Notes under the pieces: generated by a model | Told to the model about the DNA's origin: nothing | What the model saw: the letters and a program-made list of their open reading frames with translations, nothing else | Database searches by the model: none | NCBI GenBank assembly: GCA_035530075.1 | Contig: DATKVM010000002.1 | Span: 103,348 to 167,347 of the forward strand | Reading direction: 5' to 3' | Length of the DNA stretch: 64,000 nt | DNA from: Patescibacteria group bacterium | Lineage (GTDB): Bacteria; Patescibacteriota; Microgenomatia; UM-FILTER-40-11 | Made by a program: the position numbers and the translations under genes | In this document: in pieces, positions 1 to 64,000 of the stretch | Position numbering within the stretch: the stretch's first letter is position 1 | Layout: every line of letters begins with the position of its first letter

Positions 1-63
1 GCCGGTTGACTGGGCCACCCCGCCTAAGGTTTCAAAAACATCAGAAACTACTTGTTTCGGCAT
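1..63 (-). CDS. 5' end of an unidentified CDS running off the window (MPKQVVSDVFETLGGVAQST...)
   Basis: ATG at 63..61 on the minus strand opens a frame with no stop before the window edge. Only 21 codons are visible and no family could be recognised. Confidence 0.25.
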   Translation of the reverse strand, partial: MPKQVVSDVFETLGGVAQSTG

Positions 64-80
64 ATTTTATCTAGAAACTA

Positions 81-704
81 TTATACCCCGTAGTCTCTCC
101 TTCCTTCCAGCGCCCGCTGCAAAGTCACCTCATCCGCATACTCGACATCCCCGCCAATTGGCAGTCCATGGGCCAGCCGGGTAATCTTGAACTTTGAACC
201 ATGAACCATAAGCTCGCGAAGTTCCTTCGCAATAAACATTGCTGTCGCCTCCCCTTCCATATTAGAATTAGTGGCAAGAATGATTTCACGGATTTCAAGC
301 GGATTTCTGTGGATCCGGCTAATTAACTCTCTTATTTTAATCTCATCCGGACCAATGTTATTTAAAGGAGAGATAGCGCCATGAAGTACATGATAAACGC
401 CATTAAAGCGACCTCCCCGCTCAAAAGCCAAGACATCCAAGGGCTGCTCCACCACGCAAATAATTCCATGGTCGCGGTTTTGAGAAGCACAAAGCGGGCA
501 AGGGTCAGTTTCCGCCACATTAAAACAGAGAGAGCACATAACGGTATTTTTCTTTAGATTGGCCAAAGCAGCCGCAAAATCATCCAGCATTGCCTGGGGA
601 ACATGAAGCAAATAAAAAGTCAACCGTTGGGCGGTTTTCGGACCAATGCCGGGCAGTCTCTCAAACGCTTCGGTTAAATTCTTAATCGCTCTGGGTATCT
701 GCAT
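81..704 (-). CDS. recR: Recombination protein RecR
   Basis: 207 aa. N-terminal HhH (LPGIGPKTAQRL), C4 zinc finger (CSLC...CPLC) and a Toprim/Walker-like region (ILATNSNMEGEATAMFIA). Typical RecR length. Confidence 0.9.
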   Translation of the reverse strand: MQIPRAIKNLTEAFERLPGIGPKTAQRLTFYLLHVPQAMLDDFAAALANLKKNTVMCSLCFNVAETDPCPLCASQNRDHGIICVVEQPLDVLAFERGGRFNGVYHVLHGAISPLNNIGPDEIKIRELISRIHRNPLEIREIILATNSNMEGEATAMFIAKELRELMVHGSKFKITRLAHGLPIGGDVEYADEVTLQRALEGRRDYGV

Positions 705-807
705 AACAAGCTATTTTACTCTAATCAAGGCTGAATTTGAAGCCTTATTTTACCCTAAACGAAGCTGGAATTGAAGAGTTTCCTTAAAGAATTAAGGAAG
801 CCTTTAC

Positions 808-858
808 TCTCCTCCTAAAAGTCCTTGAAGTCCCCCGGACATTTCCTGCAGTTTTATT
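808..858. repeat. Degenerate direct-repeat copy of the ybaB 3' end; the pseudo-copy encodes ...LQEMSGGLQGLLGGE*
   Basis: About 48 bp, around 90% identical to 1673..1722 (ctcc.cctaaaag.ccttgaagtcccccggacatttc.tg.agtttt). Lies in the intergenic region between recR and the 945..1655 gene. Confidence 0.6.
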
Positions 859-944
859 TCTGCAAAGTCTCTCCTTATAAAATCACTCATTCGCAATTTT
901 GACTTATATGCTATAATGCTCACAAATATTGCTAAATATTTTCT

Positions 945-1655
945 ATGAGTTGGTTAGAAAGATTCCTAAGAGCCAAAAGAACAAAAGAAGAACAGGCAGT
1001 CGCGGCACAAGAATCTGCTCAATCACTTTCAAAGACTCAAGAAAAAGAAGAGACGGACTTTCTCATCAGATGGATCAGAGAACAGGTTAAACCTCTATTT
1101 GATACGTGGGAAAGACTGGGTTTAGATAATATTTTAAATGATATCCGAGATCATATTTGGCCCGAAGCGCCAATAGAAGCTTCCTATAGTCTCTTTGAGG
1201 GGGAAAATCAAGTTGTTAATCCTTCCTCATTAGCTGATCTACAAAGGGTTACCTCCATCGTTGTCTCTGGCCAAATATGCGGTGTTAGTACACACATTGA
1301 GCATTACTTAGATGGCGATGAAGATACTTCACAAACAACCTTCCCTGTTTTTTCTATCGAATTAATTAAAAATCGGGGAATAATTTCAGTGAGAAGCTCA
1401 CTAAGTCCAGAAATGGAAGTTAAAACCCAGGCAGGGGAAACTAAAAGAGAATTGCAGCGAGCACTTGACGAAGCCTTAACAGAAAAATACATTACCAACG
1501 GAAGACTCCCCAATATCAAAGATTATTCTCGTGTTTCACTAAGTGGTGCTGGATTTGCCCCATTTCCAACTATTGATCCTTCTGTACAAGAAAAAGTAGA
1601 CGAGGCATTGGGCATAATAAAGATTCGTGAATATAGAAGTAAAGCGAAACAGTAA
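945..1655 (+). CDS. Hypothetical protein with no recognisable domain, inserted between ybaB and recR on the opposite strand
   Basis: 236-aa ORF filling the gap, with a charged, helical-looking N-terminus. Bounded by the duplicated ybaB 3'-end repeats. Confidence 0.45.
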   Translation: MSWLERFLRAKRTKEEQAVAAQESAQSLSKTQEKEETDFLIRWIREQVKPLFDTWERLGLDNILNDIRDHIWPEAPIEASYSLFEGENQVVNPSSLADLQRVTSIVVSGQICGVSTHIEHYLDGDEDTSQTTFPVFSIELIKNRGIISVRSSLSPEMEVKTQAGETKRELQRALDEALTEKYITNGRLPNIKDYSRVSLSGAGFAPFPTIDPSVQEKVDEALGIIKIREYRSKAKQ

Positions 1656-1658
1656 AGC

Positions 1659-1940
1659 TTATTCTCCACCTAAAAGCCCTTGAAGTCCCCCGGACATTTC
1701 TTGAAGTTTTTTGGCCGCTGTTTCTTGCGACTGTTTTATCGCTTTATTGAGTTTATCTTTAATTAAATCGTTTTTAATGCCCTGGATTTCAAATTCCAAA
1801 ATTTTCTGGTCACCGGAAATGACAATATGGACCCCGTCTTCATCAAGCTCAATTTTTTCCTGACTAAGCTGTTTTTGAATCGCCATGGCCTGATCCCGCA
1901 TCTTTTTCAAATCTCCTAAAGATTTAAATGGATTATTCAT
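1659..1940 (-). CDS. ybaB: Nucleoid-associated protein YbaB/EbfC
   Basis: 93 aa with the family-typical sequence (GDLKKMRDQAMAIQKQL...VISGDQKILEFEI...KDKL). Sits in the canonical dnaX-ybaB-recR context. Confidence 0.85.
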   Translation of the reverse strand: MNNPFKSLGDLKKMRDQAMAIQKQLSQEKIELDEDGVHIVISGDQKILEFEIQGIKNDLIKDKLNKAIKQSQETAAKKLQEMSGGLQGLLGGE

Positions 1941-3556
1941 TGAACCGTTTCTCCTTCCTTGTTAAAAATTTCTTCGGCGAACTTAATTATATCATCGTCC
2001 TTCCCTTCTGCAACTTTCATCGTCTTTCCCGGTTTAGCCAAATTGACTTCCGATGGAAAATTATCCAAAACCGGCAATGGTTTTACCGGCCGTGAGGCCT
2101 CACTTAAACTGCATTTCAGCTTAATCGGCACCCCTAAAACCTCGCTGGCCACTTTTTCAAAAATCCGGCGGCATTTTTCCGACTCCAATTGATCTTTATG
2201 AAATTTATAAAAGACTTCCAGCATTAGAAAACCACCATCAATTGCCAGCGGCCGGCAAGCTTTTAAAAAGGCTTGAACCGAGTGATTAAGAGGTTTAACT
2301 TTTCCCAAGATTTCCGGCCATTTAACCAAAACACTCTCTAATGTTAATAAGGGCGAAGCCGCACTGGCGGGAATTCTTTCTCCATCAGGTTTTTCTTCCG
2401 CCTTTGCCAAAGCTCCCTTCGGGGAATTCCTGCTCTGGGAATCATTACTTTCATCCCCCGAGAGACTGCCCCGGCCGGACGGGTTGGCCAGGGAAGACCA
2501 TTCAACTACTGCCATTTCCAAAGGCAACGAAGGGATAACTGCCTGACGCAACTCTTGATAAGCGGTATTAAAAAGACTGATAAGCTGGCGAATTTCTTCT
2601 CGGCTAAAACTAAATTTCATTTCTCCTTCATCATCGACCCCAAAATCCGCCAAAAGCAAAGCTCTTAATTTCTCCAGCAATTCTTCCGTTAGGATTTTTA
2701 AATTGGCTCCTTGTTCGGTTGCTCGGCCCAGCCAAAGGAGGGCTTCTTTAATCCCCCCTTCTTCTAATAATTTCAAGAATTCTTCAACTTTAAATTCGGC
2801 TAAAATGCCGGCAGTATTTTTGACTTCCTCCTCAGTTATCTTACCGGCCAGCGCCGCTCTTTCCAAAATCTTAATAGCGTCACGAAAACTCCCGTCCGCG
2901 AGTTTGGCAATCGTCGCCAAAGCCTTTTCTTCATAGTCCAATTTCTCCTCCTCGCATATCTTTTTTAATCTCTCGACGATTTCCGGCCGGTTTGCCCGTT
3001 TAAAATTTATCTGCTGACAACGGGAAACAATCGTTTTGGGGAGTTTCTCCGGATCAGTAGTGCAAATAATAAAAAGAGCGTGAGCCGGCGGTTCTTCCAA
3101 AGTCTTTAAAAGAGCGTTAAAGGCTTCGGTCGTTAGCATATGGACTTCATCAATAATATAGACCTTATATTTTGCCCTCGCCGGCGCCAGCCTAATTTTT
3201 TCCCGCAGTTCTTTAATATCGTCAATTCCCCGGTTACTGGCGGCATCAATCTCTAAAACATCAATATTTGTTCCGTTGGTTATCGAAATACAAGAATCGC
3301 ACTGGTTACACGGCTCAAAGGTCTTCTCTCCCTGTGATACTTTTGATGCTTCTGATACCTTTGATACCTTCTCACAGTTCACTGCTTTCGCCACAATTCT
3401 GGCCGCTGAAGTTTTACCAATCCCCCGGGGGCCAGTGAATAAAAAGGCATGAGGAAACTGGCTGGAGCGGAAAATCTTAATCAGTTCCTCTCTAACAGCG
3501 CTACTGTCCAGTTCCTGGAAACTCTGAGGCCGGTATTTGAGATATAGAGTCGTCAC
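1937..3556 (-). CDS. dnaX: DNA polymerase III subunit gamma/tau
   Basis: N-terminal YRPQSF, Walker A GPRGIGKTS, DExx IIDEVHML, SRC motif and a zinc-module (CEK...CNQCDSC). The zinc module is interrupted by a KVSKVSEASKVSQ low-complexity insert encoded by a GATACNTTT repeat. Confidence 0.9.
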   Translation of the reverse strand: MTTLYLKYRPQSFQELDSSAVREELIKIFRSSQFPHAFLFTGPRGIGKTSAARIVAKAVNCEKVSKVSEASKVSQGEKTFEPCNQCDSCISITNGTNIDVLEIDAASNRGIDDIKELREKIRLAPARAKYKVYIIDEVHMLTTEAFNALLKTLEEPPAHALFIICTTDPEKLPKTIVSRCQQINFKRANRPEIVERLKKICEEEKLDYEEKALATIAKLADGSFRDAIKILERAALAGKITEEEVKNTAGILAEFKVEEFLKLLEEGGIKEALLWLGRATEQGANLKILTEELLEKLRALLLADFGVDDEGEMKFSFSREEIRQLISLFNTAYQELRQAVIPSLPLEMAVVEWSSLANPSGRGSLSGDESNDSQSRNSPKGALAKAEEKPDGERIPASAASPLLTLESVLVKWPEILGKVKPLNHSVQAFLKACRPLAIDGGFLMLEVFYKFHKDQLESEKCRRIFEKVASEVLGVPIKLKCSLSEASRPVKPLPVLDNFPSEVNLAKPGKTMKVAEGKDDDIIKFAEEIFNKEGETVQ

Positions 3557-3920
3557 TTTGATGTTTACCCAATAAATTACTTAAGCCATGAATAAGAAGC
3601 TTGTCAATCGCCTCATCCATGGACAAATTATCCTCTTGAGCAATTAACCGCGCTTCCGGATAAGAAATAACAATGTCTCCAATTCGCAATATTCCGCTAA
3701 TATCGCGCGGCTCTTCAAGAGCAAAGGTTAAAACCGTCGTCGGTTCGTCCAAGTTGCGCCATTTCCGGTTCAAACTCCGAATTTTTCGCGAACCAACGAT
3801 GGCAACTGAAATCTCCGCGTCTTCAATCGCTAAACTTTTAAGGTAATTCAGAACCGTCTTTTTAATCCGAGGGCGGCTCACCGGATAACGCGACTCTGAA
3901 GAGATTAAAACGAAATTCAT
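3501..3920 (-). CDS. ybeY: YbeY-like endoribonuclease with a non-canonical metal site
   Basis: AEISVAIVGSRKIRSLNRKWRNLDEPTTVLTFALEE and IGDIVISYP align to YbeY. The His triad region reads IHGLSNLLGKHQ instead of HGxLHLxGYDH. The 3' end overlaps the dnaX start by 56 nt. Confidence 0.55.
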   Translation of the reverse strand: MNFVLISSESRYPVSRPRIKKTVLNYLKSLAIEDAEISVAIVGSRKIRSLNRKWRNLDEPTTVLTFALEEPRDISGILRIGDIVISYPEARLIAQEDNLSMDEAIDKLLIHGLSNLLGKHQSDDSISQIPASEFPGTGQ

Positions 3921-4052
3921 GGTTGGGTGTCAACTATAAATTTTTACTAACAAAGTATATCAGTCATTTTTTAAGAGATTGTTTCTTGTTCAATTGTTCT
4001 TTCCCCACCTTTCCAAGATCAAGCAACAAAACCATGAAGCAATGAAGCAATG

Positions 4053-4493
4053 TTAACCAAGAACTTCTTTAACCACCCGACTAACCGTGTTTCCCTCTGC
4101 TTTGCCTTTTAATCTCGCCATTGCCATCCCCATTACTTTACCGAAGTTGTTTTGATCGGTTTCGGGCAAATTGCTCCTCACTTCTTCGACAATTTTTCGA
4201 ATCTCATCTTCTGAAAGCTGCTGGGGAAGAAAGTTGCTCAAAACTTGCAGTTCTACTCTCTCTTTTGCGGCTAATTCTTCTCGCCCTCCTTTTTCAAAAG
4301 CGGCAATTGATTCTCGTCTTTGCTTAATTAACCGCTGGGCAATCGCCATTACTTCTTCATCGCTTAACGGCTCTTGCTTGGCAATCTCTTCGTTCTGAAT
4401 CGCCGCCAAAAAAAGCCTTAAAGCCGACAAACGAAGAGCCTCGCCGCTTTTTAAGGCTTCTTTTATTCCCCGCTCAATTTCCTGTCTTAACAT
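4053..4493 (-). CDS. GatB/YqeY domain protein
   Basis: 146 aa with characteristic YqeY sequence (LRLFLAAIQN...EEVMAIAQRLIKQRRESI...QQLSEDEIRKIVEEV...GKVMGMAMARLKGKAEG). Confidence 0.8.
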   Translation of the reverse strand: MLRQEIERGIKEALKSGEALRLSALRLFLAAIQNEEIAKQEPLSDEEVMAIAQRLIKQRRESIAAFEKGGREELAAKERVELQVLSNFLPQQLSEDEIRKIVEEVRSNLPETDQNNFGKVMGMAMARLKGKAEGNTVSRVVKEVLG

Positions 4494-4498
4494 CAGAA

Positions 4499-4675
4499 TT
4501 ACTTTCGCCCCTTTTTTATTCTTTTCATTTTCTCGTACTTGGCGCGGGAGGGCTTAATGTAAAACTCTCGTTTTTTCAGCTCCCCCAAAATATCGTCGGC
4601 CAAAACTTTTTTGCGAAATTGAGCAATAAGCTGATCTTCGGTTTGACCCGGTTGCTTTTTGACAATGGTAGCCAT
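4499..4675 (-). CDS. rpsU: 30S ribosomal protein S21
   Basis: 58-aa ORF missed by the ORF track (MATIVKKQPGQTEDQLIAQFRKKVLADDILGELKKREFYIKPSRAKYEKMKRIKKGRK). Carries the REFYxKPS signature of bS21. Confidence 0.7.
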   Translation of the reverse strand: MATIVKKQPGQTEDQLIAQFRKKVLADDILGELKKREFYIKPSRAKYEKMKRIKKGRK

Positions 4676-4809
4676 AATGATTTAAAAACACACCCCCTCC
4701 CTCATGAAAGGAAACCTATGGTTTTCTTTCAAAAACTTTCCAAATTTGTTATTTTTGCGATCTTCGAACGGATCGCCGCAAAAATTAATTAGTAATCTTT
4801 TTAAAAAAC

Positions 4810-5829
4810 TCACGTTTCTTGCCGAATGTACTTCCTTGCTGTTTCTAAAACTCTTTTTTCGGCTTCCTCAAGCGGCATTTTTAGAGAAAATCCGGCCGCT
4901 TGCTTATGTCCGCCGCCACTTAATTCAACGGCAATCTTGGAAACATCAAAATTATCTCGAGAGCGCAAACTCCCGCGAGTTAGATTTTCTGACTCTTCGT
5001 TAAGAATTATACCAAATTCTGTCCCTAAAATAATAGGGGCAAAGAGACTGGCCGCGCCTTCAATTTCCGTTGAGTAAACACCTAGCTCTTCGCATTCCTC
5101 CCGGCTTATTTTTGACCAGGCAAATTTTCTGCTTTCATCTAATTGTAAATTCTCCAAAATCTTGCCCCAATACTTTAAAGTCTTCAAACTGTAGGAACGA
5201 AAATCTCGCAAAACACAATTATCTAAAGAAGCGCCTTTCTCAATTAGGTCAGCAGCCACCCGGAGAGTGGTAACCGAAGTGTTCGCATACTGAAAACAGC
5301 CAGTATCAGCAAAAATCCCCCGGAAAAGTAATTCCGAGAGCTTCCGGTCAACTTTAATTTGCCAAAGCTCAAAAAGATGATAAAGAATCTCGGTGGTTGA
5401 GCTAATTAGCGCCACCAAATTAATCCGGCCGAACCGGGTGTTGGAAAAATGATGGTCAATATTAATAATCTTAAATTGCCGCGGCAATTTGCTAGGAAAA
5501 GCACTGCGAGTAACCATTTTTTTGGCTGCCATATCCAAGGCAATAAAAAGGTCAAATTGCTTCAAATCAAGCCGAGCAAAATCCCCAGACTCCACTTTAC
5601 CAATTTCTGGCCAATCAAGCAGTCTAGGTGGAATTTGGCTATAAGAAATAATGGTTGTTTTCTTCCCTAACCGACGAAGAACCAAATCCATGGCCAAAAC
5701 CGAAGCGGCACTGTCAGGATCCGGAGAAACATGAAGGGCCAAGAGAATCTTCTTAGCCTTTTTAATTTCGGATAAAATTTCGGCTGCTTTAGGGCACAGT
5801 CCTGAGCTTGTCGAAGGATTAATAATCAC
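4810..5829 (-). CDS. DHH-family phosphoesterase (NrnA-like oligoribonuclease / pAp phosphatase)
   Basis: DHH motifs present (HVSPDPDSAAS, NIDHHFSN) and a DHHA1-like C-terminus with GGGHKQAAG. Confidence 0.75.
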   Translation of the reverse strand: MIINPSTSSGLCPKAAEILSEIKKAKKILLALHVSPDPDSAASVLAMDLVLRRLGKKTTIISYSQIPPRLLDWPEIGKVESGDFARLDLKQFDLFIALDMAAKKMVTRSAFPSKLPRQFKIINIDHHFSNTRFGRINLVALISSTTEILYHLFELWQIKVDRKLSELLFRGIFADTGCFQYANTSVTTLRVAADLIEKGASLDNCVLRDFRSYSLKTLKYWGKILENLQLDESRKFAWSKISREECEELGVYSTEIEGAASLFAPIILGTEFGIILNEESENLTRGSLRSRDNFDVSKIAVELSGGGHKQAAGFSLKMPLEEAEKRVLETARKYIRQET

Positions 5830-5857
5830 AATGCTATTTTACCACAAAAGCTATGGG

Positions 5858-7006
5858 TTAGCGGCGAACCAAGCGCAAGATGTCGTTGACGGTAATAAGA
5901 AGCATCAGGGCCAATAAAAAAGCCATGCCGGCGGTATTGACCCAAGACTCCACTTTAGGATTGGCCTTCTTTTTGGTCACCGCTTCATAACCCAAGAAAA
6001 TTAACCGTCCGCCGTCCAGCGCCGGTAAAGGAAGAATATTAATAATGGCCAAATTGACGGATAAAATCCCTAGAAATTGCAAAACCGCCAGGGCCCCATT
6101 TTTAGTCGCCTCGCTGGTAATTTGGAAAATCCCTACCGGCCCGGCAATGTCTTTCGGGACTTGACCTTTCGCGACCAAAGTCACTACCGTATTTTTTAGT
6201 CCCCCTAGAATCATCCCGCCCCAAGAAAGCGATTCTTTAAAGCCTTCCCGAGCCCCCAAAAAAGGCATCTGCCACCAAGGATATTTTTTCATTTCCGTAT
6301 CGGAGATCGCCACTCCCAGAGGGCCCTCTCCCTCCGGCGGATTTTCCCGAGGAATTAAGGACACCAGTAAATTCCCGTCTTTACAGGTGATCGTTGCTTC
6401 TGTTGAAGCCATCCCTCCCAAGACTTGCTGGCTCTCTTGACAAGGATTATCCTTCTCGCGCTGAATTTCCAGCCGAACTGTCTTCCCAGCTTTCTCTTTA
6501 GATAGTCGCACAAACTCCTCTGTCTGGCTAATTTTTTGGCCGTCAAGAGCAATTACCCAGTCATCAAGTTTTAATCGTGCCATTTCCGCCGGCGAGTTTC
6601 TGGCAATGCCGACAACTTTAATTTTCCCTGTTTCGGTAGGAATACCATAAACAAAATAAAGAATCGAAAAAGCGGCAATTGCCAAAAGCAGGTTCATACT
6701 TACCCCGGCCAAAAGCACCGAAAGTCTTTGAAGCAAAGACTTTTCAAAATAAGCTCTACCCCTCGAAGTCTGCTCCTCGGCAGACGAAGTGGGGCCATCC
6801 TCCCCATACAATTTCACGAAACCACCGATAGGAAGTGCATTAATTGAGTAAATTGTTTCCCCTACCTTTTTCCCCCAAATCCGCGGCGGCAAACCAAAGC
6901 CAAATTCTTCGACCAAAATCCCGGCTTTTTTAGCCGCCAAAAAATGGCCCAGCTCATGAACAAAAACCAAAATGGAAAGAATTAAGACGAAGACGATCAA
7001 AGTCAT
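5858..7006 (-). CDS. rseP: RseP-like site-2 zinc metalloprotease (M50) with PDZ domain
   Basis: HELGHF HExxH motif in the first TM segment, a central PDZ region and an LDGG motif (PLPALDGGRL) near the C-terminus. Confidence 0.8.
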   Translation of the reverse strand: MTLIVFVLILSILVFVHELGHFLAAKKAGILVEEFGFGLPPRIWGKKVGETIYSINALPIGGFVKLYGEDGPTSSAEEQTSRGRAYFEKSLLQRLSVLLAGVSMNLLLAIAAFSILYFVYGIPTETGKIKVVGIARNSPAEMARLKLDDWVIALDGQKISQTEEFVRLSKEKAGKTVRLEIQREKDNPCQESQQVLGGMASTEATITCKDGNLLVSLIPRENPPEGEGPLGVAISDTEMKKYPWWQMPFLGAREGFKESLSWGGMILGGLKNTVVTLVAKGQVPKDIAGPVGIFQITSEATKNGALAVLQFLGILSVNLAIINILPLPALDGGRLIFLGYEAVTKKKANPKVESWVNTAGMAFLLALMLLITVNDILRLVRR

Positions 7007-7086
7007 GAGAGTAAGTATAACCCCTTGAAAGTCTTATGTCCATCGCGACGATAAGGTTTCGCCGGTATAAAGAAAGAGTTAAAGAA

Positions 7087-7407
7087 TTACTGGGTAGCTT
7101 TGTTTTTTTCTTCGTAATATTTATTCAAAAAGCCTTCGGCAAAAGTTGTCATTATCTCATCCATTACCGTATCGGCATTTTTTCCGCTCCTTTTGGCGAA
7201 AATCTCCCGGATCATTAAGTTTGCCTCTTCTGGCACAGTACACTTATCAATCGCCGCCAAATCCTCTTCCGTTAAATTGGCCATCATTTCGGCGTTGAAC
7301 TTAACCGCCGCCGCTTTTGAAATTTCAGCAAGAATCTGCTCTATTTGTTCTTCGGTGTGTCTCTCGTTCTTAAGAACTGCTACCACCTCTTCAAGTTTTG
7401 TATTCAT
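7087..7407 (-). CDS. Small acidic helical protein; paralog of the 30311..30616 product
   Basis: 106 aa, about 40% identical to the 30311..30616 product. Shared segments include L..LKNE...EE.I...L.EI.K and LTEEDL..I.KC.V.EEA. Lies immediately downstream of a coiled-coil paralog in both loci. Confidence 0.55.
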   Translation of the reverse strand: MNTKLEEVVAVLKNERHTEEQIEQILAEISKAAAVKFNAEMMANLTEEDLAAIDKCTVPEEANLMIREIFAKRSGKNADTVMDEIMTTFAEGFLNKYYEEKNKATQ

Positions 7408-7415
7408 ATTCCTCC

Positions 7416-9428
7416 TTAAGGAGTTAGCTGGCTATAATATGAAACGTAGTCGGCAACGCTTCGGGTGTTGGCAATTTTGACAAGAGTCTCTTGTTGAACC
7501 GGGGTCAAAAGTTTGCCTAGATCAAATTCTGTCCCCGGTTGAACGATATCAATTTCGACACCATTCTGGCGGAGCATCTTGATCATTGAGCCAACCAATG
7601 ACTGTCTGGCAGTCACTCCATTTTCCGGATTAATCCAGCCTTCAATGCCATTTTGCTCCATCCACCTACCCACCGGCCCTTCTGCCTCTTTCCAGAACCA
7701 ACTTCCTCCGGGAATCCTAATTTTTTGAGCAAAGAGGTCGGCTCCTGCTTCTCTTGTCCCCTGGGTGGCGACAGAAGTAGCCGCTCTTATATCTGGCATC
7801 TCTATCTTAGGAACGCTGGTAACATGCTCGGGTCCAGTGGGAACTGGAGTAACTGGTATTCCAGTTGTGGCTCCGATCGGCGGTCTAACCGCATGAATTG
7901 CCGCTTCCACCGCCGGCGACAAGATTTGATAAGCCGCATGGACAATTGAGCCGACAGCCAAACCTGAAGCAAAGTCGCTAAGATAACCTGCTGCTCTGCC
8001 ATATTTCTTTCCCCGTTCAGTCATTTTGTCTATCAAAGCCTGGCGCCCAGTGTTATCTTGCGCCTGTTCAATTTGAGTAATTAATTTTTGCGATTCGCTG
8101 GTAAATGCGGCTTTAAGCCCCAAGTTAACCGAATTGATCAAAGCAACATTGGCAATGCCTTTAACTGCCGCCATTCCCGGGACGACGTCACTGACAAACA
8201 TCGACTCAACAAAACCGGCAGCAACACCCAACCCCCAAGCCGCCCAATCACCCTTATTTCTTCCTGGAGGAGGAAGGCTTTTCCACCAATCAGCGACTGC
8301 CTTGCCTAAAAGACGACGGAGCCTTCCTATTTTTTTTTGACTTTCCGCAGTCAGAGGAGCTCCCTCGGCCTGGCCAACTCCAGTTTCTGTGCTAATTCCG
8401 ACTCCTTGTAAAACAGCCGCCGTTCCCTCAACAACAGGACCGCTCGGCTGATCTTCCTGAAGTCCTCCTGCGACAACTGGTTGAGGTGATGCGCTGATTA
8501 CTGGCTCAATTGGCTCTGAGGCTGCCCCCCGATTTCCTACCACATCAACGGCTTCTTCTGCATTTAGAACATTGTTTCCGGTAACCTGGCCTCCACTGAC
8601 TGTTTTCTGGTTAGCAGAAAACCCGGCCACTCCTCCCTTAGCAATCTTTATTAATTGTCCAATTACTTCTGGATTGATTTCGGTAGGACTAGAGACATCT
8701 TGTACGGATTTCTCTTCAACAATGCTTTTATCTCTTCCGCCTAAAAGTTCCAATTTCCCATTAATTTCGTCTAGACGTCTTTGTTCTTTGGCCAATTCTT
8801 TTTGCAGGTGAGAACTTCCACCTTTTCCAATCTGCTCTTCAACCTCTTTAATTGTCTCTTCCGCTTCTCTCTGATTTGCCTCAAGAACTTCCCGAGATTC
8901 TCTTGGCAAATTGTCTTCTAAGGCATTTACCTCCGCATTGGTTCGAGATAGCCAAGCAACTTCATTTCTTAATTCTTCTCTTAACGGACCGGCGTTTTCG
9001 ATTCCTCCTTTTACCTCTATCTGTTCTTTTAATCCAGAAATCGCCTCTTCGATTTCGTTTCTCTGAGCAATTAGCTTTGGAGTTTCCTCAAAATATCTTT
9101 GAAAACGGTCAAGAGTTGCCAAGCTTCCTTCAGCGGATGAAATTCTAGCCTCAACCGCCTGGAGTCGCCTCTCTTCGTCTGCAAGCTCTTTGCCCAAATA
9201 AGAACTACCGCCTTTGGCTATTTGTTCTCTTATTCCTGAAATAGTTCCCAATGCTTCTTCCTTATCCTGGGTTAAACTTCTGGGACCGCCTTGAACGGCC
9301 TCTCCCGAAGAACCCACCAGTTCATTTATTCTCGACCGCTCCGCATCAAGAACTTCCCCCCAACCAACCACCCTTTGCTCCTGAACAACCGCAGGTTCAC
9401 GTTCTCCAATATCGCCTGTTTCTACCAT
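7416..9428 (-). CDS. Bitopic coiled-coil membrane protein, paralog family A. It has a repeated KGGSSHL coiled-coil unit and a C-terminal Trp-rich domain.
   Basis: 670 aa with two copies of the ..EQI.KGGSS(H/Y)L.KELA.E.RRL.. motif. A long block is shared with the 30642..32456 product (LDRFQRYFEETPKL, KGGIENAGPL). A WW(K/Q)SL motif precedes a hydrophobic segment, and the C-terminus carries a WFWK...W.NPENGV domain. Confidence 0.6.
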   Translation of the reverse strand: MVETGDIGEREPAVVQEQRVVGWGEVLDAERSRINELVGSSGEAVQGGPRSLTQDKEEALGTISGIREQIAKGGSSYLGKELADEERRLQAVEARISSAEGSLATLDRFQRYFEETPKLIAQRNEIEEAISGLKEQIEVKGGIENAGPLREELRNEVAWLSRTNAEVNALEDNLPRESREVLEANQREAEETIKEVEEQIGKGGSSHLQKELAKEQRRLDEINGKLELLGGRDKSIVEEKSVQDVSSPTEINPEVIGQLIKIAKGGVAGFSANQKTVSGGQVTGNNVLNAEEAVDVVGNRGAASEPIEPVISASPQPVVAGGLQEDQPSGPVVEGTAAVLQGVGISTETGVGQAEGAPLTAESQKKIGRLRRLLGKAVADWWKSLPPPGRNKGDWAAWGLGVAAGFVESMFVSDVVPGMAAVKGIANVALINSVNLGLKAAFTSESQKLITQIEQAQDNTGRQALIDKMTERGKKYGRAAGYLSDFASGLAVGSIVHAAYQILSPAVEAAIHAVRPPIGATTGIPVTPVPTGPEHVTSVPKIEMPDIRAATSVATQGTREAGADLFAQKIRIPGGSWFWKEAEGPVGRWMEQNGIEGWINPENGVTARQSLVGSMIKMLRQNGVEIDIVQPGTEFDLGKLLTPVQQETLVKIANTRSVADYVSYYSQLTP

Positions 9429-9706
9429 CTTACTCCTTGTAATTTATACAAACTCATCTTGCTCGAGTTTACAACTTGTTATGTAATCTGATTTTGAACC
9501 CAAAATGCTATCTTTGGATTGGAATTGTAAAGTATTTTGGGTATAGAATTGCTTACCTTTAGCATAAATAGTAATTCCTGACTTGTCAACAATAATCTAA
9601 GTTACTCTATGTGGCCGGCAGAACAATAACACAAGAAGCTTAATCTGTCAAGACTATAGGGCTGTTTTTACTGATTTCTGTAAGTCTTTTGTAATGATAA
9701 TACGAA

Positions 9707-12700
9707 TTAAAAGTTCTCTAAAGGGTCTCTGTTGAGCCGAACAAAAGCAAGCATCCAGATTAAAGCTACCCCTAACAAGACAAACCCCAAATATTCCAAA
9801 TACTGGGGTAAGAAGATTAAAAATACTCTTGACTGTTCACTAATTCCTGATTCCTGCAGACTATCCAATCTCCATCCGTTTTCCCAATTATTAACCAAAA
9901 CATGGTTTCTAATTTCCTGACCCAAAACTGGCGCCAGAAGAGCGCTTAGCGGCGAGCGCTTAGCGTCTAGTAAGTAGGCGTGCCAACCGGAATGATAGGC
10001 TTGAGAAAGAACGAGCGTGCCTTCTGTTACCGGCTGGGAGACTTCATACAAAGTCGGGTTGGGATGAGCGGCCGAAAGCGGTGTTAGGGCGGCGGTGGAA
10101 ACCGGCAGTTTTTGCCGCGTTAAACATAGGCCCGTCAAAAAACCATAAGGGATGGGGTTAACCTTCACCGCTTGCAAATCGTTAACTGTCTTTTGCCGGC
10201 CGATGGCAATATTATCAAAATGCAAAGAGTAACCCAGCCCATCTTGAGCCATTGGCGGTTGAATTAAGTAAGTAGTCGCCGTTTTTTTGTCTAGATAAAG
10301 CTCTAAATCTACTTTCTGGTTAGTTAAATTTTCCAGCCAAAAAAGCAAGCTTCGGCCGGATAAATAACGGCTTTGAATCGTTAGCAGGTAACCGAATTTA
10401 TGAGGCAATTCAGGCAAAAGAAACGACGCACTGCAATTATTGGCATCTTGGGCACTCAAGCGCAAGATTTCCTTTCCCCCTTGAGAAACAATTTCACTCG
10501 CCACTTGACCGCTTTTGGCCTGGCTGCAGTTCCTAATCGTCAAAGGGTTAAGAGCCCGGGCAACCTCAATCGCGGCGCTAAAATAGCCGTTAACTTTGGG
10601 AATAAAGACCACCAGTTCACTGCCGTAATCTCGCACTTGGGGAATGAGAATCCGGGTTTTACTTAAGTCGTTTGGGTCAACCCAAACCAGCTCCTGACCG
10701 CTAAAAGAAGGCAGGTGTAAAAAATAATTAGTCACCGCCGAAGGCAGCTTTTGGCGAAAGACAAAATTATTTTCTCCCTCCTCAATTCCGAAATCCTGCT
10801 CGTTAGTATCCCGGCCACTAAAAAGCGTTCGGAAAGGATAATAATAATCGACCCGCTCTAAAACAGATGAGCTTAAGTAATGGCCTTGTTCCCAAAATGC
10901 TTGATCAAAATTGCCCCACTCATAAGGAGGATTAACCGTGGGAAGACTTTTGGCCCAATAAACGAAGCCGGCGGGCGGATTTTTCTCCACCCGATAAACT
11001 TTAATTTTGCCGAAGTTGGCGGTGAGGTTAAATTTGGGAGAGTCCAAAAAGGCCGTTAGCTCTTCCCACCCAGCGGCCCGCCAACTGGAGCTATTGACAT
11101 TGTTTTCATCAATTAAAATCCAGCTTACTTGATATTTCTCTAAAACCTTTTCAAAAAGTGGTTGATTTTTAGAAAACAAAGCATAAGAAATTTCCCAATA
11201 ATAATTTTCGTTTGCTCCCCCCCAAGGGTCAAAAGCGCGGTCCAAAATTGGCTGTTCTATGCCATACCAAATAAAGCCGGAACCGCTATAATCGCCTCCC
11301 GGCCAATGATAGAAACTCCACCCCCAAAAATTTGTCTGGGGAAAATTAGCAATTCGGCCACTTTCTCCTTGTTTTCGAAAAAAGTCAAAAAGTTGGAAAT
11401 ACTCCGGAGGGAAGACCACCTTTTCCTTCGCATAGAAAAGCTGCCCCTGGAAAACCGGCCAAACAAAAATCAACGGCAAGATTAAGAAAAATAAACAAAG
11501 CATCTCTCGGTAAAGCCTCCCTCGCCATCCCTCAAGCTTAAAACTCCCGGCCATGGCCAGACTGATACCATAAAAAATCGCTAAACCAAAAGCCGATATC
11601 GGACTGAACTTAGTAAAAGCAAAGCGAAAGAGCTGGGAAAAAAGCGGCAGACGATAAAAAATGGCGGCCGGTAAGGAAAGAAAAGGGGTATCATTAAGGA
11701 GCATTAAAAACCCGAATAAAAAAACCGGTAAAAACAACGCTGCCCGATGCTTTTTCTTAAAGGCCGCTACTGTCCCCCCCAAAGCCATCAGAAAAAGAAA
11801 ATAACCCAGCGCCTTTACCGGCGGTTTTTGCAGATACTCTTCCCAAGCACCCATCATCGGTTGAAATTGGTTTTCTTGATTTGGTTCGATATTGTCAAAC
11901 CAAAAGCCCTTAAGCAAGGCGACATTCTCTAAATTGCCGTACTTTTTATTGCGTAAATAGTTCTCCTCGGTGGACATCAAATTAATTTTTGACTTGAAAG
12001 TCACTTTAACATTGGTCAGGACAAAGTAAAGGTTCGGCAGCAACCAAAAAGCGTTGAGCATAAAAGTTAACAGGTAAATCAAAAGGATTCTTCGCCAACT
12101 CCCTTTTTGGCGCCACCAAAATAAGATAAGGGTCAAAGATAGGCTCGTCAGGTAGACCAAAAGAAAGGTCGCGACATAGCCTTGAGCCACCGCCAAAAGA
12201 TTAACCGCCACCAGCCAAAAAAGATGTTTTTTGGTCGGTTTTTCCAAGAACTTTAGAACCACCAAGAATAACCAAGGAAGAAAAGCGAAATGAAGGGAAA
12301 AGGCCTCGTAGGGAACAAAAAAAAGCTGCAGGGTCGCCAGGTTAAAAAGATAAAAGAAGCTGGCTACTAGCGCGCCCCTCTTTCTTTGCCAAGAGTCATT
12401 CTCCTGAGCTAAAACAAAATTTTTCAATAGGAAATAAAGGCCTAATGGCCCCAAGAGAAGCATTAAAAAGTGGAAAAAATAGCGCATAAAGGCAATGGGC
12501 AAGAAAAAAGCGAGGCTTCTTAAAAAAAGTTGACGAAATAAGTCGGCGGCGTGTCCCATGCCGGGAAGCAATCCTAAACCTTGGTACTCTTGCCAAGCAG
12601 AAAAAAATAAACGGCGTAAATTAACGGCGAAGTTAAATTCCGGGTGCAAATTATCCCAACCAGATAAAAAAGTGCCCGGTTGATAATTTAAACCGGCCAC

Positions 12701-12775
12701 GAGGAGAACAATGACGGTGATAAGTATCGTCGGCCACTCTATTTTTTCCTTAAGCCAATGACCCAGTTTTATCAT
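9707..12775 (-). CDS. Large polytopic membrane protein, putative GT-C-type glycosyltransferase (YfhO-like)
   Basis: 1022 aa. The N-terminal ~550 aa contain at least 12 predicted TM helices rich in aromatic residues, followed by a large soluble C-terminal domain. It sits immediately upstream of a GT2 gene. The family call is an inference. Confidence 0.45.
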   Translation of the reverse strand: MIKLGHWLKEKIEWPTILITVIVLLVAGLNYQPGTFLSGWDNLHPEFNFAVNLRRLFFSAWQEYQGLGLLPGMGHAADLFRQLFLRSLAFFLPIAFMRYFFHFLMLLLGPLGLYFLLKNFVLAQENDSWQRKRGALVASFFYLFNLATLQLFFVPYEAFSLHFAFLPWLFLVVLKFLEKPTKKHLFWLVAVNLLAVAQGYVATFLLVYLTSLSLTLILFWWRQKGSWRRILLIYLLTFMLNAFWLLPNLYFVLTNVKVTFKSKINLMSTEENYLRNKKYGNLENVALLKGFWFDNIEPNQENQFQPMMGAWEEYLQKPPVKALGYFLFLMALGGTVAAFKKKHRAALFLPVFLFGFLMLLNDTPFLSLPAAIFYRLPLFSQLFRFAFTKFSPISAFGLAIFYGISLAMAGSFKLEGWRGRLYREMLCLFFLILPLIFVWPVFQGQLFYAKEKVVFPPEYFQLFDFFRKQGESGRIANFPQTNFWGWSFYHWPGGDYSGSGFIWYGIEQPILDRAFDPWGGANENYYWEISYALFSKNQPLFEKVLEKYQVSWILIDENNVNSSSWRAAGWEELTAFLDSPKFNLTANFGKIKVYRVEKNPPAGFVYWAKSLPTVNPPYEWGNFDQAFWEQGHYLSSSVLERVDYYYPFRTLFSGRDTNEQDFGIEEGENNFVFRQKLPSAVTNYFLHLPSFSGQELVWVDPNDLSKTRILIPQVRDYGSELVVFIPKVNGYFSAAIEVARALNPLTIRNCSQAKSGQVASEIVSQGGKEILRLSAQDANNCSASFLLPELPHKFGYLLTIQSRYLSGRSLLFWLENLTNQKVDLELYLDKKTATTYLIQPPMAQDGLGYSLHFDNIAIGRQKTVNDLQAVKVNPIPYGFLTGLCLTRQKLPVSTAALTPLSAAHPNPTLYEVSQPVTEGTLVLSQAYHSGWHAYLLDAKRSPLSALLAPVLGQEIRNHVLVNNWENGWRLDSLQESGISEQSRVFLIFLPQYLEYLGFVLLGVALIWMLAFVRLNRDPLENF

Positions 12776-13689
12776 TACTCTGGAATTTCCCGTAATAACG
12801 CCCCATTAAAAATATTCCGCCAGCCCGCCGCCACTCCCTTTTGGGACATTTTCACCCCTCTAAATCGCATTCGGCAAAAAAGCGGATAAATTAACCCTTT
12901 GGGCAAAAGCGCCACGGCTAAAGCCTGGCCAAAATGAGAAAGCCATCCCCTCCCACTGGGGTGGTAATGATAAGCTTTTAAGGCTTTATTGCGAATAGAA
13001 AAAGTTGCCCGGAAGGTCTCCTTGGGATTTCTTAACGATAAAGAGTTGGCGCTTTGACGATAATACAAAACCGGCTCATCAAGATTAGCTAATTGTCCAT
13101 ATTGAGCCAGCTCAAAAACCAGTTCCAAATCATGAGCCAAGACAGAGTGATTATGATAAAAAATTTTTCCTTGGGGCAAAAGACGGCGATTAATCATACA
13201 GGCCGGATGCTGAATCGGGTTCATTTGAAAAAGCGAACGATAAATCACCCGGTGGTCAGTCGGAAACCTTTTTTCGCCAATAATTTCTCCTTCTTCATTA
13301 ATCAAAAGGCACTGACCGCCTACTATTACCACCTCGGGATGGTGATCTAAAAAACTTACTTGCTTTTCAATCCGGTCAGGAAAGGCAATATCGTCGGCAT
13401 CCATTCGGGCCAAGAACTGCCCCCGACTTCTTTCCAAACCAAAATTGGAAGCCAGACTGGGACCACAATTGCGGGGCAAAGAAAAAAGCGTTAGTCGCCC
13501 ATCTCTCTTTGCCCGCCTCACCGCTTTGGCGGCCGTTTTATCAGTAGAGCCATCGTCAACGACAATAATTTCCAGCTGGCGATAAGTCTGTTTAAGAAGA
13601 CTCTTGATGGCCAAATCAATAAACCGCTCAGTATTATAAGCGGTCATTAACACCGTTACCAACGGCCGGGACGAATTGTTTATTTTCAT
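12775..13689 (-). CDS. Family 2 glycosyltransferase
   Basis: VTVLMTAYNTERFIDLAIKSLLKQTY...EIIVVDDGSTD... with a DAD motif. The ORF-track extension 13690..13929 translates to W-rich nonsense and overlaps the neighbouring gene, so the start is placed at MKINNSS. Confidence 0.75.
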   Translation of the reverse strand: MKINNSSRPLVTVLMTAYNTERFIDLAIKSLLKQTYRQLEIIVVDDGSTDKTAAKAVRRAKRDGRLTLFSLPRNCGPSLASNFGLERSRGQFLARMDADDIAFPDRIEKQVSFLDHHPEVVIVGGQCLLINEEGEIIGEKRFPTDHRVIYRSLFQMNPIQHPACMINRRLLPQGKIFYHNHSVLAHDLELVFELAQYGQLANLDEPVLYYRQSANSLSLRNPKETFRATFSIRNKALKAYHYHPSGRGWLSHFGQALAVALLPKGLIYPLFCRMRFRGVKMSQKGVAAGWRNIFNGALLREIPE

Positions 13690-13813
13690 TTTTCTCTCAA
13701 CTGCTACCCACCAGTTCCCTGCTGGGCAAAAGTTGAGGGGAGAGAGTCTTTGGCTAAACGAAAGCTTCAAGAGGCTCTCTCCCCAGTAAGTAACCGTAGA
13801 CATACCGCAACCG

Positions 13814-14794
13814 CTAGATTTCCACCTCCTGGCCCTCCGAGTATTTACGATGGAACTCGGCTTGATGGGCCGACCAGCGCTCATCCAAAGCGGTTTGGCT
13901 AGGGAAGGGAAAGGATGTTCCTCGACCATCCCAGGAGTAGGTTTGGCCGCTGTTCAGCTTGACCAGCAAGGCTTTGCCGTCTTTGGTTGTCGTTTCCACA
14001 ATCGCCGGACCTTCGACTTCTGCCGAACTTTGACCAACGGGTTGGCTGACAGTGACGAGTGACGAAAGAGCCAAGTCAGAATCGCTCGAGCCGGGATTGC
14101 TAGAGGTGTTGCCGGCCGAGGACGTCTGAACCCGAACCACGAGACGGAAAGCGGAGACTTGATCGGGCAGCACCACAATCCCTGTCTGCATTTCGCCGTC
14201 GCGAATTCGAAGCTGCTCGGCTTGCAACTGGATGTTCTCTCGCACGGCTGCTTCATCTCCAGCGAAGAGCCAAGCGGTTCCGCCGCGATGACCGCGAATC
14301 CAAACGACCGTTCCTGGCCGAATGGCGAAGGTCCATCGTTCTGGAACTACCGTCTCCTCAAAGGCCATCTCCGTCCAAACTTGACCGACAATCCAACAGA
14401 TTTCGGAGAGACCACCAATCGGCGACTCGCCGTAAGTCTCGCCAAACTCCTGGTTATCAGCGTGCCAGATAATCCCGCAGCAGGGACAGGGAGCGGGTGC
14501 CGCCGGAGCCGGAGTGGGACCACCGCCAACAGGTTGAGGCGGAGGTACCGGTGTTACCCCCCCACCCGCAGCCACAGCCGGGACTACCTTAACCGAGACG
14601 ACCGGGGCGACGACGCTGGCCACGACTGGCTGAGCAAGGCTCACTGGGGCCGCCAGTTCACTGGCCTGCGCCAATTCCTCTACCCGTGCTTGAACATCGG
14701 AGCGAAGACTAGCAACCCAGACCAACAGAATCGCCAGCACCAGTAAGAAGACGGCCCTTTTCATCTTTTTCTCCTTTCGGTATGCCATTGTCAA
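13814..14794 (-). CDS. Pro-rich membrane-anchored protein with a Trp-rich C-terminal domain (paralog P1)
   Basis: Signal/anchor helix, an A/V/P-rich linker (PVPPPQPVGGGPTPAPAAPAPCPCC), then a WHADNQEFGETYGES...CWIVGQVWTE...TAWLFAGDEAAV domain shared with 17512..18255 and partly with 16516..17130. Local GC is about 60%. Confidence 0.5.
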   Translation of the reverse strand: MTMAYRKEKKMKRAVFLLVLAILLVWVASLRSDVQARVEELAQASELAAPVSLAQPVVASVVAPVVSVKVVPAVAAGGGVTPVPPPQPVGGGPTPAPAAPAPCPCCGIIWHADNQEFGETYGESPIGGLSEICWIVGQVWTEMAFEETVVPERWTFAIRPGTVVWIRGHRGGTAWLFAGDEAAVRENIQLQAEQLRIRDGEMQTGIVVLPDQVSAFRLVVRVQTSSAGNTSSNPGSSDSDLALSSLVTVSQPVGQSSAEVEGPAIVETTTKDGKALLVKLNSGQTYSWDGRGTSFPFPSQTALDERWSAHQAEFHRKYSEGQEVEI

Positions 14795-14923
14795 AGAGCT
14801 TTTGATGGGTCAGGAGATTCCTGCCTAAAAAGAATCTTGACCAACACCAAACTCTATGGAAATGAGTTTAAAGGGCGGAAACCAAAAGGGGGTAATAAAA
14901 AAGTAAGAGAAAGGTAAGAAGGC

Positions 14924-15541
14924 TTAGCGTCGATTAAAAACCGCCAAGACAACCCCCATCATCGCCGTTACTGCCGATAAAACTAATGAAAGTGTTAAAC
15001 CGGAAAAACCGGTGGGGGGAAGAACCGTCACTGCCGCCACTTTCTTGGCCGCACAAACTTTGGCGGTATCCTTATCGTGTCGATCCCCCGCTTGCGCTTC
15101 GGCAATATTAACATCACAAACTACATTTTGATTTTGAGGTAAATTTCCTTCTTCCACTACCCGAGCTTTGATTTCTCTTTCTTCAGTTTCCCCCGAGGTC
15201 AAGTCGGTAATTTCAAAAGAAAGACTGCCTGAACTAAGGCGCAAGAAGAATGGCAAAGTATCAGAAACGGTTACTTTATCTAAAGTAGCGTCGCCCACAT
15301 TTTTAATTCGCAATTGAAAAACGACTTCTTCTCCCGGAGCGAATTTATGATCAGTAATATCCAAATTATCGACAAATCGCTGGTTTACCGGATCAAGGAC
15401 AACTTTGTTTATTTGCAGTTCACCGGTTTTAATACAAACCTCCCCTCCGTATTGTTGCTCGCAGCGAACCGCCGCTTGCGCGTCGGCCATTAGCCAAAAG
15501 CAAGCTAAAAAGGAAGCGGCCAGAAAAACAATTTTTTTCAT
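14924..15541 (-). CDS. LPXTG-anchored surface protein with a DUF11 (CARDB-like) domain
   Basis: Signal peptide, DUF11-like segment (GEEVVFQLRIKNVGDATLDKVTVSDTLP), C-terminal LPPTG motif, hydrophobic helix and NRR tail. Confidence 0.7.
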   Translation of the reverse strand: MKKIVFLAASFLACFWLMADAQAAVRCEQQYGGEVCIKTGELQINKVVLDPVNQRFVDNLDITDHKFAPGEEVVFQLRIKNVGDATLDKVTVSDTLPFFLRLSSGSLSFEITDLTSGETEEREIKARVVEEGNLPQNQNVVCDVNIAEAQAGDRHDKDTAKVCAAKKVAAVTVLPPTGFSGLTLSLVLSAVTAMMGVVLAVFNRR

Positions 15542-15691
15542 TCTTTAATCTTTACTGAGTCTTGAGCTTGATAAACCCGTTCCAAAATTTTCCCCCCGCA
15601 TTATGAAGAGAGATAGCAAAAGTTGTCAAGCAAAACAGACTTTCATCTGCTTGCATTTATTTACTTAAACGCCTTACCTTGAAAATCGCAA

Positions 15692-16426
15692 ATGGAAATA
15701 ATCCTTTACGACGCTCAGCCATTAACGGAAAAAACTACCCCCACTTTGAGGCAACCGCTCATGGTCCTTTGGCGGCAAGCTCGGTCAACCAGCAAGCGAG
15801 CCTTTCGCTTAAGCGGTTACATTTTAATATTGCTATCTTTCTTAATCTCAGTGGTAGTGGCCGGGCCAATAGTAATTCAGGAAGTCGGTTATCGGCTTAC
15901 TCAAAAGCCTTTTGCCTCTCAAAAGGAAGGGCCTTCGAATCCCGCCTTAAAAGAACAGCGCCAGCAAGCAGCGGAAGAAGCGCGTAACTACGGCGTGAGT
16001 CCCGACTTTTCCATTGTTATCCCCAAGATTGACGCTAAAGCAAAAATTATCCCTAATGTTAATCCCGCGGATGAGAGGGAATACAAGAACGCTCTCAAAG
16101 AAGGCGTTGCTCACGCCTCAGGAACCAAATTTCCCGGCCATAAAGGCACCATTTACCTTTTTGCCCACTCGACGAATTCGCCCATCAACATTGCCCGTTA
16201 CAATGCCGTCTTCTACCTTTTAAAAGAACTTCGCAAAGAGGATGAAATTATTATTTTTTTCGCCGGCCAAAAATATGTTTATCGGGTCACTGAGCGTTTT
16301 GTCACCGCCGCTGACGACACCAAATGGCTAACTAATCAAGAAAAAGAAGAACAGCTGGTTCTCCAAACTTGCTGGCCACCGGGAACCAGCCAAAAAAGAC
16401 TGCTGGTAATTGCCAAACCGGCCTAA
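15692..16426 (+). CDS. Sortase (class A/E-like transpeptidase)
   Basis: N-terminal TM anchor, catalytic His (IYLFAHST), TLxTC Cys motif (LVLQTCWPPGT) and a downstream Arg (KRLLV). Divergently adjacent to the LPPTG substrate gene. The true start may be the internal Met at about 15761. Confidence 0.7.
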   Translation: MEIILYDAQPLTEKTTPTLRQPLMVLWRQARSTSKRAFRLSGYILILLSFLISVVVAGPIVIQEVGYRLTQKPFASQKEGPSNPALKEQRQQAAEEARNYGVSPDFSIVIPKIDAKAKIIPNVNPADEREYKNALKEGVAHASGTKFPGHKGTIYLFAHSTNSPINIARYNAVFYLLKELRKEDEIIIFFAGQKYVYRVTERFVTAADDTKWLTNQEKEEQLVLQTCWPPGTSQKRLLVIAKPA

Positions 16427-16515
16427 AAATAAATTTCTGGGAGAGGCAAGAAGTTAAGCTGGCGCCCCCTGGCTATCCAAACTCTCCTTCCTGCCCCTCC
16501 CGAACATCGGTCATC

Positions 16516-17130
16516 CTATTCCTCCGGCTTGCCTTCATTGCAGTCCTGATTGCTATCGAAGTATTCCGTCCGGTGAGAGGGATAGCGGCTGTCCACTGCG
16601 GCTTCGGAAGCGAACTGCCACCAAGTCCCCATCCCGTCATAACGGAAGGTTTCTCCCTCAGGGAGACGAAAAATGCCGCATTCGTGGTTACCGTCCCACC
16701 ATTGGACAATTGCCGGCCCTTTCGTCTCGCCAGGGAATTGACCGGAAGAGACCGGGTGTGCCTCCTCGGCCGCCAGATTGACAACCGTCGGTGTTCCCTG
16801 GGCACTGATCGTTGAAGTCACTACCGGCGATGCGGTTCCTCCGGGCAGAAGGGATCCTGGACTGGGAAGAACCTTCACCGCCAAAGTCGCTGTTTGCATC
16901 AACAAGCGCCGTTCCTGCTCGATTGCCACCACCTGGCGACGACCGGAGATAGTCATAAAGAAAAGCGCGAGGGTAGCCAAGAGGAGAAAACCCACTATCG
17001 CCAGCCACCCACCGTTTTTCTTCAGCCGTTCCTTGTAGTCTGTCGACTCTCCCTCTCCTGGTTCATCCCTCACCGGGAATGGCGGCCTTCTCATGGACAC
17101 TTCTACTCTTCCTTTCCTAGCAGTAGCCAT
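16516..17130 (-). CDS. Pro-rich membrane-anchored protein, shorter paralog P2
   Basis: Arg-rich N-terminus, TM helix, P/S/T linker and a C-terminal W-rich segment (TWWQFASEAAVDSRY) matching TAWLFAGDEAAVREN of P1. Lies in the GC-rich island. Confidence 0.45.
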   Translation of the reverse strand: MATARKGRVEVSMRRPPFPVRDEPGEGESTDYKERLKKNGGWLAIVGFLLLATLALFFMTISGRRQVVAIEQERRLLMQTATLAVKVLPSPGSLLPGGTASPVVTSTISAQGTPTVVNLAAEEAHPVSSGQFPGETKGPAIVQWWDGNHECGIFRLPEGETFRYDGMGTWWQFASEAAVDSRYPSHRTEYFDSNQDCNEGKPEE

Positions 17131-17511
17131 TTTCTCTCGCCTTCCTTCAGGGCCAATGCCCCTTCAGTTTTACCGACGATAAGGACAACCGAATGTAAAA
17201 GAACTCGCTCCTGCCTCACTCCCGCTTAAAGAAGCGGCAAAAAAGCTTTCTCTAAAATTAAGGTAATGTTCTTTAAAAAAACTCGCAAAAACATAAAGGG
17301 AATAAAAAAATAAATGGTGAGAATAATTGAATCTCTATGAAAAGTAGTCTAGCGAGTAATCAAGCAATCTTTGATAAAAAGGAAGTAAGAGTTTAGTAAG
17401 AAGAATTTTGGGAGAGGTACCGCTACTTTGTCTGTTTTAGTTGAGATCTGAGCGATTTTTAGCAGAACTCGGTAGTTTCCCTCTCCCTAGACTTCACGGC
17501 ATATCCTCCTA

Positions 17512-18255
17512 TTAAGAAGTGGCGGCCACTACCAGCCAGCAACGATTGGCTTCGTCAGGCAAGAACACCTTGGTTATTTCCGCCTGGGGATCCCTCGTTC
17601 TTAACTCTCTTTCCTGCTTTCCCAAATCAGCCTCCACCACCGACCTTTCACCCGCGAAAAACCAAGCAATGCCCCCCCGATAGTCAGTGAAGGTAACCGT
17701 CGTTCCCGGAGCAATGGCAAAAATCCAAACCTCAGCGGTCCCTGCCCGATCGGTCCAGATTTGCCCTACCAGCCAGCAGTCTTCATCGGCATCACCTAAG
17801 GTAGTCTCTCCAAAAAGCTCGCCGCCGGGCTGGTTAGGGTTATGCCAAGCTACACCCCCCTTCTGGCACGTCTCTACTTCAACGGTTGGCTGACGAGGAA
17901 GAGGGGTCGTCGGGGGATTTGGCAACGGGGTGGGGGTAGCAAAAATAGAGGTCGGCGTGTTCGTGGCAGCGGGGCCACTGGTCACCCTGGTTGGTGGAAC
18001 TACCTGTGGCAAGAGTGTCGGAAAGGGAGTTGCCGTGATTACCCGTTCAACTACCCGGACGGGCCTTGGTCGCAAAGCAAAGTAAATCGCGAGTATCAAC
18101 AAGATTGCCGCAACCACGCTCAAGAGGATGGCGAGAAGGCGCAAGAAGCCCGCTCCCCATCGATCGTTATTTTTCGGCCGATTGCCTTTCGGCTCTCTCG
18201 GCGGATCGACTTCCGACCGCCCGGAGGTATTTCCTGCCGATCTCCCCTCTCCCAT
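17512..18255 (-). CDS. Pro-rich membrane-anchored protein with a Trp-rich C-terminal domain (paralog P3)
   Basis: TM helix, a PT-rich linker (TPTPLPNPPTTPLPRQPT), then WHNPNQPGGELFGETTLG...CWLVGQIWTD...IAWFFAGERSVV aligning with P1. GC-rich. Confidence 0.5.
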   Translation of the reverse strand: MGEGRSAGNTSGRSEVDPPREPKGNRPKNNDRWGAGFLRLLAILLSVVAAILLILAIYFALRPRPVRVVERVITATPFPTLLPQVVPPTRVTSGPAATNTPTSIFATPTPLPNPPTTPLPRQPTVEVETCQKGGVAWHNPNQPGGELFGETTLGDADEDCWLVGQIWTDRAGTAEVWIFAIAPGTTVTFTDYRGGIAWFFAGERSVVEADLGKQERELRTRDPQAEITKVFLPDEANRCWLVVAATS

Positions 18256-18458
18256 AGCTCACCTCACCTCTTCTGATGTGATATGCCTTTTTCAAAGAAC
18301 TCTTTGATAATTCCACCTCTAGGCGCTTTTACCCGGATGAAAGTACCAAAGTCTCTTAAGTCTTAGGCTAAGCAATCGGAGTCAACCGTAAATACGAATG
18401 GCGTAAGGAGAGCGTAAGCATCAGGTAAAAATGTGTTACAATTAAGAGGCAGCAGTCT

Positions 18459-20612
18459 ATGATTAAAGAAGACTTACCTTTTTCCCTCATTGAAATCCGA
18501 TTACCAAAAAACAGTGAGAAAACGCCCGAAGCCGCTCTTCAGCTGTTCGCTTCTTTCTCTTCTCTTCCCCGAAAACCGCTCTTCTCCCTTAAACCGCCAG
18601 TCAGTATCGGTTTTGAGATTGTTTCCATCGATCAGCTAATTCATTTCTTAATTGCTTGCCCGAAAGAGTGGCAAAATTATGTGGAAAGCCAAGTTTCCGC
18701 TCAATACCCGGAAAGCGTAATGACTCTCTTGCCCAAAGACTACTTGGCCGGTTATCTTCCTAATTTTACCCCCTCGGTCGGGCAACTAGTCCTTTCTTCC
18801 CCTTTTTATCTTCCCTTACGAACTTTTCGCGACTTAAAAGAAACTGATTTGCTTTCTTCCGTTTTAGGAGCAATGTCTAAATCTTCCCCCAACGATTTTA
18901 TAGTTTACCAAATATTAATCGCTCAAGCGGGTAATTGGCAGGGCTTTGCCCAAGGACTTATTAATAAAGGCATTCCCTCCGGCGAAGAAGGCAAAGTTCT
19001 TCCCCACCCCCAAGCTAAAAATATCACTTTAAAAATTGGCAGTAGCGGTTTCTGGACGGCAATTCGTCTAATTACTAACTCTGCTACTTCCCTTCGGACT
19101 TTGGCTAATACCTTTTCCAGTTATCAGGGTGAGGTTAATTCCTTAAGATTTAAAGAGCCCTACTCTTTTCAGCGGAAAAAATTAATCGATGCCTGCCTTA
19201 AGCGTTCTTTCGAGCTGGCACCAGCTAATCAAGTCCTTAATTTAGAAGAATTAGCTTCTTTATGGCATCCACCCGGGAAAATACTTTCCGGAATAAAGAA
19301 TATTGCTTGGACTCAAGAAGCAATGTCCGAACCCCCCCTTAATTTACCGGTAGCGGCCGATATCGATGAAGCGGATAAAAAAGAAATTAATTTTTTCGCC
19401 CGGGCCGAATTTAAAAACCGAATTGCCACTTTCGGGATAAAGAAAAAAGACCGGCGACGGCACATCTATATTATCGGCAAAAGCGGCACCGGCAAATCAA
19501 CTTTAATCGCTAATATGGCCATTAATGATTTGCGCAATAAAGAGGGCTTGGCGGTGATTGACCCTCATGGAGATTTAACGGAAATCCTTTTGGACTACAT
19601 CCCCTCTTTCCGCATTAACGAAACTTGCTTTCTTGATCCCAGTGATACGGAATATCCTTTCCACTTAAATCCGTTGGAAATTAAGAATCCCGCTCACAAA
19701 GAATTAGTCGCTTCGAATATAGTCGCGATCTTTTACAAGCTCTATTACTATTCTTGGGGGCCACGGCTGGAATACATTCTGCGCAACACGATTCTTACTT
19801 TACTGGAAACTCCCCAACCAACTTTAGTTCAAGTAATCGACCTTTTGGCCAATAAAAACTTCCGACGGCAGACAGTAGAAAAATTGGAAAATCCGGTTTT
19901 GAAAAATTTTTGGCTGAATGAATTTGAAAAGATGGACGAGAGGACCAAAGCGGAAGCTATTTCGCCCATTCTCAATAAAGTCGGCCAATTTACTTCTTCC
20001 CCGACGATTCGCCAGATTATTGGCTCCTATCATTCAACCGTTGATTTGGAAAAGATTATGAACGAAGGCAAGGTGCTTCTGGTCAACCTCTCTCAAGGAA
20101 AAATCGGTGAAGATAACGCCGCCTTACTGGGAGCAATGATTATTACTCAGCTTCAATTGGCGGCAATGAATCGTATCCGCATGCCTGAAGAAGAAAGGCG
20201 CGACTTTTATCTTTATGTCGATGAATTTCAGAATTTTGCCACCAGCGCATTTACTAAAATCCTTTCTGAGGCGCGCAAATATCGGCTCGATCTTTGCCTA
20301 GCCAACCAGTACATCGGCCAGCTAGGCGAAGAGTTACAAAAAGCAATTTTCGGCAACGCAGGAACGCTCGTTTCTTTTGTTATTGGCGCTCAGGACGCTA
20401 AACTCTTGACCGGAGAAATGGGCCAGGTTTATAAAGAAGAAGACCTGGTTTCCTTAGGGATGTACCAAGTCGCCTTGAAGCTTTGCATTGACAATTTAAC
20501 TTCGACTCCATTTTTAGCCAGCACTTTACCACTTCCCCGTTGCCGTAATCAAAACCGAGAGAAAGCGCTCCGAGTTTCTAAAGAGAAGCACACCGTTAAA
20601 AAGAAGGGTTAA
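18459..20612 (+). CDS. VirD4/TraD/TrwB-like (type IV coupling protein family) P-loop ATPase with an uncharacterised ~330-aa N-terminal domain
   Basis: Walker A IIGKSGTGKST is followed by AVIDPHGDL, as in TrwB (GTTGSGKS...VIVDPNGD). Walker B is YLYVDEFQNF. A conserved LANQYIGQL Gln block and GNAGTLVSF match TrwB/TraD. No N-terminal TM helices are evident. Confidence 0.6.
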   Translation: MIKEDLPFSLIEIRLPKNSEKTPEAALQLFASFSSLPRKPLFSLKPPVSIGFEIVSIDQLIHFLIACPKEWQNYVESQVSAQYPESVMTLLPKDYLAGYLPNFTPSVGQLVLSSPFYLPLRTFRDLKETDLLSSVLGAMSKSSPNDFIVYQILIAQAGNWQGFAQGLINKGIPSGEEGKVLPHPQAKNITLKIGSSGFWTAIRLITNSATSLRTLANTFSSYQGEVNSLRFKEPYSFQRKKLIDACLKRSFELAPANQVLNLEELASLWHPPGKILSGIKNIAWTQEAMSEPPLNLPVAADIDEADKKEINFFARAEFKNRIATFGIKKKDRRRHIYIIGKSGTGKSTLIANMAINDLRNKEGLAVIDPHGDLTEILLDYIPSFRINETCFLDPSDTEYPFHLNPLEIKNPAHKELVASNIVAIFYKLYYYSWGPRLEYILRNTILTLLETPQPTLVQVIDLLANKNFRRQTVEKLENPVLKNFWLNEFEKMDERTKAEAISPILNKVGQFTSSPTIRQIIGSYHSTVDLEKIMNEGKVLLVNLSQGKIGEDNAALLGAMIITQLQLAAMNRIRMPEEERRDFYLYVDEFQNFATSAFTKILSEARKYRLDLCLANQYIGQLGEELQKAIFGNAGTLVSFVIGAQDAKLLTGEMGQVYKEEDLVSLGMYQVALKLCIDNLTSTPFLASTLPLPRCRNQNREKALRVSKEKHTVKKKG

Positions 20613-20624
20613 GTTAATCCTCAC

Positions 20625-21182
20625 TTAAACCGCCGTTATTTCCTGCTCTTTTTTCTCCCCTAGTTCCTCGACTCTAGCGGTAAATTCATCAGTAAGTTTT
20701 TGTAAGTCTTCTCCCGCCTTAAAACGCTCATCTTCGGAAATTTCTTTCTCTTCAAAAGCCTCTTTGATATCTCTCATTTTATCTTGGCGGACATTACGAA
20801 TGGCAATTCTTGCCTCCTCCATTTTCTGGTGCAAGAGTTTGACATATTCTTGCCGTCTTTCCATCGTTAGTGCCGGCACAGAGACGCGGATGAGATTATT
20901 ATCAATCGTCGGCGTCAGACCAATATTGGCCGCCAATATCCCCTGACGAATCTCACCAATGACTGACTGGTCCCAAGACTGAATCACTAAAGTTTGCGAA
21001 TCTTGAGTTGTAATCGTTCCCAGTTCCTTAATTGTCATCCGCGCGCTCCCGCCGTAGGCGTTAACCGGGATATTTTCAACTAAAGCCGGGACGGCTCGCC
21101 CGGTTCGAATAGCGGCAATTTCTCCTTTGAAGTGGTCAACGGACCGCTGCATATTGGTCCGCGTTTCGGTGAAGTCCATCAT
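20625..21182 (-). CDS. frr: Ribosome recycling factor
   Basis: 185 aa of full-length RRF-typical sequence (MQRSVDHFKGEIAAIRTGRA...LTMERRQEYVKL...). Confidence 0.9.
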   Translation of the reverse strand: MMDFTETRTNMQRSVDHFKGEIAAIRTGRAVPALVENIPVNAYGGSARMTIKELGTITTQDSQTLVIQSWDQSVIGEIRQGILAANIGLTPTIDNNLIRVSVPALTMERRQEYVKLLHQKMEEARIAIRNVRQDKMRDIKEAFEEKEISEDERFKAGEDLQKLTDEFTARVEELGEKKEQEITAV

Positions 21183-21194
21183 AACTTAATTATA

Positions 21195-21677
21195 TCACTC
21201 GCCCAGTTCAAAGCGAGCAATCCGGCCGATATGAATATTTTCTCGAATCTTAGCCACCAAACCGTTAATTAAATCAGCCGCCACGATATTCGGCTCGCGG
21301 ATGTAGGCCTGCTTCAGAAGCTCTTCCACCGATTGAGGTTTCATCGCCGCCACTTGCATCGCCAATTCGTGAGCCACCGCCCGGAATTCTTCGTTACGGG
21401 CAACAAAATCGGTCTCACACAAAAGCTCGACAACGCTCACTACCCGGCCATTGCTATGAGAATAACATTCAATTACTCCCTGCGTGGTGGCCCTTTCCTT
21501 TTTCTCTTCAGCTACCTTCAGACCTTTTTCCTTAATAATCTCCAGGGCTTTTGCCTCAGCTTCTTTCTGGCTCGCCGGAGCTTCAGCATAAGCAGCTTCC
21601 AGGGCTTGACGGCATTCCATTACCCCCGCTCCACATTTTTCCCTTAACTTTTTAACCTGTTCGGTGGTAATCTTCAT
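21195..21677 (-). CDS. tsf: Elongation factor Ts (short form)
   Basis: N-terminal UBA-like VKKLREKCGAGVMECRQAL. At 160 aa it is of the short EF-Ts type. Confidence 0.85.
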   Translation of the reverse strand: MKITTEQVKKLREKCGAGVMECRQALEAAYAEAPASQKEAEAKALEIIKEKGLKVAEEKKERATTQGVIECYSHSNGRVVSVVELLCETDFVARNEEFRAVAHELAMQVAAMKPQSVEELLKQAYIREPNIVAADLINGLVAKIRENIHIGRIARFELGE

Positions 21678-22474
21678 TTGGCTTTGCCCTCCGTTGCTTT
21701 TTTACCCGTCGTAGCTTTAGTAGAGGCGGGAGCGGAGGAGGACCTTTCTTCCTTCCCTTCCTCAACTTTTAACTTTAAACTTTTAACTTTTAACTGCTTC
21801 TGTCCTTCCTCTATCGCTGATCTTATCGCCCCAACAATTAATTGTAAACACTTAGAGGCATCATCATTGGCGGGAATAATAAAGTCAACATCTTCCGGAT
21901 TGGCATTCGTATCGACAATGGCGACTGTCTTTACCCCTCGGATTCGGGCTTCTTTCAAAGCGCCGGCGTCCTTTCGGGCATCCGTCACAAAAATGGCCGC
22001 CGGGATTTCCCTCATTTCGGCCACGCCGCCAAAAATTCGCTCCATCTTGTTAATCTCCCGCTTAATTAAAAGATTCTCTTTTTTAGTCCGATCCTTAAAG
22101 CGCCCCTCGGCGACACCCACCTTTAGGTCAGCCAAATACTCCAGCCTCTTTTTAATCATCCCCCAATTGGTCAAAAGCCCCCCAACCCAACGCTCGATAA
22201 TATGAGGCGCTCCCACTTTCTTCGCCTCCTCTTCCACAATCTCCTGCGCCTGGCGCTTGGTCCCGACAAAAAGAATTTGGCCGCCCTGGCTGGCGGTAGC
22301 TTTAACGAAGGCAACGGCAGCCTCCAGACCTTCCTTAGTCTTGACCAAATCAAAAATATGAATCCGCCCCCGAGCCGTAAAAATATACGGCTTCATCTTC
22401 GGGTTCCAACGAGTCGTTTGGTGACCAAAATGGCACCCAGCCTCCAGTAATTCCTTTAAGGATATATCTTTCAT
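21674..22474 (-). CDS. rpsB: 30S ribosomal protein S2
   Basis: LLEAGCHFGHQTTRWNPKMKPYIF...HIFDL and the rest of the bS2 fold, with a Lys/Glu-rich C-terminal tail. Confidence 0.9.
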   Translation of the reverse strand: MKDISLKELLEAGCHFGHQTTRWNPKMKPYIFTARGRIHIFDLVKTKEGLEAAVAFVKATASQGGQILFVGTKRQAQEIVEEEAKKVGAPHIIERWVGGLLTNWGMIKKRLEYLADLKVGVAEGRFKDRTKKENLLIKREINKMERIFGGVAEMREIPAAIFVTDARKDAGALKEARIRGVKTVAIVDTNANPEDVDFIIPANDDASKCLQLIVGAIRSAIEEGQKQLKVKSLKLKVEEGKEERSSSAPASTKATTGKKATEGKAK

Positions 22475-22568
22475 AAAGATAAGACTCCTTTTTCCGCCAC
22501 TTGGCTGAAGTTCTCAGGAGTCAGGCCAAGTGTGTGTAATTTTTTAACTGTCTTAGTGTATCAGAATC

Positions 22569-23150
22569 CTAAGTTTTCTTCAAATCCTGACTAGCCTCAC
22601 CACTCCAAAACAGAATATCTTCATCAGTGTGATATTGACCCTCAAATCTCCGAAAAGGCCCAGTTCCTCTTGGGAAACGACCGACACACTGATCAGTGGT
22701 TAACAAAATAAACCCATCAGGCTTAATAATTTCAAACATTTCGTCCAGCTCTATTAAACTATTTACTACATAATATGGAAGTCCCACCGAAACGATGGCA
22801 TCAAACTTTTCTTTTCCTTCTTTAGCCATTGATCTTATTACCTCCACAGCTTCCCCTCTGATAACCTCCCCATAAAGATTCAAAAAATTTTCCCCCCCAT
22901 AGTCAGTCCTCACGTCAACTCCAGTAAGGATTATTGAGGGATTAACTCTCTTCAAAACCGCACCAACCGCACCCCTTCCACAACCAAGATCCAAAATTTC
23001 TCCTTTTATTCTCTCCCTATCAATTAAAAATCCTTCTGGTTTCAGAATATCTAATCCGAAGACAATTCGTCTTAAAGCTTCTTCCCTCTCTCCAGCAGGG
23101 ACATTATCATAAGCCGGAAATTTATATTCAGCAACGTCAAAATTGGCCAT
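22569..23150 (-). CDS. Class I SAM-dependent methyltransferase
   Basis: Motif I ILDLGCGRGAVG, motif II D at VDV, post-I acidic residue. 193 aa. Confidence 0.6.
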   Translation of the reverse strand: MANFDVAEYKFPAYDNVPAGEREEALRRIVFGLDILKPEGFLIDRERIKGEILDLGCGRGAVGAVLKRVNPSIILTGVDVRTDYGGENFLNLYGEVIRGEAVEVIRSMAKEGKEKFDAIVSVGLPYYVVNSLIELDEMFEIIKPDGFILLTTDQCVGRFPRGTGPFRRFEGQYHTDEDILFWSGEASQDLKKT

Positions 23151-23266
23151 CTTAGTATTCCCAGCTTAATATAATCTTCAAAAAACTTCAAATCACTTTG
23201 GAGCCATCCCCTTTTATTCTCTCTCTTGTTATCCTAATGTATTTTTGATTACAATATTCTTAGTAT

Positions 23267-23704
23267 ATGAGCCCAGAAAAATTAAAAGCCTTGGTGGTAG
23301 CTGATAATGAAAGCCATCGGGATTTGATAACTGCCATCTTAAAAGAGGAGTGTGGCATCCAAACCGTTCCTCTTCCTTCAATTCCAGGAGCAGGCAGACC
23401 GGATTTAGCCGTTTTAGGGCCATTTCGTATAACCAACCCTGAGGGAGTGAGGGAACTGGAAACCACAGTTAATAAAATCCGCCAAGCGTGGGAGGGGATA
23501 ACCATCCCCATCCTCCTCCTCTACCAAGATAGCCAGAACTTGGAAGCAGCTGCTCAAGCCGTGGGGGCGACCGAGTCCTTGCAGTGGAATGGCAACCCCG
23601 ACTCCTTGCAGGAGAAAGTTTTTACGCTTCTTGAATCAACTCAAACAAATTCTCAAATAGACAAGCCACCGTTACCGGTCCTACCCCACCCGGAACCGGA
23701 GTAA
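23267..23704 (+). CDS. Hypothetical protein with a degenerate CheY-like receiver fold (pseudo-receiver)
   Basis: KALVVADNE...PDLAVLGP...TIPILLL follows a receiver beta1/beta3/beta4 pattern, but the phospho-accepting Asp position is Gly. The gene overlaps the folD 3' end by about 80 nt, so its coding status is uncertain. Confidence 0.3.
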   Translation: MSPEKLKALVVADNESHRDLITAILKEECGIQTVPLPSIPGAGRPDLAVLGPFRITNPEGVRELETTVNKIRQAWEGITIPILLLYQDSQNLEAAAQAVGATESLQWNGNPDSLQEKVFTLLESTQTNSQIDKPPLPVLPHPEPE

Positions 23705-24488
23705 AGAAAGAAGCTTTCTCTAAAGCCTCTTTCCCCACATCACCCAAAACTCGGAATTTACCGCCTCGCAAAAGCTTAGAGATACCCACATCAATGACCA
23801 CCGCTCCCGGCCTGACCATCTCTTTCGTTACCAGCTCACTTACTCCGGTGGCGGAAATCAAAATGTTGGCCCGGCGCGTTATTTCTCCCAAATTGCCGGT
23901 GTGCGAGCGGCAAATAGTGACCGTGGCTCCCAAATCGGAAAGCACCACCGCCAAAGGTTTCCCGACAATAACCGACGCTCCGACAATAACAATATTCTCC
24001 CCCGCTAGCCATTTTTCCCCCTCAATTTCCCGGCTTCCCTCAAATTGCCCCAATCCCTCCCGGATAACCTCCAAAACTGCTTTCACCGTGGCCGGTAAAA
24101 GTCGGGGGTGACCGCTTAAAACGAGACCCAAATTAGTCGGGGTAAGGCAATCAACGTCCTTTTCCGGACTAATCGCCGCTAAAAGCGCTTCCTCGTTGAC
24201 TACCGGCAGTTGAACCATCACGCCGTGAACCGAAGGATCATTATTGGCCTCTCGAATATCGTTGATTATTTCCAGGGTCTGAGCCCCGTCGAAATGATGA
24301 ATCTCGTAGGTTACCCCAATCTTTTGGGCAAACTTAGCTTTGAGGGAAACATAAAGTTCAGTTTCTTTACTGTTGTCCGCCAAAATGGAGACTAACTTAG
24401 GAGTAATTCCTCGCTTCCTTAATTGCTCAACCCGCTCTTTTAAGTCCGCTTCCTTTCGACTGGCAAAGGCTTTTCCATCAAAAATCAT
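23622..24488 (-). CDS. folD: Bifunctional methylene-THF dehydrogenase / methenyl-THF cyclohydrolase
   Basis: Full-length FolD: catalytic Lys region (YVSLKAKFAQK), NAD(P) fold GENIVIVGASVIVGKPLA and PGGVGPVT at the C-terminus. Confidence 0.85.
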   Translation of the reverse strand: MIFDGKAFASRKEADLKERVEQLRKRGITPKLVSILADNSKETELYVSLKAKFAQKIGVTYEIHHFDGAQTLEIINDIREANNDPSVHGVMVQLPVVNEEALLAAISPEKDVDCLTPTNLGLVLSGHPRLLPATVKAVLEVIREGLGQFEGSREIEGEKWLAGENIVIVGASVIVGKPLAVVLSDLGATVTICRSHTGNLGEITRRANILISATGVSELVTKEMVRPGAVVIDVGISKLLRGGKFRVLGDVGKEALEKASFFTPVPGGVGPVTVACLFENLFELIQEA

Positions 24489-24768
24489 TATCCTTATAAT
24501 ACTACAAAATTCACTTTCGGGGAGAAAAGAAGTAAAATCAAGTAATTATGGCAAGAATAGAAATAAACTTTTCTGGCTTAAAGCCTAACGAAAAGATCCT
24601 TAATTGTCTCGAGTGTGAACAGCCCATCGAAGTTGTTCGGGTGGTCGGAGACCCCAATGACCCTAAAGACCACGTATTAGCCCTAGTAAGATCTCTGCGT
24701 GTAGAGGCAGGCCAATCTCCCGCTTGTCCTGCGAGAACGAATGGGCAACGTCATAGGACTGCTCGCCT

Positions 24769-26082
24769 TTAAGGAATCGGAAACTGCTGACAAAACGATT
24801 TGACTTCCCGCCCTATTTCTTGCAGCTTTTCTTCTTGAAGAACCACCTTTTTAAATCTCGCTCGGGCTTTCTGGTCTTCTTCTTTATTGGTCTCACCAAT
24901 CCCTGTCAAATCCATTTTTCGCAAATACTCAATTACCTGGTTAAACCACTTGCCAACTTTAATCATTTCTGCCTCTTTCATTCCTCTAGTAGTAACCGCT
25001 GGCGTCCCCAAGCGTAAGCCCGAAGGGTAATAAGGTGGCCGAAGATCTCCTGGAATAGTTTGTCGATTACATATAATTCCGGCTGCCTCGCTGCCCCAAG
25101 CCGCTGTCCAACCGTCAAGCCCCTTATTTCTCAAATCTATCCAAATCATATGGTTTTCACTCCCACCCCCTACCAGGTTAAAGCCATATTTGATTAGTTC
25201 CTGGGCTAAGACTCGTGAATTTTTAACTACTTGCTCCGCATATTGTCGAAAGGGCTTGCCCTGGGAGAAACGAAGAGCCACTGCTAATGCCCCAATTTGA
25301 TTCATATGCGGTCCACCTTGTGAGCCAGGAAAAACTGCTTTATCAATTTTTTCTGCCAATTGAGGATCTTTAGACAGACCTTTCTGGGTAACCATAATCA
25401 TCGCCCCCCTTGGCCCGCGCAAAGTTTTGTGAGTCGTCGTCATAATCAGATGGGCATCATCTTTAGGTGAAGGATGAGCTCCTCCAGCTACTAAACCGCC
25501 AATATGGGAGATATCGGCCACGAAAAAGGCTCCTACTTTTTCAGCAATTTCGGCGAAACGGTGGAAGTCAAAGATTTTAGTGTAAGCGGTGCCACCGCAA
25601 AAAATAACTTTCGGCCGCAGCTTCCAAGCCTGCTCTTCCAGTTCATCCCAATCTATCTCTCCTTCTTTAGTCAAACCATAATAATGAGCCTGGTAATATT
25701 TTGAGGTAACGGAAGCCTCCTGCCCCATCGATAAATGTCCACCCATAGAAAGGCGCTGGGATAAAATTATGTCTCCTACCTGACAAGTGGCTGCCAGGAT
25801 GGCCAAATTGGCCGGTGAGCCGGAATAGGGCTGAACATTGACATGCGGAACATTGAACAATTTCCTTGCTCTATCAATAGCCAAGTTTTCAATTTGATCA
25901 ACAATTGTATTCCCCTGGTAATAGCGCTTACCTGGATAGCCTTCGGCATATTTATGCATTAAAACCGACCCCACTGCCTGCCTAACTTCCGGATAGGTAT
26001 AGTTTTCCGACGGGATAAGCGTTAGAGTTTGCTCTTGGCGCTTTTCCTCTTGGGCAATGAGGTTAAAAATTGGGTCAGTCAT
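24769..26082 (-). CDS. glyA: Serine hydroxymethyltransferase
   Basis: LIPSENYTYPEVRQAVGS, a PLP-lysine region (TTTHKTLRGPRG) and about 60 aa of extra C-terminal tail. Confidence 0.9.
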   Translation of the reverse strand: MTDPIFNLIAQEEKRQEQTLTLIPSENYTYPEVRQAVGSVLMHKYAEGYPGKRYYQGNTIVDQIENLAIDRARKLFNVPHVNVQPYSGSPANLAILAATCQVGDIILSQRLSMGGHLSMGQEASVTSKYYQAHYYGLTKEGEIDWDELEEQAWKLRPKVIFCGGTAYTKIFDFHRFAEIAEKVGAFFVADISHIGGLVAGGAHPSPKDDAHLIMTTTHKTLRGPRGAMIMVTQKGLSKDPQLAEKIDKAVFPGSQGGPHMNQIGALAVALRFSQGKPFRQYAEQVVKNSRVLAQELIKYGFNLVGGGSENHMIWIDLRNKGLDGWTAAWGSEAAGIICNRQTIPGDLRPPYYPSGLRLGTPAVTTRGMKEAEMIKVGKWFNQVIEYLRKMDLTGIGETNKEEDQKARARFKKVVLQEEKLQEIGREVKSFCQQFPIP

Positions 26083-26091
26083 GCTTTCATT

Positions 26092-26808
26092 CTACCATTT
26101 CTGGTTAGAAACAGGTTTCTCTATAGAGGCAATAGCTTTTTTCTCAATAATTTTCGCAATTTTTTCTAGCGGTAATGAGCCGTCAATTTTTTCGAAACCT
26201 CTACCGATCATTTTTGAAATAAAAAGATATCCTTTCCTAACTCTGTGAAAATATTCTAAATCTTGATAATCGTGGACACAATCGCGTTTCTTCCGTTTAG
26301 ACTTTCTTTCTCGCCCGACTTCAGGGGCAACATCAAGATAAAAAACCACGTCGGGGCAAACTCCCGCCACGGCAATTTGGTTTATTCTCCAAATGTCTTT
26401 CCACCCGAGACCACGAGCAAATCCTTGATAGGCTAAACTAGAAAAGAATGAACGTTCAGAAACAACAATTGCTCCTCTTTCTAAAGCCGGACGGAGTACG
26501 ACGGCAATGGCCTGACAACGGGAAGCGGCCAAAAGAAAAGCTTCAGAGTAAGGAACCAACCCCTCTCCTGACCGTGAGTGACTAATAATCACATCTCTCA
26601 CCTGTTCGCTTTTTTCGGTTCCGCCTGGTTCGTGCGTGTAAACTATTTCTCTGTCCGGATACCTCTCTTTAAGGAATTCATGAAGTAACTTTGCCTGTAT
26701 GCTTTTACCACATCCACCGATTCCTTCAAATACGAAGTATTTACCAGGTAATCTGTGCCCTAATAATTTATACATTTTTTTAGGCATTTCATCTCTTGAA
26801 AAAATCAA
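26092..26808 (-). CDS. tmk: Thymidylate kinase
   Basis: P-loop FVFEGIGGCGKSIQAKLL, DRY-like region and lid. 238 aa. Confidence 0.8.
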   Translation of the reverse strand: MIFSRDEMPKKMYKLLGHRLPGKYFVFEGIGGCGKSIQAKLLHEFLKERYPDREIVYTHEPGGTEKSEQVRDVIISHSRSGEGLVPYSEAFLLAASRCQAIAVVLRPALERGAIVVSERSFFSSLAYQGFARGLGWKDIWRINQIAVAGVCPDVVFYLDVAPEVGRERKSKRKKRDCVHDYQDLEYFHRVRKGYLFISKMIGRGFEKIDGSLPLEKIAKIIEKKAIASIEKPVSNQKW

Positions 26809-28300
26809 CTTTACCCGGGCTGGTGACCGCTATGTATTTGCCCCAGTCAGGATACCTTTTATTAAAAAGCTGCCACATCAGGTAAGTAATCTCGCGGTAA
26901 GAAAAATGGCCTTGAGGTTTAGTCCGAAGCTCGGCAATATATTGGAGTTCCCAAGGAGACATTTTCATTAAAAATCTTCTTCTCGTCGCTTGAGGGAGGA
27001 TATACTCGCCCACGCCCGGATATTTTTTTTCAATCTTTCGGTAGGTTTTCCAAACTTCTTCCATCGCTTTCTCATACACCCTTGCCATCCCCACCTCTTT
27101 TACTTCCTTTGGCATATCGTACCCATACTCCCCTGTCACCGGCTTTAAAATGTGAATACAGTTGCGGTGGCGATGCAAATCGCGAAAGCCGCCGACATCC
27201 ATGCAAATATCAAAAATGAGGGTGGCCGTGTCTGCTTCTCGTAAAACCTGATCATGCTCACCCCGAAGCTCAAACGCCAAACCAATCGCTTTCTTAATTA
27301 ATTTTTTATTGGCTTTTTTAATTGCCCGCAGTAACTGGCCGTAAGAATACGGCGTGGCTTTGTAAAACATCGTGGTCACCAAATCAATCTGTGGGTCAAC
27401 TCCCTCAAACATTTCTACGCCACGCTTGCCATCCGGCTCCCTGAGTCCCCTTAATTTTCCCACCAACGCCGCCATTTCCCCATACACATTCCTGGGATAA
27501 TCTTTCTTCTCCGCATATTTAACCAAAGTCGGCAAGGCAATATTTTTCCCGGCAATCGCCACTTTCAGCTCCGCTTTTTCCTCGGCCGAAAGCCAGTTCA
27601 TCCGCTCAATCTTCGCCAGAGACACATTAAACGCCTCTTTTTGGCAGATGGCTTTTTGCAATTCTTTCCCGATTTCCCGGCATTCCAGCAAAGGCGAGGA
27701 TAAAAACTTGGTGATTGTCCGCTCCCAAGTCCGGCCGGAAGCAAGGACACCCATTGATTTTGGTCCGGCGCAAGGAAGAAGATAGCGGCTGACATCATTG
27801 GCTCTGGCTCTTACCGTCCGAAGGTAAGCTTCATCATCCATCTCTTTAGGTTTTTCCGAAGCATACTTTTGGGAATAAAGTTCGGCCACCGCTTGAGTCA
27901 GTTGTGAATAAAGCCCAACCATTTCCCTCACGGTTTTCTGAAAAAGCGCTCGGGTTCTTTTATCTTTTTTTATTTCCGGCGGAAGAATAAAAACCGCCTT
28001 AGAATAATCAACATAACGGGTCGAGCGCGATTGGGCGTCAATCAACTGGTCATCAAGAAGAATATGTCGGGCGACCATGGAAATATTCTCAAAAATGACC
28101 ATTACATGAGCCAAATCGGCAATACTTGAGTGACCGTAATTGAAGTACATGGAGTTATAAAACTTCCCCGCCCCCTCTTCGGTCAACTCTAAAACCCAAT
28201 CTTGGTAGGACTTGTAAGTGGGCGTCCGGGAAAACTTGGCGGCGGCATAGCCCCCCGGTTCCGGCATGACCCCAAGAACCGAAAAAATCTTTCTTCTCAT
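26789..28300 (-). CDS. thyX: Flavin-dependent thymidylate synthase ThyX, long fused/pseudo-dimeric form
   Basis: The first half aligns to the ThyX core (GHSSIADLAHVMVIFENISMVARH...SRSTRY vs [29 protein letters not shown]...SGRYS) but has a degenerate RHR. The second half carries RDLHRHRNCIHI. At 503 aa it is about twice canonical ThyX length. The genomic context (dcd, tmk, glyA, folD) supports the call. Confidence 0.55.
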   Translation of the reverse strand: MRRKIFSVLGVMPEPGGYAAAKFSRTPTYKSYQDWVLELTEEGAGKFYNSMYFNYGHSSIADLAHVMVIFENISMVARHILLDDQLIDAQSRSTRYVDYSKAVFILPPEIKKDKRTRALFQKTVREMVGLYSQLTQAVAELYSQKYASEKPKEMDDEAYLRTVRARANDVSRYLLPCAGPKSMGVLASGRTWERTITKFLSSPLLECREIGKELQKAICQKEAFNVSLAKIERMNWLSAEEKAELKVAIAGKNIALPTLVKYAEKKDYPRNVYGEMAALVGKLRGLREPDGKRGVEMFEGVDPQIDLVTTMFYKATPYSYGQLLRAIKKANKKLIKKAIGLAFELRGEHDQVLREADTATLIFDICMDVGGFRDLHRHRNCIHILKPVTGEYGYDMPKEVKEVGMARVYEKAMEEVWKTYRKIEKKYPGVGEYILPQATRRRFLMKMSPWELQYIAELRTKPQGHFSYREITYLMWQLFNKRYPDWGKYIAVTSPGKVDFFKR

Positions 28301-28303
28301 CGC

Positions 28304-28945
28304 CTACGATAAATTAATTTTGAACCGGCGCTTTAATTCTTTTACCTTTCCTTCGCGAATCAATTTCGTCTCCTGCTGACTTTTTTCCCTAAATATCCCC
28401 ACCCGAGAACCATTTTCCGCGAAACGGCTTTTGTGGGGTTTGACATAATTATTCAGCTGATGGAAGACCAGTTGGCAAAAGCGCTCTCCTGGATAGATCC
28501 TGATGACTTGTGAAGGCGTATTATTTCTGATGGGGATAATCAGATTGCCTTTGTAACCAGCATCGACGATCCCGCTCAAATCAACCGAGAGTCCCCGCCG
28601 GTTAACCGAAGAGCGCGGATAGAGAATGCCCATTAGGTCAGCTGGCAGTGAAATTTTTTCCAAAGTATTAACCACGACAAACTCTCTAGGTAAAAGCTCA
28701 AAATGCTGGCCCACCTCTAGAGTCATTGTTTCAAAATGTTGCCTATCAACTCCAGAAAGATAATCGATATTCAAGACCGTCCGCCCTTTTTCCGTCATTT
28801 CCCAAGATTTGGGGATCATAAAGTCAAAGCCCAGGCGCAAATCAACTGAATGAGTTTGAATTTGAAATTCATCAAGAGAAGGATAAAAAGAAAGCTCATC
28901 CCGGCTAATCCTTTGTAAAATATCTTTCTTCGTCAAAACTGACAT
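28304..28945 (-). CDS. dcd: dCTP deaminase
   Basis: IQTHSVDLRLG and GIVDAGYKGNLIIPIRN (the dUTPase-superfamily GxxDxGYxG motif), plus CQLVF. Confidence 0.8.
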   Translation of the reverse strand: MSVLTKKDILQRISRDELSFYPSLDEFQIQTHSVDLRLGFDFMIPKSWEMTEKGRTVLNIDYLSGVDRQHFETMTLEVGQHFELLPREFVVVNTLEKISLPADLMGILYPRSSVNRRGLSVDLSGIVDAGYKGNLIIPIRNNTPSQVIRIYPGERFCQLVFHQLNNYVKPHKSRFAENGSRVGIFREKSQQETKLIREGKVKELKRRFKINLS

Positions 28946-29009
28946 ATTATTTTACCGAAGCAACCACCCCCCTGAAGGGCATGCTTTTCCCTGGCCATAG
29001 TTAGTTACT

Positions 29010-30254
29010 TTAGAGGATAAGAATTATCTTGTAAAGTGGCACTTTGAGGTTGTTTTTAACGATTTCCCTGTGGCTCCAGTACTCCTGGAAGCTGTGAGTT
29101 TGAGCCACTTTCACCACTTCCTCATCCAGGACAACTACAAATTTTTGGCCGGGACGCAAGTGCCGGAAATCAATCCCCTCTGCCTTCAGTCTTTCAACTA
29201 AAATTTTAGTAATGACATCGCTTAGTCTAACGCCATTTTCCTCATTAACCCAATTAGTGTAACCGCAAACAGTAAGCCAATTGGCCACTAGTTGCTCAGC
29301 CGATTTCCAAAACCAGCCCTTTTTGGGAATGACTACCTCAATTAATGTTTTCGGCTGGGTTTTTTCCTGGCTTAGTTTAGGGGTAACTACAACCACCGGC
29401 GGCGGGGTTTCAAACTCTCCCCCTTCTACCTCCGGTTTTATAACCTGTTCCGGAGCCGGAGTAGGATAAAGAGTTTGACTAATCGGGTTTTGGGTTAATT
29501 TCCTTTCTTCCTCCCTGGGAGAAGACGAAAGCAAAGCTTTCGTACCGGCAATAAGCGAACCCAAAACTAAAACGGCGCTGACACCATGGGCCAGTCGTTT
29601 ACGAAAGCTTTTCGCTTGGTTCCGCTTTTTCTCTTCCCCTGCTTCCCTCTGGACAACTGCCTGGGCTATTCCTTGGGCGATTACTAGCCCTTCAGGTGTT
29701 TGTCGCAACTGGTCCAGGCGGTGGATTTGCTTTGCTCGGGAACAAAGAGGTCCACCGTTAGCCGGCTGTCGATCAAAAACCCGACCGAAAATTCTCTTTA
29801 TCCAACCAGGTTTAGATGGGAGCCGGCTTTCTTCTTCGGCTTCTTCTTTTAGGGAAGTCGGCTTCTCAGAAGCTGCTGGAGACAAGGGTAATTGGGCGCT
29901 CTTAAGCTTGGCTATCTCTTCCTCCAGTTGAATAATCCTTTGGTCACGATCTTGGATTGCCTTACTCTCAGCTGAAATTTGGCCTTGTAGGGTTCTCGCC
30001 TCTTCCTCTCTCAGTGCCAATTCATTTTGTAGGGCTTGGTTTCGTGTCAAAAGAAATTCATTGGCCACTTTCAGCTCAATATCTATTACCGCTTCAATTG
30101 AATCCGAACCTACCTGCGCAAGCTTCTCCGCTAGCAACGAAAGATATTCCGGAGAAAGAGGAATGTCTCTTTCTCCGAGGAATAGGGGTTTCTCGGCTGA
30201 CATAAGAATAGAACCTTGCGTGACTGGGTTTAACATAACCCAAAAAAGAAGCAA
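29010..30254 (-). CDS. Bitopic coiled-coil membrane protein, paralog family B (shorter)
   Basis: N-terminal coiled coil, one TM segment (VSAVLVLGSLIAGTKALL), a Pro-rich linker and the family-defining GWFWKSAEQLVANWL...TNWVNEENGV...HLRPGQKFVV C-terminal domain. Confidence 0.5.
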   Translation of the reverse strand: MLLFWVMLNPVTQGSILMSAEKPLFLGERDIPLSPEYLSLLAEKLAQVGSDSIEAVIDIELKVANEFLLTRNQALQNELALREEEARTLQGQISAESKAIQDRDQRIIQLEEEIAKLKSAQLPLSPAASEKPTSLKEEAEEESRLPSKPGWIKRIFGRVFDRQPANGGPLCSRAKQIHRLDQLRQTPEGLVIAQGIAQAVVQREAGEEKKRNQAKSFRKRLAHGVSAVLVLGSLIAGTKALLSSSPREEERKLTQNPISQTLYPTPAPEQVIKPEVEGGEFETPPPVVVVTPKLSQEKTQPKTLIEVVIPKKGWFWKSAEQLVANWLTVCGYTNWVNEENGVRLSDVITKILVERLKAEGIDFRHLRPGQKFVVVLDEEVVKVAQTHSFQEYWSHREIVKNNLKVPLYKIILIL

Positions 30255-30310
30255 AAGTCAAGGAGAATTGTGATTTTACTTACCATGTGCTTGAGGTTTC
30301 CCGAAAGGGA

Positions 30311-30616
30311 CTAGCGAGGTGAAACTCTTTTAGCTAGAAATTCCTCAGTGGCCGTTGTTATCGTCTCCTCCAGCAAAGACTGAGGGCTCTTGCCGGTCCT
30401 TTGAGAATAGCGTTCCTTAATTTCAAAATCGGCTTCTTCCTGAACAGAGCATTTATTAATCACTTCCAGGTCCTCTTCAGTCAGAGCGGCGGCCATTTCC
30501 GTATAGAGCTTAGTGGTCGCGTTTTTCGTAATCTCTTCCAAAACCCTGTCAATCTCCTCCTCGCTTTGTCCTTCATTCTTTAGGGTTTGAATTAATGAAT
30601 CTAGTTTTAAATTCAT
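30311..30616 (-). CDS. Small acidic helical protein; paralog of the 7087..7407 product
   Basis: 101 aa (MNLKLDSLIQTLKNEGQSEEEIDRVLEEITK...LTEEDLEVINKCSVQEEA...). Same position downstream of a coiled-coil paralog. Confidence 0.55.
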   Translation of the reverse strand: MNLKLDSLIQTLKNEGQSEEEIDRVLEEITKNATTKLYTEMAAALTEEDLEVINKCSVQEEADFEIKERYSQRTGKSPQSLLEETITTATEEFLAKRVSPR

Positions 30617-30641
30617 TCTTGCTCTTTATTCAGCCGGCTAA

Positions 30642-32456
30642 CTATTTGTAAAATTCCTCGTAGATTGGCCGATAATCTTCCACCGAACCGCTCATATAAA
30701 TTCTCCAAAGCAAATCACGGTTTTCGTCATTAGTAACATAATCACGCATTCGAGTTATCCCCGGCGGAATCATTCCTAAATCACGATTTTCTTTTCTCGA
30801 TAACTTCCAGGCGGCATTAATAATCGCGTCCGCTTTAGAGGCACCCGTTTCTTCGTTGACCCAGACAATCTGCCCACTGTCCTCCATAACTTTCGTAAAT
30901 GGTTCTCTCGCCGAAGCCCAAAAATCGCTCCCTTCTTTAACCTTAATTTCCATGCCTAAAAGATCATCGAGGGTTTTAATTTTTACCTTTACCTCCGGTG
31001 AGGCAGCCACAGCCGCAGTTGTTTCCGCGGCCACCGGCTGAACGACACGGACTTCTCGGCTCATCCCTGAACCGCCTAAAACGGCGGCCAAGGCCAGGGC
31101 AGCTAAAAAGACCTGTGCTCGCGGCCGAAGCCTCAAGCGCTCTCCTAAACCTTGATTTCTTTCTTGTTCTTCGGCGTTATTCCCCCGACTCAGTCTCTCT
31201 CCCGGACTTAGTCTTTGCCACCAATTACTGACGGCCTGAGAGACTCTCTCCCTCCAAGTAGCTTTTACTGGAACTGCCTCCGCGTCTAAAAGCCGATCAA
31301 TTTCTCTTCTTCTGGCTTCTTTTTCCTCAGGAGTTTCTTCTTTCTCAATTCCTCGGCCGAAAACCTCTTTAATCGCCTGCTGTTTTAACTCCGCGGCCTT
31401 CGCTGCCTGAGCCGCCTTAATTTCCTGCTGTTTTTCATCTAAGGCTTTCAAGGCGGCCGTTCCTTCGGCCGTCAGAGGACCAACCCTGGCCACCGGTTCA
31501 ACTAGTGGTTGCGGTTGCTCTTCCCTGAGAGGTTGCTCTTCTGCCAGTCGGGCGCTTGGAGTCACTACTTCTCCTTTGGCAATTTTAATTAACTGCTCAA
31601 TCACTCGAGGATTTACTTCTGATTCTGCCTGAGCTTTTTCCCCCTCGGCCACTTTCGTTAACTTCTTCTCAATCTCTGCTAACCTTTTTTGTTCGGCGGC
31701 CAGCTCTTCCTCGAGATGAAGGCTTCCTCCTTTCCTAATCTGCTCCTCAAGTCCAGCGATGGTTGTTGCTGCTTCCGCTTTATTCGCTTCCAAAACCCCC
31801 CTCGTCTCTCGCGGCATTTCGGTCTCCGGCGGCCTTGCCTCGGTTCTCGGTCTCATTGCCGCTTTTAATTCTGGTGGCATCAAATCAGGAATCTGCTGGT
31901 TAACCTTCGCGAGCCAAGATATCTCCCTCCCTAGTTCTTTCCCTAGTGGGCCAGCATTAGCCATTCCCCCTTTTTCATCAATTTGCTCCCTTAACTCTTC
32001 TATTGCTCCCTCAATTTCTTTTTTAGTCGCTTCTAATTTGGGAGTCTCCTCAAAATATCTCTGCCATTGCCCAAGAGTTTGTAAACTCTCCTTTGTTGAA
32101 GAAACTCTTGCTTCTACCTCTCTCAGGCGGTTTTGTTCGGCATTCAGCTCTTCTGCTAAATGAGAACTGCCTCCTTTTCCCATCTGCTCCTTAATCCCTG
32201 CAATCGTTACTTCCGCTTCTACTTTATCTTCTCTCAAAGTTCTCCCCACTGGAGCAACTCCCTCAAAGCCCATTACTCCTTGCAAGCTTGCCCTTTCTGC
32301 TTCAATAATGGGCCGCCAAGGCTTTGTTCCCTTCTCGGCACTCTCAACCGAAAATTCCGCTGGATTCGTATCTCTTGATCCGCCTTCGTTTTCTCCCGGC
32401 ATTTTTCCCCTAGACAAACTCTCGCTTTGTAAATAGACCCCACAGAAGATTAACAT
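30642..32456 (-). CDS. Bitopic coiled-coil membrane protein, paralog family C, with a repeated KGGS(S/L)HL unit
   Basis: 604 aa with two EQ(M/I).KGGS.HL.EEL.AEQ.RL units and a block shared with 7416..9428 (LGQWQRYFEETPKLEATKKEIEGAIEELREQIDEKGGMANAGPL). WWQRLSP precedes the TM helix AQVFLAALALAAVLGG. The C-terminus has a FW...W.NEETG domain. The true start may be Met19 (MPGENEGG). Confidence 0.6.
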   Translation of the reverse strand: MLIFCGVYLQSESLSRGKMPGENEGGSRDTNPAEFSVESAEKGTKPWRPIIEAERASLQGVMGFEGVAPVGRTLREDKVEAEVTIAGIKEQMGKGGSSHLAEELNAEQNRLREVEARVSSTKESLQTLGQWQRYFEETPKLEATKKEIEGAIEELREQIDEKGGMANAGPLGKELGREISWLAKVNQQIPDLMPPELKAAMRPRTEARPPETEMPRETRGVLEANKAEAATTIAGLEEQIRKGGSLHLEEELAAEQKRLAEIEKKLTKVAEGEKAQAESEVNPRVIEQLIKIAKGEVVTPSARLAEEQPLREEQPQPLVEPVARVGPLTAEGTAALKALDEKQQEIKAAQAAKAAELKQQAIKEVFGRGIEKEETPEEKEARRREIDRLLDAEAVPVKATWRERVSQAVSNWWQRLSPGERLSRGNNAEEQERNQGLGERLRLRPRAQVFLAALALAAVLGGSGMSREVRVVQPVAAETTAAVAASPEVKVKIKTLDDLLGMEIKVKEGSDFWASAREPFTKVMEDSGQIVWVNEETGASKADAIINAAWKLSRKENRDLGMIPPGITRMRDYVTNDENRDLLWRIYMSGSVEDYRPIYEEFYK

Positions 32457-32509
32457 TGTGCTTCAGGACAAGTCAAGAGTCCTATTTTCCACGAGGTCAC
32501 TCAACCAAT

Positions 32510-33439
32510 TTACAGCCCGTAATTAGCCAAAGAAGTGGCCCCAATGCGAATGCGGGAAAAGCGATACGGCAAACCTAAACATTGAGGAGCTTGATTAGTG
32601 GTCACCGCTGCCCCTTGAAAACTGCCTTCTTTTAGCGCTTGCTCAACACTGGCGTTGATGCCACCATATGGATAGGCAAAGAAATGGACGGACCGGCCCA
32701 GGTGCTCCCGCAAGATATTATTGGCCGAAAAGATTTGATCTTTAATTTGAAAATCGGTCAGCTTCGTCAAATAAGGATGATTAAGAGTGTGATTGCCAGG
32801 CAAAACTAGGCCGCTGTCAACCATTTCCTTAATTTGGGCCCAGACCAAATAGCGCTCCCCGCCCACAAATTGAGAAATGACAAACAAAGTAGCCTTAATC
32901 CCCTTTTCCCGCAAGAGCGGATAAACATAGTCGTAAAAATCCCGATAGCCATCATCAAAGGTTAAGACCACCGGTTTAGTCGGCAAAGAATCGTTCCTTA
33001 TTCCCTCCACCATTTCGTCCAAACCAATAACGTGGTAACCCTTTTGCCAAAGATAGTCCATTTGGGCCCGGAAAACTGCCGGCGGCACATTAAGATAACT
33101 GGCGCCGATAGTAGCAGCGTCTTCGGCTTCCATAACGTGGTGGTACATCAGAACCGGAACGTATCGGCAAGGACCATATCTTTGGTTTACTGCCTCAAAT
33201 TGTCTTTTTCTTATGGCCGCGAGTTCCTCGAGGGTTAAGGTGGGAGTTGGGGTTGGTGGCAATAAGGTTGGTGTAGCCACTAGCGGGGAAGGAAAATGGC
33301 CCGTTTGGGGTGGTTGAGTGTCTATCAGTAGATAACTTTCTTTAGTCTTATCAAGCCAAAATTGAAAAAAAAGGCCAAAAATAACCGCGGCGGTTAAAAC
33401 CGCTAAAACAAAAATGAGAAGGCTCTTTTTCTTCACCAA
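32510..33439 (-). CDS. Polysaccharide deacetylase (CE4/NodB-homology), membrane-anchored
   Basis: N-terminal TM helix, PT-rich linker and the NodB motifs VLMYHHV and VVLTFDDGYRD. Confidence 0.75.
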   Translation of the reverse strand: MVKKKSLLIFVLAVLTAAVIFGLFFQFWLDKTKESYLLIDTQPPQTGHFPSPLVATPTLLPPTPTPTLTLEELAAIRKRQFEAVNQRYGPCRYVPVLMYHHVMEAEDAATIGASYLNVPPAVFRAQMDYLWQKGYHVIGLDEMVEGIRNDSLPTKPVVLTFDDGYRDFYDYVYPLLREKGIKATLFVISQFVGGERYLVWAQIKEMVDSGLVLPGNHTLNHPYLTKLTDFQIKDQIFSANNILREHLGRSVHFFAYPYGGINASVEQALKEGSFQGAAVTTNQAPQCLGLPYRFSRIRIGATSLANYGL

Positions 33440-33448
33440 TTTATCTTA

Positions 33449-35488
33449 CTACTTTGAGGCAGGCTTTCGCCAAGAAGCAAAATCGCACTTCGGCCAGTTA
33501 GCGCAACCATAAAAACCCTTGCCCTTCTTGGTTTTTTTATAGACAATTTCACCGCCACATTTAGGACACTGCATTCCCTCAATCTTTTTGACATAAGGCG
33601 CTCGCCAGTCACATTCCGGAAAACGGCTGCAGGATAAAAATTTACCAAAGCGACCAATTCGGATAACCACCGACCCCGTTTTGCATTTCGGACAAGCTTC
33701 CCCCGTCGCTTCCACCTGGACGGCCACTCGCTGGGCGACCCGTTTAACCCCTTCCAGCTTCTCCGCAAAAGGCTTCCAAAACTCTCGTAAAACTGGAACT
33801 CTTTCTTTTTGGCCATTGGCAATTTCGTCCAAATTGTCTTCCATTTTAGCCGTAAATTGATAATCCAAGATGTCCGGAAAATATTCCAGCAAAAATTCGG
33901 TGACGGCTACCCCCAAGGCCGTGGGGACAAACTGACGGTCTTGTTTTTCAACATAATTCCTATCCTGAATAGTGGAAATCGTCGGCGCATAAGTAGAAGG
34001 TCGACCAATACCCAACTCTTCCAAAGTTTTAATAAGGGAGGCTTCATTAAAACGCGGCGGGGGTTGAGTGAACTTCTGTTCCGGTTTAACCTCTAAAAGT
34101 TTAAGCTCATCCCCGGCAAAAACTGCCGGCAAACTTTCGATTTTATTCCCCTCTTCGTCCGTTTCTTCCGTCTTGCCGTAAACTTTACGCCAACCGTCAA
34201 ACTTTTCCTGGGCTCCTTTAGTTTCCAGTTGATAAATATTTTTCCCGCCGTCCGCCTGGATAGTCAGAGTCGTAATTTCCGCTATTGATTGGGCCATTTG
34301 GCAAGCAACAAACCGCTTCCAAATTAAGTCATATAACTTCTCTCCATCGGCACCCATTTTGAACTTTGAACTTTGAACTTTGAACTGGACGTCCGTAGGA
34401 CGGACGGCTTCGTGGGCCTCTTGAGCTGATTTGCTTTTGGTGGCAAAAAAACGGGGCTTTTCGGGCAAATAATTTTCCCCATAAGTCTTTTTAATAAAAT
34501 TGCGGACGCTATTAACTGCCTCCATCGCTAAGTTAGTCGAGTCGGTCCGGTGATAAGTGATTAAACCGTTCTCATAAAGACCCTGAGCAACATTCATCGT
34601 TTTTCTAGATGACCAACCCAAACGGTTCGCAGCCGCTTGCTGTAAAGTCGAAGTCGTAAAGGGAGCGGTGGGATTCCTTTTAAATTCCTTTTGGTCAACC
34701 GAGGCAACTTCATATCCCGCTTTCTTAAGTTCGCCAACGATTTCCTCGGCGGCTACTCCGTCTTTAATTTCAATTTTCTCGCCATTTTTTCTAACCAGTT
34801 TGGCCAAAAATCGAGGAGCATCGGCCAAGTCACTGCCAACCAACTTTTGAAGCAGCGTTTCAATTTCCCAAAACTCCACTGGAGCAAATTTCTCAATCTC
34901 TTTTTCGCGTTCAACAATTAAACGCACCACGACTGATTGAACTCGACCGGCCGAAAGACCACGGCGAATTTTTTGCCATAAAAGTGGGGAGAGTTTATAA
35001 CCGACCAGCCGGTCCAAAACCCGCCGGGCGACTTGAGCTTCGACTAAGGCCATATTAACCGTCCCCGCTTTTTCTAAAGCGGTTTCGATGGCTGTCTGTG
35101 TAATCTCATGGAAGGTGATACGGGAGATTGGGATATTAGGAGATTGGGATATTAAGCCATTTTTTTGTTTCTTTGCCCTTAAGATCTTCGTATCTTTTTC
35201 TCTCAATATCTCCCCGACATGCCAGGCAATCGCCTCACCCTCCCGATCCGGGTCGGTCGCCAAATAAACCTTCTCCGCTTTTTGGGCGGCTTTTTTAAGC
35301 TTAGCAATGTCTTCCTGTTTCCCCTCCACGACGGTGTAATCCGGAGCAAAGGTTTCGACATCTACCCCCAGTTTTTTCTTCGGCAAATCTCGAATGTGGC
35401 CCATGGTTGCTTCAATTTGGAACTTTTTGTCTAAAAATCGACTAAGAGTTTTAGCCTTAGTGGGTGATTCAACGATAATTAAATCCAT
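33449..35488 (-). CDS. topA: DNA topoisomerase I
   Basis: Toprim domain (MDLIIVESPTKAKT...IRDLP), catalytic Tyr region (GLITYHRTDS) and two C-terminal C4 zinc ribbons (CPKCKTG..., CPKCGGE...). In-frame repeat inserts (ISQSPNIPIS; SSKFKVQSSKFK) are present. Confidence 0.9.
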   Translation of the reverse strand: MDLIIVESPTKAKTLSRFLDKKFQIEATMGHIRDLPKKKLGVDVETFAPDYTVVEGKQEDIAKLKKAAQKAEKVYLATDPDREGEAIAWHVGEILREKDTKILRAKKQKNGLISQSPNIPISRITFHEITQTAIETALEKAGTVNMALVEAQVARRVLDRLVGYKLSPLLWQKIRRGLSAGRVQSVVVRLIVEREKEIEKFAPVEFWEIETLLQKLVGSDLADAPRFLAKLVRKNGEKIEIKDGVAAEEIVGELKKAGYEVASVDQKEFKRNPTAPFTTSTLQQAAANRLGWSSRKTMNVAQGLYENGLITYHRTDSTNLAMEAVNSVRNFIKKTYGENYLPEKPRFFATKSKSAQEAHEAVRPTDVQFKVQSSKFKMGADGEKLYDLIWKRFVACQMAQSIAEITTLTIQADGGKNIYQLETKGAQEKFDGWRKVYGKTEETDEEGNKIESLPAVFAGDELKLLEVKPEQKFTQPPPRFNEASLIKTLEELGIGRPSTYAPTISTIQDRNYVEKQDRQFVPTALGVAVTEFLLEYFPDILDYQFTAKMEDNLDEIANGQKERVPVLREFWKPFAEKLEGVKRVAQRVAVQVEATGEACPKCKTGSVVIRIGRFGKFLSCSRFPECDWRAPYVKKIEGMQCPKCGGEIVYKKTKKGKGFYGCANWPKCDFASWRKPASK

Positions 35489-35568
35489 ACAATTTAAGAT
35501 TGTTTCATCAATTAGCCGAAAAATGCAACCGGTAATTTATTTGCTTACTACTCACTACTTACTACTTG

Positions 35569-36678
35569 CTACTTAATCCCGTACATTCCTTCCCCAAAGT
35601 TCTTTATTATACCGCGGAGTTCCAAAATTGAAAGTATGCTTCCTAACCGACCACTTTCTATTTTCAGTTTTCTGGCAATTTCATCAATATGCTGATTTTC
35701 ATTCTCCAAAATTTCCACAATCTTTAATTCATCTCCGGCTAACTCCTCCTTTGATACCTTTGATACTTTTGATACTTTTGATACTTTTGATACCTCCATA
35801 TTCAGCTCTTCCAAAATATCCTCCACACCATTTACCAGCTTGGCCCCTTTTTTAATTAACTCGGCGGTTCCCGCCGAAAGAGGTGAAGTAATCGGGCCGG
35901 GAACGGCAAAAACCTCTCGACCTTGCTCAGCGGCACAAGAGGCGGTTATAAGTGAGCCGCTGTCCTCGGCCGCTTCTGTCACCACCACCCCCAAAGACAA
36001 ACCGCTAATAATCCGATTTCTGGCTGGAAAATTTCCCGGCACTGCCTGCATCCCTAAAGGAAATTCGCTAATAATCGCCCCACCGGCCGCCACAATTCTT
36101 TCAGCCAAGTCTTTGTGTTCCGGTGGATAAATTAAATCCAAACCGCAACCCAAGACCGCGATTGTCAGACTGCCGTTGAGAAGAGCCGTTTCGTGGGCAA
36201 TCCGATCAACTCCCCGGGCCAACCCCGAAACTATCATTAAACCGGCTCCCGCCAGCCCCTCAGTTATTATTTCCGTCACTTGTCGTCCGTAAGCGGTTAC
36301 TTTCCTCGTTCCGACAACAGCGACCGCCTTTTTACTCAAAAAACCCAGTTCTCTTTGTCTGCTCTTGACGTATAAAACGGGAGGGCTACCTGCTATTTCT
36401 TTTAGCAGTTTCGGGTAATTTTCTTCTTCGGCAAAAGTTACCTTTATTCCTTTTTGCTCCAGCCGAAGGAAATACGAATTGCCGTCGAAGCTTTGCCGGA
36501 AAGAAAGAAAATTTCCTACTAGTTTCTCCCCTAACCCAATTTCCCTCAAACTTTTTTCCGGGGCGACAAAGGCCCTTTTAGCGGAACCAAAATAATCCAA
36601 AAGCAATTTGAACCTTACCGGCCCAATCCCCTGGAAAACACTAAACGCCAACCAAGCTTTCTTCTCTTCTAAGTCCAT
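35569..36678 (-). CDS. dprA: DNA processing protein DprA/Smf
   Basis: SAM-like N-terminus (GIGPVRFKLLLDYFGS), Rossmann core (VVGTRKVTAYGRQ...GLARGVDRIAHE...) and a C-terminal winged helix. A (KVS)5 in-frame repeat precedes the WH domain. Confidence 0.85.
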   Translation of the reverse strand: MDLEEKKAWLAFSVFQGIGPVRFKLLLDYFGSAKRAFVAPEKSLREIGLGEKLVGNFLSFRQSFDGNSYFLRLEQKGIKVTFAEEENYPKLLKEIAGSPPVLYVKSRQRELGFLSKKAVAVVGTRKVTAYGRQVTEIITEGLAGAGLMIVSGLARGVDRIAHETALLNGSLTIAVLGCGLDLIYPPEHKDLAERIVAAGGAIISEFPLGMQAVPGNFPARNRIISGLSLGVVVTEAAEDSGSLITASCAAEQGREVFAVPGPITSPLSAGTAELIKKGAKLVNGVEDILEELNMEVSKVSKVSKVSKVSKEELAGDELKIVEILENENQHIDEIARKLKIESGRLGSILSILELRGIIKNFGEGMYGIK

Positions 36679-36697
36679 AAACTCATTATGAGAAAAT

Positions 36698-38332
36698 TTA
36701 ATCCTTAAAATACTTTTCTAATATTTCTTTCGCAATTGGGGCCGCCACTGATGAGCCTTCCCCTCCTTTTTCCACCAGCACCGTCAGCACGATTTCCGGG
36801 TTGTCGGCCGGAGCAAAAGCGGTAAACCAAGCGTGAGAAGTTTTGTCGTCACCGGTCTCCGCTGTTCCGGTTTTACAGGCAACTTGAGGGGTAAAGCCAA
36901 AAAAGGGGTAGCCCGTTCCTCCTTCGGCGCAAGCTTCAACCATCCCCTTCTTTATGGCTTGCCAAAACTCTTTTTTTACCCCTAAATCTCGGCATTCCGC
37001 CTCGTAGGGCGTATTTTCTGCTCCCAGCTTTAACATCCTCGGCCGGCAAATTTTGCCTTCGCTCGCCACCGTGCTCGTAATTTGATTTACTTGAAGCGGG
37101 GTTAAAGCCAAATCCCCCTGACCAATCGCAATATGATAAGTATTGCCTAAGAACCAGCGCTCACCCTTAGTTTTCTCTTTCCATTCGGGATTAGCCATGA
37201 AGCCAGCCAGTTCCCCCGGCAAATCTAGCCCAGTTTTATTTTTTACCCCAAATTTTTCCGCCCAGAAGTTGAGCTTTTCAATCCCCACCATTTCCCCGAC
37301 TTTATAAAAGTAAGTGTCAACCGAACGGGCTAAGGCTTTAGCCAAATTAACCTCGCCCTCGGTTCGACCAAAGCTAGTGAAATACCAGTTTCGATATTCA
37401 AAATCGCCAATTTTAATTATTCCCGGGTCAGTAATTTGGGTCTGGGGAGTAATTTTCCCTTCTTCCAAAGCCGCTAGGGCCGTAACAATCTTAAAAGTAG
37501 AACCCGGAGCGAAAAGGCCGGCAATTGCCCGATTTAGAAGTGGGCGATTCGCCTCGTCACTGATAAGCTTTAAAATTTCATCGCTATTGCCTCCCGAAGA
37601 AAACAAGTTAGGATCGTAAGAAGGAGAGGAATACAAAATTAAGACTTCCCCATTCTGAGGATTAGTGGCTACGACCGCTCCCTTACCTTGATTTACCGTT
37701 GCTTTAGCGAAAGCGAGTGCCGCTGTTTCCTGGAGATTTTTATCTATCGCCAAAGTTAGACTTTTGCCTGCATTGGCCAAGATACGTCCCATTCGACGAA
37801 TGACTTTACCTTGAGTATCCACTTCTACCAACTCACTCCCCTCTCGACCCCGTAAAAGCGATTCATATCGAGCTTCCAAACCATCTCGACCGACTAAACT
37901 GCCTTGGCGATAACCTTTCAAATCTAATTTCCCCTCCTTAAGTTCTTTTTCAGTTACTTCCCCTAAGTAACCAAGCAAATGGCCAAAGGTCGTCGCGCTT
38001 AAATATCGGCGGCGCAAAGATAAGCGCAGTTGATTATCCCGACCTTCGGCTTGCCACTCCAACGCCTCATCGCGGGAGATAATTTTCGCCTTTTCCTCGG
38101 TGGTGGACGGCTTTTCCTCAAGGTAAACCGGTTCGTTATCCGCCAAAATTTCACCGTGCCGGTCTAAAAGCAAGCCCCGAGGCGCTTCCAGACTAAGACG
38201 GGCAATGCGGTTACTATCGGCCAAATAACGGTTCTTTTTCCCCTCAACTACTTGCAGTTGACAAAGACGCAAGAAAAAGACAATAAAAACAGCTAAGACC
38301 AAAAGAACAAATGGTCGGGTATTTTTTTTCAT
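36698..38332 (-). CDS. mrdA: Penicillin-binding protein 2 (class B transpeptidase)
   Basis: N-terminal anchor, SxxK (STFKIV), SxD/N (SVD) and KTG (KTGTAE) motifs. Located downstream of mreBCD. Confidence 0.8.
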   Translation of the reverse strand: MKKNTRPFVLLVLAVFIVFFLRLCQLQVVEGKKNRYLADSNRIARLSLEAPRGLLLDRHGEILADNEPVYLEEKPSTTEEKAKIISRDEALEWQAEGRDNQLRLSLRRRYLSATTFGHLLGYLGEVTEKELKEGKLDLKGYRQGSLVGRDGLEARYESLLRGREGSELVEVDTQGKVIRRMGRILANAGKSLTLAIDKNLQETAALAFAKATVNQGKGAVVATNPQNGEVLILYSSPSYDPNLFSSGGNSDEILKLISDEANRPLLNRAIAGLFAPGSTFKIVTALAALEEGKITPQTQITDPGIIKIGDFEYRNWYFTSFGRTEGEVNLAKALARSVDTYFYKVGEMVGIEKLNFWAEKFGVKNKTGLDLPGELAGFMANPEWKEKTKGERWFLGNTYHIAIGQGDLALTPLQVNQITSTVASEGKICRPRMLKLGAENTPYEAECRDLGVKKEFWQAIKKGMVEACAEGGTGYPFFGFTPQVACKTGTAETGDDKTSHAWFTAFAPADNPEIVLTVLVEKGGEGSSVAAPIAKEILEKYFKD

Positions 38333-38333
38333 C

Positions 38334-38549
38334 TCAAAATTTCAGTTTCCCGGGCCGGTCGAAAAATTGACCGAAAACCAGCCAGAAAATGCCTCCCCAA
38401 AAAAGTATTTTTAGGCCGGTTAGTCCCAAGAGTTCTTGTTGCCCAAAATCCCAACTCAATCCCAGTGGTAATGCTAGCCAGAGCAAAACCGGCTTCTTTA
38501 CCGCCAACCAAAAAAGAATAAAACTACTAATGATAAGTTCCATCGCCAA
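38334..38549 (-). CDS. mreD: Small integral membrane protein in the mreD position (putative short MreD)
   Basis: 71 aa with two hydrophobic helices, between mreC and pbp2. Shorter than canonical MreD, and the alternative frame 38329..38511 overlaps it, so the call is tentative. Confidence 0.35.
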   Translation of the reverse strand: MAMELIISSFILFWLAVKKPVLLWLALPLGLSWDFGQQELLGLTGLKILFWGGIFWLVFGQFFDRPGKLKF

Positions 38550-38553
38550 TAAA

Positions 38554-39321
38554 TTAGATTTTCCCCTTAATCAAAAAAACCGTTTCTAACTCTTCCGGAT
38601 TAAAAAGCCTTTTCACTTGGGCAGACTTAAAAACCTCTCCCTTTACCACCATTACTTCTTCGACTTCTCCTACCAATAAATCACCTCCCTCAAGATTAGT
38701 TATCACTAAATCCCCTTGACTGACTTCTTCGCTGGTTAGAATCTGCTCCACCCGCATCTTTCCCTGCCCCCGCCCGACTAAAAGCCCCCTTGCCCGGGGA
38801 AAGCCGGTCGAGTCTTTCCCCGCCACTATTCTCACCATCAGTCTTTCCTCAAAAAAACTTGGTAATCGAACCTGAGCCATTTCTTCGCTTAAGCTTACTA
38901 CCTTACCGAGAAAAGTCTGGCCGGAAATGACCACCATTCCTTCTTTAACGCCTTCTTTCCTTCCCTGATCAATAGTCAGAGTTTCGTCACCCAAACCAAT
39001 CACTTTGGCCGTTAAAAATTGCCAGTTTCTGGGCAAAGGCGAAGAAAGAAGTCTTTTTTGCTCTCGATTTTCCTCGGTTAAACTGGCAATCTGAACCTTC
39101 AACTCGGCAATTGTTCTCTCGCCAGCCAAGGCGCAACCCCCCAAATCCTTTTTTAAAAATCGTTGCCAGCGAAAAATTTTCGCCTGAACCGGAATGATAA
39201 GGGCATTTTCGAATTTTCCCCGCAGGGGACGGAAAATCCCGAGAAAATTTAAAGGCAAGAGGAAAAGAAAAATCAAGAGGAGGGCAATAAATGGTTGGGG
39301 CAATGGTCGACGATTAAACAT
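38554..39321 (-). CDS. mreC: Rod shape-determining protein MreC
   Basis: N-terminal TM helix, a coiled coil and a beta-rich C-terminal domain (GQTFLGKVVSL...GDLVITNLEGGDL). Confidence 0.8.
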   Translation of the reverse strand: MFNRRPLPQPFIALLLIFLFLLPLNFLGIFRPLRGKFENALIIPVQAKIFRWQRFLKKDLGGCALAGERTIAELKVQIASLTEENREQKRLLSSPLPRNWQFLTAKVIGLGDETLTIDQGRKEGVKEGMVVISGQTFLGKVVSLSEEMAQVRLPSFFEERLMVRIVAGKDSTGFPRARGLLVGRGQGKMRVEQILTSEEVSQGDLVITNLEGGDLLVGEVEEVMVVKGEVFKSAQVKRLFNPEELETVFLIKGKI

Positions 39322-39326
39322 AGGCC

Positions 39327-40379
39327 TTATTTTACCCCTCCCCTAACCCTCACTTTCTGGAGTAAGTTTTCGTCCGCCAACACTTTGGCGCAACCTTTCA
39401 CCGTCACCGTCAAGGGGTCCTCGACCACCATGCAGGGCATTTTCGTGGTTTCCGTCACCAGCAAATCCAACCCGGGCAATGAAGTTATCCCACCAGCCAG
39501 ATATATCCCTTTTTGAGCAATATCACCCAAAAGTTCGGGAGGAGTTTCTTCAATAATATCGGAAATTGCTCCTACCAGCTGATTAAGAATGGGAGCCAAG
39601 GCCTCCCGCACTTCGGCGACATTGACTCGCAGCGATCGGGGTAAACCAGTGGCCAGATCTCGACCCCGAACGACCATTAATCGCTCATCCCGACCTTTAA
39701 TTTCCCAAGCCGAACCTAAACCAATTTTTAAATTTTCAGCCGTCGGCAAGCCAATGAGAATTGAATATTTCAAGCGCAAAAAGTTAATAATCGCTTCATC
39801 CATCTCATCCCCGGCTACCCGGAGAGATTTGTTAATGACAATTCCCCCCAAGGAAATGACCGCCAATTCAGTCGTGCCACCCCCAATATTGACGATTAGC
39901 GCCCCGGCGGCCTCAAAAATCGGCAAATCGGCCCCGATAGCCGTCGCCATTGGCTCCTCAACCAAATAAGCCACCCGAGCCCCAGCGGCAAAGGCGGCAT
40001 CCTGAACCGCTTTCTTCTCCACATCAGTCACCCCTGCTGGGATACTGATCGCCACCTTTGGTTTAGGAATTTTGATATTCAAGCCATGGCTTTGATGAAG
40101 TTTTTTAAAGTAATAAGAAAGCATTCCTAGGGTCGCATCAAAATCGGAAATAACCCCGTCTTGTAAAGGAGGAATCGCCTCTAGCTGCCCTGGCGTTCGG
40201 CCAATCATTTTTTTAGCCTCGCTACCAACGGCAACTATCTCTTTGCTCTTTTTATGGCGAGCAACCACGGTTGGCTCTCGCACCGCTACCCCTTTGCCTA
40301 AAACCATAATCCGGGTATTGGTCGTTCCCATATCCACCCCTAAATCATAAGAAACCAGTCTGAAAAATCTATCCAGCAC
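39327..40379 (-). CDS. mreB: Rod shape-determining protein MreB
   Basis: FRLVSYDLGVDMGTTNTRIMVLGKG... carries the full actin-fold motifs (phosphate 1/2, adenosine). Confidence 0.85.
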   Translation of the reverse strand: MLDRFFRLVSYDLGVDMGTTNTRIMVLGKGVAVREPTVVARHKKSKEIVAVGSEAKKMIGRTPGQLEAIPPLQDGVISDFDATLGMLSYYFKKLHQSHGLNIKIPKPKVAISIPAGVTDVEKKAVQDAAFAAGARVAYLVEEPMATAIGADLPIFEAAGALIVNIGGGTTELAVISLGGIVINKSLRVAGDEMDEAIINFLRLKYSILIGLPTAENLKIGLGSAWEIKGRDERLMVVRGRDLATGLPRSLRVNVAEVREALAPILNQLVGAISDIIEETPPELLGDIAQKGIYLAGGITSLPGLDLLVTETTKMPCMVVEDPLTVTVKGCAKVLADENLLQKVRVRGGVK

Positions 40380-40417
40380 AAGATTATTTTAGCATTTTTG
40401 ATGTTATACTAAAACTC

Positions 40418-42511
40418 ATGAAGCTCGATGCCTTTTTCCAAAAAACAATCGCCTGGCTTTTTCCAATTCTTTTCTTTCTAGTACCCCTTTTCTTCACTCC
40501 TTATAATTCCGAACTTTTCGAATTCAATAAAATGCTTTTGGTTTACGCCTTCACCATTCTCATAGTCGGTGCCTGGTGCGCCCGGATGATTGGTCAAAAA
40601 AGGCTCATTTTCCAAAAAACCCCTCTGGACTGGCCCCTTTTAATTTTCTTAATTTCTCAATTTTTAAGTTTTTTACTTTCCATTGACCGGCATACCAGTC
40701 TCTGGGGATATTATTCCCGGTTTAACGGTGGCCTTCTATCCGTAATTGCTTATCTGCTTCTCTATTGGGCGTTTATCAGCAATTGCCAAACCAAGGATGT
40801 CCATAAAATTATTAAAGCTTCTCTAGCGGCTGGCTTAATTATTTCTTTTTATGGCATTCTGGAGCATTTCGGACACTCTTTCAGTTGTCTTTTATTCGAG
40901 GGAAAGTTTAATGTCGATTGTTGGGTTCAGGATGTTCAGGCTCGCGTTTTTGCCACCCTAGGCCAACCCAATTGGCTGGCCGCTTACCTAGCCGTCCTTA
41001 TTCCTATCGCCATCGTTTATCTTCTTTGGGCCAAAAACAAAAGGAACTTTGCTTACTATTTAATACTTAATGCTAGCTACTTTGCTTGTCTTCTCTTCAC
41101 CGGCTCCCGCTCCGGTTTTTTGGGTCTGGTTACTGCCCTCGGTGTTTTGGGAATATTTATTTTTCTCTTCTATCGCCGAAACTTCCGTCCTTTTCTTCGT
41201 CCCTGCTTAATACTTACTACTAACTACTTGCTACTAATCGTTATTTTCGGCTCACCTTTTTCTCAAATTAATCGCTATTTGCCCCGTTGGTCATTTTTGC
41301 CAGAAAAAGCGGTCCCCGCGGTCACGGTCGGAACTCAATTGGAAACTGGGGGGACAGAATCAGGAAAAATCCGCCAAATAGTTTGGCAAGGGGCCTGGGA
41401 AATCTTTCGCCACTACCCGATTTTTGGATCTGGAGTGGAAACTTTTGCCCATTCTTACTACAATTTTCGGCCAGTGGCTCATAATACTGTATCAGAATGG
41501 GATTTTCTGTATAATAAGGCTCATAACGAATACCTTAATTATCTCTCCACGACCGGGATTGTCGGCTTAGGAGCTTACCTTTTCTTCATTGGCTGGTTTA
41601 TTACCCAGACCGTATCCAGGTTTAAAAAGGAACTGACTTCTTCCGATAACCTTAATCCTTACTCCTTAATACTGGCTACTTTCTGCGGTTGGCTTTCCAT
41701 CCTTGTTTCTAATTTTTTTGGCTTTTCCGTCGTCATTATCTCCCTGTATTTTTATCTCATCCCCGCTTTCATTTTCGTCCTTTCTCGCCCGCCAACTGCC
41801 AGCGACCAACCATCTCTACCCTTCACTCTTAGCCGTAAAATTTTGTTTCTCGTCCTCCTGCTTACTACTTTCTACTTACTACTGACTACTATTAATCTCT
41901 GGCGGGCAGATTTCTTTTATTCACTGAGTCAGAAATATAGCAAACAAAATCAATATGTTTCATCTTATCAAAACATAACAAAAGCTATCGAAATTGCTCC
42001 GAGAGAACCGATTTTTCTTAACGAACTTTCCTCGGTCGCCGCCAATTTAGCGATTCTGGCGGCAGAAGAAAAGAAGGCCAGCATGGCTGCCGAATTAACG
42101 ACGGTGGCTATCCATTCAAGCAAAGCCGCTTTAGAAATAAGTCCTACCAATCTTAACTTTGGGAAAACTCAAGTGCGAGTTTTTTATTTGCTTTCCGCCC
42201 TCGATCCTAATTATCTTGAAGAAGCGATTAATAGTCTTCGGGCGGCGATTAGTTTTGCCCCCACCGACCCGAAATTGGTTTACAATTTAGGACTTTTGAC
42301 GGCTAAAGCCGGCCAGACTAAAGAAGCCCTCGCGATAATCGAGAAGGCCGTTGAACTCAAGCCTAACTATGAAGAAGCGCACCGGACTCTGGCACTTTTT
42401 TATGAAGAATTAGGCAATAATCAAGATGCAATTAAACAGCTAGAAGCTATTCTAAAACAAAAAGGGTCCGATCCGGAAATTGAAGCCGAAATCGAAAAAC
42501 TGAAGAAGTAG
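40418..42511 (+). CDS. O-antigen ligase (Wzy_C)-like polytopic membrane protein with a C-terminal TPR domain
   Basis: Multiple TM helices, FTGSRSGFLG and H.HNEYLNYLSTTGIVG signatures of the O-antigen ligase family, and C-terminal TPR repeats (KAVELKPNYEEAHRTLALFYEELGNNQDAI). Confidence 0.65.
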   Translation: MKLDAFFQKTIAWLFPILFFLVPLFFTPYNSELFEFNKMLLVYAFTILIVGAWCARMIGQKRLIFQKTPLDWPLLIFLISQFLSFLLSIDRHTSLWGYYSRFNGGLLSVIAYLLLYWAFISNCQTKDVHKIIKASLAAGLIISFYGILEHFGHSFSCLLFEGKFNVDCWVQDVQARVFATLGQPNWLAAYLAVLIPIAIVYLLWAKNKRNFAYYLILNASYFACLLFTGSRSGFLGLVTALGVLGIFIFLFYRRNFRPFLRPCLILTTNYLLLIVIFGSPFSQINRYLPRWSFLPEKAVPAVTVGTQLETGGTESGKIRQIVWQGAWEIFRHYPIFGSGVETFAHSYYNFRPVAHNTVSEWDFLYNKAHNEYLNYLSTTGIVGLGAYLFFIGWFITQTVSRFKKELTSSDNLNPYSLILATFCGWLSILVSNFFGFSVVIISLYFYLIPAFIFVLSRPPTASDQPSLPFTLSRKILFLVLLLTTFYLLLTTINLWRADFFYSLSQKYSKQNQYVSSYQNITKAIEIAPREPIFLNELSSVAANLAILAAEEKKASMAAELTTVAIHSSKAALEISPTNLNFGKTQVRVFYLLSALDPNYLEEAINSLRAAISFAPTDPKLVYNLGLLTAKAGQTKEALAIIEKAVELKPNYEEAHRTLALFYEELGNNQDAIKQLEAILKQKGSDPEIEAEIEKLKK

Positions 42512-42571
42512 CTGGTTAATTACTACTAATTTGCTTGAGTCGTCCTCTCTCGCCGATTACAATGAAAGCAA

Positions 42572-43657
42572 ATGGCCGAATCACTTTTGTATAAAGAATT
42601 GGGGGGCAAAAAGATTCGCTGTCAGGCCTGCCAAAGAGAGTGCCTTATCAGCGACCAGCAAGTCGGTTTTTGTTTAGCCCGGCAAAATTTAGGCGGGGCT
42701 TTGGCTTCTCTGCTTTACGGCCAAATCACCGGCATTCAAGTTGACCCAATTGAAAAAAAACCTTTTTATCATTTTAAGCCGGGTTCTTTGGTGGCAACTA
42801 TCGGCTCCTGGGGCTGCAATTTCCGCTGCAAACAATGTCTCAATTTTGCCCATTCTTGGGGAGCAACCGAAGAGTTAAAAAGATTAAAAGAAGAAAGAGG
42901 GAAAGGCAAAATCACCAAAACCAAAGCGGCGGAGGAAATTGCTCAAACTATCGTTAATGGAGGTTATGCCGGCATCGCTTTTTCCTACAACGAGCCGACA
43001 ATTTGGGCAGAGTTTGCCAACCAAATTGCCCACGAATTTAAATCGTCTACTAACCGACTAACCAACCAACCCCCTAACAAACCATTTTGTGTCTTTGTCA
43101 CTAACGGCTCCTGGACTAAAGAAACCATTGACCTTTTAGCTCCCAATATTGACGCTGCCAATATCGACCTTAAAGGCTTTTGTGAAGAAACTTATCGGAA
43201 AATGGGGGCCTACTTAGGAATTATCCCGGAAATGGCGGTTTATGCTCAAAAGAAAGGGATTTTTTTAGAACTTACGACTTTGCTTATCCCCGGCATTAAT
43301 GATGACCCGGATGAGTTAAAAGACCTGGCGAATTGGATCGTCAAAGATCTGGGCCCGGATACCCCTTGGCATCTTTCTCAATTCGACCCCCAACTGGCTC
43401 CCGACCCCGAGTTTCAAAAAATTCCCTTTACTACCGCTCAAGAATTAAAACACGCCGCTTCCATCGGCGAAAAAGCCGGCCTGCACCACATTTATATTTG
43501 GGGCCCGGAAGCGGGATGCAATCGTTCCGACACTCTTTGTCCCAATTGCCGCAATATTGTTATTCGCCGCAACGGCGGCTGGCAGCCGAAAGAAATAAAA
43601 ATTAAAAAAAACCACCATTGTCAATTTTGTAACTTTAAGCTTAACGTTGTTCTCTAA
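42572..43657 (+). CDS. Radical SAM enzyme of the AmmeMemoRadiSam (AmrS) / PflA-like activase type
   Basis: N-terminal CxxC...C...C, then VDPIEKKPFYHFKPGS and the CNFRCKQC (Cx3Cx2C) cluster. An additional C-terminal Cys cluster is present (CPNCRN...HHCQFCN). Confidence 0.65.
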   Translation: MAESLLYKELGGKKIRCQACQRECLISDQQVGFCLARQNLGGALASLLYGQITGIQVDPIEKKPFYHFKPGSLVATIGSWGCNFRCKQCLNFAHSWGATEELKRLKEERGKGKITKTKAAEEIAQTIVNGGYAGIAFSYNEPTIWAEFANQIAHEFKSSTNRLTNQPPNKPFCVFVTNGSWTKETIDLLAPNIDAANIDLKGFCEETYRKMGAYLGIIPEMAVYAQKKGIFLELTTLLIPGINDDPDELKDLANWIVKDLGPDTPWHLSQFDPQLAPDPEFQKIPFTTAQELKHAASIGEKAGLHHIYIWGPEAGCNRSDTLCPNCRNIVIRRNGGWQPKEIKIKKNHHCQFCNFKLNVVL

Positions 43658-43765
43658 CTTAGCTTCTAATTGCTACTTGTCTCAGGTGTAACAAATGCAT
43701 ATTATTTCCTTTAAGTGCCTAGCTCTTTGGCACAATTCGACAGCGGGGAAAACGGGAGGCAAAAA

Positions 43766-44221
43766 ATGAGAAGGCTAATGGTTCTTACGGTTCTCGTTGT
43801 TGTCTTGGTTCCTCTCAGTTCCGTCCTGGCCGATGGTGGTTCACCAACGAGTAAGCCGTTGGGTCTGACCGACATTAGTGCCGGGTGGCACGCAGGGATG
43901 ATGGTTATCATTGGGTCTTCTCCGGTGTACGCTGGCCCTTACGGTCAAGAAAAGCTCGGAACTATTCCGGGGGTGGTCAAGGGGCAAATCCCAAGCTTAC
44001 CACCAAGGGTGGTCCGTAACTGGTCCGCTCACCAACTGGTAACCTATGCGGTACCCCTGGAGGTAAACAATAGGGTAGCAGTCTTACCCCTGGGAGAAGC
44101 CTTCGACCATTGGCGGGGAATAGGCTGGGTTCCTAAAGCAAAAGTCACTCCCCTTGCCATCTATCAGGGGCAGTTCGATGAAAGGGAATCTCAACCCTCA
44201 CTCCACCTTTGTTCGCAGTAG
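43766..44221 (+). CDS. Secreted hypothetical protein
   Basis: A strong SD (GGGAGG-N6-ATG) precedes a signal-peptide-like N-terminus (MRRLMVLTVLVVVLVPLSSVLA). GC is elevated, and the gene is flanked by 11-bp inverted repeats (CGACAGCGGGG). The start at 43766 was chosen over the upstream ORF-track Met. Confidence 0.45.
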   Translation: MRRLMVLTVLVVVLVPLSSVLADGGSPTSKPLGLTDISAGWHAGMMVIIGSSPVYAGPYGQEKLGTIPGVVKGQIPSLPPRVVRNWSAHQLVTYAVPLEVNNRVAVLPLGEAFDHWRGIGWVPKAKVTPLAIYQGQFDERESQPSLHLCSQ

Positions 44222-44257
44222 CAGACTTGTCCGGCAGAGGGGAAGATAAAAAATCCA

Positions 44258-44542
44258 TCAACCAAAAACCCCGCTGTCGGACATTCTAAACAAAATTCCA
44301 GTCAAGACAAATAAAGAAAAAGAAAGAAAATCAAAAGGAAAGATAGCCAGCAGGAAACGGTCGGAGGGTGCGACGAGCGGTCGCCAGTCACACCCTCCTT
44401 GGTCCCGGGGAAGCCCTAGATAATGAGAATCTCCCGGGAGATCAGGATATACAATAGGTATAGGAGAAACAGCTTCTGGAAAAGAGGGTATAGTACATAG
44501 AAGAACAAAGTCAAGACGAGCAAAACACTTAAGAGAACACAT
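44258..44542 (-). CDS. Small hydrophobic ORF; frame uncertain (alternative 45-aa frame from ATG at about 44548)
   Basis: GC-rich ORF encoding hydrophobic stretches. Two overlapping frames are possible and there is no homology support. Confidence 0.2.
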   Translation of the reverse strand: MCSLKCFARLDFVLLCTIPSFPEAVSPIPIVYPDLPGDSHYLGLPRDQGGCDWRPLVAPSDRFLLAIFPFDFLSFSLFVLTGILFRMSDSGVFG

Positions 44543-44573
44543 ACGCGGCGCATGGCTTCCTTCCTCCTGAGAA

Positions 44574-44759
44574 TTAGGGGAAAACCTCCCCGGTGGTCTG
44601 CTGGCTCTGGGTGAATACCCCGGTATTTTCTATCCTACTTTGGAAAATGCCCGAGATATTCAACAGAAAGGCAACAATCGCGAACGCTAGAAGCACGACG
44701 ATGAGGTCTCTAGCCTCCTTGCTCATGTCCCTCTCCTTATAGAGTCGTGTAAAACCCAT
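44574..44759 (-). CDS. Small single-pass membrane peptide (hypothetical)
   Basis: Product is MSKEARDLIVVLLAFAIVAFLLNISGIF.... The internal Met12 start is more likely. No homology. Confidence 0.3.
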   Translation of the reverse strand: MGFTRLYKERDMSKEARDLIVVLLAFAIVAFLLNISGIFQSRIENTGVFTQSQQTTGEVFP

Positions 44760-45029
44760 CTTTAACGCCCGTCTCCAGGTCCAAATATCTTAGATCCGGG
44801 AACGAGCGTTAAAGACGCTTCCTGCTGGCTGTCAAAGAACGAAAAACCTAATTTCAAAGTTTTGAGGCTTCCCTCTTGCCTTGTTATTAAGTACTCCTAT
44901 ATTATACTATAGGATTTCAAATTACCGCAATTTCAAGGCTAAATTCACTTTTCCATATCACAGTTGTCGTGATAAACCTTACAGGCTGTTTCTTTAATTA
45001 TCAGCAAAATTAAGGAAAGGCATCCGGAT

Positions 45030-45401
45030 TTGGCCATAATCCGCCCGCCCTATCCCCATTTCTCGGAGGAAGATTTAATTATAAAAGAACTCTTGACCAA
45101 CCGCCAATTTACCGTCAGTGAGATTGCTGAAGCAATGGAACGAGACGAAAGCGCAGTCAGAGAATCAGTCGCATTAATGCTTAAAAAAGGTCTAATTCCT
45201 GTTCCATCTAGAACCGACAGAAAATCATGGATTAAAGATCAGGAGGTCAGGAATTTAAAACTTCGAGGAATGAAAACTAAAGAAATTGCTGCTACCCTAC
45301 AAACTAATACTAGAGATGTCGAAACGAGAATTCAGCGCTTGTATCGACGTGGCGATTTAGAAAAAAGACCTCGTCCATCTTTACCTCGCCAGGCTAAATA
45401 G
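45030..45401 (+). CDS. Small HTH DNA-binding protein (sigma-70 region-4 / LuxR-like helix pair)
   Basis: Two HTH-like segments (FTVSEIAEAMERDESAVRESV; MKTKEIAATLQTNTRDVETRIQRLYRR), immediately upstream of def. Confidence 0.4.
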   Translation: MAIIRPPYPHFSEEDLIIKELLTNRQFTVSEIAEAMERDESAVRESVALMLKKGLIPVPSRTDRKSWIKDQEVRNLKLRGMKTKEIAATLQTNTRDVETRIQRLYRRGDLEKRPRPSLPRQAK

Positions 45402-45414
45402 GTATAATTCACCT

Positions 45415-45948
45415 ATGGCAAAAATCATCACTATTCCCAATCCGATTTTGCGGGAGAAATCCAAACCAGTCGTTCTAGATAAAAAGACCCTGGATTTAAT
45501 CAAAACGCTTAAAAAAGCCCTGACTGACGAAAAAGGTGGAGTCAAAGCCGTCGGTCTGGCCGCGGTGCAAATTGGGGCCCCCAAAAGAGTTTTTGTCGCC
45601 TATGCCGAGAAAAACAAGAAGTTTCTGACTTTTATTAATCCGGAAATTGTCTGGTTTTCCAAAAGATTGACCAGTAAAAAAGACCAAAAATACGAGGGCT
45701 GTCTTTCCTTGCCTAATAAATGGACCCAGATTAAGCGAGCCAAAGAAATAAAAGTCAAGTATCAGACGGAAACTGGCCAGATTCAAACCCGGAAGTTTTC
45801 CGGGCCAATAGCGATAATTGCCCAGCACGAATATGACCATTTGGAAGGAATTTTGTTCACTGATCGCGTAATGGAGCAAAAAGCCAAGCTTTATGAGCTT
45901 AAGAAAGATGAAGAAGGAAAAGAGTATCTAGAAGAAATAAAACCTTGA
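45415..45948 (+). CDS. def: Peptide deformylase
   Basis: Motif 1 GVGLAAVQIG, motif 2 EGCLS and motif 3 QHEYDHLEG. Confidence 0.85.
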   Translation: MAKIITIPNPILREKSKPVVLDKKTLDLIKTLKKALTDEKGGVKAVGLAAVQIGAPKRVFVAYAEKNKKFLTFINPEIVWFSKRLTSKKDQKYEGCLSLPNKWTQIKRAKEIKVKYQTETGQIQTRKFSGPIAIIAQHEYDHLEGILFTDRVMEQKAKLYELKKDEEGKEYLEEIKP

Positions 45949-46835
45949 ACGGAACAATAATAACCATGAAACAATTGAAAATCGTCTTTTTCGGCACCTC
46001 CCCCTATTCCGCTCAATTTTTAGACTTAGTCACTAAAAACGGCTTGAAAATTGACCTGGTGGTTGCCGCTCCACCAAAACCAATAGGCCGAAAACAAGTC
46101 TTGACGGAAAACTCCGTAGTTTTATTAGCCAAAGAGTTGAATATTCCTTTCATCACTGATTCAAAAGAATTAACAATGAGGCAATTGAACAATGAAGCAA
46201 TCGGCCTCATCCTCGACTATAACCGTCTTATTCCCCCATCCATCATTAACTTATTTCCTCAAGGGATTATCAACATTCATTTTTCTAAACTACCGCAATA
46301 TCGTGGCCCGGCCCCGGTTCAAGCAACCATACTTCACGGCGATAAGAAAGCCTGGATTTCTTATTTTTTAATCTCTGAAAAGCTGGACGAAGGCCCAATT
46401 TTAGCTCAAACTTCTCTTGGGCTTGAGAGAACAGAAACAACCGGCACTCTCTATCAAAAATTAGTCGCTAAGGCCGCCAAGGAAATATCCCAAATCGTGA
46501 CCGACTACCTGAATAACAAAATTATCCCAAAACCCCAATTCGGGCCTTCTTCGGATACTAAAAAACTAACGACTAAGGAGGCCAAAATCGACTGGAATCG
46601 GCCGGCGGAGGAAATTGAAAGGTTAATTCGAGCCGCTAGTCCCGAACCGGGAGCCTGGACGGAAATTCGACTGAAAACTCAAAACTTAAAACTGAAAATC
46701 CTTAAAGCTCACTTGGAAAATAACCGCTTAATTCCGGACACGGTTCAACTGGAAGGCAAAAATCCGGTCTCTTGGAAACAGTTTCAAGAGGGTTACCCGG
46801 GAGGAAAATTAAGCAACTCCAATTACCGTCTTTGA
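45945..46835 (+). CDS. fmt: Methionyl-tRNA formyltransferase
   Basis: N-terminal Rossmann (KIVFFGT), HFSKLPQYRGPAPVQ (the SLLPxxRG motif) and a C-terminal OB-like domain. Carries an in-frame LTMRQLNNEAIG insert. Confidence 0.85.
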   Translation: MNGTIITMKQLKIVFFGTSPYSAQFLDLVTKNGLKIDLVVAAPPKPIGRKQVLTENSVVLLAKELNIPFITDSKELTMRQLNNEAIGLILDYNRLIPPSIINLFPQGIINIHFSKLPQYRGPAPVQATILHGDKKAWISYFLISEKLDEGPILAQTSLGLERTETTGTLYQKLVAKAAKEISQIVTDYLNNKIIPKPQFGPSSDTKKLTTKEAKIDWNRPAEEIERLIRAASPEPGAWTEIRLKTQNLKLKILKAHLENNRLIPDTVQLEGKNPVSWKQFQEGYPGGKLSNSNYRL

Positions 46836-47060
46836 AGTTTCCTCTTTTGCTAGTTTCTGCTCCTGGCGGAGTTTCTTAATGCACTTAGCGCAAAGAGTCA
46901 TCTTGACTCCGTTTAAAGTCACTGGGTGGAGATTCGGCTTAAAAACCCGAACGGTTTTTTGGGCTCTTTTCATCCATTGTCGACCGGCCACCCCCCGATG
47001 ATGCCGGGACTGGCGGCCAACCCGCTTAATTTTAGCACAAATTTCACACCGTTGAGGCAT
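46809..47060 (-). CDS. rpmB: 50S ribosomal protein L28
   Basis: C.IC.K at the N-terminus, a central PNLH motif and a C-terminal LCAKCIK, the bL28 pattern. 83 aa. Confidence 0.7.
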   Translation of the reverse strand: MPQRCEICAKIKRVGRQSRHHRGVAGRQWMKRAQKTVRVFKPNLHPVTLNGVKMTLCAKCIKKLRQEQKLAKEETSKTVIGVA

Positions 47061-47156
47061 TTCTATACTTTCTTTCCCTTCAATTTAACGATATAATGAT
47101 ATCACAATCATATTTAAGGAGCAATATCGGCGCTTCTTTGAGCGGACAATTTTCCG

Positions 47157-47798
47157 ATGACAGTTATTTTTGCCGTTGCCAGCTTTATTATTTTCATTTA
47201 CTCCATTATTCTCCACGAAATCGCTCATGGATGGATGGCGGAGCGCTTGGGTGATCCGACGGCCAGAATTTCCGGCCGGCTAACACTAAATCCCCTTTCG
47301 CATATTGACCCGCTAATGAGCGTCCTTCTTCCCTTGTTCCTCCTTATCAGTCAATCTCCAATTATTATCGGCGCCGCCAAACCAGTTCCCATTGACCCCT
47401 ACAATCTGCGTAATTCCCAAAAAGAAATGGGGCTTATCGGTCTAGCCGGACCGCTAACTAACCTTCTCCTGGCCATATTGTTTGCCAGCTTGGCCCGACT
47501 TTTAACCGGTAACACCGCTTTAGTTTTCTGGCCGCTTTTGGCTAATGCCACCCTGCTTAATATTGTTCTGGCAGTTTTTAATCTCATTCCTATTCCGCCT
47601 TTAGACGGGGGCCGTGTTTTGATCTCCCTCCTTCCTCGGCGTTACGCCGAGCAGTTAATGAGCCTGGAAAATTTTGGTATTTTTATTGTCCTTTTTTTGT
47701 TTTTATTCCCTAACCCACTCTTTTCTCTTCAAGGAATAATGTTCCGCCTGACTCGCCTAATTTTTAGCCTTATCTTTCCCGGTTTTCCTCTACCCTAA
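47157..47798 (+). CDS. Site-2 protease family (M50) zinc metalloprotease, small form
   Basis: HEIAHG HExxH in TM1 and NLIPIPPLDGG in a later TM. Confidence 0.7.
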   Translation: MTVIFAVASFIIFIYSIILHEIAHGWMAERLGDPTARISGRLTLNPLSHIDPLMSVLLPLFLLISQSPIIIGAAKPVPIDPYNLRNSQKEMGLIGLAGPLTNLLLAILFASLARLLTGNTALVFWPLLANATLLNIVLAVFNLIPIPPLDGGRVLISLLPRRYAEQLMSLENFGIFIVLFLFLFPNPLFSLQGIMFRLTRLIFSLIFPGFPLP

Positions 47799-47910
47799 GC
47801 CCTAATTTAATACTTGACTGCCGGAAGCCAATTGGTCTAAAATATCTTCTTAGTCCTGCCTAAACGGGCCAGTTTTGAAAAACGCTTTTCTCTACAAGTT
47901 CAATACGTAA

Positions 47911-47980
47911 GGGGGGACGAAGTCCCTGTACCAAGTTGGCACAGAGCAGTCCACCCACCTGGGTTTCCCAGGGAATAGCG
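47911..47980 (+). ncRNA. Structured RNA-like element, copy 1 (unclassified)
   Basis: Three predicted hairpins: GGGAC-GAA-GUCCC, CUGUACC-AAGUU-GGCACAG and CCUGGG-UUU-CCCAGG. About 85% identical to copy 2 at 48159..48228, with partly compensatory substitutions in hairpin 2. Non-coding. Confidence 0.35.
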
Positions 47981-48070
47981 GTCAAAACCAAATCGTTAGG
48001 CGGGGCTTTAACTTAAACAAAAATCGCTTTCAAAACCTAGATTTTCTTCAAACATAGAAAAAGTTACTTC

Positions 48071-48099
48071 TTGACTTCGAGGCTAAATGAGGCTATTAT
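48071..48099 (+). promoter_or_regulatory. Sigma70-like promoter (TTGACT-N17-TATTAT) driving copy 2 of the structured element and possibly the tRNA cluster
   Basis: TTGACT at 48071-76, a 17-nt spacer and TATTAT at 48094-99. Confidence 0.5.
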
Positions 48100-48158
48100 T
48101 TCACCCAATCCTGCCCAAAAGACTCAAGTCTGATATCGCACCCCCAATTTAAATTGTT

Positions 48159-48228
48159 TGGGAGGACGAAGTCCCTGTACCATAATGGTCCAGGGCAGTC
48201 CACCCACCTGGGTTTTCAGGGGAAAGCA
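48159..48228 (+). ncRNA. Structured RNA-like element, copy 2 (unclassified)
   Basis: Same three-hairpin architecture as copy 1 (GGAC-GAA-GUCC; CUGUACC-AUAAU-GGUCCAG; CCUGG-GUUUU-CAGGG). Lies about 60 nt downstream of a consensus promoter. Confidence 0.35.
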
Positions 48229-48340
48229 ATTAAGGCCAATCTTCACGGCAGGATTAACTTTACCTATTTTCTGCGAGACTCTTCCTGCCATTTACCTCAA
48301 GCCTAATTTAGGATAAAATATAGTTGCATTCCCGTAGAGT

Positions 48341-48413
48341 GCCGACTTAGCTCAGCGGTAGAGCTACTGTTTTGTAAACAGTGGGTCCTCGGTTCGAATC
48401 CGAGAGTCGGCTC
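48341..48413 (+). tRNA. tRNA-Thr (anticodon TGT)
   Basis: Cloverleaf: acceptor GCCGACT/AGTCGGC, D arm AGCTCAGCGGTAGAGC, anticodon stem ACTGT/ACAGT with loop TTTGTAA, and T arm with GGTTCGAATCC. No encoded CCA. Confidence 0.85.
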
Positions 48414-48529
48414 ACAAATAGCGTGTAGTAATTAGCGTTTAGCATCTGGAAACTAGGCTCAAAATCAGGTAAAATATGCTAAATTTACCACGGGCAAGAA
48501 GTAAGAAAGTTTTAGAATGATTTAAAATT

Positions 48530-48566
48530 AATCTTCGAGGCGAATCGAATGATGATCTCGAAGATT
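48530..48566. repeat. Perfect 10-bp inverted repeat (AATCTTCGAG...CTCGAAGATT) with a 17-nt loop
   Basis: Seen directly in the sequence between the two tRNA genes. Function unknown. Confidence 0.3.
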
Positions 48567-48617
48567 ACCTTTTAGGGAAAAGGCTTGAGGAAAAACCGTA
48601 GGTTTTCCCCAAGAAAA

Positions 48618-48660
48618 GCCAGGGTGGCGGAGTGATCCCCACATTATGGCTTTGCCAAAT
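48618..48660 (+). pseudogene. 5' fragment of a type-II tRNA (tRNA-Tyr-like acceptor/D arm), truncated
   Basis: GCCAGGGTGGCGGAGTGATC matches tRNA-Tyr 5' (GCTGAGGTGGCGGAGTGGTC) and then diverges. No anticodon or T arm. Confidence 0.4.
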
Positions 48661-48687
48661 GCGGGGCAAGTAAACGCAAGAAATTTT

Positions 48688-48772
48688 GCTGAGGTGGCGG
48701 AGTGGTCAAACGCACCAGTCTGTAAAACTGGCGGTCGAAAGGCCTACGTAGGTTCGAAACCTACCCTCAGCA
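48688..48772 (+). tRNA. tRNA-Tyr (anticodon GTA), long variable arm
   Basis: Acceptor GCTGAGG/CCTCAGC, D arm GTGGCGGAGTGGTCAAACGCAC, anticodon stem CCAGT/ACTGG with loop CTGTAAA, variable arm CGGTCGAAAGGCCTACG and T arm GGTTCGAAACC. Confidence 0.85.
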
Positions 48773-48844
48773 CAGCAAGATTTCGCCTTAAATCAACTTA
48801 ATTGCAATCTGCCTGTCCCGCAAAAATGCTTGTATTTGGGGGAT

Positions 48845-48868
48845 AAAACTGGCGGTCGAAAGGCCTAC
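48845..48868 (+). pseudogene. Duplicated internal fragment of tRNA-Tyr (anticodon-loop 3' side plus variable arm)
   Basis: AAAACTGGCGGTCGAAAGGCCTAC is 24/26 identical to 48723..48748 of tRNA-Tyr and is followed by unrelated sequence. Confidence 0.45.
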
Positions 48869-48901
48869 TCAAGTTTGAGTCTTGACCCTGGCACCTCCGT
48901 T

Positions 48902-49531
48902 TTATAACTCACTGACGAAAAAACGAAGTTGTTCCCCTTCCAAGCTAAAATCAAGCTTAATCGGAAAGCTTTTATTGTTTTTAATATACAGGTTTTGAGC
49001 GGCCGAATTGTTGCCGCCACCAGACATAAAGTAAATGGAGACCCCATACTCCCGCTCAATCCCCGGAATGGCGGCAAAGTCGTGGTTAACCTCAGATACA
49101 ACCTCTAAACCGACCTGACGGGCAGTTTTATTCATTAAAGAGGCTAAGTGGCAAACCCCATTTCCCGGCAGGCCGGCAATGACCTTATAGCCATCTTTGA
49201 CGCCAAAGCCGCTTTCCTGAGTAACAATTTTCTTTCCCTCAAACTGAGGCAAAATGTTTTTATGAAAAGCAAAAACTTCCCCCGGCTGAAGAGCTAGCAC
49301 TCCCCCATTAACCTTCTTAAGATGGTCCACGGCAATAAGGATATTTTCTTTAAAACCCTCGTTAACGCTTTCCACCGGAGCCCGATGACTCAAGTCCAAG
49401 CTTTTCGAGGCCAGGAGGTGTTTCTCCCCCACTAACTGACCAGCCACGCCAGCAACTGGCGTATTCGAAACCCCCAGTTGAACCAGCAAAAGAGAAGCAG
49501 ACAATAAAGATGAAAGAATTAAATTTGACAT
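48902..49531 (-). CDS. VanW-like domain protein, secreted or anchored
   Basis: N-terminal signal/anchor. LALQPGEVFAFHK...GNGVCHLASLMNKTARQVGLEV resembles the VanW core (GGGVCQVSTTLYNAAL.AGL). Confidence 0.5.
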   Translation of the reverse strand: MSNLILSSLLSASLLLVQLGVSNTPVAGVAGQLVGEKHLLASKSLDLSHRAPVESVNEGFKENILIAVDHLKKVNGGVLALQPGEVFAFHKNILPQFEGKKIVTQESGFGVKDGYKVIAGLPGNGVCHLASLMNKTARQVGLEVVSEVNHDFAAIPGIEREYGVSIYFMSGGGNNSAAQNLYIKNNKSFPIKLDFSLEGEQLRFFVSEL

Positions 49532-49657
49532 TGCCTGGCCGATTTGGCCACAAAAAAAGCGTCAAGCTGTTATGCTTGGCGCTTTTTATGAAGACAGCGG
49601 GATTGTAACACAGACTACAGGATAAATCAAGTCCGAAGCGCCGAATTCAGCCTCAAA

Positions 49658-50203
49658 CTATAGGCTTCTCGGCTCATTGTTATGGGCATCAACCGCCAGT
49701 TGCTGAGCTAGAGCTAAAGCCAGTCTCTCAAACTCTTGCAATTCACCGGAAGCCAAGCTCAGCGTTCTTGCTCTTTGAGCCGAAGATTCCTTTAATCCGG
49801 CTAAAAGCGAGAAGTGTTCTACTTTAGGTTCTTCCGGCTCCGGCAACTCTCTTTTTGTTTTGAGAAGCAAAGTTTTTGCCCTTCCCCTTGAGGGAATGAC
49901 GCTCATAAAGATTTCCCGATTAGCAATCGCCTCTAGTCGCTCTTCTCGGGTCATTTGTTCTAAAGTTTGGCGGAAATAGCCGGGGAAATAATCAGTGGCA
50001 ACCTGGAGATTAATTAAAGATGACGGTTGGCGTGAAGATAGCTGTCGACGAATAATGAGTCGTGAGCTGACTCCCTCGCGGTCAGGGGCCGAACTAACAG
50101 AGATCGACTCCGCTTCTCCATAAGTGGCCAAAAGTTGGGCCAATAGCTTATCCAATTGAGGGATTTCAATTTTTTCTGGTTGAGCCAGTTCTCTTTCATT
50201 CAT
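49658..50203 (-). CDS. Hypothetical protein
   Basis: ORF with AAGGGG-N7-ATG at Met37 of the ORF-track frame. No recognisable domain. Confidence 0.4.
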   Translation of the reverse strand: MNERELAQPEKIEIPQLDKLLAQLLATYGEAESISVSSAPDREGVSSRLIIRRQLSSRQPSSLINLQVATDYFPGYFRQTLEQMTREERLEAIANREIFMSVIPSRGRAKTLLLKTKRELPEPEEPKVEHFSLLAGLKESSAQRARTLSLASGELQEFERLALALAQQLAVDAHNNEPRSL

Positions 50204-50352
50204 TAGTTTCCCCTTCGAGCTTGAATAATCTAAAAGTAATTTACTAAAAGTAAATGAGAAGCCGGTAAGAAAAACAAAAGTCAGCGCTTCCCTGTTCCCA
50301 AACAAGCTCAATTTTGTTAAAATGGAAAATGGTAGTTCACGAAATTTACCTA

Positions 50353-50386
50353 AGTAGCTCAGTTGGCAGACCTGCCCGCCGTACTT
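50353..50386 (+). pseudogene. tRNA D-arm-like fragment immediately upstream of tRNA-Thr(GGT)
   Basis: AGTAGCTCAGTTGGCAGACC resembles the D arm (TGTAGCTCAGCTGGTAGAGC) but lacks the rest of the cloverleaf. Confidence 0.3.
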
Positions 50387-50459
50387 GCCCTTGTAGCTCA
50401 GCTGGTAGAGCGCGTCTTTGGTAAAGACGAGGTCATGGGTCCGATTCCCATCGAGGGCT
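50387..50459 (+). tRNA. tRNA-Thr (anticodon GGT)
   Basis: Acceptor GCCCTTG/CGAGGGC, D arm TAGCTCAGCTGGTAGAGC, anticodon stem CGTCT/AGACG with loop TTGGTAA, and T arm GGGTCCGATTCCC. Confidence 0.85.
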
Positions 50460-50525
50460 CAATAAGGCAAAATTGTTAAAAAATCCGTGGAAATTTGTCT
50501 AAAATCATTGTATAATCAGCTCCTA

Positions 50526-50696
50526 TGGCAAAAGGACAAAGAATGATACTTGCTTTCGCCTGCTCAGTTTGCAAGCGACAAAATTATCTGACCAGCAAAA
50601 GCAAGACCAATACTCCGGACAAGTTGGTTCTAAAGAAGTACTGCAAGTGGTGTAAAAAAGTCACGGACCATAAGGAATCACTGAAATTTAAGTAAA
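50526..50696 (+). CDS. rpmG: 50S ribosomal protein L33
   Basis: 56-aa ORF missed by the ORF track (MAKGQRMILAFACSVCKRQNYLTSKSKTNTPDKLVLKKYCKWCKKVTDHKESLKFK). Shows the bL33 zinc-ribbon pattern and KLELKKYC-like core. Confidence 0.75.
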
Positions 50697-50826
50697 GAAC
50701 ATTGGTTTTCCCCCATTGCCCTACTCTTTATTATTCAAGAGGTCCGACGATTAAACTTTAGAAGCAACTGATTTGTCTGCAAGGTAACCCTTTGCAGGAT
50801 TATAAAAGGTGATATTGAAGCTTAAG

Positions 50827-51825
50827 CTAGCGCGAGAGTCTCTCGACAATTTGGCTAAAAGTCGCCCGATTCTTGTCTTTAAAAAAGGGATGAGGAATCC
50901 GGCTTAAGCGGTCGGGGAAAACTGCTGCCTCAATCCGATAAAATTCTAAATTGATAAGCCCGCCCGTGGCCTCTGCCAATCTTTCTAAATAACCTCCGTT
51001 AAGCCACTTTCTAATACTCATATCCTCCAAAGGATGGATATCAACCCCTTTTACTCTTGGCCCAATTCTTTCAATATTCTTCTCCCAGTCGCCATAATAA
51101 GGTTGGACCGGTTGCCCGGAACGACTAATGGTTTGACCTAAATCCTCTGAGTGCAAAGGGTCAATCACCACGCCGGTAATATCCGTCCGCGCGTCAATCT
51201 TCGCTAAAAGCCCGTCAAGATCTTCTACCTGACCTGGATAAAATTTAAAAAGCCAATCCCTCCCCCGAAAATCAAATTCAAACTCGTGATGAATCAGCTT
51301 TGCTTGAGGAAAGGCTTCAAAATAGGCTGTGAGAATCGTCTTACATTCCTCGACCGAAGGAAAAAATCCGTCTTGTTCAATGGGGGCCCGGCCTACTTTC
51401 GGAAAAAGCTCCCGGCCGACCGCCTTATTTAACTGGGGGCGAGCGATATCCCCGTAAGCTTTTCTAACCACAAAGTGATTAAAAGCCCCAAGAACGATGG
51501 CAACGGGCAAAGGATAATGGCGGACAAAAGGATTCCAGCCAACACCCAAATTGGCAACAACAATAGGAGAGCCTTCCATCCCGGCTGCCTCTTCATGGCT
51601 GGCAGCAACCAATGGTAAGCCATTTTTAGTCCTTGTCTCCTTGAGGCTGTCAATCGCCCCTTGTTGAAGTGCCCAACGGTGAGGAAGAAGACAGAGACTG
51701 TCGACCCCCAAAGAAGGCAGTTCTTCCCAAACCGCCAAAAAATCTTCTAGATTGGTGGTTTGGGTTAAAAATTCGGCGGAGTTAGCCTCAATATGGATTG
51801 GTCCACGACCTGGTCTTTCAATCAT
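50827..51825 (-). CDS. Hypothetical protein
   Basis: 332-aa ORF upstream of galU on the same strand. No confident domain call. Confidence 0.4.
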   Translation of the reverse strand: MIERPGRGPIHIEANSAEFLTQTTNLEDFLAVWEELPSLGVDSLCLLPHRWALQQGAIDSLKETRTKNGLPLVAASHEEAAGMEGSPIVVANLGVGWNPFVRHYPLPVAIVLGAFNHFVVRKAYGDIARPQLNKAVGRELFPKVGRAPIEQDGFFPSVEECKTILTAYFEAFPQAKLIHHEFEFDFRGRDWLFKFYPGQVEDLDGLLAKIDARTDITGVVIDPLHSEDLGQTISRSGQPVQPYYGDWEKNIERIGPRVKGVDIHPLEDMSIRKWLNGGYLERLAEATGGLINLEFYRIEAAVFPDRLSRIPHPFFKDKNRATFSQIVERLSR

Positions 51826-51832
51826 GAAATGA

Positions 51833-52732
51833 TTATACCAAGCCCTTCAAGTACTCCCTAAATTCTTCTCCGAACTCTTCCGACTCTAAGCCTAATTCAA
51901 CTAAAGTTTTGAGGTAGCCCAATTTATCGCCGGTATCAAAATAGCGGCAGCCTTGAAACTCCACCCCGTAAATCGGATAACCATCGGCCAGCATTTTCCC
52001 CATTCCATGGACATTGACATAAAGTTCTTTTCCCGGCAGTAAGCCTCTCCGGGCCTCTTCCAAATAATCAAAAACTTCCGGCAGTAAAACCTGTCCCGAC
52101 ATGGTGGCCAACTCTGATGGCGCCTTCCCTTCTCCGGGCTTTTCTACCAACTGGGTAACTCTAACCACATTTTTATCAACTTTATCACCCACTACAAAAC
52201 CCCAACGGTCCCCATCTCTCGGATCAGTTGTTCTCAGGCAACCAATCACCATTCCGCCAAACCTTTCGTAAACATCAATTGACTGCTTGGCCCTTGGTGG
52301 GTTGCCCAGATAAAACTCATCCGCCCAACTTAAAAAGAAAGGCTCATCCGCCACCGCTTCCTTGGCCGGGAGTAAGGCGGCCCCCGTACCAACTATCCCC
52401 CCTGGTTTTTGTTCCACAAAGTGAAAGTCCGCCAGGTTCTCAATCTTTTTTAGCTTTTCTATCTGCTCTTCTTTGCCTGCCTTCATCAAAAGCTCGTTTA
52501 AGACGACCGAGGGTTCAAAGTATTTTTTAGTTTCCGGAAAATAGGGTGAGACGACAAAGGTAATATCGGAAATGCCGCTTTCCACCAAATCTTCCACCAC
52601 ATATTGGATAATCGGCTTATCGATAACCGGGAACATTACCTTGGGAATCGCTTTTGAAGCCGGCAAGAATCTGGTCCCAAACCCCGCCGCCACAATCACC
52701 GCCTTCTTTACTTTCGACCGAGACCCTACCAT
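51833..52732 (-). CDS. galU: UTP-glucose-1-phosphate uridylyltransferase
   Basis: KAVIVAAGFGTRFLPASKAIPKVMFPVIDKPIIQYVVEDL is the GalU N-terminal signature. The remainder is a nucleotidyltransferase fold. Confidence 0.8.
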   Translation of the reverse strand: MVGSRSKVKKAVIVAAGFGTRFLPASKAIPKVMFPVIDKPIIQYVVEDLVESGISDITFVVSPYFPETKKYFEPSVVLNELLMKAGKEEQIEKLKKIENLADFHFVEQKPGGIVGTGAALLPAKEAVADEPFFLSWADEFYLGNPPRAKQSIDVYERFGGMVIGCLRTTDPRDGDRWGFVVGDKVDKNVVRVTQLVEKPGEGKAPSELATMSGQVLLPEVFDYLEEARRGLLPGKELYVNVHGMGKMLADGYPIYGVEFQGCRYFDTGDKLGYLKTLVELGLESEEFGEEFREYLKGLV

Positions 52733-52796
52733 AAGTAACCAAATTTAACGCCAAAAGAGGCTTTCTGTCAAGCTTCTGACTTGATAAAATAGAGAG

Positions 52797-53645
52797 ATGA
52801 TTGATACTCACGCCCACCTGAATTTTCCCTCGCTCTTGGAGCAGATTGAAAAAGTGGTAGCGGAAAGCCAAAAAGCCGGTATTACCGGGATTATCATTGC
52901 CGGTAGCCGTATAAAAGACTCTGCTTGTGCCGTTGAGCTGGCCCAAAAATACCCCGGCTACCTTTTTGCCTCAGTCGGTATCCATCCCCACAAGACTGAT
53001 CCAGAAAATCAGATGCCAATTGAAGAACAACTTCAGTCTCTTGAACGTCTAATACTTGACGCTAAACGCTCTCCCCTAGACGCTATCGTTGCTATCGGCG
53101 AGACCGGCCTTGATTTTTCCCTGGCTCCACCAGGCAACGAAGACCGACCAAAAGAAGAACAAATTAGGTTATTCCAGGAGCATATCAAGCTGGCTCAAAA
53201 ATATAATCTCCCACTCATAATTCACGCCCGGGAAGCAGTCGACGAAGTAATCGAAATCCTAACAATGAAACAATGGAACAATGAAGCAATGAAGGGCGTT
53301 TTCCACTGCTACGCCGGCGGCCGCAAAAGAATTCAGAAAATTTTAGATTTAGATTCCCCTGATACTTTTGACACTTCTGATACATCTGATACCTTTCCTC
53401 ATTGGTATTTTGGCTTTGACGGCAATTTAACTTACGATGAAGGCCTTCAAGCAGTCGTAAAATTAATCCCGCCGGAGCGGATTTTGATTGAAACCGATAG
53501 TCCTTTCCTGGCCCCGGTCCCCCATCGCGGCGAGATTAACACCCCGGCTTATTTGCCCTTAATTCAAGAGAAAATAAATGAAATTCTCGGCCAGGATTTG
53601 ACCAAACAAATCGAAAAGAATACCCGAAAGCTTTTCAATTTTTAA
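52797..53645 (+). CDS. tatD: TatD-family metal-dependent hydrolase
   Basis: MIDTHAHLN, the GIHPH region, VFHCYAGG and ETDSPFLAP. Contains in-frame inserts TMKQWNNEAMKG and DTFDTSDTSDTF. Confidence 0.8.
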   Translation: MIDTHAHLNFPSLLEQIEKVVAESQKAGITGIIIAGSRIKDSACAVELAQKYPGYLFASVGIHPHKTDPENQMPIEEQLQSLERLILDAKRSPLDAIVAIGETGLDFSLAPPGNEDRPKEEQIRLFQEHIKLAQKYNLPLIIHAREAVDEVIEILTMKQWNNEAMKGVFHCYAGGRKRIQKILDLDSPDTFDTSDTSDTFPHWYFGFDGNLTYDEGLQAVVKLIPPERILIETDSPFLAPVPHRGEINTPAYLPLIQEKINEILGQDLTKQIEKNTRKLFNF

Positions 53646-53722
53646 GAAGAACTAGAGACGAAATTCAAAGATTTCCCCGACTACCAATTGCTAATCACTA
53701 TTAATTTTGATAAAATACCCTT

Positions 53723-53908
53723 ATGCCGCAAGCTAATCCGGCTAAGTTCTTTGGTGAAGTAAAAGCCGAACTTTTAAAAGTCACCTGGCCAGGGAGAGAG
53801 GAAGTGACTCGCTTAACCGCCGTGGTAATTATTATCTCTCTTGTTGTCGGGGCTTTTATCGGCGGCTTAGACTTTATTTTTACGAAAATTATTGAACTAA
53901 TACTCTAA
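53723..53908 (+). CDS. secE: Preprotein translocase subunit SecE
   Basis: 61 aa with an FFGEVKAELLKVTWP start and a single TM helix. Immediately upstream of nusG. Confidence 0.7.
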   Translation: MPQANPAKFFGEVKAELLKVTWPGREEVTRLTAVVIIISLVVGAFIGGLDFIFTKIIELIL

Positions 53909-53910
53909 CT

Positions 53911-54543
53911 ATGGCAAACAAGAAGAAAGCGGTAAAACCTGTAGCAGCAGACTCTCAAGAAACTCAAGCTGTCAAAAAAGGTTTTGAAAATCATCTTATT
54001 ATTACTAAGTCCGATGACCCCCGGGCACGCTGGTATGTGGTCCATACCTACTCTGGCCACGAAGCTCGAGTGATGGCTTCTTTGCGCCAAAGAGTAGAGA
54101 CAATGCATCTTTCAGACCGGATATTGGAAATTTTAATCCCCACTCAAGAACAAATTCAGATTCGGGCCGGCAAAAAACACCAAGTAACCGAAAAAATTTT
54201 CCCTGGTTATATCTTGGTCAGAATGATTCTTGACGATAATTCCTGGCTGACAGTTAGAACCACCCAGGGGGTAACCGGTTTTGTTGGTGTCGGCAATAAA
54301 CCCACCCCTATCTCCGATGAAGAAGTAACCACTATTCAGAAGTTTATGAGCCTGGAAGCACCGAAATATCGCGCCAAGTTTTCTGTTAGCGAAGCCGTCA
54401 AGATTATCGACGGCCCTTTTTCCGAATTTTTGGGCTCAATTGAGAGCATTGATGAAGAGAGAGGCAAAGTGCGAGTTTTGGTCTCTATTTTCGGCCGAGA
54501 AACGCCAGTTGAACTGGACTTTTTACAAGTTAAGAAGCTATAA
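53911..54543 (+). CDS. nusG: Transcription termination/antitermination protein NusG
   Basis: NGN domain (RWYVVHTYSGHEARV), C-terminal KOW (VKIIDGPFSEFLGSIESIDEERGKVRVLVSIFGRETPVEL) and an N-terminal basic extension. Confidence 0.85.
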   Translation: MANKKKAVKPVAADSQETQAVKKGFENHLIITKSDDPRARWYVVHTYSGHEARVMASLRQRVETMHLSDRILEILIPTQEQIQIRAGKKHQVTEKIFPGYILVRMILDDNSWLTVRTTQGVTGFVGVGNKPTPISDEEVTTIQKFMSLEAPKYRAKFSVSEAVKIIDGPFSEFLGSIESIDEERGKVRVLVSIFGRETPVELDFLQVKKL

Positions 54544-54565
54544 TCCAATTCCCAATTTTTAAAAG

Positions 54566-54991
54566 ATGGCGACTAAAAAGGTTAAAACCATAATAAAACT
54601 CAACTTACCGGCGGGTGAAGCCACTCCTGCTCCTCCGGTTGGCCCGGCTTTGGGCCAACATGGTCTGCCGATTATGGATTTCATTAAGGCTTACAACGAG
54701 AGAACCGCTTCCCTTAAGGGCAATGTAATTCCAGCGGTGATTACCGTTTATGGGGATAGAACTTTTTCATTTATTACTAAACTTCCCCCGGTAGCGGCCA
54801 TGATTAAAAAAAGGTTGAATCTTCAAACTGCCTCAGGTAAGGCCGGTCGGGAAACAGTGGCTACCCTCAGTAAAGCTCAAGTGGAAGAAATTGCCAAAGA
54901 AAAAATGCCGGATTTAAATACGACCGACCTGGAAGCGGCCAAAAGGATTGTTGAAGGCACGGCCAGGAGCATGGGCATAAAGACAGAGTAA
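54566..54991 (+). CDS. rplK: 50S ribosomal protein L11
   Basis: [36 protein letters not shown]... Full uL11. Confidence 0.9.
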
Positions 54992-55029
54992 GCATTTCCG
55001 ATTTCTAATTTCTAAAAATAAATATCACT

Positions 55030-55788
55030 ATGGCAAAAGCTAAAAAAACAGACGAGAAACAGGAAAAAGCCGTCAAAAAAGTGGCTAAGGCCGGCAAGGG
55101 CGAGCGGTTTGCCGATATGTCGGAAGGCGCGGTTGTTATTGACGAAACAGCCATAGAAAAGGGCCTAGAAGCCCCCCAAAAAGCCAAGAAAGCCCAGGAA
55201 CCAAAAGTAAGGGGCAAACAATATCAAGCAGCCAAAAAATTAATTGATAAGACAAAAACCTATTCTCCCAAAGAAGCTTTGGACTTGGTCAAAAAAATTT
55301 CTTTTGGCAAGTTTAATGGCACTGTGGAAGTTCACTTAAATGTCCTTGAAAAGGGCTTAAGCGGCAAAGTGACTCTCCCCCATTTTAGCGGTAAAAGTCG
55401 GCGAATAGCGGTCTTTAATGATGAACTTGCAGAAGAAATTAAAGCTGGCAAAATCAATTTCGAAGTTTTACTCACCTCCCCGGTGGATATGCCGAAAATT
55501 CTGCCCTTAGCTAAAGTTTTGGGGCCAAAAGGGCTAATGCCCAATCCGAAAAACGGCACTTTAGTTCCTGACCCAGAAAAAGCCCTGGCTAATTTTTCCG
55601 GCAACAGCTTGCATTTTCAGACAGAAAAAGACTTCCCGATTATTCATACCATCATTGGCAAAGTGGAACAACCAACCGAAGAGCTTTTGGAAAACTATCA
55701 AGCTTTAATCAAAGCTGTTAATCCCAAAAACATTAAAAAAACCACCATTAAATCCACCATGAGTCCAGGAATTAAGGTTGCTTTGTAA
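55030..55788 (+). CDS. rplA: 50S ribosomal protein L1 with a ~60-aa Lys-rich N-terminal extension
   Basis: uL1 core (GKVTLPHFSG..., GPKGLMPNPKNGT) preceded by a low-complexity Lys/Ala/Glu-rich extension. Confidence 0.85.
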   Translation: MAKAKKTDEKQEKAVKKVAKAGKGERFADMSEGAVVIDETAIEKGLEAPQKAKKAQEPKVRGKQYQAAKKLIDKTKTYSPKEALDLVKKISFGKFNGTVEVHLNVLEKGLSGKVTLPHFSGKSRRIAVFNDELAEEIKAGKINFEVLLTSPVDMPKILPLAKVLGPKGLMPNPKNGTLVPDPEKALANFSGNSLHFQTEKDFPIIHTIIGKVEQPTEELLENYQALIKAVNPKNIKKTTIKSTMSPGIKVAL

Positions 55789-55795
55789 TCCCCTC

Positions 55796-55824
55796 TTGCT
55801 TTCCCTTTTCCCTTATGCTAAAAT
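55796..55824 (+). promoter_or_regulatory. Putative extended -10 promoter for rplJL (TTGCTT-N17-TGcTAAAAT)
   Basis: TTGCTT at 55796-801 and TAAAAT at 55819-24 with TG at -15/-14. Followed by an ~200-nt leader before rplJ. Confidence 0.4.
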
Positions 55825-56003
55825 CCTTTTATTGTCCTAAAGACAGTCAGCACTCAAAAGGAGTTTAATCCTGAGCGAACCAAGCTAAGCTTGGTGAGTC
55901 GAAGGACTGGCCGAGGGAAGACTAGCAACATAGCGCGATAGCAATGTAGCAACTTAGAAATTTCCCTAAATAGCTACGTCGCTAAATGGCTAAATACTAA
56001 TTT

Positions 56004-56025
56004 GCACCCTCGAGGTGCTTTTTTT
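56004..56025 (+). promoter_or_regulatory. Hairpin plus U-tract in the rplJ leader (attenuator-like) abutting the rplJ start codon
   Basis: GCACC-CTCGA-GGTGC followed by TTTTTTT, ending 1 nt before the ATG at 56026. Confidence 0.35.
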
Positions 56026-56547
56026 ATGAAGAAACAAGACAAAATTTTTGAGGTTCAAAATTTAGCCGCCAAGATTAAAGATGCCAAATCGGTAGCCTTA
56101 GTTGATTATCGGGGCGTTTCCGCCAATCAGGCGACCGAACTACGGCATAAAATCCGAGAAAGCGGCGGCAATGTCCAGGTGGTCAAAAACCGCCTTTTCC
56201 TGCGGGCTTTGCGGGAAAATTCCTATCGTCAAGTTCCAAAAAAAGAACTGGAAGGACCAACGCTGGCTATTTTTGCCAATCAAGACGAAGTCGCCCCCTT
56301 AAAGACGGTGGTTGACTTTACTAAAGGCGTCGAGATTTTGCGCCTAAAAATTGGCTTTATGGCCGGCCGAATTTTATCCGGCCAAGAATTAAAACGTTTT
56401 GCTACCCTGCCCGGCAAAGAGCAGTTACGGGCTCAACTAGTTGGCCAGTTAGCGAGTCAACCAAGCCGTTTAGTTTACGCCTTAAACTATAACTTACAAA
56501 AATTAGCTTTAGCTCTGGATCAGATTAAAAACAAAAAACAGCAATAA
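56026..56547 (+). CDS. rplJ: 50S ribosomal protein L10
   Basis: [40 protein letters not shown]... uL10. The ATG at 56026 is preferred over the TTG-extended ORF-track start. Confidence 0.85.
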
Positions 56548-56551
56548 GGAG

Positions 56552-56968
56552 GTGACAAAAATGGCTGACGAAACAAAAACCAACAAAAAAGTCAAAGAAT
56601 TAATAACCGAAATTGAGAAACTCTCGGTTTTGGAATTAGCCGATTTAGTCAAGGCTTTAGAGGATAAATTCGGCGTCAGTGCAGCTCCAGTGGCAGTAGC
56701 CACTCCAGCCGCCACAACGACCCCAGCGGCTGGGGCAGCGCCGGCGGAAGAGCAAACCACTTTCAATGTGGTTTTGGCTAATGCTGGAGCCAATAAAATC
56801 TCGGTAATTAAAGCCGTTCGCGAAATTAACCAAACTTTAGGCCTTAAAGAGGCTAAAGATTTAGTCGAAGCGGCCCCGAAAGAGATTTTAACCGGCGTTA
56901 ATAAATCTACCGCCGAAGAAGCGAAGAAAAAGCTGGAAGCAGCGGGCGCAAGCGTCGAATTAAAGTAA
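56552..56968 (+). CDS. rplL: 50S ribosomal protein L7/L12
   Basis: N-terminal dimerisation domain, Ala/Pro hinge ([22 protein letters not shown]) and C-terminal domain ([22 protein letters not shown]...[10 protein letters not shown]). Confidence 0.85.
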
Positions 56969-56991
56969 ATTTAGCTCTGAAGAGACAAAAA

Positions 56992-57014
56992 CCCCGACGA
57001 ATGTCGGGGTTTTT
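56992..57014 (+). terminator. Rho-independent terminator after rplL
   Basis: CCCCGAC-GAAT-GTCGGGG followed by TTTTT. Confidence 0.7.
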
Positions 57015-57059
57015 GGTATATGAACAAAGTATACCCATCAGTAACTTTCTATTACACCT

Positions 57060-57186
57060 ACTTAATACGCTATAAGCGAAGCTTGAAAGCATAACTCGAA
57101 AGCTTCGTTTTAAAGCGATTTTCTTTGTAGCAGAAAAATGCTTATAAGCAGAGCTTGAAAGCATTTCTGTAGCAGAAAAATGCTTA
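57060..57186. repeat. Cluster of direct and dyad repeats upstream of the Xis-like gene (operator-like)
   Basis: TGTAGCAGAAAAATGCTTAT occurs twice (57126-45 and 57168-87, the second overlapping the -35). AGCTTGAAAGCAT occurs three times, with a partial palindrome CGAAGCTT...AAGCTTCG. Confidence 0.4.
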
Positions 57187-57214
57187 TTGACAACATTTAA
57201 AATACTGTGATACT
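57187..57214 (+). promoter_or_regulatory. Sigma70-like promoter with extended -10 (TTGACA-N16-TGtGATACT)
   Basis: TTGACA at 57187-92 and TGTGATACT at 57206-14. About 60 nt upstream of the 57274 ATG. Confidence 0.45.
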
Positions 57215-57273
57215 CTTTCAATCAGAGTTACTTAGTCGTTAAAAGGTCAGCGGTTTTAAGTAAAGGAGGCGTT

Positions 57274-57486
57274 ATGTCTGAAAGAAAGCTCAATCTAGAG
57301 GAGCTCCCTGATTTACTTACCGTCCGTGAAGTAGCGGAAATCTTGAGAGTTTCTCCTCTAACCATTAAACGCTGGGGGAAGCGAGGCAAATTACCAGCGA
57401 TTAGAATTAACTCCCGCGGTGATCGAAGGTACAAAAAAGAAGCCGTTTTGTGGCTTTTAGGCATTCAGCCGAAGGGGCAGATTTAG
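57274..57486 (+). CDS. Excisionase/MerR-superfamily HTH DNA-binding protein (Xis-like)
   Basis: LLTVREVAEILRVSPLTIKRWGKRGKLPAIRINSRGDRRYKKEAVLWLL is the HTH_17/excisionase-family pattern. 70 aa. Confidence 0.6.
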   Translation: MSERKLNLEELPDLLTVREVAEILRVSPLTIKRWGKRGKLPAIRINSRGDRRYKKEAVLWLLGIQPKGQI

Positions 57487-57541
57487 CCATCAGTAACCAG
57501 TAGATAGTGGCTAGCAAAACATACTATCTCCTCCCTAACTA

Positions 57542-58279
57542 CTATCTACTAACTACTTTTTCTTTAAGCACCAGGAAGGGAAAAACCACTACCGCATTCC
57601 AAACCCTTTTCCAGTGTCCGGGGCGCTGTAATCCCCGCCAAAGCCATTCTAAACCTAATTGACGCATCTTGGCCGGAGCGCGCTCCGTAAAACCAGTGAG
57701 AAAGTCTAAGCCCCCACCGATCCCCAGAAAAACCGCTGCCTTTATTTTGCCTCTATTTTTCATAATCCAGCGCTCCTGTTTACCCATTCCCTGACAAGCC
57801 AAAACCATTTCAAATCTCAAATCTCTAATTTCTAATTTCGGCTTATCGAGATTAACGGCCGTTAACCCCGGATACCTTATTTCTAGCCTTTTAATTAATT
57901 CTTCTGCCTCGCTCTCCTCTCCCCGGCGGGCACCGGCTATTCCCACGGCCCATTTTTCTTTATTGCCAATCGAAAGCAGCTTCGCGACTAAGTCGGCGCC
58001 AGAAATTCTTTCGGGCAATGGCTGGCCGAGAAATTTGGATAACCATATCAGACCGAATCCATCGGCAACGTTAAGATCGGACTGATTAAGAAGCTGACGA
58101 AAGGTCTCGTCACCGTTAGCAGCGACTAAGAACTCCGAATTGGGGGTAAAAACCACTCTCCTTTCTGGCCTCGGTTTAGCCACAAAACTTAGAATTTCGC
58201 TTAGCACTTCGACAAGCTCAGTGCTATTTATTCTTACTTTTAAAATCACGGCGATATTTCGGCTCATTCTTACTGTCAT
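57542..58279 (-). CDS. WecG/TagA/CpsF-family glycosyltransferase
   Basis: VVFTPNSEFLV, DGFGLIW, GIAGARRGE, QERW and GLEWLWRGLQRP are family signatures. A KLEIRDLRFE insert is encoded by a TCTAATTTCTAATTTC-type repeat. Confidence 0.7.
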   Translation of the reverse strand: MTVRMSRNIAVILKVRINSTELVEVLSEILSFVAKPRPERRVVFTPNSEFLVAANGDETFRQLLNQSDLNVADGFGLIWLSKFLGQPLPERISGADLVAKLLSIGNKEKWAVGIAGARRGEESEAEELIKRLEIRYPGLTAVNLDKPKLEIRDLRFEMVLACQGMGKQERWIMKNRGKIKAAVFLGIGGGLDFLTGFTERAPAKMRQLGLEWLWRGLQRPGHWKRVWNAVVVFPFLVLKEKVVSR

Positions 58280-58762
58280 TTTTTAAGTTTGAATTCGGTT
58301 TTTGATCAAAAATTAGCAATTTTAAAATTTGCTGGTCATTTTAAATCAAATTTTCGATTATTTCTTGGTTATTTTTGGCTACTTTCTCAAAATTTTTTAA
58401 ATTTTTTTGCCCAAATTTCACTCTCTCCCCTATCCAATTACTACAAGATAGATATAATAAAAAGAGAGGTTTGCTTTTTCATTCTTTCGGGCAATTCTTT
58501 TACTCGGCGTATTCTCGCATAGATTTTCTTTTTGGCTCCCAAAACCCTTTATTTTTCCTCTTAACATCTATCGGATTTTCGACATCTCAACTACAGGTCT
58601 ATATTCCCCCGGCAGAATTTTCACAAGTAAGCTGTGCTCTTGTGAAACAATAAACATTAGGATTTCTCAAAAAACTTTTAGTCAAAGGGCTCTTCTTCTC
58701 CTCTATTTCCGAGTAATCGACCTTTTCATCAATCACTTCCTCGTGATTGATCGCTTCATCAA

Positions 58763-59767
58763 TTACTTTCTTGTAATTGATCTTTTATAAAGCTCAATGT
58801 TCTCCAGGGCAATTCCTGTCCCTTTAACGACACAAAAAAGCGGGTCTTCCGCCACATGACAGGAAACCCCTAATTCTTGAGTCAGGAATTTGTCAAAATT
58901 GCGCAGCTGGCTAGTACCGCCGCTCATCACAATTCCCTTATCGATAATATCAGAGCTTAATTCGGGCGCTGTCTCCTCCAAGACTTCTTTGATCATGGCG
59001 GTAATGGCATTTAAAGCCGGTTTCATGGCCTCGGTAACTTCATGAGAAGAAAAGGTGATAATTTTGGGTAAACCCAACAAAGAATCCCGGCCTTTCACTT
59101 CCAAGCTTTCTTCTTTATTGAGAGGCAGGGCCGAACCGATTTTAATTTTGATTTCCTCAGCCGTTTGTTCACCAACGACAATGTTGTGCTTGCGACGCAA
59201 AAAGGAAGCAATCGCCTCGTCAATTCTGTTTCCCGCTACCCGAACGCTTTTATGGACAACCACTCCGCCCAAAGAAATAACCGCGGCTTCCGAAGCTCCG
59301 CCTCCCATATCCAAAACCAGATTGCCGGAAGCTTGAGCAATAGGAATTTTGGCGCCAATAGCGGCCGCCAAAGGTTCGTCAATAAGATAAGCGACTCGCG
59401 CGCCCGCCGAAAGAGTCGCATCCAAAACTGCCCGTCTTTCCACCTGGGTCACTCCGACTGGAGTGCAAATCATCACTTCCGGCTTCAAAAGCCAAATTCT
59501 GCCACAAACTTTTTGAATAAAATAGCGCAAAAGGGCTTCGGTAACTTCATAGTCAGCAATGACTCCTTCCCGCAGTGGTCGCAAAGCGCTGATATTACCA
59601 GGAGTCCGACCAAGCATCTGCTTGGCTTCATTTCCCACGGCCAAAACCCGTTTATCTTCAGCGGAAATAGCGACGACCGTCGGTTCATCAAGAACAATTC
59701 CCTTCCCTACCAACCAAATAACAGTGTTGGCGGTCCCCAAGTCAATGGCAAGTTGCTTGCTCAACAT
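58763..59767 (-). CDS. MreB-like actin homolog (second paralog)
   Basis: MLSKQLAIDLGTANTVIWLVGKGIVLDEPTVVAIS... and full actin-fold motifs. The start was moved to the internal Met preceding the conserved DLGTANT. Confidence 0.75.
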   Translation of the reverse strand: MLSKQLAIDLGTANTVIWLVGKGIVLDEPTVVAISAEDKRVLAVGNEAKQMLGRTPGNISALRPLREGVIADYEVTEALLRYFIQKVCGRIWLLKPEVMICTPVGVTQVERRAVLDATLSAGARVAYLIDEPLAAAIGAKIPIAQASGNLVLDMGGGASEAAVISLGGVVVHKSVRVAGNRIDEAIASFLRRKHNIVVGEQTAEEIKIKIGSALPLNKEESLEVKGRDSLLGLPKIITFSSHEVTEAMKPALNAITAMIKEVLEETAPELSSDIIDKGIVMSGGTSQLRNFDKFLTQELGVSCHVAEDPLFCVVKGTGIALENIELYKRSITRK

Positions 59768-60000
59768 GATATCTTTTGATAAATAAAGTCCATAGTATGT
59801 TCTATTCTCAAAATCTTTCTTAAAATCATTATAAGTGCTAAATACTCTAATTTGCAATTTCTTATTGTCCTAAATGTGTTTCAGGTAAGAAATCGCCAAA
59901 ATTGTAGATTCTGAAAAGATAAGTATACATTTTAACTTAGTTCGACAAGAGAAATTTTTCTTCTTGCATTAGTTTGGTTGACATCGTTACAATTCTATAG

Positions 60001-62295
60001 ATGGTCGAGAAAATGAGAAAAAACTCTTGCCAAGGCGCAATTCCTTTCATACCCCTAATAGTCATCGCAGTTGTTCTGGTTGTCATCCCAGCCACCGTCA
60101 AACTAGTCCAAGAAAGACAAAAAACTAGCCCCGAAGCTACAGGAGAAATTTGTCCTCAGGCTGGAGCTTCTTGCAGCGATACCTACCCAGAAAGCTGTAA
60201 CAATGGCACCGGAACAAGGATCTGTCATAAGAGTGGTACTTGTTCCGGAGTCGGAGGAGGAGTAAGGTGCTCTTGGGGACCAGGCTCTTATTGCGAAAAC
60301 TGTAGCAGTGGTGGACCAACTGTCCCTCCTTATGCTACGCCCACCCCTCGACCACAACCAACCGCTACCCCCATACCCACCTCTTCTCCAACTTGTAGAG
60401 GAAGCGGTTCTTATTGTGGAGCCGGAGGAAACTGTTGTCCGGGACTTGAATGTCATGGATATGCACAAGTTTGTGTTCCCATTCCCACCAGTACTCCCAA
60501 ATCACAACCAACCGCTACCCCCATACCCACCTCTTCTCCAACGTTAGATTGTCCGTATACTGGACTGTCTGTTTGCAAAATCGCTTGTGGCACGACTACA
60601 TGTGATATCCTCAATGGTTGCTATGTTTGCCCAAATCTGATTCCACCAACCACTCCCATTCCTCCAACCGCCACTCCTAAGCCAATAAACACTCCCGTTC
60701 CTCATGAATGTAGTCGGGCAGAAGATTGTGCTGGCAGTGGCAGATGCAACCTGTCTTGTTCAGGTTGGCCAAGAAAGTGCTCCTGGACGGCTTGTCCAAT
60801 CATACCTACTCTCCCTCCTCAAACTTGTTCCAACCCTGCCGCCAACCCTGGGTCTAAAACTTGCAAAGACAACGATGTCTATATTTGTAAATCCCAATAC
60901 GGAAGTGTTTTTTGGGATATTTATCAAGACTGTGGCCCAAGAGGCTGCAGTAATGGTGTTTGCAACCCGACTCTTGTCAGTACTCCCAAGCCACAACCGA
61001 CCGCCACCCTAATCCCCCAAACTTGTCGGGATTCGAGGGAATATTGTGGAGATGGAACTCCTTGTTGTCCAGGATTTTCTTGCCAAGGCCTCTACTGTCT
61101 AACCGCTTCTACTAACCCTACTCCAACCACTACCTCCTGCACTTATTCTACCCAAAACCTCTGTAGACAAGCCTGCTGGACATCCTGTTCGTATACCGAC
61201 GGCTGTTGGAATTGTCCTGAGAATATTCCTATCCAGAACCCCACTCCCACCTCCGGCACTTTCCACGGCTGCAAGAATCCTGACGCAAAGCCTGGAGAAA
61301 AAACCTGCAAAGACAACGATGTCTATACTTGTAAAAGTTTCGTTGGATTATATTTTTGGGAAATCTACGAAAACTGCCTGGGACAGGGGTGCAATAAAAA
61401 CAGTTGTAACTCACCCGCATCTTCCCCGGAAAACACCTGTTTTTCCCCCTCTAAGTGTGTCCCTAAAACAGTTGGATGTGGAATGTTAGGTAAAGAAACT
61501 GAAGACAAGAACTGCGGCAATCCTAACTATACTTGTTGCGGTAAATTGACCGAACCTCCACAACCTTCGCCCACCCCAACATTGGCCCTTGCGCCCACAG
61601 TAACTCTGGTTCCGACAAGAGTCTCCCAACCTACGATTCCTTATTTGTTTACTTCCACTCAAGAGACTGCAGACTTACTAGAGGTAACCAAACAATTCAA
61701 TGCTGCCAAAAATAGCAATATCACTATCATTCTTGTTGGTCCAAACTCAACTGCCGAGAATGATAAAAAAATTTATGAATTCTTAAACGCTCATGACTGG
61801 GTCGCTATGACTCACGAAGATCTTCCTATAACAAGGAATTACAGTTGCGCTCCTCAATGCCAATTCTGGAATGTAGAGAAGTTAACCACGGCAGGATATT
61901 ACGATAAAGGAACAATTGCTGCTGTTTTTAACCATGAGGCTGTTCATAATCGTCAAGCCACAAATGATCCGTATTTAGCGGAACATGTCAGAGAAGGACC
62001 AGACAAATTTGTCTATCAAGCACTTATCGAAGGAGAAGCAGAGGAATCTGGCTGGGAAGTAGGTGGCCAACACTATACCCTATACCGCCAGTTCCATGAG
62101 GAAGTCAGTGTTTGGGCAAAAAACAAGGGGTTGGAAGACTTGTTCCAAAATGCCGCCAATGGGCACTGGGGAGACTTTCAAAAACTAAAATCTAAATATT
62201 TCGAGACAGAGGGCCATAGTTTGACAGAGCTTGTGAAATACCGATGCGATAGTCTTGCCCAAAACCAAAGAGGCGAACACAAAAATTGTATCTAA
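60001..62295 (+). CDS. Cys-rich modular secreted/anchored protein with a C-terminal putative zincin-like (HExxH) domain
   Basis: N-terminal TM/signal helix, then multiple Cys-rich modules separated by PT-rich linkers (TPTPRPQPTATPIPTSSPT twice; KTCKDNDVY.CKS...FW.IY..C...GC module twice). The C-terminal ~230 aa carry FNHEAVHNRQ followed by EGEAEE. Confidence 0.5.
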   Translation: MVEKMRKNSCQGAIPFIPLIVIAVVLVVIPATVKLVQERQKTSPEATGEICPQAGASCSDTYPESCNNGTGTRICHKSGTCSGVGGGVRCSWGPGSYCENCSSGGPTVPPYATPTPRPQPTATPIPTSSPTCRGSGSYCGAGGNCCPGLECHGYAQVCVPIPTSTPKSQPTATPIPTSSPTLDCPYTGLSVCKIACGTTTCDILNGCYVCPNLIPPTTPIPPTATPKPINTPVPHECSRAEDCAGSGRCNLSCSGWPRKCSWTACPIIPTLPPQTCSNPAANPGSKTCKDNDVYICKSQYGSVFWDIYQDCGPRGCSNGVCNPTLVSTPKPQPTATLIPQTCRDSREYCGDGTPCCPGFSCQGLYCLTASTNPTPTTTSCTYSTQNLCRQACWTSCSYTDGCWNCPENIPIQNPTPTSGTFHGCKNPDAKPGEKTCKDNDVYTCKSFVGLYFWEIYENCLGQGCNKNSCNSPASSPENTCFSPSKCVPKTVGCGMLGKETEDKNCGNPNYTCCGKLTEPPQPSPTPTLALAPTVTLVPTRVSQPTIPYLFTSTQETADLLEVTKQFNAAKNSNITIILVGPNSTAENDKKIYEFLNAHDWVAMTHEDLPITRNYSCAPQCQFWNVEKLTTAGYYDKGTIAAVFNHEAVHNRQATNDPYLAEHVREGPDKFVYQALIEGEAEESGWEVGGQHYTLYRQFHEEVSVWAKNKGLEDLFQNAANGHWGDFQKLKSKYFETEGHSLTELVKYRCDSLAQNQRGEHKNCI

Positions 62296-62801
62296 AAACC
62301 TATAAAGAAAGGGGGTGGCAATTGAGCGGATCAACTTATCAATCTGACCAAATGGTGGTTGTATCTACAGGCGAAGCAGAAAAGATAAGAAAGAATTATC
62401 ATTTCCAAAAAAAACTTAAAATATTTTTTCTATTTCTGATTTGCTCTCTTGTGTTGTCTCTGGCATCTTTTTACATACTTAAAAAAAGTAACAAACTTAG
62501 TCTAAAAATCCCTTCGATTCAGTTTTCTAATACTGATGGCTTAAAAATAATTAACTTTAATGAAGTGGGTTATTTAGAAATGCAAGGACTGATTGGGGGC
62601 TGGAGTTTTTCTTACGGCCAAAACATCGCAAACCCCGACAGATCCGTGGATCTCACCTTCTCTGCTAAATCAGTTTGCATTGTTAACCAGGAAGAAAAAT
62701 TGTGCAATCAAGCTAAACTAGAACATGGACTTAAGATTAAGCTTCAAGGCACGATCAAAAAAGATATCGTGGAAGTTACAACAATCAAAACAATTGAATA
62801 A
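62286..62801 (+). CDS. Hypothetical membrane-anchored protein
   Basis: ORF with an internal TM helix (IFFLFLICSLVLSLASFYIL). Start uncertain. No homology. Confidence 0.3.
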   Translation: MYLKTYKERGWQLSGSTYQSDQMVVVSTGEAEKIRKNYHFQKKLKIFFLFLICSLVLSLASFYILKKSNKLSLKIPSIQFSNTDGLKIINFNEVGYLEMQGLIGGWSFSYGQNIANPDRSVDLTFSAKSVCIVNQEEKLCNQAKLEHGLKIKLQGTIKKDIVEVTTIKTIE

Positions 62802-62841
62802 TCTTGCGTTCCAGCGGCCGGGAAAGATATAATTAAGGCCG

Positions 62842-64000
62842 ATGCCTAATTTTGCCAAATACCGATTGCAGTTTTTCTTTGCTATTCTTATTTTTGTCGT
62901 CTCGGGAACTTTCCTGGCCATCAAATTAGCCCAAGGCTATCGCCTTGACTTATCAAGTAAAACTTTTAGACCAACCGGGTTGCTAGTGACCACCTCCGTC
63001 CCTACTGGTGCTCAGGTTTTTATTGATGGAGAACTAAAAACCGCCACTAATAATACCTTCTCCCTCCCGCCTGGCAAATACTTAGTGGAAATCAAAAAGA
63101 ATGGCTTTCTGCCTTGGCAAAAGGAGTTAACCATTGAAAAGGAACTAGTTGCTCAAGCCGACGCTCTTTTATTTCCCCAAGTCCCCGATTTAAAGCCTTT
63201 AACTTTCCACGAGGCTGAAAATCCTCAATTCTCTCCCGACAGCAACAAAATAGTTTACAGCGTTCCTTTGCCTCAACCGGAAGCAGGACTTTGGGTAATG
63301 GACTTAACCGACTTTTTCTTTAATATTGGCCGTGAACCGCGACAAATCAGCCAGAGCTTCCCTCAAACTAAGGATTTTGGCAAAGCAGAATGTTTTTGGT
63401 CACCAGACTCAAAGCAAATTCTAGCCAGTTTTAATCAAACTAACGAAAAATATTTGTTGGATTCTGGGCAACTTAATTCAACAATTAGCTTAACTAATGT
63501 TGCCCTCTCCTGGTCGGCCACGGCTCAAAGTTGGCAAAAAGAAACTCAAGTCCGCCAGGAAGCTAAATTAAAAAAACTCCCGGAAAAAATGCAAGAAATT
63601 CTTAATACCGAGGCCGAAAAGATTACTTTTAGCCCTGATGGAACCAAAGTTCTCTATCTCGCCTCTGGTTCAGCCGAAATTCCTGAAAAGCTTATTCCTC
63701 CAGTTTTGGCCGCCTCTACCCAACCAGAATCACGCCAGTTGCAGACGAGAAAGGTTTATGTTTACGACTTAAAAGAAGATAAGAATTTCTTGATTCCCTT
63801 TACTCCCGCCATTCCTTCTCCCACCCCGAAACCCTTAAGGTCAGCGAAAACGCCTTCACCCACACCCACTCCCTTTTTACCGGATAATGATAGTCAATTC
63901 ACTTTCCCTCGCTGGTTTCCCACTAGCCGCCATCTTTACTGGATTGAAGGCGATAAGGTCGTGGCCTGTGAATATGATGGGGTTAATCTGACCCCAATTT
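62842..64000 (+). CDS. PEGA-domain protein with TolB-like beta-propeller repeats (3' end beyond the window)
   Basis: N-terminal TM helix, PEGA-like segment (GAQVFIDGELKTATNNTFSLPPGKYLVEIKKNGFLPWQKEL), then repeated SPDSNKIVYS / SPDSKQILAS / SPDGTKVLYLA blades. The ORF is open at the window end. Confidence 0.5.
   Translation, partial: MPNFAKYRLQFFFAILIFVVSGTFLAIKLAQGYRLDLSSKTFRPTGLLVTTSVPTGAQVFIDGELKTATNNTFSLPPGKYLVEIKKNGFLPWQKELTIEKELVAQADALLFPQVPDLKPLTFHEAENPQFSPDSNKIVYSVPLPQPEAGLWVMDLTDFFFNIGREPRQISQSFPQTKDFGKAECFWSPDSKQILASFNQTNEKYLLDSGQLNSTISLTNVALSWSATAQSWQKETQVRQEAKLKKLPEKMQEILNTEAEKITFSPDGTKVLYLASGSAEIPEKLIPPVLAASTQPESRQLQTRKVYVYDLKEDKNFLIPFTPAIPSPTPKPLRSAKTPSPTPTPFLPDNDSQFTFPRWFPTSRHLYWIEGDKVVACEYDGVNLTPI

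What the first reader, a model, noticed from the sequence alone, without database searches (positions are those of the whole stretch)
808..1722. Gene inserted into the conserved ybaB-recR junction, flanked by an ~48-bp direct duplication of the ybaB 3' end
dnaX-ybaB-recR is normally contiguous. Here a 236-aa hypothetical gene (945..1655, opposite strand) sits between ybaB and recR. The last ~15 codons plus stop of ybaB (LQEMSGGLQGLLGGE*) are present twice, as the functional copy at 1673..1722 and a slightly diverged pseudo-copy at 808..858 next to recR. Direct repeats of the target flanking an ~860-bp insert are the signature of a recombinational insertion or target-site duplication of a small cassette.
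Basis: seen in the sequence. Interest (0 to 1): 0.5.

Follow-up and report, generated by a model that had tools for sequence, protein, structure and literature searches.

The report
Orphan gene inserted between ybaB and recR
In one uncultured Patescibacteria species, an orphan gene of unknown function has been spliced in between the ybaB and recR genes by recombination, leaving a second copy of the ybaB tail; this is a neat but ordinary footprint of gene gain at a variable spot.

Summary
A 236-aa ORF (945..1655, +) lies between ybaB (1659..1940, -) and recR (81..704, -). A 52-nt direct repeat flanks it, at 804-855 and 1659-1710, with 47/52 identity, and it occurs nowhere else in the window. 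It covers the last 16 ybaB codons plus the stop.

Relatives show this is an insertion. Of 56 Microgenomates-like loci, 29 have ybaB and recR 2-133 bp apart. The other 27 carry unrelated inserts, so the junction is a recurrent variable spot. Only this organism has the tail duplication.

orf236 is an orphan. It has no credible homologue in 5.8 billion protein clusters, no family match and no fold match, but it has a coding signal, low GC3 and its own extended -10 promoter.

There is no transposase, integrase, terminal inverted repeat or second copy. All five repeat differences are synonymous third-position changes (P about 0.001), while the non-coding flank has diverged more. The two tails therefore look like orthologous alleles from two lineages.

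The best reading is a single-crossover or homology-facilitated integration of DNA from a related lineage, using the ybaB 3' end as the homology. This is inferred and no donor was found. Rivals are a selected 28-aa mini-ORF and a decayed site-specific element. Interest is low to moderate.

The parts
81..704 (-). recR (207 aa)
   Evidence: Pfam RecR_HhH, RecR_ZnF, Toprim_4 and RecR_C. The nearest database relative is 89% identical.
712..776 (-). Two tandem 31-nt promoter-like modules (712-742 and 746-776, period 34 nt, 81% identical), each holding a GTAAAAT -10-like box. The proximal box sits about 10 nt upstream of the recR ATG.
   Evidence: The same tandem pair is present in L175. The GTAAAAT box is conserved upstream of recR in L089, L090, L094, L098, L125, L173 and L177. 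The promoter scan found a -10 TAAAAT at 741->713. Function is inferred.
778..801 (-). Hairpin with a 10-bp stem immediately after the relic ybaB stop codon. It is probably the original 3' hairpin or terminator of the dnaX-ybaB transcript.
   Evidence: The flank CTTCCTTAATTC resembles the sequence after the ybaB stop in L177, L089 and L175.
804..855 (-). Repeat copy A: a relic ybaB 3' end of 16 codons plus stop (KLQEMSGGLQGLLGGE*). It lies in a 28-aa ORF (ATG at 890) or a 39-aa ORF (GTG at 923).
   Evidence: The region 795-870 aligns to the ybaB tail of L175.
890..917 (+). Promoter-like site for orf236: TTCGCA, 16-nt spacer, TATAAT preceded by TG (extended -10).
   Evidence: 10 of 12 consensus matches. 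Function is inferred.
945..1655 (+). orf236, an orphan protein-coding gene of 236 aa and unknown function.
   Evidence: Only itself was found among 5.8e9 protein clusters. Among 1.84e9 representatives the only other hit is a weak match to a repetitive protein. No Pfam, PHROG, PADLOC, NCBIfam or PDB match. The codon-usage score is positive only in frame 1, and GC3 is 0.28 against 0.455 +/- 0.073 for the window's genes. AF2 mean pLDDT is 59 and there are no fold matches.
1643..1658 (-). Short stretch after the functional ybaB stop (GCTTTACTGTTTC). It resembles the native post-ybaB flank of relatives and overlaps the last codons and the stop of orf236.
   Evidence: 9/12 matches to L177 after a 1-nt offset. 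Suggestive only.
1659..1710 (-). Repeat copy B: the 3' end of the intact ybaB.
1659..1940 (-). ybaB (93 aa, YbaB/EbfC family). It overlaps the dnaX stop by 4 nt.
1937..3556 (-). dnaX (539 aa)
   Evidence: precomputed Pfam DNA_pol3_delta2 and DnaX_C.

Best explanation
About 0.8 kb of foreign DNA has been inserted at the ybaB-recR junction of one Patescibacteria (Microgenomates-like) species. The segment runs from about 856-870 to about 1643-1658 and carries one orphan gene, orf236, with its own extended -10 promoter.

The insertion used the 3' end of ybaB as the recombination homology. A piece of DNA from a related lineage carried its own ybaB tail next to orf236. It recombined with the resident ybaB tail, either as a Campbell-type single crossover of a circularised fragment or as a homology-facilitated illegitimate event. 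The result is an intact ybaB (tail copy B), then the insert, then a relic of the last 16 codons plus stop of ybaB (copy A). Copy A is still attached to the original 3' hairpin and to the recR promoter.

recR is tolerant of the split because it has its own promoter close to its ATG. Because both tails came from working ybaB genes of two lineages, they differ only at synonymous sites.

Shown here: the anatomy, the empty sites in relatives, the orphan status and odd composition of orf236, and the synonymous-only divergence. Inferred: the recombination route, the related donor, and the view that the relic tail has no function.
For: 1. Empty sites. In the closest relatives ybaB and recR are 8-56 bp apart (L089, L172, L173/174, L093, L094, L098-L100).

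2. Homology boundaries. Against the closest relative, L175 (YbaB 96% identical), homology stops exactly at the ybaB stop (1659) and resumes at 776. The stretch 795-870 aligns to L175's ybaB tail.

3. Copy A keeps the native context. It is followed by the post-ybaB flank and hairpin, then by recR upstream sequence shared with L089, L175 and L177.

4. Synonymous-only divergence. All 5 differences between the copies are third-position synonymous changes. P is 0.0006-0.0016 for random substitutions. By my calculation from the site counts, P is about 0.007 for an in-place duplication with a neutral relic.

5. The copies are as far apart as orthologues. The synonymous difference between copies (pS 0.44) is in the range seen between this ybaB and other species (0.58-0.96). 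L177's ybaB tail matches copy A as well as copy B does (47/52). The non-coding flank after the stop is more diverged (7/12 plus an indel) than the coding part (47/52). This is the pattern expected of orthologous alleles.

6. orf236 looks foreign. GC3 is 0.28, which is 2.3 SD below the window's genes. Its codon score ranks 5th lowest of 49. No homologue was found, including none from the same genome.

7. The junction is a recurrent site of gene flux. 27 of 56 relatives hold unrelated inserts there.

8. Precedent. Single crossover of a circular molecule with partial homology leaves a duplication of the homologous segment flanking the insert (PMC3240628). Natural competence and com genes are reported in Patescibacteria (PMC10633639).
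Against: No donor lineage with orf236 next to ybaB was found. orf236 occurs only in this organism.

The homology is short, about 52-67 nt, and 10% diverged, which is a poor substrate for RecA. Classical HFIR usually gives a deletion rather than a duplication.

No reference is close enough to show a mosaic breakpoint in dnaX or ybaB. The nearest RecR is 89% identical.

A relic that is still perfect at the protein level could instead mean it is under selection. With only about 11 synonymous sites, the age estimates are very imprecise.
Confidence: 0.5

Rival explanations
1. The ybaB tail was duplicated in place when the insert arrived. The recR-side copy then survived because it is translated as the C-terminus of a small protein (28 aa, MSDFIRRDFAEIKLQEMSGGLQGLLGGE, or 39 aa from a GTG start) that is under purifying selection.
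For: There are 0 non-synonymous and 5 synonymous differences. An open frame with an ATG runs into copy A. JGI's gene caller predicted a 28-aa gene at this position in three of the contigs. The YbaB tail is strongly conserved across the clade, so it probably has a function.
Against: There is no Shine-Dalgarno sequence and no promoter-like site on that strand upstream of the ATG. No second YbaB-tail motif exists in any of 169 related or other loci. The mini-ORF upstream of the repeat has no similarity to anything. The flank beyond the stop diverged much more than the coding part, which also fits the two-allele model.
Confidence: 0.15
2. This is the remnant of a site-specific integrative element, such as a phage or island, that used the ybaB 3' end as attB and carried a replacement tail as attP. 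The repeats would be attL and attR, and the integrase was later lost.
For: The insert lies in the 3' end of a gene and that end is restored, as in classic integrative elements. The two copies share an identical 23-nt core.
Against: There is no integrase or recombinase in the insert or within about 6 kb on either side. The insert is only about 0.8 kb with one orphan gene. No viral contig carries the tail or orf236. None of the other inserts at this junction has a tail repeat.
Confidence: 0.1
3. orf236 is an old resident of the junction that was lost in relatives, so there was no recent insertion. The tail repeat would be an unrelated old local duplication, like the tandem promoter modules nearby.
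For: The junction holds genes in 27 of 56 relatives. Short local duplications do occur here; the 34-nt tandem is shared with L175. The repeat copies are as diverged as orthologues.
Against: orf236 has no homologue in any relative. Its composition is atypical. The closest relatives have either empty sites or different genes. An old neutral relic should carry non-synonymous changes and indels.
Confidence: 0.1
4. A transposon or insertion sequence inserted here and generated a target-site duplication.
For: Direct repeats of target sequence flank the insert.
Against: The repeat is 52 nt and 90% identical, whereas known TSDs are 2-15 bp and identical when made (my own knowledge). There is no transposase, there are no terminal inverted repeats and only a single copy exists.
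Confidence: 0.02

Closest known systems
Campbell-type single-crossover integration of a circular DNA carrying partial homology (as in suicide-plasmid integration; the duplications seen in PMC3240628)
   Same: The insert is flanked by a direct duplication of the homologous target segment. The target gene stays intact. No dedicated recombinase is needed.
   Different: The homology here is very short (about 52-67 nt) and the copies differ by 10%. No circular donor or plasmid backbone is visible. The event is natural and ancient enough to be fixed in the population.
Homology-facilitated illegitimate recombination during natural transformation (Acinetobacter, S. pneumoniae, P. stutzeri; summarised in PMC3240628)
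   Same: Foreign DNA about 1 kb long is anchored by one homologous segment. There is an A-rich micro-homology at the other junction (AAAT|AAAACT against CCAA|AAAACT). A competent lineage is plausible (PMC10633639).
   Different: HFIR usually deletes recipient DNA. Here recipient DNA is duplicated.
Integrative elements that insert into the 3' end of a gene and carry a replacement 3' end (tRNA- or tmRNA-targeting islands and prophages; my own knowledge)
   Same: The 3' end of the target gene is present twice as direct repeats, and the gene remains functional.
   Different: There is no integrase. The insert is tiny. The repeats are diverged outside a 23-nt core. No related element exists elsewhere.
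Chromosomal hotspots of gene flux between conserved core genes (known from comparative genomics of many bacteria; my own knowledge)
   Same: The same interval between two core genes holds different, often orphan, genes in different lineages.
   Different: This one is described in ultra-small Patescibacteria genomes at the ybaB-recR junction. Most inserts here show no mobility genes.

Membership tests
Insertion sequence / transposon with target-site duplication | Encodes a transposase | tested here: not met
   orf236 has no Pfam, NCBIfam, PHROG or PADLOC hit and no credible homologue.
Insertion sequence / transposon with target-site duplication | Terminal inverted repeats at the ends of the insert | tested here: not met
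   Only two internal weak inverted repeats were found, and none lies at the insert ends.
Insertion sequence / transposon with target-site duplication | Short (2-15 bp), initially identical target duplication, and usually more than one copy | tested here: not met
   The repeat is 52 nt and 47/52 identical. It is single-copy in the window and in 178 sequences.
Integrase-mediated integrative element (attL/attR from a gene's 3' end) | Tyrosine or serine recombinase encoded in or next to the element | tested here: not met
   None in the insert. The neighbours are housekeeping genes or carry no recombinase Pfam hit.
Integrase-mediated integrative element (attL/attR from a gene's 3' end) | Identical core sequence in both att sites | tested here: inconclusive
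   An exact 23-nt core is shared (823-845 and 1678-1700), but this is also expected from plain homology.
Integrase-mediated integrative element (attL/attR from a gene's 3' end) | The element or its attP is found free or in other genomes | tested here: not met
   No viral contig or phage record holds orf236 or the tail. Plasmids were not searched.
Single-crossover / homology-facilitated recombinational insertion | The insert is flanked by a direct duplication of a segment homologous to the target, and the target gene is left intact | tested here: met
Single-crossover / homology-facilitated recombinational insertion | An uninterrupted (empty) site exists in relatives | tested here: met
   L089, L172, L173/174, L093, L094 and L098-L100.
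Single-crossover / homology-facilitated recombinational insertion | An identifiable donor has the inserted gene adjacent to the homologous segment | tested here: not met
   orf236 was found only in this organism.
Single-crossover / homology-facilitated recombinational insertion | The host has DNA uptake and RecA machinery | not tested
   Known for Saccharibacteria, and com genes are reported across the CPR (PMC10633639). This genome was not examined.
YbaB/EbfC nucleoid-associated protein (for the target gene) | Match to Pfam PF02575 above the gathering score | tested here: met
   30.2 bits against a cut-off of 25.5. There are 1343 homologues, and the tail is conserved.
Integron gene cassette | IntI integrase and an attC imperfect palindrome at the cassette end | tested here: not met
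   No integrase. No inverted repeat at the insert ends.

The most novel reading that the evidence does not exclude
The relic is not a relic. The 28-aa mini-ORF would make a free-standing copy of the conserved YbaB C-terminal tail, kept by purifying selection (0 non-synonymous against 5 synonymous changes). It could act as a decoy or modulator of whatever the YbaB tail binds. Alternatively, the ybaB tail would be the attachment site of an unrecognised cassette-exchange system, and that would explain why the ybaB-recR junction holds different orphan genes across Microgenomates.
Probability: 0.1. Interest if true: 0.6.

Novelty: new member of a known kind. Interest (0 to 1): 0.25.

Why it matters
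This is a clean natural example of how a streamlined, uncultured Patescibacteria genome gains an orphan gene. The junctions are preserved well enough to infer recombination through a short stretch of a core gene rather than a mobile-element mechanism. It also marks the ybaB-recR interval as a recurrent site of gene flux in this clade. That could be useful as a neutral insertion site or as a marker for strain typing. It does not reveal a new kind of system.

Tried and rejected
1. Homologues of orf236. I searched by word index, exhaustive HMMER, Pfam, PHROGs, PADLOC and NCBIfam, PDB sequences, viral contigs and phage records, and AF2 plus Foldseek against PDB and BFVD. Nothing was found. The afdb50 library was unavailable. 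The single hit, P0122 (E 9.5e-11), is a 2439-aa repetitive protein that looks adhesin-like to me. The match is summed over 7 weak repeat stretches, and the pairwise BLASTP E-value is only 0.002 at 24% identity. I treat it as unreliable.

2. A tail duplication in other genomes with inserts at this junction. None was found; local alignment scores were 14 or less.

3. Homology between the orf236 upstream region and the CorA promoter region of L090/L092. I thought I saw this by eye, but MAFFT did not support it. I dropped it as similarity between promoter consensus sequences.

4. Extension of the repeat upstream of 855. The next 15 nt match at 7-8/15, which is not distinguishable from chance.

5. 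Polarity of the event, that is, which tail is resident. Both copies are about equally distant from all relatives, so this is unresolved.

6. Population variants. There is no SNP at positions 1-3135 in 8 assemblies, so polymorphism gives no information.

7. Rfam and tRNA searches around the site found nothing.

8. The GTDB genome scan with DnaX returned only distant relatives, 37% identity or less.

Full report
**What is there**

On the minus strand the window carries dnaX (1937..3556), ybaB (1659..1940, overlapping dnaX by 4 nt) and recR (81..704). Between ybaB and recR, on the plus strand, lies a 236-codon ORF at 945..1655. Pfam confirms YbaB (PF02575, 30.2 bits against a cut-off of 25.5) and RecR (HhH, Zn-finger, Toprim and C-terminal domains). 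Neither orf236 nor the small ORF over the repeat has a family match.

The repeat finder reports one direct repeat of 52 nt, at 804-855 and 1659-1710, with 47/52 identity and 855-nt spacing. An exact 23-nt core occurs only at these two places in 64 kb, and 100 shuffles gave none. Both copies read KLQEMSGGLQGLLGGE-stop on the minus strand.

The same arrangement is 99.8-100% identical in eight contigs from independent ENA, JGI and Logan assemblies, so it is not an assembly artefact. No SNP falls in positions 1-3135.

**Who it is and what relatives look like**

A source labels the YbaB and RecR proteins as coming from a Patescibacteria group MAG. The closest named relatives are Microgenomates and Shapirobacteria. 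The next RecR in 5.8 billion protein clusters is only 89% identical, so there is no very close sister genome.

I collected 80 metagenome loci with a YbaB relative, plus contigs for the nearest YbaB and RecR proteins. In 56 of the loci, both genes are present on the same strand:
- 29 have ybaB and recR 2-133 bp apart.
- 27 have 0.7-4.2 kb between them.

Among the nearest relatives the picture is as follows:
- L089, L172, L173/174, L093, L094 and L098-L100 are empty sites (8-56 bp).
- L090, L091 and L092 carry a CorA gene plus a small membrane protein.
- L175, the closest by YbaB at 96% identity, carries two small membrane-protein genes.

Further out, the junction holds PRPP synthetase, AdoHcy hydrolase, a SAM hydroxide adenosyltransferase-like gene, a PaaX-like gene and several orphans.

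So dnaX-ybaB-recR is often contiguous, but in this clade the ybaB-recR interval is a recurrent place of gene gain. None of these other inserts is flanked by a ybaB-tail copy. No second YbaB-tail motif exists in any of the 169 other sequences held.

**Boundaries of the insert**

Against L175, nucleotide homology runs through dnaX and ybaB, stops exactly at the ybaB stop codon (1659) and resumes at 776. The stretch 795-870 aligns to L175's ybaB tail.

Copy A is followed by a hairpin with a 10-bp stem (778-801). It is also followed by a flank (CTTCCTTAATTC) that resembles the sequence after the ybaB stop in L177, L089 and L175. Next come recR upstream sequences that are nearly identical to those of L089 and L177. 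Copy A is therefore the original ybaB end in its original context.

Copy B is also followed by a short stretch (GCTTTACTGTTTC) resembling that native flank, with 9/12 matches to L177. This is suggestive only. If real, the duplicated unit is about 67 nt, and the last codons and stop of orf236 are read from ybaB-flank sequence. The two convergent stop codons are only 3 nt apart.

**Why recR tolerates the split**

A GTAAAAT -10-like box lies about 10 nt upstream of the recR ATG and is conserved in the relatives. In the window and in L175 this module is tandemly duplicated with a 34-nt period. recR probably has its own promoter; this is inferred.

**The inserted gene**

orf236 is a real coding frame. 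A codon-usage log-odds trained on the other 48 long ORFs of the window is positive only in frame 1 (+0.16, against -0.29 to -0.81 in the other five frames). It is atypical in composition: GC 0.395 and GC3 0.28, against 0.46 and 0.455 +/- 0.073 for the window's genes. Its codon score is the 5th lowest of 49.

A promoter-like site (TTCGCA, 16-nt spacer, TG-extended TATAAT) lies at 890-917.

It has no homologue:
- Only itself was found in the word-indexed search of 5.8e9 clusters.
- The exhaustive search of 1.84e9 representatives gave one extra hit, to a 2439-aa repetitive protein. That match is summed over seven weak repeat stretches, and pairwise BLASTP gives E = 0.002 at 24% identity. I regard it as unreliable.
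- There is no PHROG, PADLOC, NCBIfam or PDB match, and nothing in viral contigs or phage records.
- A single-sequence AF2 model has mean pLDDT 59 and pTM 0.52. It shows a long N-terminal helix followed by a beta sheet, and it has no significant fold match.

The function is unknown.

**The informative detail: how the two tails differ**

All five differences fall on third codon positions and are synonymous, and the stop codon is kept. If five substitutions fell at random on the 51 coding bases, the chance of this is 0.0006-0.0016.

Suppose the duplication arose in place, the functional copy accepted only synonymous changes and the relic drifted neutrally. Using the site counts, I estimate the chance at about 0.007.

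The synonymous difference between the copies (pS 0.44, about 11 synonymous sites) is of the order seen between this ybaB and the ybaB of other species (0.58-0.96). The ybaB tail of another species, L177, matches copy A as well as copy B does (47/52). The non-coding flank after the stop is much more diverged between the copies (7/12 plus a 2-nt indel) than the coding part.

This is how two orthologous alleles look. It is not how a fresh target duplication or a decaying pseudo-copy looks.

**Mechanism**

Transposition is excluded in practice. There is no transposase, there are no terminal inverted repeats, the element is single-copy, and the repeat is far too long and diverged.

A site-specific integrative element is not supported. 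There is no integrase in the insert or within about 6 kb. No viral contig carries the tail or the gene. The other inserts at the junction have no tail repeat.

The structure matches integration through homology: an intact target gene, then the insert, then a direct repeat of the homologous segment. In E. coli, a circular molecule carrying part of lacZ integrates by single crossover and leaves a duplication of the homologous part around the insert. Classical homology-facilitated illegitimate recombination anchors about 1 kb of foreign DNA with one homologous arm and a micro-homology, but usually deletes recipient DNA (PMC3240628). Saccharibacteria are naturally competent, and com genes are reported across the CPR (PMC10633639).

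I therefore propose that DNA from a related lineage recombined with the resident ybaB tail. In that lineage orf236 sat just downstream of ybaB, at the same hotspot. The copy-A junction has an A-rich micro-homology (…GAAAT|AAAACT against …GCCAA|AAAACT).

The route and the donor are inferred. No donor was found, the homology is short, and I could not determine which tail is resident.

**Rivals**

The main rival is that copy A is kept because it is translated as a 28-aa peptide (ATG at 890) or a 39-aa peptide. This would also explain the absence of non-synonymous changes, and JGI's gene caller predicted such a 28-aa gene. Against it, there is no ribosome-binding site or promoter-like site on that strand. 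There is also no similar mini-gene in any relative.

An ancient resident gene lost elsewhere is unlikely, given the orphan status and composition of orf236 and the different contents of the nearest relatives.

**Verdict**

This is a recombinational insertion, not a transposon-type target-site duplication. It is an ordinary kind of event, lineage-specific gene gain at a variable interval between core genes, preserved in unusually readable form in a Patescibacteria genome. Interest is low to moderate.

Noticed in passing
L089-L177 (ybaB-recR interval in relatives): The ybaB-recR junction is a recurrent variable spot in this Microgenomates-like clade. 27 of 56 loci carry unrelated inserts of 0.7-4.2 kb: CorA plus a small membrane protein, PRPP synthetase, AdoHcy hydrolase, a SAM hydroxide adenosyltransferase-like gene, a PaaX-like gene and several orphans with no Pfam hit.
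   Followed up: partly
window 712-776; L175 3928-3992: A 31-nt module holding a GTAAAAT -10-like box is tandemly duplicated (period 34 nt, 81-84% identity) just upstream of recR, in both the window and L175. The proximal box lies only about 10 nt from the recR ATG and is conserved in relatives. This suggests a leaderless or near-leaderless recR mRNA.
   Followed up: partly
L175 3130-3170, 3495-3540, 3900-3920: In the closest relative, the two small membrane-protein genes at the junction are each preceded by a near-identical module of about 35 nt (TGCTATAAT..CAGCCGCACRTTAA..GGAG). A third, partial module lies before recR. The cassettes are therefore bracketed by direct repeats of a promoter/leader module, which suggests tandem cassette duplication.
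   Followed up: no
L177 118-228: The 111-nt ybaB-recR spacer of this relative contains a run of about 8-nt units (GAAACAAT TGAACAAT GGAACAAT CGAACAAG GTAACAAT). This micro-tandem array is absent from the window.
   Followed up: no
L103 2147-3205; L104 2974-4545 and 5145-6203: Two related loci carry, at the same junction, a 352-aa protein with an N-terminal Cys-rich motif and no Pfam hit. L104 also has a 523-aa ORF whose end (..PRKCLGYLTPNE..) looks like a DDE/rve-type transposase from memory; this was not tested. It may be a genuine mobile element using the same spot.
   Followed up: no
window 1653-1661: The stop codons of the convergent orf236 and ybaB are separated by only 3 nt, with no hairpin between them. 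The two transcripts must overlap or read into each other. The hairpin that presumably ended the dnaX-ybaB transcript now sits 855 nt away, next to the relic tail.
   Followed up: partly
window 3501-3920 vs 1937-3556: The ybeY-like ORF (3501..3920, -) overlaps the 5' end of dnaX by 56 nt. The same overlap is called in relatives (L090, L175).
   Followed up: no
P0122 (2439 aa) vs orf236 residues 105-182: The only non-self hit to orf236 is a weak, repeated match to a motif (H-x-x-x-YLGGGADVL..APTYTIQ) in a giant repetitive protein that looks adhesin-like. It is probably spurious, but it is the only lead to the origin of orf236.
   Followed up: partly

What the first reader, a model, noticed from the sequence alone, without database searches (positions are those of the whole stretch)
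3336..3368. GATACNTTT 9-bp tandem repeat inserted in frame in dnaX, dprA and tatD, always in the same chromosomal orientation
The same 9-bp unit occurs as tandem arrays at 3336..3368 (dnaX, minus-strand gene: KVSKVSEASKVSQ), 35753..35793 (dprA, minus-strand gene: (KVS)5) and 53361..53396 (tatD, plus-strand gene: DTFDTSDTSDTF). In all three the plus-strand sequence reads GATAC(T/C)T(T/C)T, so orientation follows the chromosome rather than the gene. Array lengths are multiples of 9, preserving reading frames in essential genes. This looks like a replication-strand-biased minisatellite or a small in-frame-tolerated element (compare Rickettsia palindromic elements) rather than random low complexity.
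Basis: seen in the sequence. Interest (0 to 1): 0.6.

Follow-up and report, generated by a model that had tools for sequence, protein, structure and literature searches.

The report
Dispersed 9-bp repeat inside Patescibacteria genes
Three housekeeping genes of an uncultivated ultrasmall bacterium carry in-frame copies of one short DNA repeat that recurs across this bacterial group; it behaves as tolerated repetitive DNA forming floppy protein loops, and its direction does not follow the chromosome.

Summary
Three arrays of 4-5 units of GATACYTTT lie in frame in dnaX, dprA and tatD, all on the + strand. The window is a Microgenomates (Patescibacteria/CPR) MAG contig.

It is a DNA-level repeat family, not a protein motif. 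In 235 arrays from public genomes and metagenomes the same unit is read in five frames (KVS, KSI, DTF, ILL, KYQ). It also sits in intergenic spacers next to start or stop codons, and about 15 times as inverted pairs that can fold into hairpins.

In the window the arrays occupy hypervariable loops. They are the only segments with pLDDT below 50 in the AlphaFold models of TatD and DprA.

They are not hypervariable. Strain-level contigs at 99.2-99.99% identity (six spanning the tatD array, three the dnaX array) show no copy-number change.

The chromosome-orientation idea is not supported: on multi-array contigs, 21 pairs have the same orientation and 19 the opposite.

Arrays within one genome share derived unit variants ("dialects") across genes and reading frames. 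This points to copying or homogenisation between loci rather than independent slippage.

Host genes lean towards DNA and nucleotide metabolism, which is suggestive only.

Closest analogues are Rickettsia palindromic elements, TAACTGA/STRR dispersed repeats and DNA uptake sequences. I found no description of it in the searched literature.

The parts
3336..3371 (+). Array 1: four units of GATACYTTT (GATACTTTT GATGCTTCT GATACCTTT GATACCTTC). Read antisense in dnaX as KVSKVSEASKVS.
   Evidence: It lies between the first and second Cys of the DnaX zinc module. That loop ranges from 6 to more than 40 residues among Microgenomates homologues, and the KVS array is seen only in this species. It is identical in three strain-level contigs, L180-L182.
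1937..3556 (-). dnaX, encoding DNA polymerase III gamma/tau (539 aa); host of array 1.
   Evidence: Pfam PF13177, PF22608, PF20964 and PF12169. Called at 539 aa in L180-L182 as well.
35753..35797 (+). Array 2: five units (GATACCTTT, GATACTTTT x3, GATACCTCC). Read antisense in dprA as EVSKVSKVSKVSKVSK.
   Evidence: It sits in the linker between the DprA Rossmann-like domain and the winged-helix domain. DprA residues 298-306 are the only segment with pLDDT below 50 in the AF2 model. The closest homologues carry (K/R)VS repeats at the same site. A DprA that is 46% identical carries the same DNA unit there in the KSI frame.
35569..36678 (-). dprA, encoding the DNA-processing protein DprA (369 aa); host of array 2.
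   Evidence: PF02481 at 2.9e-75 and PF17782.
53352..53396 (+). Array 3: a degenerate unit GATTCCCCT followed by GATACTTTT GACACTTCT GATACATCT GATACCTTT. Read in sense in tatD as (SP)DTFDTSDTSDTF.
   Evidence: It is an insertion of about 14 aa relative to most TatD orthologues, including the closest other species, P0122. TatD residues 188-199 are the only segment with pLDDT below 50 in the AF2 model. There is no length change in six strain-level contigs, and one SNP at 53381.
52797..53645 (+). tatD, encoding a TatD-family hydrolase/DNase (282 aa); host of array 3.
   Evidence: PF01026 at 8.1e-65. The 99%-identical cluster P0121 has 9 members; all its full-length members listed (P0121, P0241, P0243) are 282 aa, as is the window protein.
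35117..35200 (-). Possible decayed relative of the family in the topA Toprim loop (low confidence). The syntenic relative L043 has an inverted pair of arrays here (PRAPRVSKGEKNAHGALDTFDTRDTR). The window keeps only a similar A-rich spacer (AAAAAAATGGC) and a 16-mer duplication.
   Evidence: TopA is 83% identical overall, but this loop is unalignable. Homology of the loop DNA is my inference from short shared strings.

Best explanation
The three arrays belong to one dispersed family of 9-bp tandem repeats (consensus GATACYTTT, usually 3-6 units) that lives in Patescibacteria genomes as repetitive DNA. They do not encode a conserved protein motif.

Shown:
- The same DNA unit occurs in intergenic spacers and inside many unrelated genes, in all five stop-free reading frames.
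- In the two proteins modelled (TatD, DprA) it forms a disordered surface loop or linker; in DnaX it lies in a loop of highly variable length.
- It is stable within the species.
- It can persist at one site across related lineages (70-78% identical proteins).
- Arrays within one genome share derived unit variants regardless of gene or frame.

Inferred mechanism:
1. Arrays are seeded and kept alike by DNA-level copying between loci. Candidates are template switching or gene conversion between arrays during replication or repair, or recombination with transformed DNA.
2. Local slippage then sets the copy number.
3. Selection removes every copy except those that keep the reading frame in a tolerant loop, linker or terminus, or that fall in the short spacers next to start and stop codons.

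On this view the encoded (KVS)n and (DTF)n peptides are passengers and the arrays are nearly neutral, selfish-like DNA. No enzyme that moves them has been identified.
For: DNA level, not protein level:
- Of 235 arrays, 82 lie in open stretches of at least 600 nt. Their frames are KVS 35, KSI 19, DTF 17, ILL 8, KYQ 3.
- DprA alone carries the unit as KVS (window), RVS plus TGIKGITSI (L041), KSI in loop 1 (L042) and KSI in the linker (L137).

Specific family:
- It is the only period-9 array family in the window. It is also the only one in 107 kb of Patescibacteria loci, although those loci were chosen for containing it.
- At least 15 of the 40 genome-collection loci are titled as Patescibacteria lineages, several genomes being hit more than once.
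- L026 has five arrays in 8 kb.

Tolerated positions:
- The arrays are the only AF2 segments with pLDDT below 50 (TatD 188-199, DprA 298-306).
- The DnaX, TatD and DprA sites are length-hypervariable in orthologues.
- Intergenic copies lie 1-50 nt from start or stop codons.

Not a contingency locus: there is no copy-number change in strain-level contigs at 99.2-99.99% identity, six spanning the tatD array and three the dnaX array.

Communication between loci:
- G at unit position 8 (YCGT or YTGT) marks 7 of the 8 arrays in L027, L041 and L043, and none of the 27 arrays elsewhere, at similar GC content. The chance of this grouping is about 1e-6.
- In L041 the same DNA variant gives Arg in one array and Thr in the other.
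- Arrays on one contig share non-canonical units four times more often than arrays on different contigs (0.172 against 0.040, resampling p below 1e-4).

Inverted pairs with hairpin z-scores of -3.4 to -8.8 fit template-switch or fold-back copying.
Against: - No transposase, reverse transcriptase or other mobilising gene was seen in the window or its flanks.
- No target-site duplication or terminal inverted repeat could be defined.
- A conserved 5' flank (TTAGCYCKT) is present in only about 34 of 235 arrays.
- Array length follows a decaying distribution (3: 70, 4: 87, 5: 36, 6: 16, with a tail to 20). This is what plain slippage gives.
- At the DprA linker the native ELGIK/ELDIK codons (GGT/GAT ATC AAA) already resemble the unit, so that array could have grown in place.
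- Dialects could partly reflect genome-specific mutation bias rather than copying.
- The lean of host genes towards DNA and nucleotide metabolism is not predicted by a purely neutral passenger model.
Confidence: 0.5

Rival explanations
1. Ordinary in-situ slippage. Each array arose on its own from a local proto-repeat in a loop that tolerates low complexity. The shared unit is a coincidence of AT-rich composition and codon usage.
For: - Composition-matched control 9-mers are as common as the real unit in viral contigs: 14, 16 and 6 loci against 10.
- The same loops in orthologues hold other 3-aa repeats such as GQIGQI, KGDKGD and RDLRDL.
- Array lengths follow a decaying distribution.
- The native GIK/DIK codons at the DprA linker resemble the unit.
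Against: - One unit accounts for every period-9 array of 3 or more copies in the window, and for every one in the Patescibacteria loci examined.
- It appears in three unrelated genes within 50 kb, in five frames overall, and in intergenic DNA.
- Genome-specific dialects cross genes and frames.
- Recurrent inverted pairs.
Confidence: 0.2
2. A functional cis-element recognised as DNA. Examples would be a DNA-uptake or recombination signal analogous to DUS/USS, or tandem binding sites for a nucleoid or competence protein. Such an element would spread by molecular drive.
For: - Host genes lean towards DNA and nucleotide metabolism and competence: DnaX, DprA, TatD, TopA, Fpg twice, ThyX, Dcd, ComEA, Cmk-like and HolB.
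- Among annotated ORFs this is 9 of 20 hosts against 3 of 21 neighbouring ORFs (p = 0.034). In the window all 3 intact arrays fall in a class holding about 12% of genes (p = 0.002).
- Inverted pairs occur at gene ends and there are genome-specific dialects. Both are known properties of uptake sequences (PMC2817400, PMC3630211).
- Natural competence has been shown in Saccharibacteria, and com genes are conserved across CPR (PMC10633639).
Against: - Density is only about one array per 28 kb.
- Single units are not over-represented: 9 exact units in the window, 8 of them inside arrays. True uptake sequences occur about once per kb as single motifs.
- With unannotated ORFs counted, the enrichment is weak (p = 0.085-0.14).
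- The reported DUS bias to maintenance genes is itself disputed (PMC2817400 abstract).
- No binding or uptake data exist.
Confidence: 0.13
3. An RNA-level element. Inverted pairs form hairpins in polycistronic mRNA that act as terminators, processing sites or stabilisers. Single U-rich arrays next to start codons modulate translation, as proposed for TAACTGA repeats.
For: - Inverted pairs fold at -37 to -50 kcal/mol, with z-scores of -3.4 to -8.8.
- By my reading of the positions, all six intergenic copies just upstream of start codons read GAUACUUUU in the mRNA sense, and four of five just downstream of stop codons read AAAAGUAUC.
- The parallel is PMC4679880.
Against: - The three window arrays are solitary and lie inside coding sequence in both senses.
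- The two arms of a pair are not kept strictly complementary.
- There is no Rfam match.
- The hairpin follows automatically from any inverted repeat.
Confidence: 0.1
4. A replication-strand-biased minisatellite. Array orientation would be fixed by the direction of the replication fork.
For: - All three arrays in the window are on the + strand, and the whole window has negative GC skew.
- Three other short-repeat families in the window (CTTACTA, CAATGAAG, AACTTTK) are also all on the + strand.
Against: - Same-contig pairs are 21 co-oriented against 19 opposed.
- Loci of one genome show the unit on strands of opposite skew.
- The heptamer array downstream of dprA is inverted in the syntenic relative L043.
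- GATAC itself is not strand-skewed outside the arrays.
- The chance probability of three of three is 0.25.
Confidence: 0.05

Closest known systems
Rickettsia palindromic elements (RPE). The description here is from my own knowledge of Ogata et al. 2000; several papers listed mention them.
   Same: Short repetitive DNA inserted in frame into housekeeping and essential genes. It is tolerated because it lands in surface-exposed segments. Copies are dispersed through the genome and no mobilising enzyme is known. Relatives of this window carry palindromic (inverted-pair) versions inside topA and the L4 gene.
   Different: RPEs are palindromic units of roughly 100-150 bp, not tandem arrays of a 9-bp unit, and are confined to Rickettsia. 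The three copies in this window are solitary arrays and not palindromic. No sequence similarity was tested.
TAACTGA direct repeats of Beggiatoaceae, cyanobacteria and Bacteroidetes, and cyanobacterial STRR heptamers (PMC4679880).
   Same: One specific short unit recurs as short tandem arrays (2-6 copies) at many loci of a genome. Copies are mostly next to start or stop codons, with occasional copies inside ORFs at protein peripheries. The phylogenetic distribution is patchy and no mechanism of spread is known.
   Different: Those units are 7 nt and contain stops in all three frames of one orientation, so they are largely excluded from coding DNA. The 9-nt unit here preserves the frame and is open in five of six frames, so a large share sits inside genes. 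The host lineage is also different.
DNA uptake sequences (USS and DUS; PMC2817400, PMC3630211, PMC2397512).
   Same: A non-palindromic motif with a 9-10 nt core, found in both orientations and in coding DNA in tolerated frames. Dyad pairs occur at gene ends. There are lineage-specific dialects. A bias towards genome-maintenance genes has been reported (and disputed). The hosts are naturally competent.
   Different: Uptake sequences are single motifs at about one per kb, hundreds to thousands per genome, with proven uptake bias. Here the unit matters only as tandem arrays at about one per 28 kb, single units are not enriched, and no uptake data exist.
Coding-region VNTRs and simple-sequence contingency loci.
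   Same: Head-to-tail short units inside genes, with lengths that are multiples of three giving variable peptide repeats.
   Different: No copy-number polymorphism was seen in the nine strain-level contigs that span an array. The same unit is shared by unrelated genes and by intergenic DNA.
REP/BIME elements with RAYT transposases, and MITEs (PMC3733652, PMC10969869).
   Same: Small dispersed repeats. Inverted pairs lie in intergenic spacers just after stop codons and could form hairpins.
   Different: REPs are extragenic imperfect palindromes of 20-40 bp with a GTAG or CGTC tag and an associated RAYT gene. MITEs have terminal inverted repeats and target-site duplications. None of these features was found here.
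[quoted passage not shown]
   Same: An intragenic tandem repeat whose DNA has dyad symmetry, with a punctate distribution suggesting spread at the DNA level.
   Different: PARCELs encode a 25-residue amphipathic domain in surface and membrane proteins of unknown function. They are not a 3-residue unit inserted into loops of conserved enzymes.

Membership tests
Dispersed specific-unit tandem repeat family (STRR / TAACTGA type) | One defined short unit recurs as tandem arrays at many separate loci of the same genome. | tested here: met
   There are three arrays in 64 kb, or about 83 kb with the flanks. L026 has five in 8 kb, and four loci hit genome SMAG_U6018. No other 9-mer forms arrays.
Dispersed specific-unit tandem repeat family (STRR / TAACTGA type) | Arrays lie mostly intergenic, close to start or stop codons. 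| tested here: inconclusive
   All three arrays in the window are intragenic. In Patescibacteria loci, 17 of 34 arrays are intergenic, typically 1-50 nt from a gene end. Of all 235 arrays, 82 lie in open stretches of at least 600 nt.
Rickettsia palindromic element-like in-frame selfish DNA | Inserted in frame into conserved protein genes at structurally tolerant sites. | tested here: met
   Alignments A1, A2 and A4 place the arrays in length-variable loops. The arrays are the only AF2 segments with pLDDT below 50.
Rickettsia palindromic element-like in-frame selfish DNA | The element is itself a palindrome of roughly 100-150 bp. | tested here: not met
   The window arrays are solitary direct repeats of 36-45 bp. 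Inverted pairs exist only in relatives: L004, L019, L020, L023, L027 and L043.
DNA uptake sequence (DUS/USS) | Single motifs strongly over-represented genome-wide, about one per kb. | tested here: not met
   The window holds 9 exact units, 8 of them inside arrays. GATAC occurs 31 times on + and 27 times on -.
DNA uptake sequence (DUS/USS) | Dyad pairs at gene ends, lineage dialects, and a bias towards genome-maintenance genes. | tested here: inconclusive
   Pairs were found and dialects were found. The functional bias has p = 0.034 among annotated ORFs and p = 0.085-0.14 with unannotated ORFs counted.
DNA uptake sequence (DUS/USS) | The motif increases DNA uptake or transformation. | not testable with these tools
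   This needs uptake or transformation assays. Natural competence is shown only for Saccharibacteria (PMC10633639).
Contingency locus / hypervariable VNTR | Copy number varies between closely related strains. | tested here: not met
   L045-L050 (tatD) and L180-L182 (dnaX), at 99.2-99.99% identity, show no indel in any array.
REP/BIME-RAYT or MITE | An extragenic palindrome with a conserved tag and an associated RAYT gene, or terminal inverted repeats with a target-site duplication. | tested here: not met
   The copies are intragenic. No Y1 transposase or other transposase appears in the Pfam lists for the window and its flanks. The flank consensus is present in only 34 of 235 arrays. Target-site duplications could not be assessed at the available divergence.
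Known structured RNA family | A match to an Rfam covariance model. | tested here: not met
   Four loci carrying hairpin pairs gave 0 matches at gathering thresholds. The window itself was not scanned.

The most novel reading that the evidence does not exclude
The arrays could be a cis-acting DNA signal of the patescibacterial competence and recombination machinery, a tandem-repeat counterpart of DUS/USS. Preferential uptake or recombination of array-bearing DNA would spread the arrays, keep them alike within a genome (the dialects), and concentrate them in genes for DNA replication, repair, uptake and nucleotide supply.
Probability: 0.12. Interest if true: 0.85.

Novelty: new variant of a known kind. 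Interest (0 to 1): 0.5.

Why it matters
Patescibacteria/CPR genomes are usually described as small and streamlined. A repeat family that sits in frame in replication, repair and competence genes across several CPR lineages shows that repetitive DNA still shapes their proteins, accounting for at least these lineage-specific loop insertions.

The genome-specific dialects show that dispersed arrays stay alike within a genome. No known mobile-element machinery explains this in these organisms.

If the lean towards DNA-metabolism and competence genes holds at genome scale, the arrays would be the first candidate uptake or recombination signal in this group. That can now be tested, because Saccharibacteria can be transformed.

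On a practical level, gene callers and homology models should expect disordered inserts of 12-15 residues at these sites.

Tried and rejected
1. An oriented word like KOPS or Chi. Rejected: GATAC and longer sub-words are not strand-skewed outside the arrays.
2. An element of fixed size (four units plus a TTAGCYCKT flank), suggested by 13 Patescibacteria copies. Rejected on the larger sample: unit counts run from 3 to 20 and the flank is present in 34 of 235 arrays.
3. Cross-phylum horizontal spread, suggested by hits in Prevotella, Gammaproteobacteria and giant viruses. Not needed: three composition-matched control 9-mers give 14, 16 and 6 viral loci against 10 for the real unit.
4. Copy-number variation between strains. 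None was found.
5. A known RNA family for the hairpin pairs. None was found.
6. A link to IS200/IS605 target sequences (TTGAT and TTAC occur in the 9-mer and in the heptamer). This was only a recollection. No transposase was seen nearby and I did not pursue it.
7. Selection for Lys-rich loops specifically in DNA-binding proteins. Rejected as the cause of the host bias: in my tally of the hosts, K-rich frames are about as common in non-DNA hosts.
8. Literature searches for tandem repeats in CPR/Patescibacteria found nothing on this repeat.
9. I could not extend the source contig (223 kb) more than 10 kb beyond each end of the window, so a whole-replichore orientation test on this genome was not possible.
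Full report
**What is in the window.** The three arrays are present as described.
- 3336-3371 has four units: GATACTTTT GATGCTTCT GATACCTTT GATACCTTC.
- 35753-35797 has five units.
- 53361-53396 has four units, preceded by a degenerate fifth at 53352.

A two-unit pattern with up to three mismatches hits 11 times, always on the + strand. Shuffles give 0.84 on average, and none of 100 reaches 11. The host ORFs are DnaX, DprA and TatD by Pfam. The encoded peptides are EKVSKVSEASKVSQ, EVSKVSKVSKVSKVSK and DTFDTSDTSDTF. These are the only period-9 arrays of three or more copies in the window. GC skew is negative across the whole window.

**Source.** The best DprA and TatD homologues are annotated as Microgenomates or Patescibacteria. 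Window positions 42797-63645 are 100% identical to ENA contig ERZ27256810 k141_1140009, which is 223 kb. Its TatD is NCBI HUW24200.1, "MAG TPA: Patescibacteria group bacterium". The same species was assembled independently from other samples by ENA, JGI and Logan.

**Position in the proteins.**
- *TatD.* The array is an insertion of about 14 residues between a helix and a strand of the barrel. It is absent from most orthologues, including the closest other species, P0122, at 80% identity. P0129 has a possible remnant, PFDTSPHW.
- *DnaX.* The array lies between the first two cysteines of the zinc module. This loop ranges from 6 to more than 40 residues in Microgenomates, and the KVS repeat is seen only here.
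- *DprA.* The array lies in the linker before the winged-helix domain. The closest homologues (70-78% identity) have (K/R)VS repeats at the same place. L041 shows these are the same DNA unit (AGTATCACG x5.2).

AlphaFold2 models built from these alignments are confident overall (mean pLDDT 90.6 and 90.9). Their only segments with pLDDT below 50 are TatD 188-199 and DprA 298-306, which are the arrays themselves.

**Stability.** Six strain-level contigs cover tatD and three cover dnaX, at 99.2-99.99% identity. None has an indel in any short-repeat array. One SNP lies in the tatD array. These are not hypervariable loci. The extra 10 kb to the left and 8.8 kb to the right of the window hold no further array, so the density is about one per 28 kb.

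**The family outside the window.** An exact 23-nt pattern found 40 loci in the species-representative genome collection. At least 15 are titled as Patescibacteria lineages (Curtiss-, Levy-, Davies-, Woese- and Kaiserbacteria, Saccharimonadales and unclassified Patescibacteria). Several genomes were hit more than once.

Across all loci I counted 235 arrays. Unit counts were 3: 70, 4: 87, 5: 36, 6: 16, with a tail to 20. Of these, 82 lie in open stretches of at least 600 nt, read as KVS 35, KSI 19, DTF 17, ILL 8 and KYQ 3. The rest are in short intergenic spacers, or on contigs too short to judge. In Patescibacteria loci the intergenic copies lie 1-50 nt from a start or stop codon.

About 15 array pairs are inverted neighbours less than 80 nt apart, ten with 5' ends facing and five with 3' ends facing. 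Some of these are the same locus seen in related genomes. L043 topA adds a further pair that the script missed, and together with the pair in the L027 L4 gene these lie inside genes. The pairs fold as long hairpins. No Rfam family matches.

Three composition-matched control 9-mers are as frequent in viral contigs as the real unit: 14, 16 and 6 loci against 10. I therefore treat the scattered hits in other phyla as background. The real signal is the concentration and multiplicity in Patescibacteria.

**Orientation.**
- Outside the arrays the word is not strand-skewed.
- On contigs with two or more separate arrays, 21 pairs are co-oriented and 19 opposed.
- Two loci of one Curtissbacteria genome have the unit on strands of opposite skew.
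- L025 and L031, from a single genome, each carry both orientations within 8 kb.
- Inside genes the unit is antisense 57 times and sense 25 times. The expected ratio is 3:2, because one sense frame has a stop (p = 0.048). Another sense frame encodes a hydrophobic peptide.

Because genes are mostly co-oriented with replication, this frame effect can mimic a chromosomal polarity. Three of three in the window (chance probability 0.25) does not establish one. Three other short-repeat families in the window also lie only on the + strand. In the syntenic relative L043, however, the heptamer array downstream of dprA is inverted.

**Dialects.** Units with G at position 8 (YCGT or YTGT) dominate 7 of the 8 arrays in L027, L041 and L043, and none of the 27 arrays in the other loci, including the window. 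GC content is similar. The chance of this grouping is about 1e-6.

In L041 the same DNA variant encodes Arg in the DprA linker and Thr in loop 1. The variant is therefore a property of the DNA and not selected at the protein level. More generally, arrays more than 300 nt apart on one contig share non-canonical units four times more often than arrays on different contigs (0.172 against 0.040, resampling p below 1e-4).

The DprA linker array is orthologous between the window (KVS) and L041 (RVS). Each nevertheless resembles the other arrays of its own genome. That pattern is concerted evolution.

**Host genes.** Hosts include:
- DNA and nucleotide metabolism or competence: DnaX, DprA (several lineages, two sites), TatD, TopA, Fpg (two lineages), ThyX, Dcd, ComEA, a Cmk-like kinase, HolB, SHMT and MCM.
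- Other functions: NusA, FtsE, L4, a GTPase, GT2, a Mur ligase, ATP synthase, CysRS and an aminotransferase.

In the metagenome sample, 9 of 20 annotated hosts are DNA or nucleotide metabolism, against 3 of 21 annotated neighbouring ORFs (p = 0.034). With unannotated ORFs counted, p is 0.085-0.14. In the window all three arrays fall in a class that I count at about 11 of 88 genes (p = 0.002). This lean is suggestive but not established, and neighbouring genes are an imperfect baseline.

**Explanation.** I conclude that this is a dispersed DNA-level repeat family that survives where it does no harm. It resembles Rickettsia palindromic elements in consequence and the TAACTGA/STRR repeats in form.

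- *Shown:* one unit at many loci, in five frames, in tolerant positions, stable within the species, and with genome-specific dialects.
- *Inferred:* arrays are copied or homogenised between loci by template switching, gene conversion or transformation-linked recombination. Slippage sets their length. Selection filters for frame and position.

Plain independent slippage remains possible for single sites; the DprA linker's native GIK/DIK codons resemble the unit. It explains the monopoly of one unit and the dialects poorly. A functional reading, as an uptake or recombination signal or a protein-binding array, is the most interesting alternative. The low density and the absence of enriched single units count against it.

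**Limits.**
- Only 83 kb of the source genome was visible.
- Metagenome loci carry no taxonomy.
- Loci were selected by requiring at least 2.5 perfect units.
- Host-function counts are small.
- The homology of the decayed topA loop rests on short shared strings.
- Statements about RPE, and the remark on the essentiality of dprA and tatD, are from my own knowledge and not from a tool.

Noticed in passing
window 35544-35575, 41206-41237, 41861-41890, 57535-57557: Heptamer arrays of CTTACTA/CTAACTA, all on the + strand. The first supplies the TAG stop of dprA (35569-35571) and fills the dprA-topA spacer. Two lie in frame in the + gene 40418..42511, which is Wzy_C/TPR-like by synteny. One lies at the stop of the - gene 57542..58279. 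The reverse complement, TAGTAAG, has stops in all three frames, like the TAACTGA repeats of PMC4679880. L043 has the same family, with the copy downstream of dprA inverted.
   Followed up: partly
window 4034-4052, 46168-46201, 53261-53293: Octamer arrays of CAATGAAG, all on the + strand. The third is 33 nt long, in frame in tatD about 70 nt upstream of the 9-mer array, and encodes MKQWNNEAMKG. Similar peptides occur in TatD orthologues P0132 and P0135 but not in the closer P0122. That is a patchy distribution at a single site.
   Followed up: partly
window 34358-34386 and 21764-21795: Heptamer arrays TTTGAAC and AACTTTT inside coding sequence. The topA copy makes a loop DVQFKVQSSKFKMG where the relative L043 has AVEKEKISEG. 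Units that are not multiples of three are retained here with a frame-preserving net length difference (the window loop is 4 residues longer).
   Followed up: partly
window 35123-35154: An exact 16-mer duplication (GGAGATTGGGATATTA x2) in the topA Toprim loop. This is the site where L043 carries an inverted pair of GATAC arrays.
   Followed up: partly
window 712-776: A 34-bp direct repeat, x1.9 at 80% match, in the spacer next to recR (81..704).
   Followed up: no
window about 14000-18000 and 18459-20612: GC content rises to 0.50, against 0.45 elsewhere. This is around a sortase, a DUF11 protein, several ORFs without Pfam hits, and a TrwB/HerA-like ATPase of the type IV secretion coupling-protein type. 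It may be an island or a secretion locus.
   Followed up: no
window 56692-56745: Strain contig L045 differs from the window by eight clustered indels of 1-2 nt in the ribosomal protein L7/L12 gene (56552..56968). This is the only indel cluster among the strain-level contigs.
   Followed up: no
DprA alignment A1, columns 150-216 and 385-440: Nearly every Microgenomates DprA carries some 3-residue periodic repeat in one of two loops, for example GQIGQIG, KGDKGDKGD, RDLRDL or SIKSINSIK. Nine-base repeat expansion in loops therefore appears widespread among the sampled DprA homologues, with different units in different lineages.
   Followed up: partly
window 39327-40379 and 58763-59857: Two MreB/Mbl-family ORFs lie in the window. 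The second has PF06723 by the L044/L183 gene calls, and the first by synteny with L043.
   Followed up: no

What the first reader, a model, noticed from the sequence alone, without database searches (positions are those of the whole stretch)
7087..9428. Paralogous two-gene module (bitopic coiled-coil protein plus 100-aa acidic protein) present twice, with a third solo paralog
The gene pair at 7416..9428 / 7087..7407 is mirrored by 30642..32456 / 30311..30616, with a further large-protein paralog at 29010..30254. The large proteins share:
- A repeated EQI.KGGSS(H/Y)L.KELA.EQ.RL coiled-coil unit.
- A long conserved block (LxxxQRYFEETPKL...KGG..NAGPL).
- A WWxxL(S/P)P motif just before a single TM helix.
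- A C-terminal extracytoplasmic domain with (G)WFWK.AE...W......W.NEENG(V) followed by a PGQ/PGT motif.

I cannot map this to any characterised family. Cytoplasmic coiled coil, one TM helix and a Trp-rich outer domain is reminiscent of envelope-spanning scaffolds or signalling proteins. The conserved 100-aa acidic helical partner immediately downstream in the same orientation suggests a dedicated two-component module, such as a chaperone/adaptor paired with a membrane scaffold. Duplication within 25 kb suggests diversifying paralogs.
Basis: seen in the sequence. Interest (0 to 1): 0.7.

Follow-up and report, generated by a model that had tools for sequence, protein, structure and literature searches.

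The report
Wall-anchored membrane protein with small partner
A candidate-phyla (Patescibacteria) genome carries a conserved, uncharacterised gene pair: a membrane protein with a very divergent LysM-like outer domain that probably binds the cell wall, always followed by a small acidic helical protein. The pair is real and rare, but its function is still inferred.

Summary
A_large (7416..9428) with A_small (7087..7407) is paralogous to B_large (30642..32456) with B_small (30311..30616). C_large (29010..30254) shares only the C-terminal domain.

**The pair is conserved.**
- Wherever a non-C-type large gene had at least 150 nt of downstream sequence, a 101-121 aa mostly acidic helical ORF followed. 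It lay 1-51 nt downstream on the same strand. This was 12 pairs of 12, across 11 loci.
- Eight of these small proteins are clear homologues of A_small.
- The small gene evolves more slowly than the large one. B_small is 87% identical to its orthologue, against 50% for B_large, with dN/dS 0.115.

**The C-terminal domain is rare.**
- It matches 36 of 1.84 billion cluster representatives, one of them spurious.
- It is nearly always C-terminal.
- AlphaFold2 models it confidently (pLDDT 92) as beta-alpha-alpha-beta plus three helices.
- It has no neighbour among solved structures.
- Profile-profile comparison indicates a remote, expanded LysM relative. The signal is moderate and weak for the window copies alone.

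**Best reading (inferred).** The large protein has its N-terminus in the cytoplasm and its C-terminus outside. It tethers a variable cytoplasmic coiled coil to the cell wall. The small cytoplasmic protein docks near the conserved WWxSxSP motif.

**Rivals.** A type IV secretion (T4SS) accessory, or a signalling sequestration module.

I rate it a new variant of a known kind, of moderate interest.

The parts
7416..9428 (-). A_large, 670 aa. Order of parts: cytoplasmic repeat/coiled-coil region, WWKSLPP motif, three weakly hydrophobic membrane segments, Pro-rich linker, C-terminal LysM-like domain.
   Evidence: ORF. It is identical to the public protein P0001, 'hypothetical protein VMW04_00860', from a Patescibacteria group bacterium. 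Homologues P0013, P0015, P0021, P0022 and P0024 share the membrane module and the C-terminal domain.
8718..9278 (-). A_large residues ~51-237: three copies of a ~45-50 aa helix-KGG-helix unit (EQI.KGGSS.L.KEL..E..RL). The middle copy is degenerate and holds the QRYFEETPKL block.
   Evidence: Internal alignments give z=14.5, 7.1 and 5.1 against shuffles. The region is 48% identical to B_large. The only other hits are weak matches to the coiled-coil arms of Rad50/SMC-like models.
7914..8297 (-). A_large residues ~378-505: juxtamembrane WWKSLPPPGRNK motif plus the membrane module (WGLGVAAGFVES..PG..KGIANVALIN..NLGL and YLSDFASGLAVGS).
   Evidence: Conserved columns in alignment A8. Hydropathy. 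K/R count is 5 before and 1 after the last segment. The number and orientation of the membrane passes are inferred, not shown.
7419..7757 (-). A_large C-terminal domain (113 aa modelled): beta-alpha-alpha-beta core with an inserted W-x-N-x-E-N-G loop, followed by three helices. A remote LysM-like module.
   Evidence: 35-sequence alignment A4 with an invariant Trp. AlphaFold2 pLDDT 92.4, pTM 0.84. hhalign against LysM gives 82.7% probability and score 30.8; shuffled controls reach at most 14.1. No solved-structure neighbour.
7087..7407 (-). A_small, 106 aa, pI 4.7, a five-helix cytoplasmic protein. It starts 8 nt after the A_large stop codon.
   Evidence: ORF. AAGGAGG overlaps the A_large stop codon. 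38-54% identical to the small genes that follow A-like large genes in L011, L013, L014, L015 and L018. AlphaFold2 pLDDT 91.9.
30642..32456 (-). B_large, 604 aa as the longest ORF; the likely start is at 32402, giving 586 aa. Order of parts: the same N-terminal repeat region as A_large, WWQRLSP motif, one clear transmembrane helix (residues 447-465), short linker, C-terminal domain (30645..30980).
   Evidence: The C-terminal half is 82% identical to the orthologue in L007, while the N-terminal half is only 27% identical.
30311..30616 (-). B_small, 101 aa, pI 4.6, paralogue of A_small. It starts 25 nt after the B_large stop codon.
   Evidence: P0004. It is 87% identical to the L007 orthologue, with dN/dS 0.115.
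29010..30254 (-). C_large, 414 aa as the longest ORF; the likely start is at 30203, giving 397 aa. Order of parts: short coiled coil, one transmembrane helix (residues 224-242), Pro-rich linker, C-terminal domain (29013..29363). It has no small partner of its own and lies directly downstream of B_small.
   Evidence: P0006. The orthologue in L007 sits in the same position and is 48% identical. A C-type relative, P0011, is likewise followed by dcd.

Best explanation
This is a lineage-restricted two-gene envelope module, so far seen only in Patescibacteria.

**Large protein.** It is a membrane protein with its N-terminus in the cytoplasm and its C-terminus outside. After the last membrane pass comes a flexible Pro/Thr/Ala-rich linker. 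The linker carries a ~100 aa domain that is a very divergent, expanded LysM relative. This domain most likely binds a GlcNAc-containing wall glycan, probably the cell's own peptidoglycan, and so fixes the protein to the wall. The cytoplasmic part is a fast-evolving, exchangeable helical repeat or coiled-coil region. It would act as a scaffold or reach-out arm.

**Small protein.** It is a mostly acidic five-helix protein with no signal peptide or transmembrane segment, so it is cytoplasmic. It is probably made in step with the large one, given intergenic gaps of 1-51 nt and a Shine-Dalgarno sequence over the stop codon. I infer that it docks on the conserved cytoplasmic juxtamembrane segment (the W(W/L)xSxSP..RNK motif) rather than on the variable repeats. 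In that position it would act as the adaptor or regulator that links the wall-anchored protein to a cytoplasmic process.

**What is shown and what is inferred.**
- Shown: paralogy, pair conservation, purifying selection on the small gene, rarity of the domain, and confident predicted folds.
- Moderately supported: LysM ancestry, and the N-in/C-out topology.
- Inferred: wall binding, physical interaction of the two proteins, the docking site, and the cellular process served. Cell-shape or division machinery is one candidate, because the B locus sits beside mreB-mreC-PBP2 and a polysaccharide deacetylase.
For: **Pair conservation**
- A small mostly acidic helical ORF directly follows the large gene in window A, window B, L007, L009, L010, L011, L013, L014, L015, L016, L018 and L020. 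That is 12 of 12 pairs with room downstream.
- Eight of the small ORFs are homologous to A_small at E=1e-7 to 1e-37.
- B_small is 87% identical to its orthologue, against 50% for the large gene, with dN/dS 0.115.

**Partner type tracks the membrane-proximal module**
- Small-1 proteins go with large proteins that carry WWxSxSP-type motifs.
- Small-2 proteins (L009, L016, L020) go with Gly-zipper-type membrane regions.
- The B orthologues keep the small protein and the juxtamembrane/C-terminal half (82% identical), while the N-terminal half is only 27% identical.

**C-terminal domain**
- It has 36 hits in 1.84 billion representatives and is nearly always C-terminal. One protein carries three tandem copies, as wall-binding modules often do.
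- The AlphaFold2 model has pLDDT 92.4 and beta-alpha-alpha-beta topology.
- hhalign against Pfam-verified LysM sequences gives 82.7% probability over the full LysM length; 0 of 100 shuffles reach that score.
- One member, P0035, passes the Pfam LysM score cut-off through its first strand only.

**Topology.** K/R counts before and after the last transmembrane segment are 5 and 2, 7 and 3, and 5 and 1. The linkers are Pro-rich.

**Context.** The B locus lies beside mreB, mreC, PBP2 and a polysaccharide deacetylase.
Against: - **No ligand, interaction or localisation was tested.** No multimer prediction was possible.
- **The neighbourhood varies between loci,** so the mreB-side context is not a conserved clue.
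- **The two small-protein subfamilies are not demonstrably homologous** (hhalign E=0.031).
- **A_large's hydrophobic segments are weak** (Kyte-Doolittle maximum 1.33), so its topology is uncertain.
Confidence: 0.5

Rival explanations
1. The pair is an accessory of the Patescibacteria type IV secretion system. The large protein would anchor or position the secretion machine in the wall through its LysM-like domain. It would fill the wall-contact or bitopic-scaffold role that is poorly accounted for in these systems. The small protein would be a cytoplasmic adaptor or substrate-handling factor.
For: - In L009 (Daviesbacteria), L013 and L018 the pair's gene string is divergently adjacent to TraC-like and PrgI (VirB3-like) genes, with VirB4 next to them in L013 and L018. 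The TraC-like and PrgI-like neighbours of L009 and L013 are homologous to each other.
- L014 has a T4SS pilin gene 4 kb away.
- The window has a VirD4/TraG-like coupling protein at 18459..20612, 9 kb from the A pair. Its orthologue lies 8 kb from the B-type pair in L007.
- PMC12102498 reports that VirB8- and VirB1-type components are rarely detectable near virB4 in Patescibacteria.
Against: - The domain family is far rarer (about 35 clusters) than the T4SS, which that paper finds in thousands of Patescibacteria genomes.
- NadD, NadE and PP2C genes separate the pair from the T4SS genes in L013 and L018.
- L013 and L018 are related genomes, so they are not independent observations.
- There are no T4SS structural genes next to either window pair, or in L010, L011, L016 or L020.
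- The C-terminal domain is not the NTF2-like fold of VirB8.
Confidence: 0.15
2. The pair is a trans-envelope signalling module of the sequestration type. The LysM-like domain would sense wall fragments or host glycans. The large protein would hold the small cytoplasmic protein at the membrane and release it on signal. Release might follow regulated intramembrane proteolysis or phosphorylation. The freed small protein would then act on a cytoplasmic target.
For: - The architecture matches known sequestration modules: cytoplasmic N-terminus, outer C-terminus, and a small soluble partner encoded in the same operon.
- An RseP-type site-2 protease (Peptidase_M50 with a PDZ domain, 5858..7006) lies 80 nt downstream of A_small on the same strand.
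- A PP2C phosphatase gene lies directly upstream of the large gene in L013 and L018. An FHA-domain gene lies two genes upstream in L011.
- The small protein is the most conserved part, as expected of an effector.
Against: - RseP adjacency is seen only at the window's A locus.
- PP2C/FHA adjacency is seen in only two lineages.
- No kinase is adjacent.
Confidence: 0.15
3. The small ORF is not a functional partner. Its position after the large gene would be chance or a leftover, and the large proteins would be ordinary single-gene wall-binding proteins.
For: - C_large and its relatives work without a small gene of their own.
- The small-2 and L010 small ORFs show no significant similarity to A_small.
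Against: - Adjacency holds in 12 of 12 pairs, with gaps of 1-51 nt.
- dN/dS is 0.115.
- The small protein is 38-54% identical across lineages in which the large proteins share only 24-38% identity.
- AlphaFold2 gives a confident fold (pLDDT 91.9) from three sequences.
- A_small has a strong Shine-Dalgarno sequence.
Confidence: 0.03

Closest known systems
LysM domain (Pfam PF01476), the GlcNAc-glycan/peptidoglycan-binding module
   Same: - The topology is beta-alpha-alpha-beta.
- The first strand has the form 'V.I..G(D)..FW'. The last strand is preceded by 'pG(D/Q).f.l'.
- Profile-profile alignment covers the full LysM length in the same register.
- The domain sits outside the membrane on a flexible linker, and one family member has it in tandem copies.
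   Different: - There is a ~17-residue insertion between the helices. It carries the family's invariant Trp and the W-x-N-x-E-N-G loop.
- Helix 2 is longer, and there is a C-terminal extension of three helices.
- The ligand is unknown.
MapZ (LocZ) of Streptococcus pneumoniae, the division-site beacon
   Same: Both are membrane proteins with a cytoplasmic N-terminal domain, a membrane anchor, a flexible linker and a C-terminal extracellular subdomain (PMC4931243, PMC7055233). From my own knowledge, that MapZ subdomain binds the wall, and MapZ is a substrate of the StkP/PhpP kinase-phosphatase pair. A PP2C phosphatase gene is adjacent to the pair in L013 and L018.
   Different: - There is no sequence or detected structural similarity.
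- MapZ has no obligate small partner gene.
- MapZ's cytoplasmic domain is largely disordered rather than a helical repeat.
- MapZ is confined to Streptococcaceae and relatives.
- The resemblance is architectural only.
FimV / HubP / TspA family (LysM-anchored polar scaffolds of Proteobacteria)
   Same: A LysM-type wall-binding domain, one transmembrane helix and a large acidic, repeat-rich cytoplasmic scaffold that recruits partner proteins (my own knowledge, not tested here).
   Different: - The order is opposite. In FimV/HubP the LysM domain is N-terminal and periplasmic, with the scaffold C-terminal. Here the scaffold is N-terminal and the LysM-like domain C-terminal.
- There is no sequence similarity and no conserved small partner.
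- The host organisms have two membranes.
ExeA-ExeB (GspA-GspB) of type II secretion
   Same: A two-gene operon. It encodes a membrane protein with a cytoplasmic domain and an outer peptidoglycan-binding domain, plus a small partner encoded next to it. The pair couples a secretion machine to the wall (my own knowledge).
   Different: - ExeA has an AAA+ ATPase domain and a PG_binding_1 domain, not a coiled coil and a LysM-like domain.
- ExeB is itself a membrane protein, whereas the small protein here is soluble.
- There is no homology.

Membership tests
LysM domain (PF01476) | Match to the Pfam LysM model above its gathering score (20.9 bits) | tested here: not met
   A_large, B_large and C_large give no LysM hit even at E<=1. 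Among 35 family members one matches, at E=0.0023. P0035's domain alone scores 23.3 bits, but only through residues 21-31 aligned to model positions 2-12.
LysM domain (PF01476) | Remote homology by profile-profile comparison over the whole domain | tested here: inconclusive
   hhalign of the 35-sequence profile against seven Pfam-verified LysM sequences gives 82.7% probability, score 30.8, with 52 of 53 columns aligned. The reversed control scores 11.0. One hundred column-shuffled controls average 8.8 and reach at most 14.1. Without the seven GDTxW-type rows the score is 20.8 (16.9% probability). The window copies alone score 19.9.
LysM domain (PF01476) | Beta-alpha-alpha-beta fold with a two-stranded antiparallel sheet | tested here: inconclusive
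LysM domain (PF01476) | Binding of GlcNAc-containing glycans (peptidoglycan, chitin) | not testable with these tools
   This needs a binding assay with the purified domain.
VirB8-like T4SS components (PrgL/TraM type) | Bitopic protein with a C-terminal NTF2-like alpha+beta domain | tested here: not met
   The C-terminal domain model is mainly helical with only two short strands. There are no Pfam T4SS hits for any of the five proteins.
Anti-sigma factor / sigma factor pairs processed by site-2 protease | The soluble partner is a sigma-70-family protein, and the membrane protein has an anti-sigma domain | tested here: not met
MapZ | Sequence or fold similarity to the MapZ domains | tested here: not met
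Phage or defence-system proteins | Match to PHROGs or PADLOC models, or relatives on viral contigs | tested here: not met
   - PHROGs: nothing significant.
- PADLOC: only weak coiled-coil-arm matches at E>=2e-4.
- Viral contigs: no relatives.

The most novel reading that the evidence does not exclude
The pair could be a previously unrecognised, Patescibacteria-specific system that physically couples the cell wall to a cytoplasmic machine. One version is a MapZ-like positional beacon for division or elongation in organisms that lack most known positioning systems. Another is a wall or host-glycan anchor that works with the chromosomal T4SS in the epibiotic lifestyle. In either case the small five-helix protein would be a new kind of adaptor, and the C-terminal module a new branch of the LysM superfamily with its own ligand-binding loop (W-x-N-x-E-N-G).
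Probability: 0.15. Interest if true: 0.75.

Novelty: new variant of a known kind. Interest (0 to 1): 0.5.

Why it matters
Patescibacteria make up a large share of bacterial diversity. They have tiny genomes and lack many canonical cell-biology systems, and a large share of their genes have no assigned function.

Here a gene pair is kept together across lineages that have diverged widely in sequence. It is kept in up to three large-gene copies in a genome of this kind. The small partner is under strong purifying selection. That pattern points to a function that matters for the envelope of these cells.

The work gives three concrete handles:
- a defined, confidently modelled outer domain with one invariant Trp, which can be tested for wall or host-glycan binding;
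- a predicted docking motif (WWxSxSP) for the small partner;
- a family-level alignment from which a new domain model could be built.

If the wall-anchor reading is right, it adds a divergent branch to the LysM superfamily. It would also be an example of a wall-tethered scaffold with an obligate soluble partner.

Tried and rejected
**Family and database searches**
- Pfam, NCBIfam, PHROGs and PADLOC scans of all five proteins gave no meaningful family.
- Word-indexed homologue searches with A_large and A_small returned only the same species. The profile of the two small proteins added one orthologue, P0005.
- HMM searches of PDB sequences with the domain profile and the small-protein profile returned only designed repeat proteins and noise.
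- Viral contigs hold no relatives.
- P0008 (Fn3 repeats) in the exhaustive search is a false positive caused by 'NWLPPEGGVS' repeats.

**Locus scans**
- The genome-contig scan with the small-protein alignment found nothing.
- With the C-terminal domain it found one locus, L009.
- The metagenome scan also found one locus, L010.
- The 35-sequence alignment was too diverse for pattern design.

**Structure**
- The afdb50 library was unavailable.
The model therefore rests on three sequences.

**Ideas dropped**
- From memory I suspected the small protein might be a DUF5663-type CPR protein. No Pfam hit supports this, so I dropped it.
- Homology between the small-1 and small-2 subfamilies, and with the L010 small ORF, is not significant. 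hhalign gives E=0.03-0.1, although the same segment aligns each time.
- I looked for a third conserved gene beside the pair. The upstream and downstream neighbours are not shared, apart from a large downstream protein common to L014 and L018.
- Promoter and terminator scans gave no more sites than shuffled sequence.
Full report
**1.

The minus strand carries five ORFs:
- A_large, 7416..9428, 670 aa
- A_small, 7087..7407, 106 aa
- B_large, 30642..32456, 604 aa
- B_small, 30311..30616, 101 aa
- C_large, 29010..30254, 414 aa

Pairwise similarities:

| Pair | Region | Identity | E-value |
|---|---|---|---|
| A_large / B_large | ~268 aa of N-terminal region | 48% | 5e-61 |
| A_large / B_large | last ~105 aa | 26% | 6e-11 |
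| A_small / B_small | 96 aa | 47% | 1e-26 |
| C_large / A_large | transmembrane-to-C-terminus part | 27% | 3e-16 |
| C_large / B_large | transmembrane-to-C-terminus part | 24% | 4e-7 |

A six-frame search finds no further copies in the window.

It occurs three times in both A_large and B_large, as two strong copies flanking a degenerate one that holds the QRYFEETPKL block. Unit 1 against unit 3 gives z=14.5 over shuffles.

Three small corrections apply:
- Public gene calls start B_large at its second Met (586 aa) and C_large at Met18 (397 aa).
- A_large has three weakly hydrophobic segments rather than one clean helix. B_large and C_large each have one clear helix.
- C_large lacks the N-terminal block and the WW motif.

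The sequence comes from a Patescibacteria-group metagenome-assembled genome, with locus tags VMW04_00855, 00860 and 00960.

**2. The small ORFs are genes, and the pair is a conserved unit**

A_small starts 8 nt after the A_large stop codon, with AAGGAGG overlapping that stop.

A related organism (L007, a 290-kb contig) has the same string as the window's B locus: polysaccharide deacetylase, large, small, C-type large, dcd. Identities there are:

| Protein | Identity to window copy |
|---|---|
| Small protein | 87% |
| B_large | 50% |
| C_large | 48% |

dN/dS for the small gene is 0.115.

I then looked up the contigs that encode more distant family members. Every non-C-type large gene with at least 150 nt of downstream sequence is followed by an ORF of 101-121 aa. 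The ORF lies 1-51 nt downstream on the same strand, and its pI is 4.3-5.4 in all but one case (6.6 in L018). The loci are window A, window B, L007, L009, L010, L011, L013, L014, L015 (cut by the contig end), L016, L018 and L020. In L012 and L019 the contig ends too soon to tell.

Eight of the small proteins form one clear family, small-1. A_small is 38-54% identical to those of L011, L013, L014, L015 and L018, with E down to 1e-37. The corresponding large proteins share only 24-38% identity with A_large, mostly in their C-terminal halves.

Three others (L009, L016, L020) form a second family, small-2. Within small-2, E ranges from 2e-52 to 3e-8. Small-2 aligns with small-1 only weakly, though in the same segment (hhalign E=0.031). 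The L010 small ORF matches neither family significantly.

C-type large genes have no small gene of their own. In the two genomes where the upstream side can be seen, they sit right after a pair. A third C-type gene is likewise followed by dcd.

**3. The C-terminal domain**

A profile of the three window copies was searched exhaustively against 1.84 billion cluster representatives. It gave only 36 hits at E<=0.001, one of them spurious (Fn3 repeats). The domain is C-terminal in all but one member. P0030 has three tandem copies.

Pfam finds nothing in 35 full-length members except one weak LysM hit.

The 35-sequence alignment shows one invariant Trp within a W-x-N-x-E-N-G loop. A Gly in the 'pG(D/Q)' turn and a Tyr near the end are nearly invariant.

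Some members begin the domain with 'V.PGDTLWSI', the LysM signature. I therefore tested LysM directly:
- Seven LysM sequences recalled from memory were first verified against Pfam (E=1e-11 to 1e-20).
- hhalign of the family profile against them gave 82.7% probability and score 30.8, over 52 of 53 LysM columns. The register matched the predicted strands and helices.
- The reversed control scored 11.0. One hundred column-shuffled controls averaged 8.8 and reached at most 14.1.
- The signal weakens without the most LysM-like rows. It falls to 20.8 (P=0.0015) when seven rows are dropped, and to 19.9 for the window copies alone.

I therefore call the domain a remote, expanded LysM relative with moderate confidence. 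It differs from LysM by a ~17-residue insertion carrying the invariant Trp, a longer second helix, and a three-helix tail. It is not a LysM family member in the Pfam sense.

**4. Architecture and topology**

The segment before the last transmembrane helix is richer in Lys/Arg than the segment after it: 5 against 2 in B_large, 7 against 3 in C_large, and 5 against 1 in A_large. What follows is a Pro/Thr/Ala-rich linker. This fits a cytoplasmic N-terminus and an outer C-terminal domain.

A-like members (P0013, P0015, P0021, P0022, P0024) share a conserved juxtamembrane and membrane module. It reads W(W/L)xSxSPxxRNK, then WGxGxGxGLxES..PG..KGIANxAxINxxNLxL, then YLxDFAxGxAAGS. Other members have Gly-zipper-like membrane regions instead.

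The N-terminal regions are highly variable across the family. P0022 and P0024 keep the W(Q/E)(R/Y)YF..PE block. Many other members show no similarity there.

**5. A mosaic that points to the docking site**

B_large's C-terminal half is 82% identical to its L007 orthologue. That half comprises the juxtamembrane segment, the transmembrane helix and the outer domain. Its N-terminal half is only 27% identical to that orthologue, yet 48% identical to A_large in the same genome. So the cytoplasmic repeat region has been exchanged between paralogues, or replaced in one lineage.

Through this change the small protein stayed 87% identical. The type of small partner also tracks the type of membrane-proximal module: small-1 goes with WWxSxSP, and small-2 goes with Gly-zipper regions. 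Both facts suggest, by inference only, that the small protein binds the conserved cytoplasmic juxtamembrane segment and not the variable repeats.

**6. The small protein**

**7. Context**

- The B locus sits in the string mreB, mreC, PBP2, dprA, topA, polysaccharide deacetylase, B_large, B_small, C_large, dcd, thyX, tmk, SHMT.
- The A locus sits between a 1022-aa polytopic protein with a GT2 glycosyltransferase upstream, and an RseP-type site-2 protease 80 nt downstream.
- In L009, L013 and L018 the pair's gene string is divergently adjacent to T4SS genes (TraC-like and PrgI, with VirB4 also in L013 and L018). L014 has a T4SS pilin gene nearby.
- L013 and L018 have a PP2C phosphatase gene directly upstream of the large gene. 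L011 has an FHA-domain gene two genes upstream.
- The window and L007 each have a VirD4-like gene 8-9 kb from a pair.
- Chromosomal T4SS clusters are widespread in Patescibacteria and lack recognisable VirB8 and VirB1 in most lineages (PMC12102498).

These associations are suggestive but inconsistent. The only invariant unit is the pair itself.

**8. Interpretation**

Most likely (about 0.5), the pair is a wall-anchored membrane scaffold with a cytoplasmic adaptor. The LysM-like domain fixes the protein to peptidoglycan or another GlcNAc-containing polymer. The variable coiled coil reaches into the cytoplasm. The small protein binds near the membrane.

The rivals are:
- a T4SS accessory (0.15);
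- a sequestration-type signalling module, possibly using RseP or PP2C/FHA (0.15);
- a meaningless adjacency (0.03), effectively excluded.

The closest known analogues are architectural only. They are MapZ (PMC4931243, PMC7055233), FimV/HubP and ExeAB. None is homologous beyond the LysM-like module.

**9. Verdict**

The finding is real and well bounded. The claim of no known family needs softening, because the outer domain is a divergent LysM relative.

It is a new variant of a known kind: a wall-binding-domain membrane scaffold, here with an obligate small partner of unknown fold class. It is rare and confined to the lineages sampled here. The taxonomically labelled records are all Patescibacteria; the other contigs carry no taxon label. 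Function remains inferred. Interest is moderate (0.5).

Noticed in passing
window 31500..32402 versus 8529..9428, and L007 8117..9991: Mosaic evolution. The N-terminal ~300 aa of B_large are 48% identical to A_large but only 27% identical to B_large's own orthologue in L007. The C-terminal half is 82% identical to that orthologue. So the cytoplasmic repeat domain was exchanged between paralogues, or replaced in one lineage.
   Followed up: partly
window 5858..7006 (-): An RseP-type site-2 protease (Peptidase_M50 with a PDZ domain) lies 80 nt downstream of A_small on the same strand. It has a promoter-like site of its own at 7042..7014. This adjacency was not seen in the other loci.
   Followed up: partly
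window 9707..12775 (-) and 12775..13929 (-): A 1022-aa polytopic membrane protein with no Pfam hit lies immediately upstream of the A pair. A GT2 glycosyltransferase overlaps it by one base. It looks like a large envelope glycosyltransferase of unknown family.
   Followed up: no
window 14924..15541 (-), 15692..16426 (+), 18459..20612 (+): A DUF11 surface-repeat protein, a sortase and a VirD4/TraG-like T4SS coupling protein lie 6-11 kb from the A pair. The coupling-protein orthologue in L007 (85% identical) lies 8 kb from the B-type pair instead, so the region has been rearranged.
   Followed up: partly
L013 1..4905, L018 1..5917, L009 1..2278, L014 119..1153: T4SS genes sit divergently next to the pair's gene string in several lineages: TraC-like and PrgI, with VirB4 also in L013 and L018, and a T4SS pilin in L014. 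A PP2C phosphatase gene lies directly upstream of the large gene in L013 and L018. An FHA-domain gene lies two genes upstream in L011 (64..936).
   Followed up: partly
P0030 (1669 aa; residues ~1266-1669): One family member carries three tandem copies of the C-terminal domain at the end of a very long low-complexity protein. It was the only multi-copy architecture seen.
   Followed up: no
L009 7791..13052, L018 8916..13043, L013 8785..12480, L014 7167..7934: Very large genes (1231-1753 aa, no Pfam hits) follow the small gene in several loci. The ones in L014 and L018 are homologous over ~200 aa (32% identical). The others show no similarity to each other.
   Followed up: partly
L011 999..2435: The 478-aa coiled-coil gene upstream of the large gene is separated from it by a 2-nt gap. 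It contains 'ETWQDYLGNEEEI', which resembles the W(Q/E)(R/Y)YF..PE block of the A_large and B_large N-termini. The cytoplasmic region may be encoded as a separate gene in that lineage. BLAST does not confirm this.
   Followed up: no
window 26789..28300 (-), 28304..28945 (-): ThyX (flavin-dependent thymidylate synthase) and dCTP deaminase follow C_large. In L007 thyX is missing from the otherwise syntenic string (dcd, tmk, SHMT).
   Followed up: no
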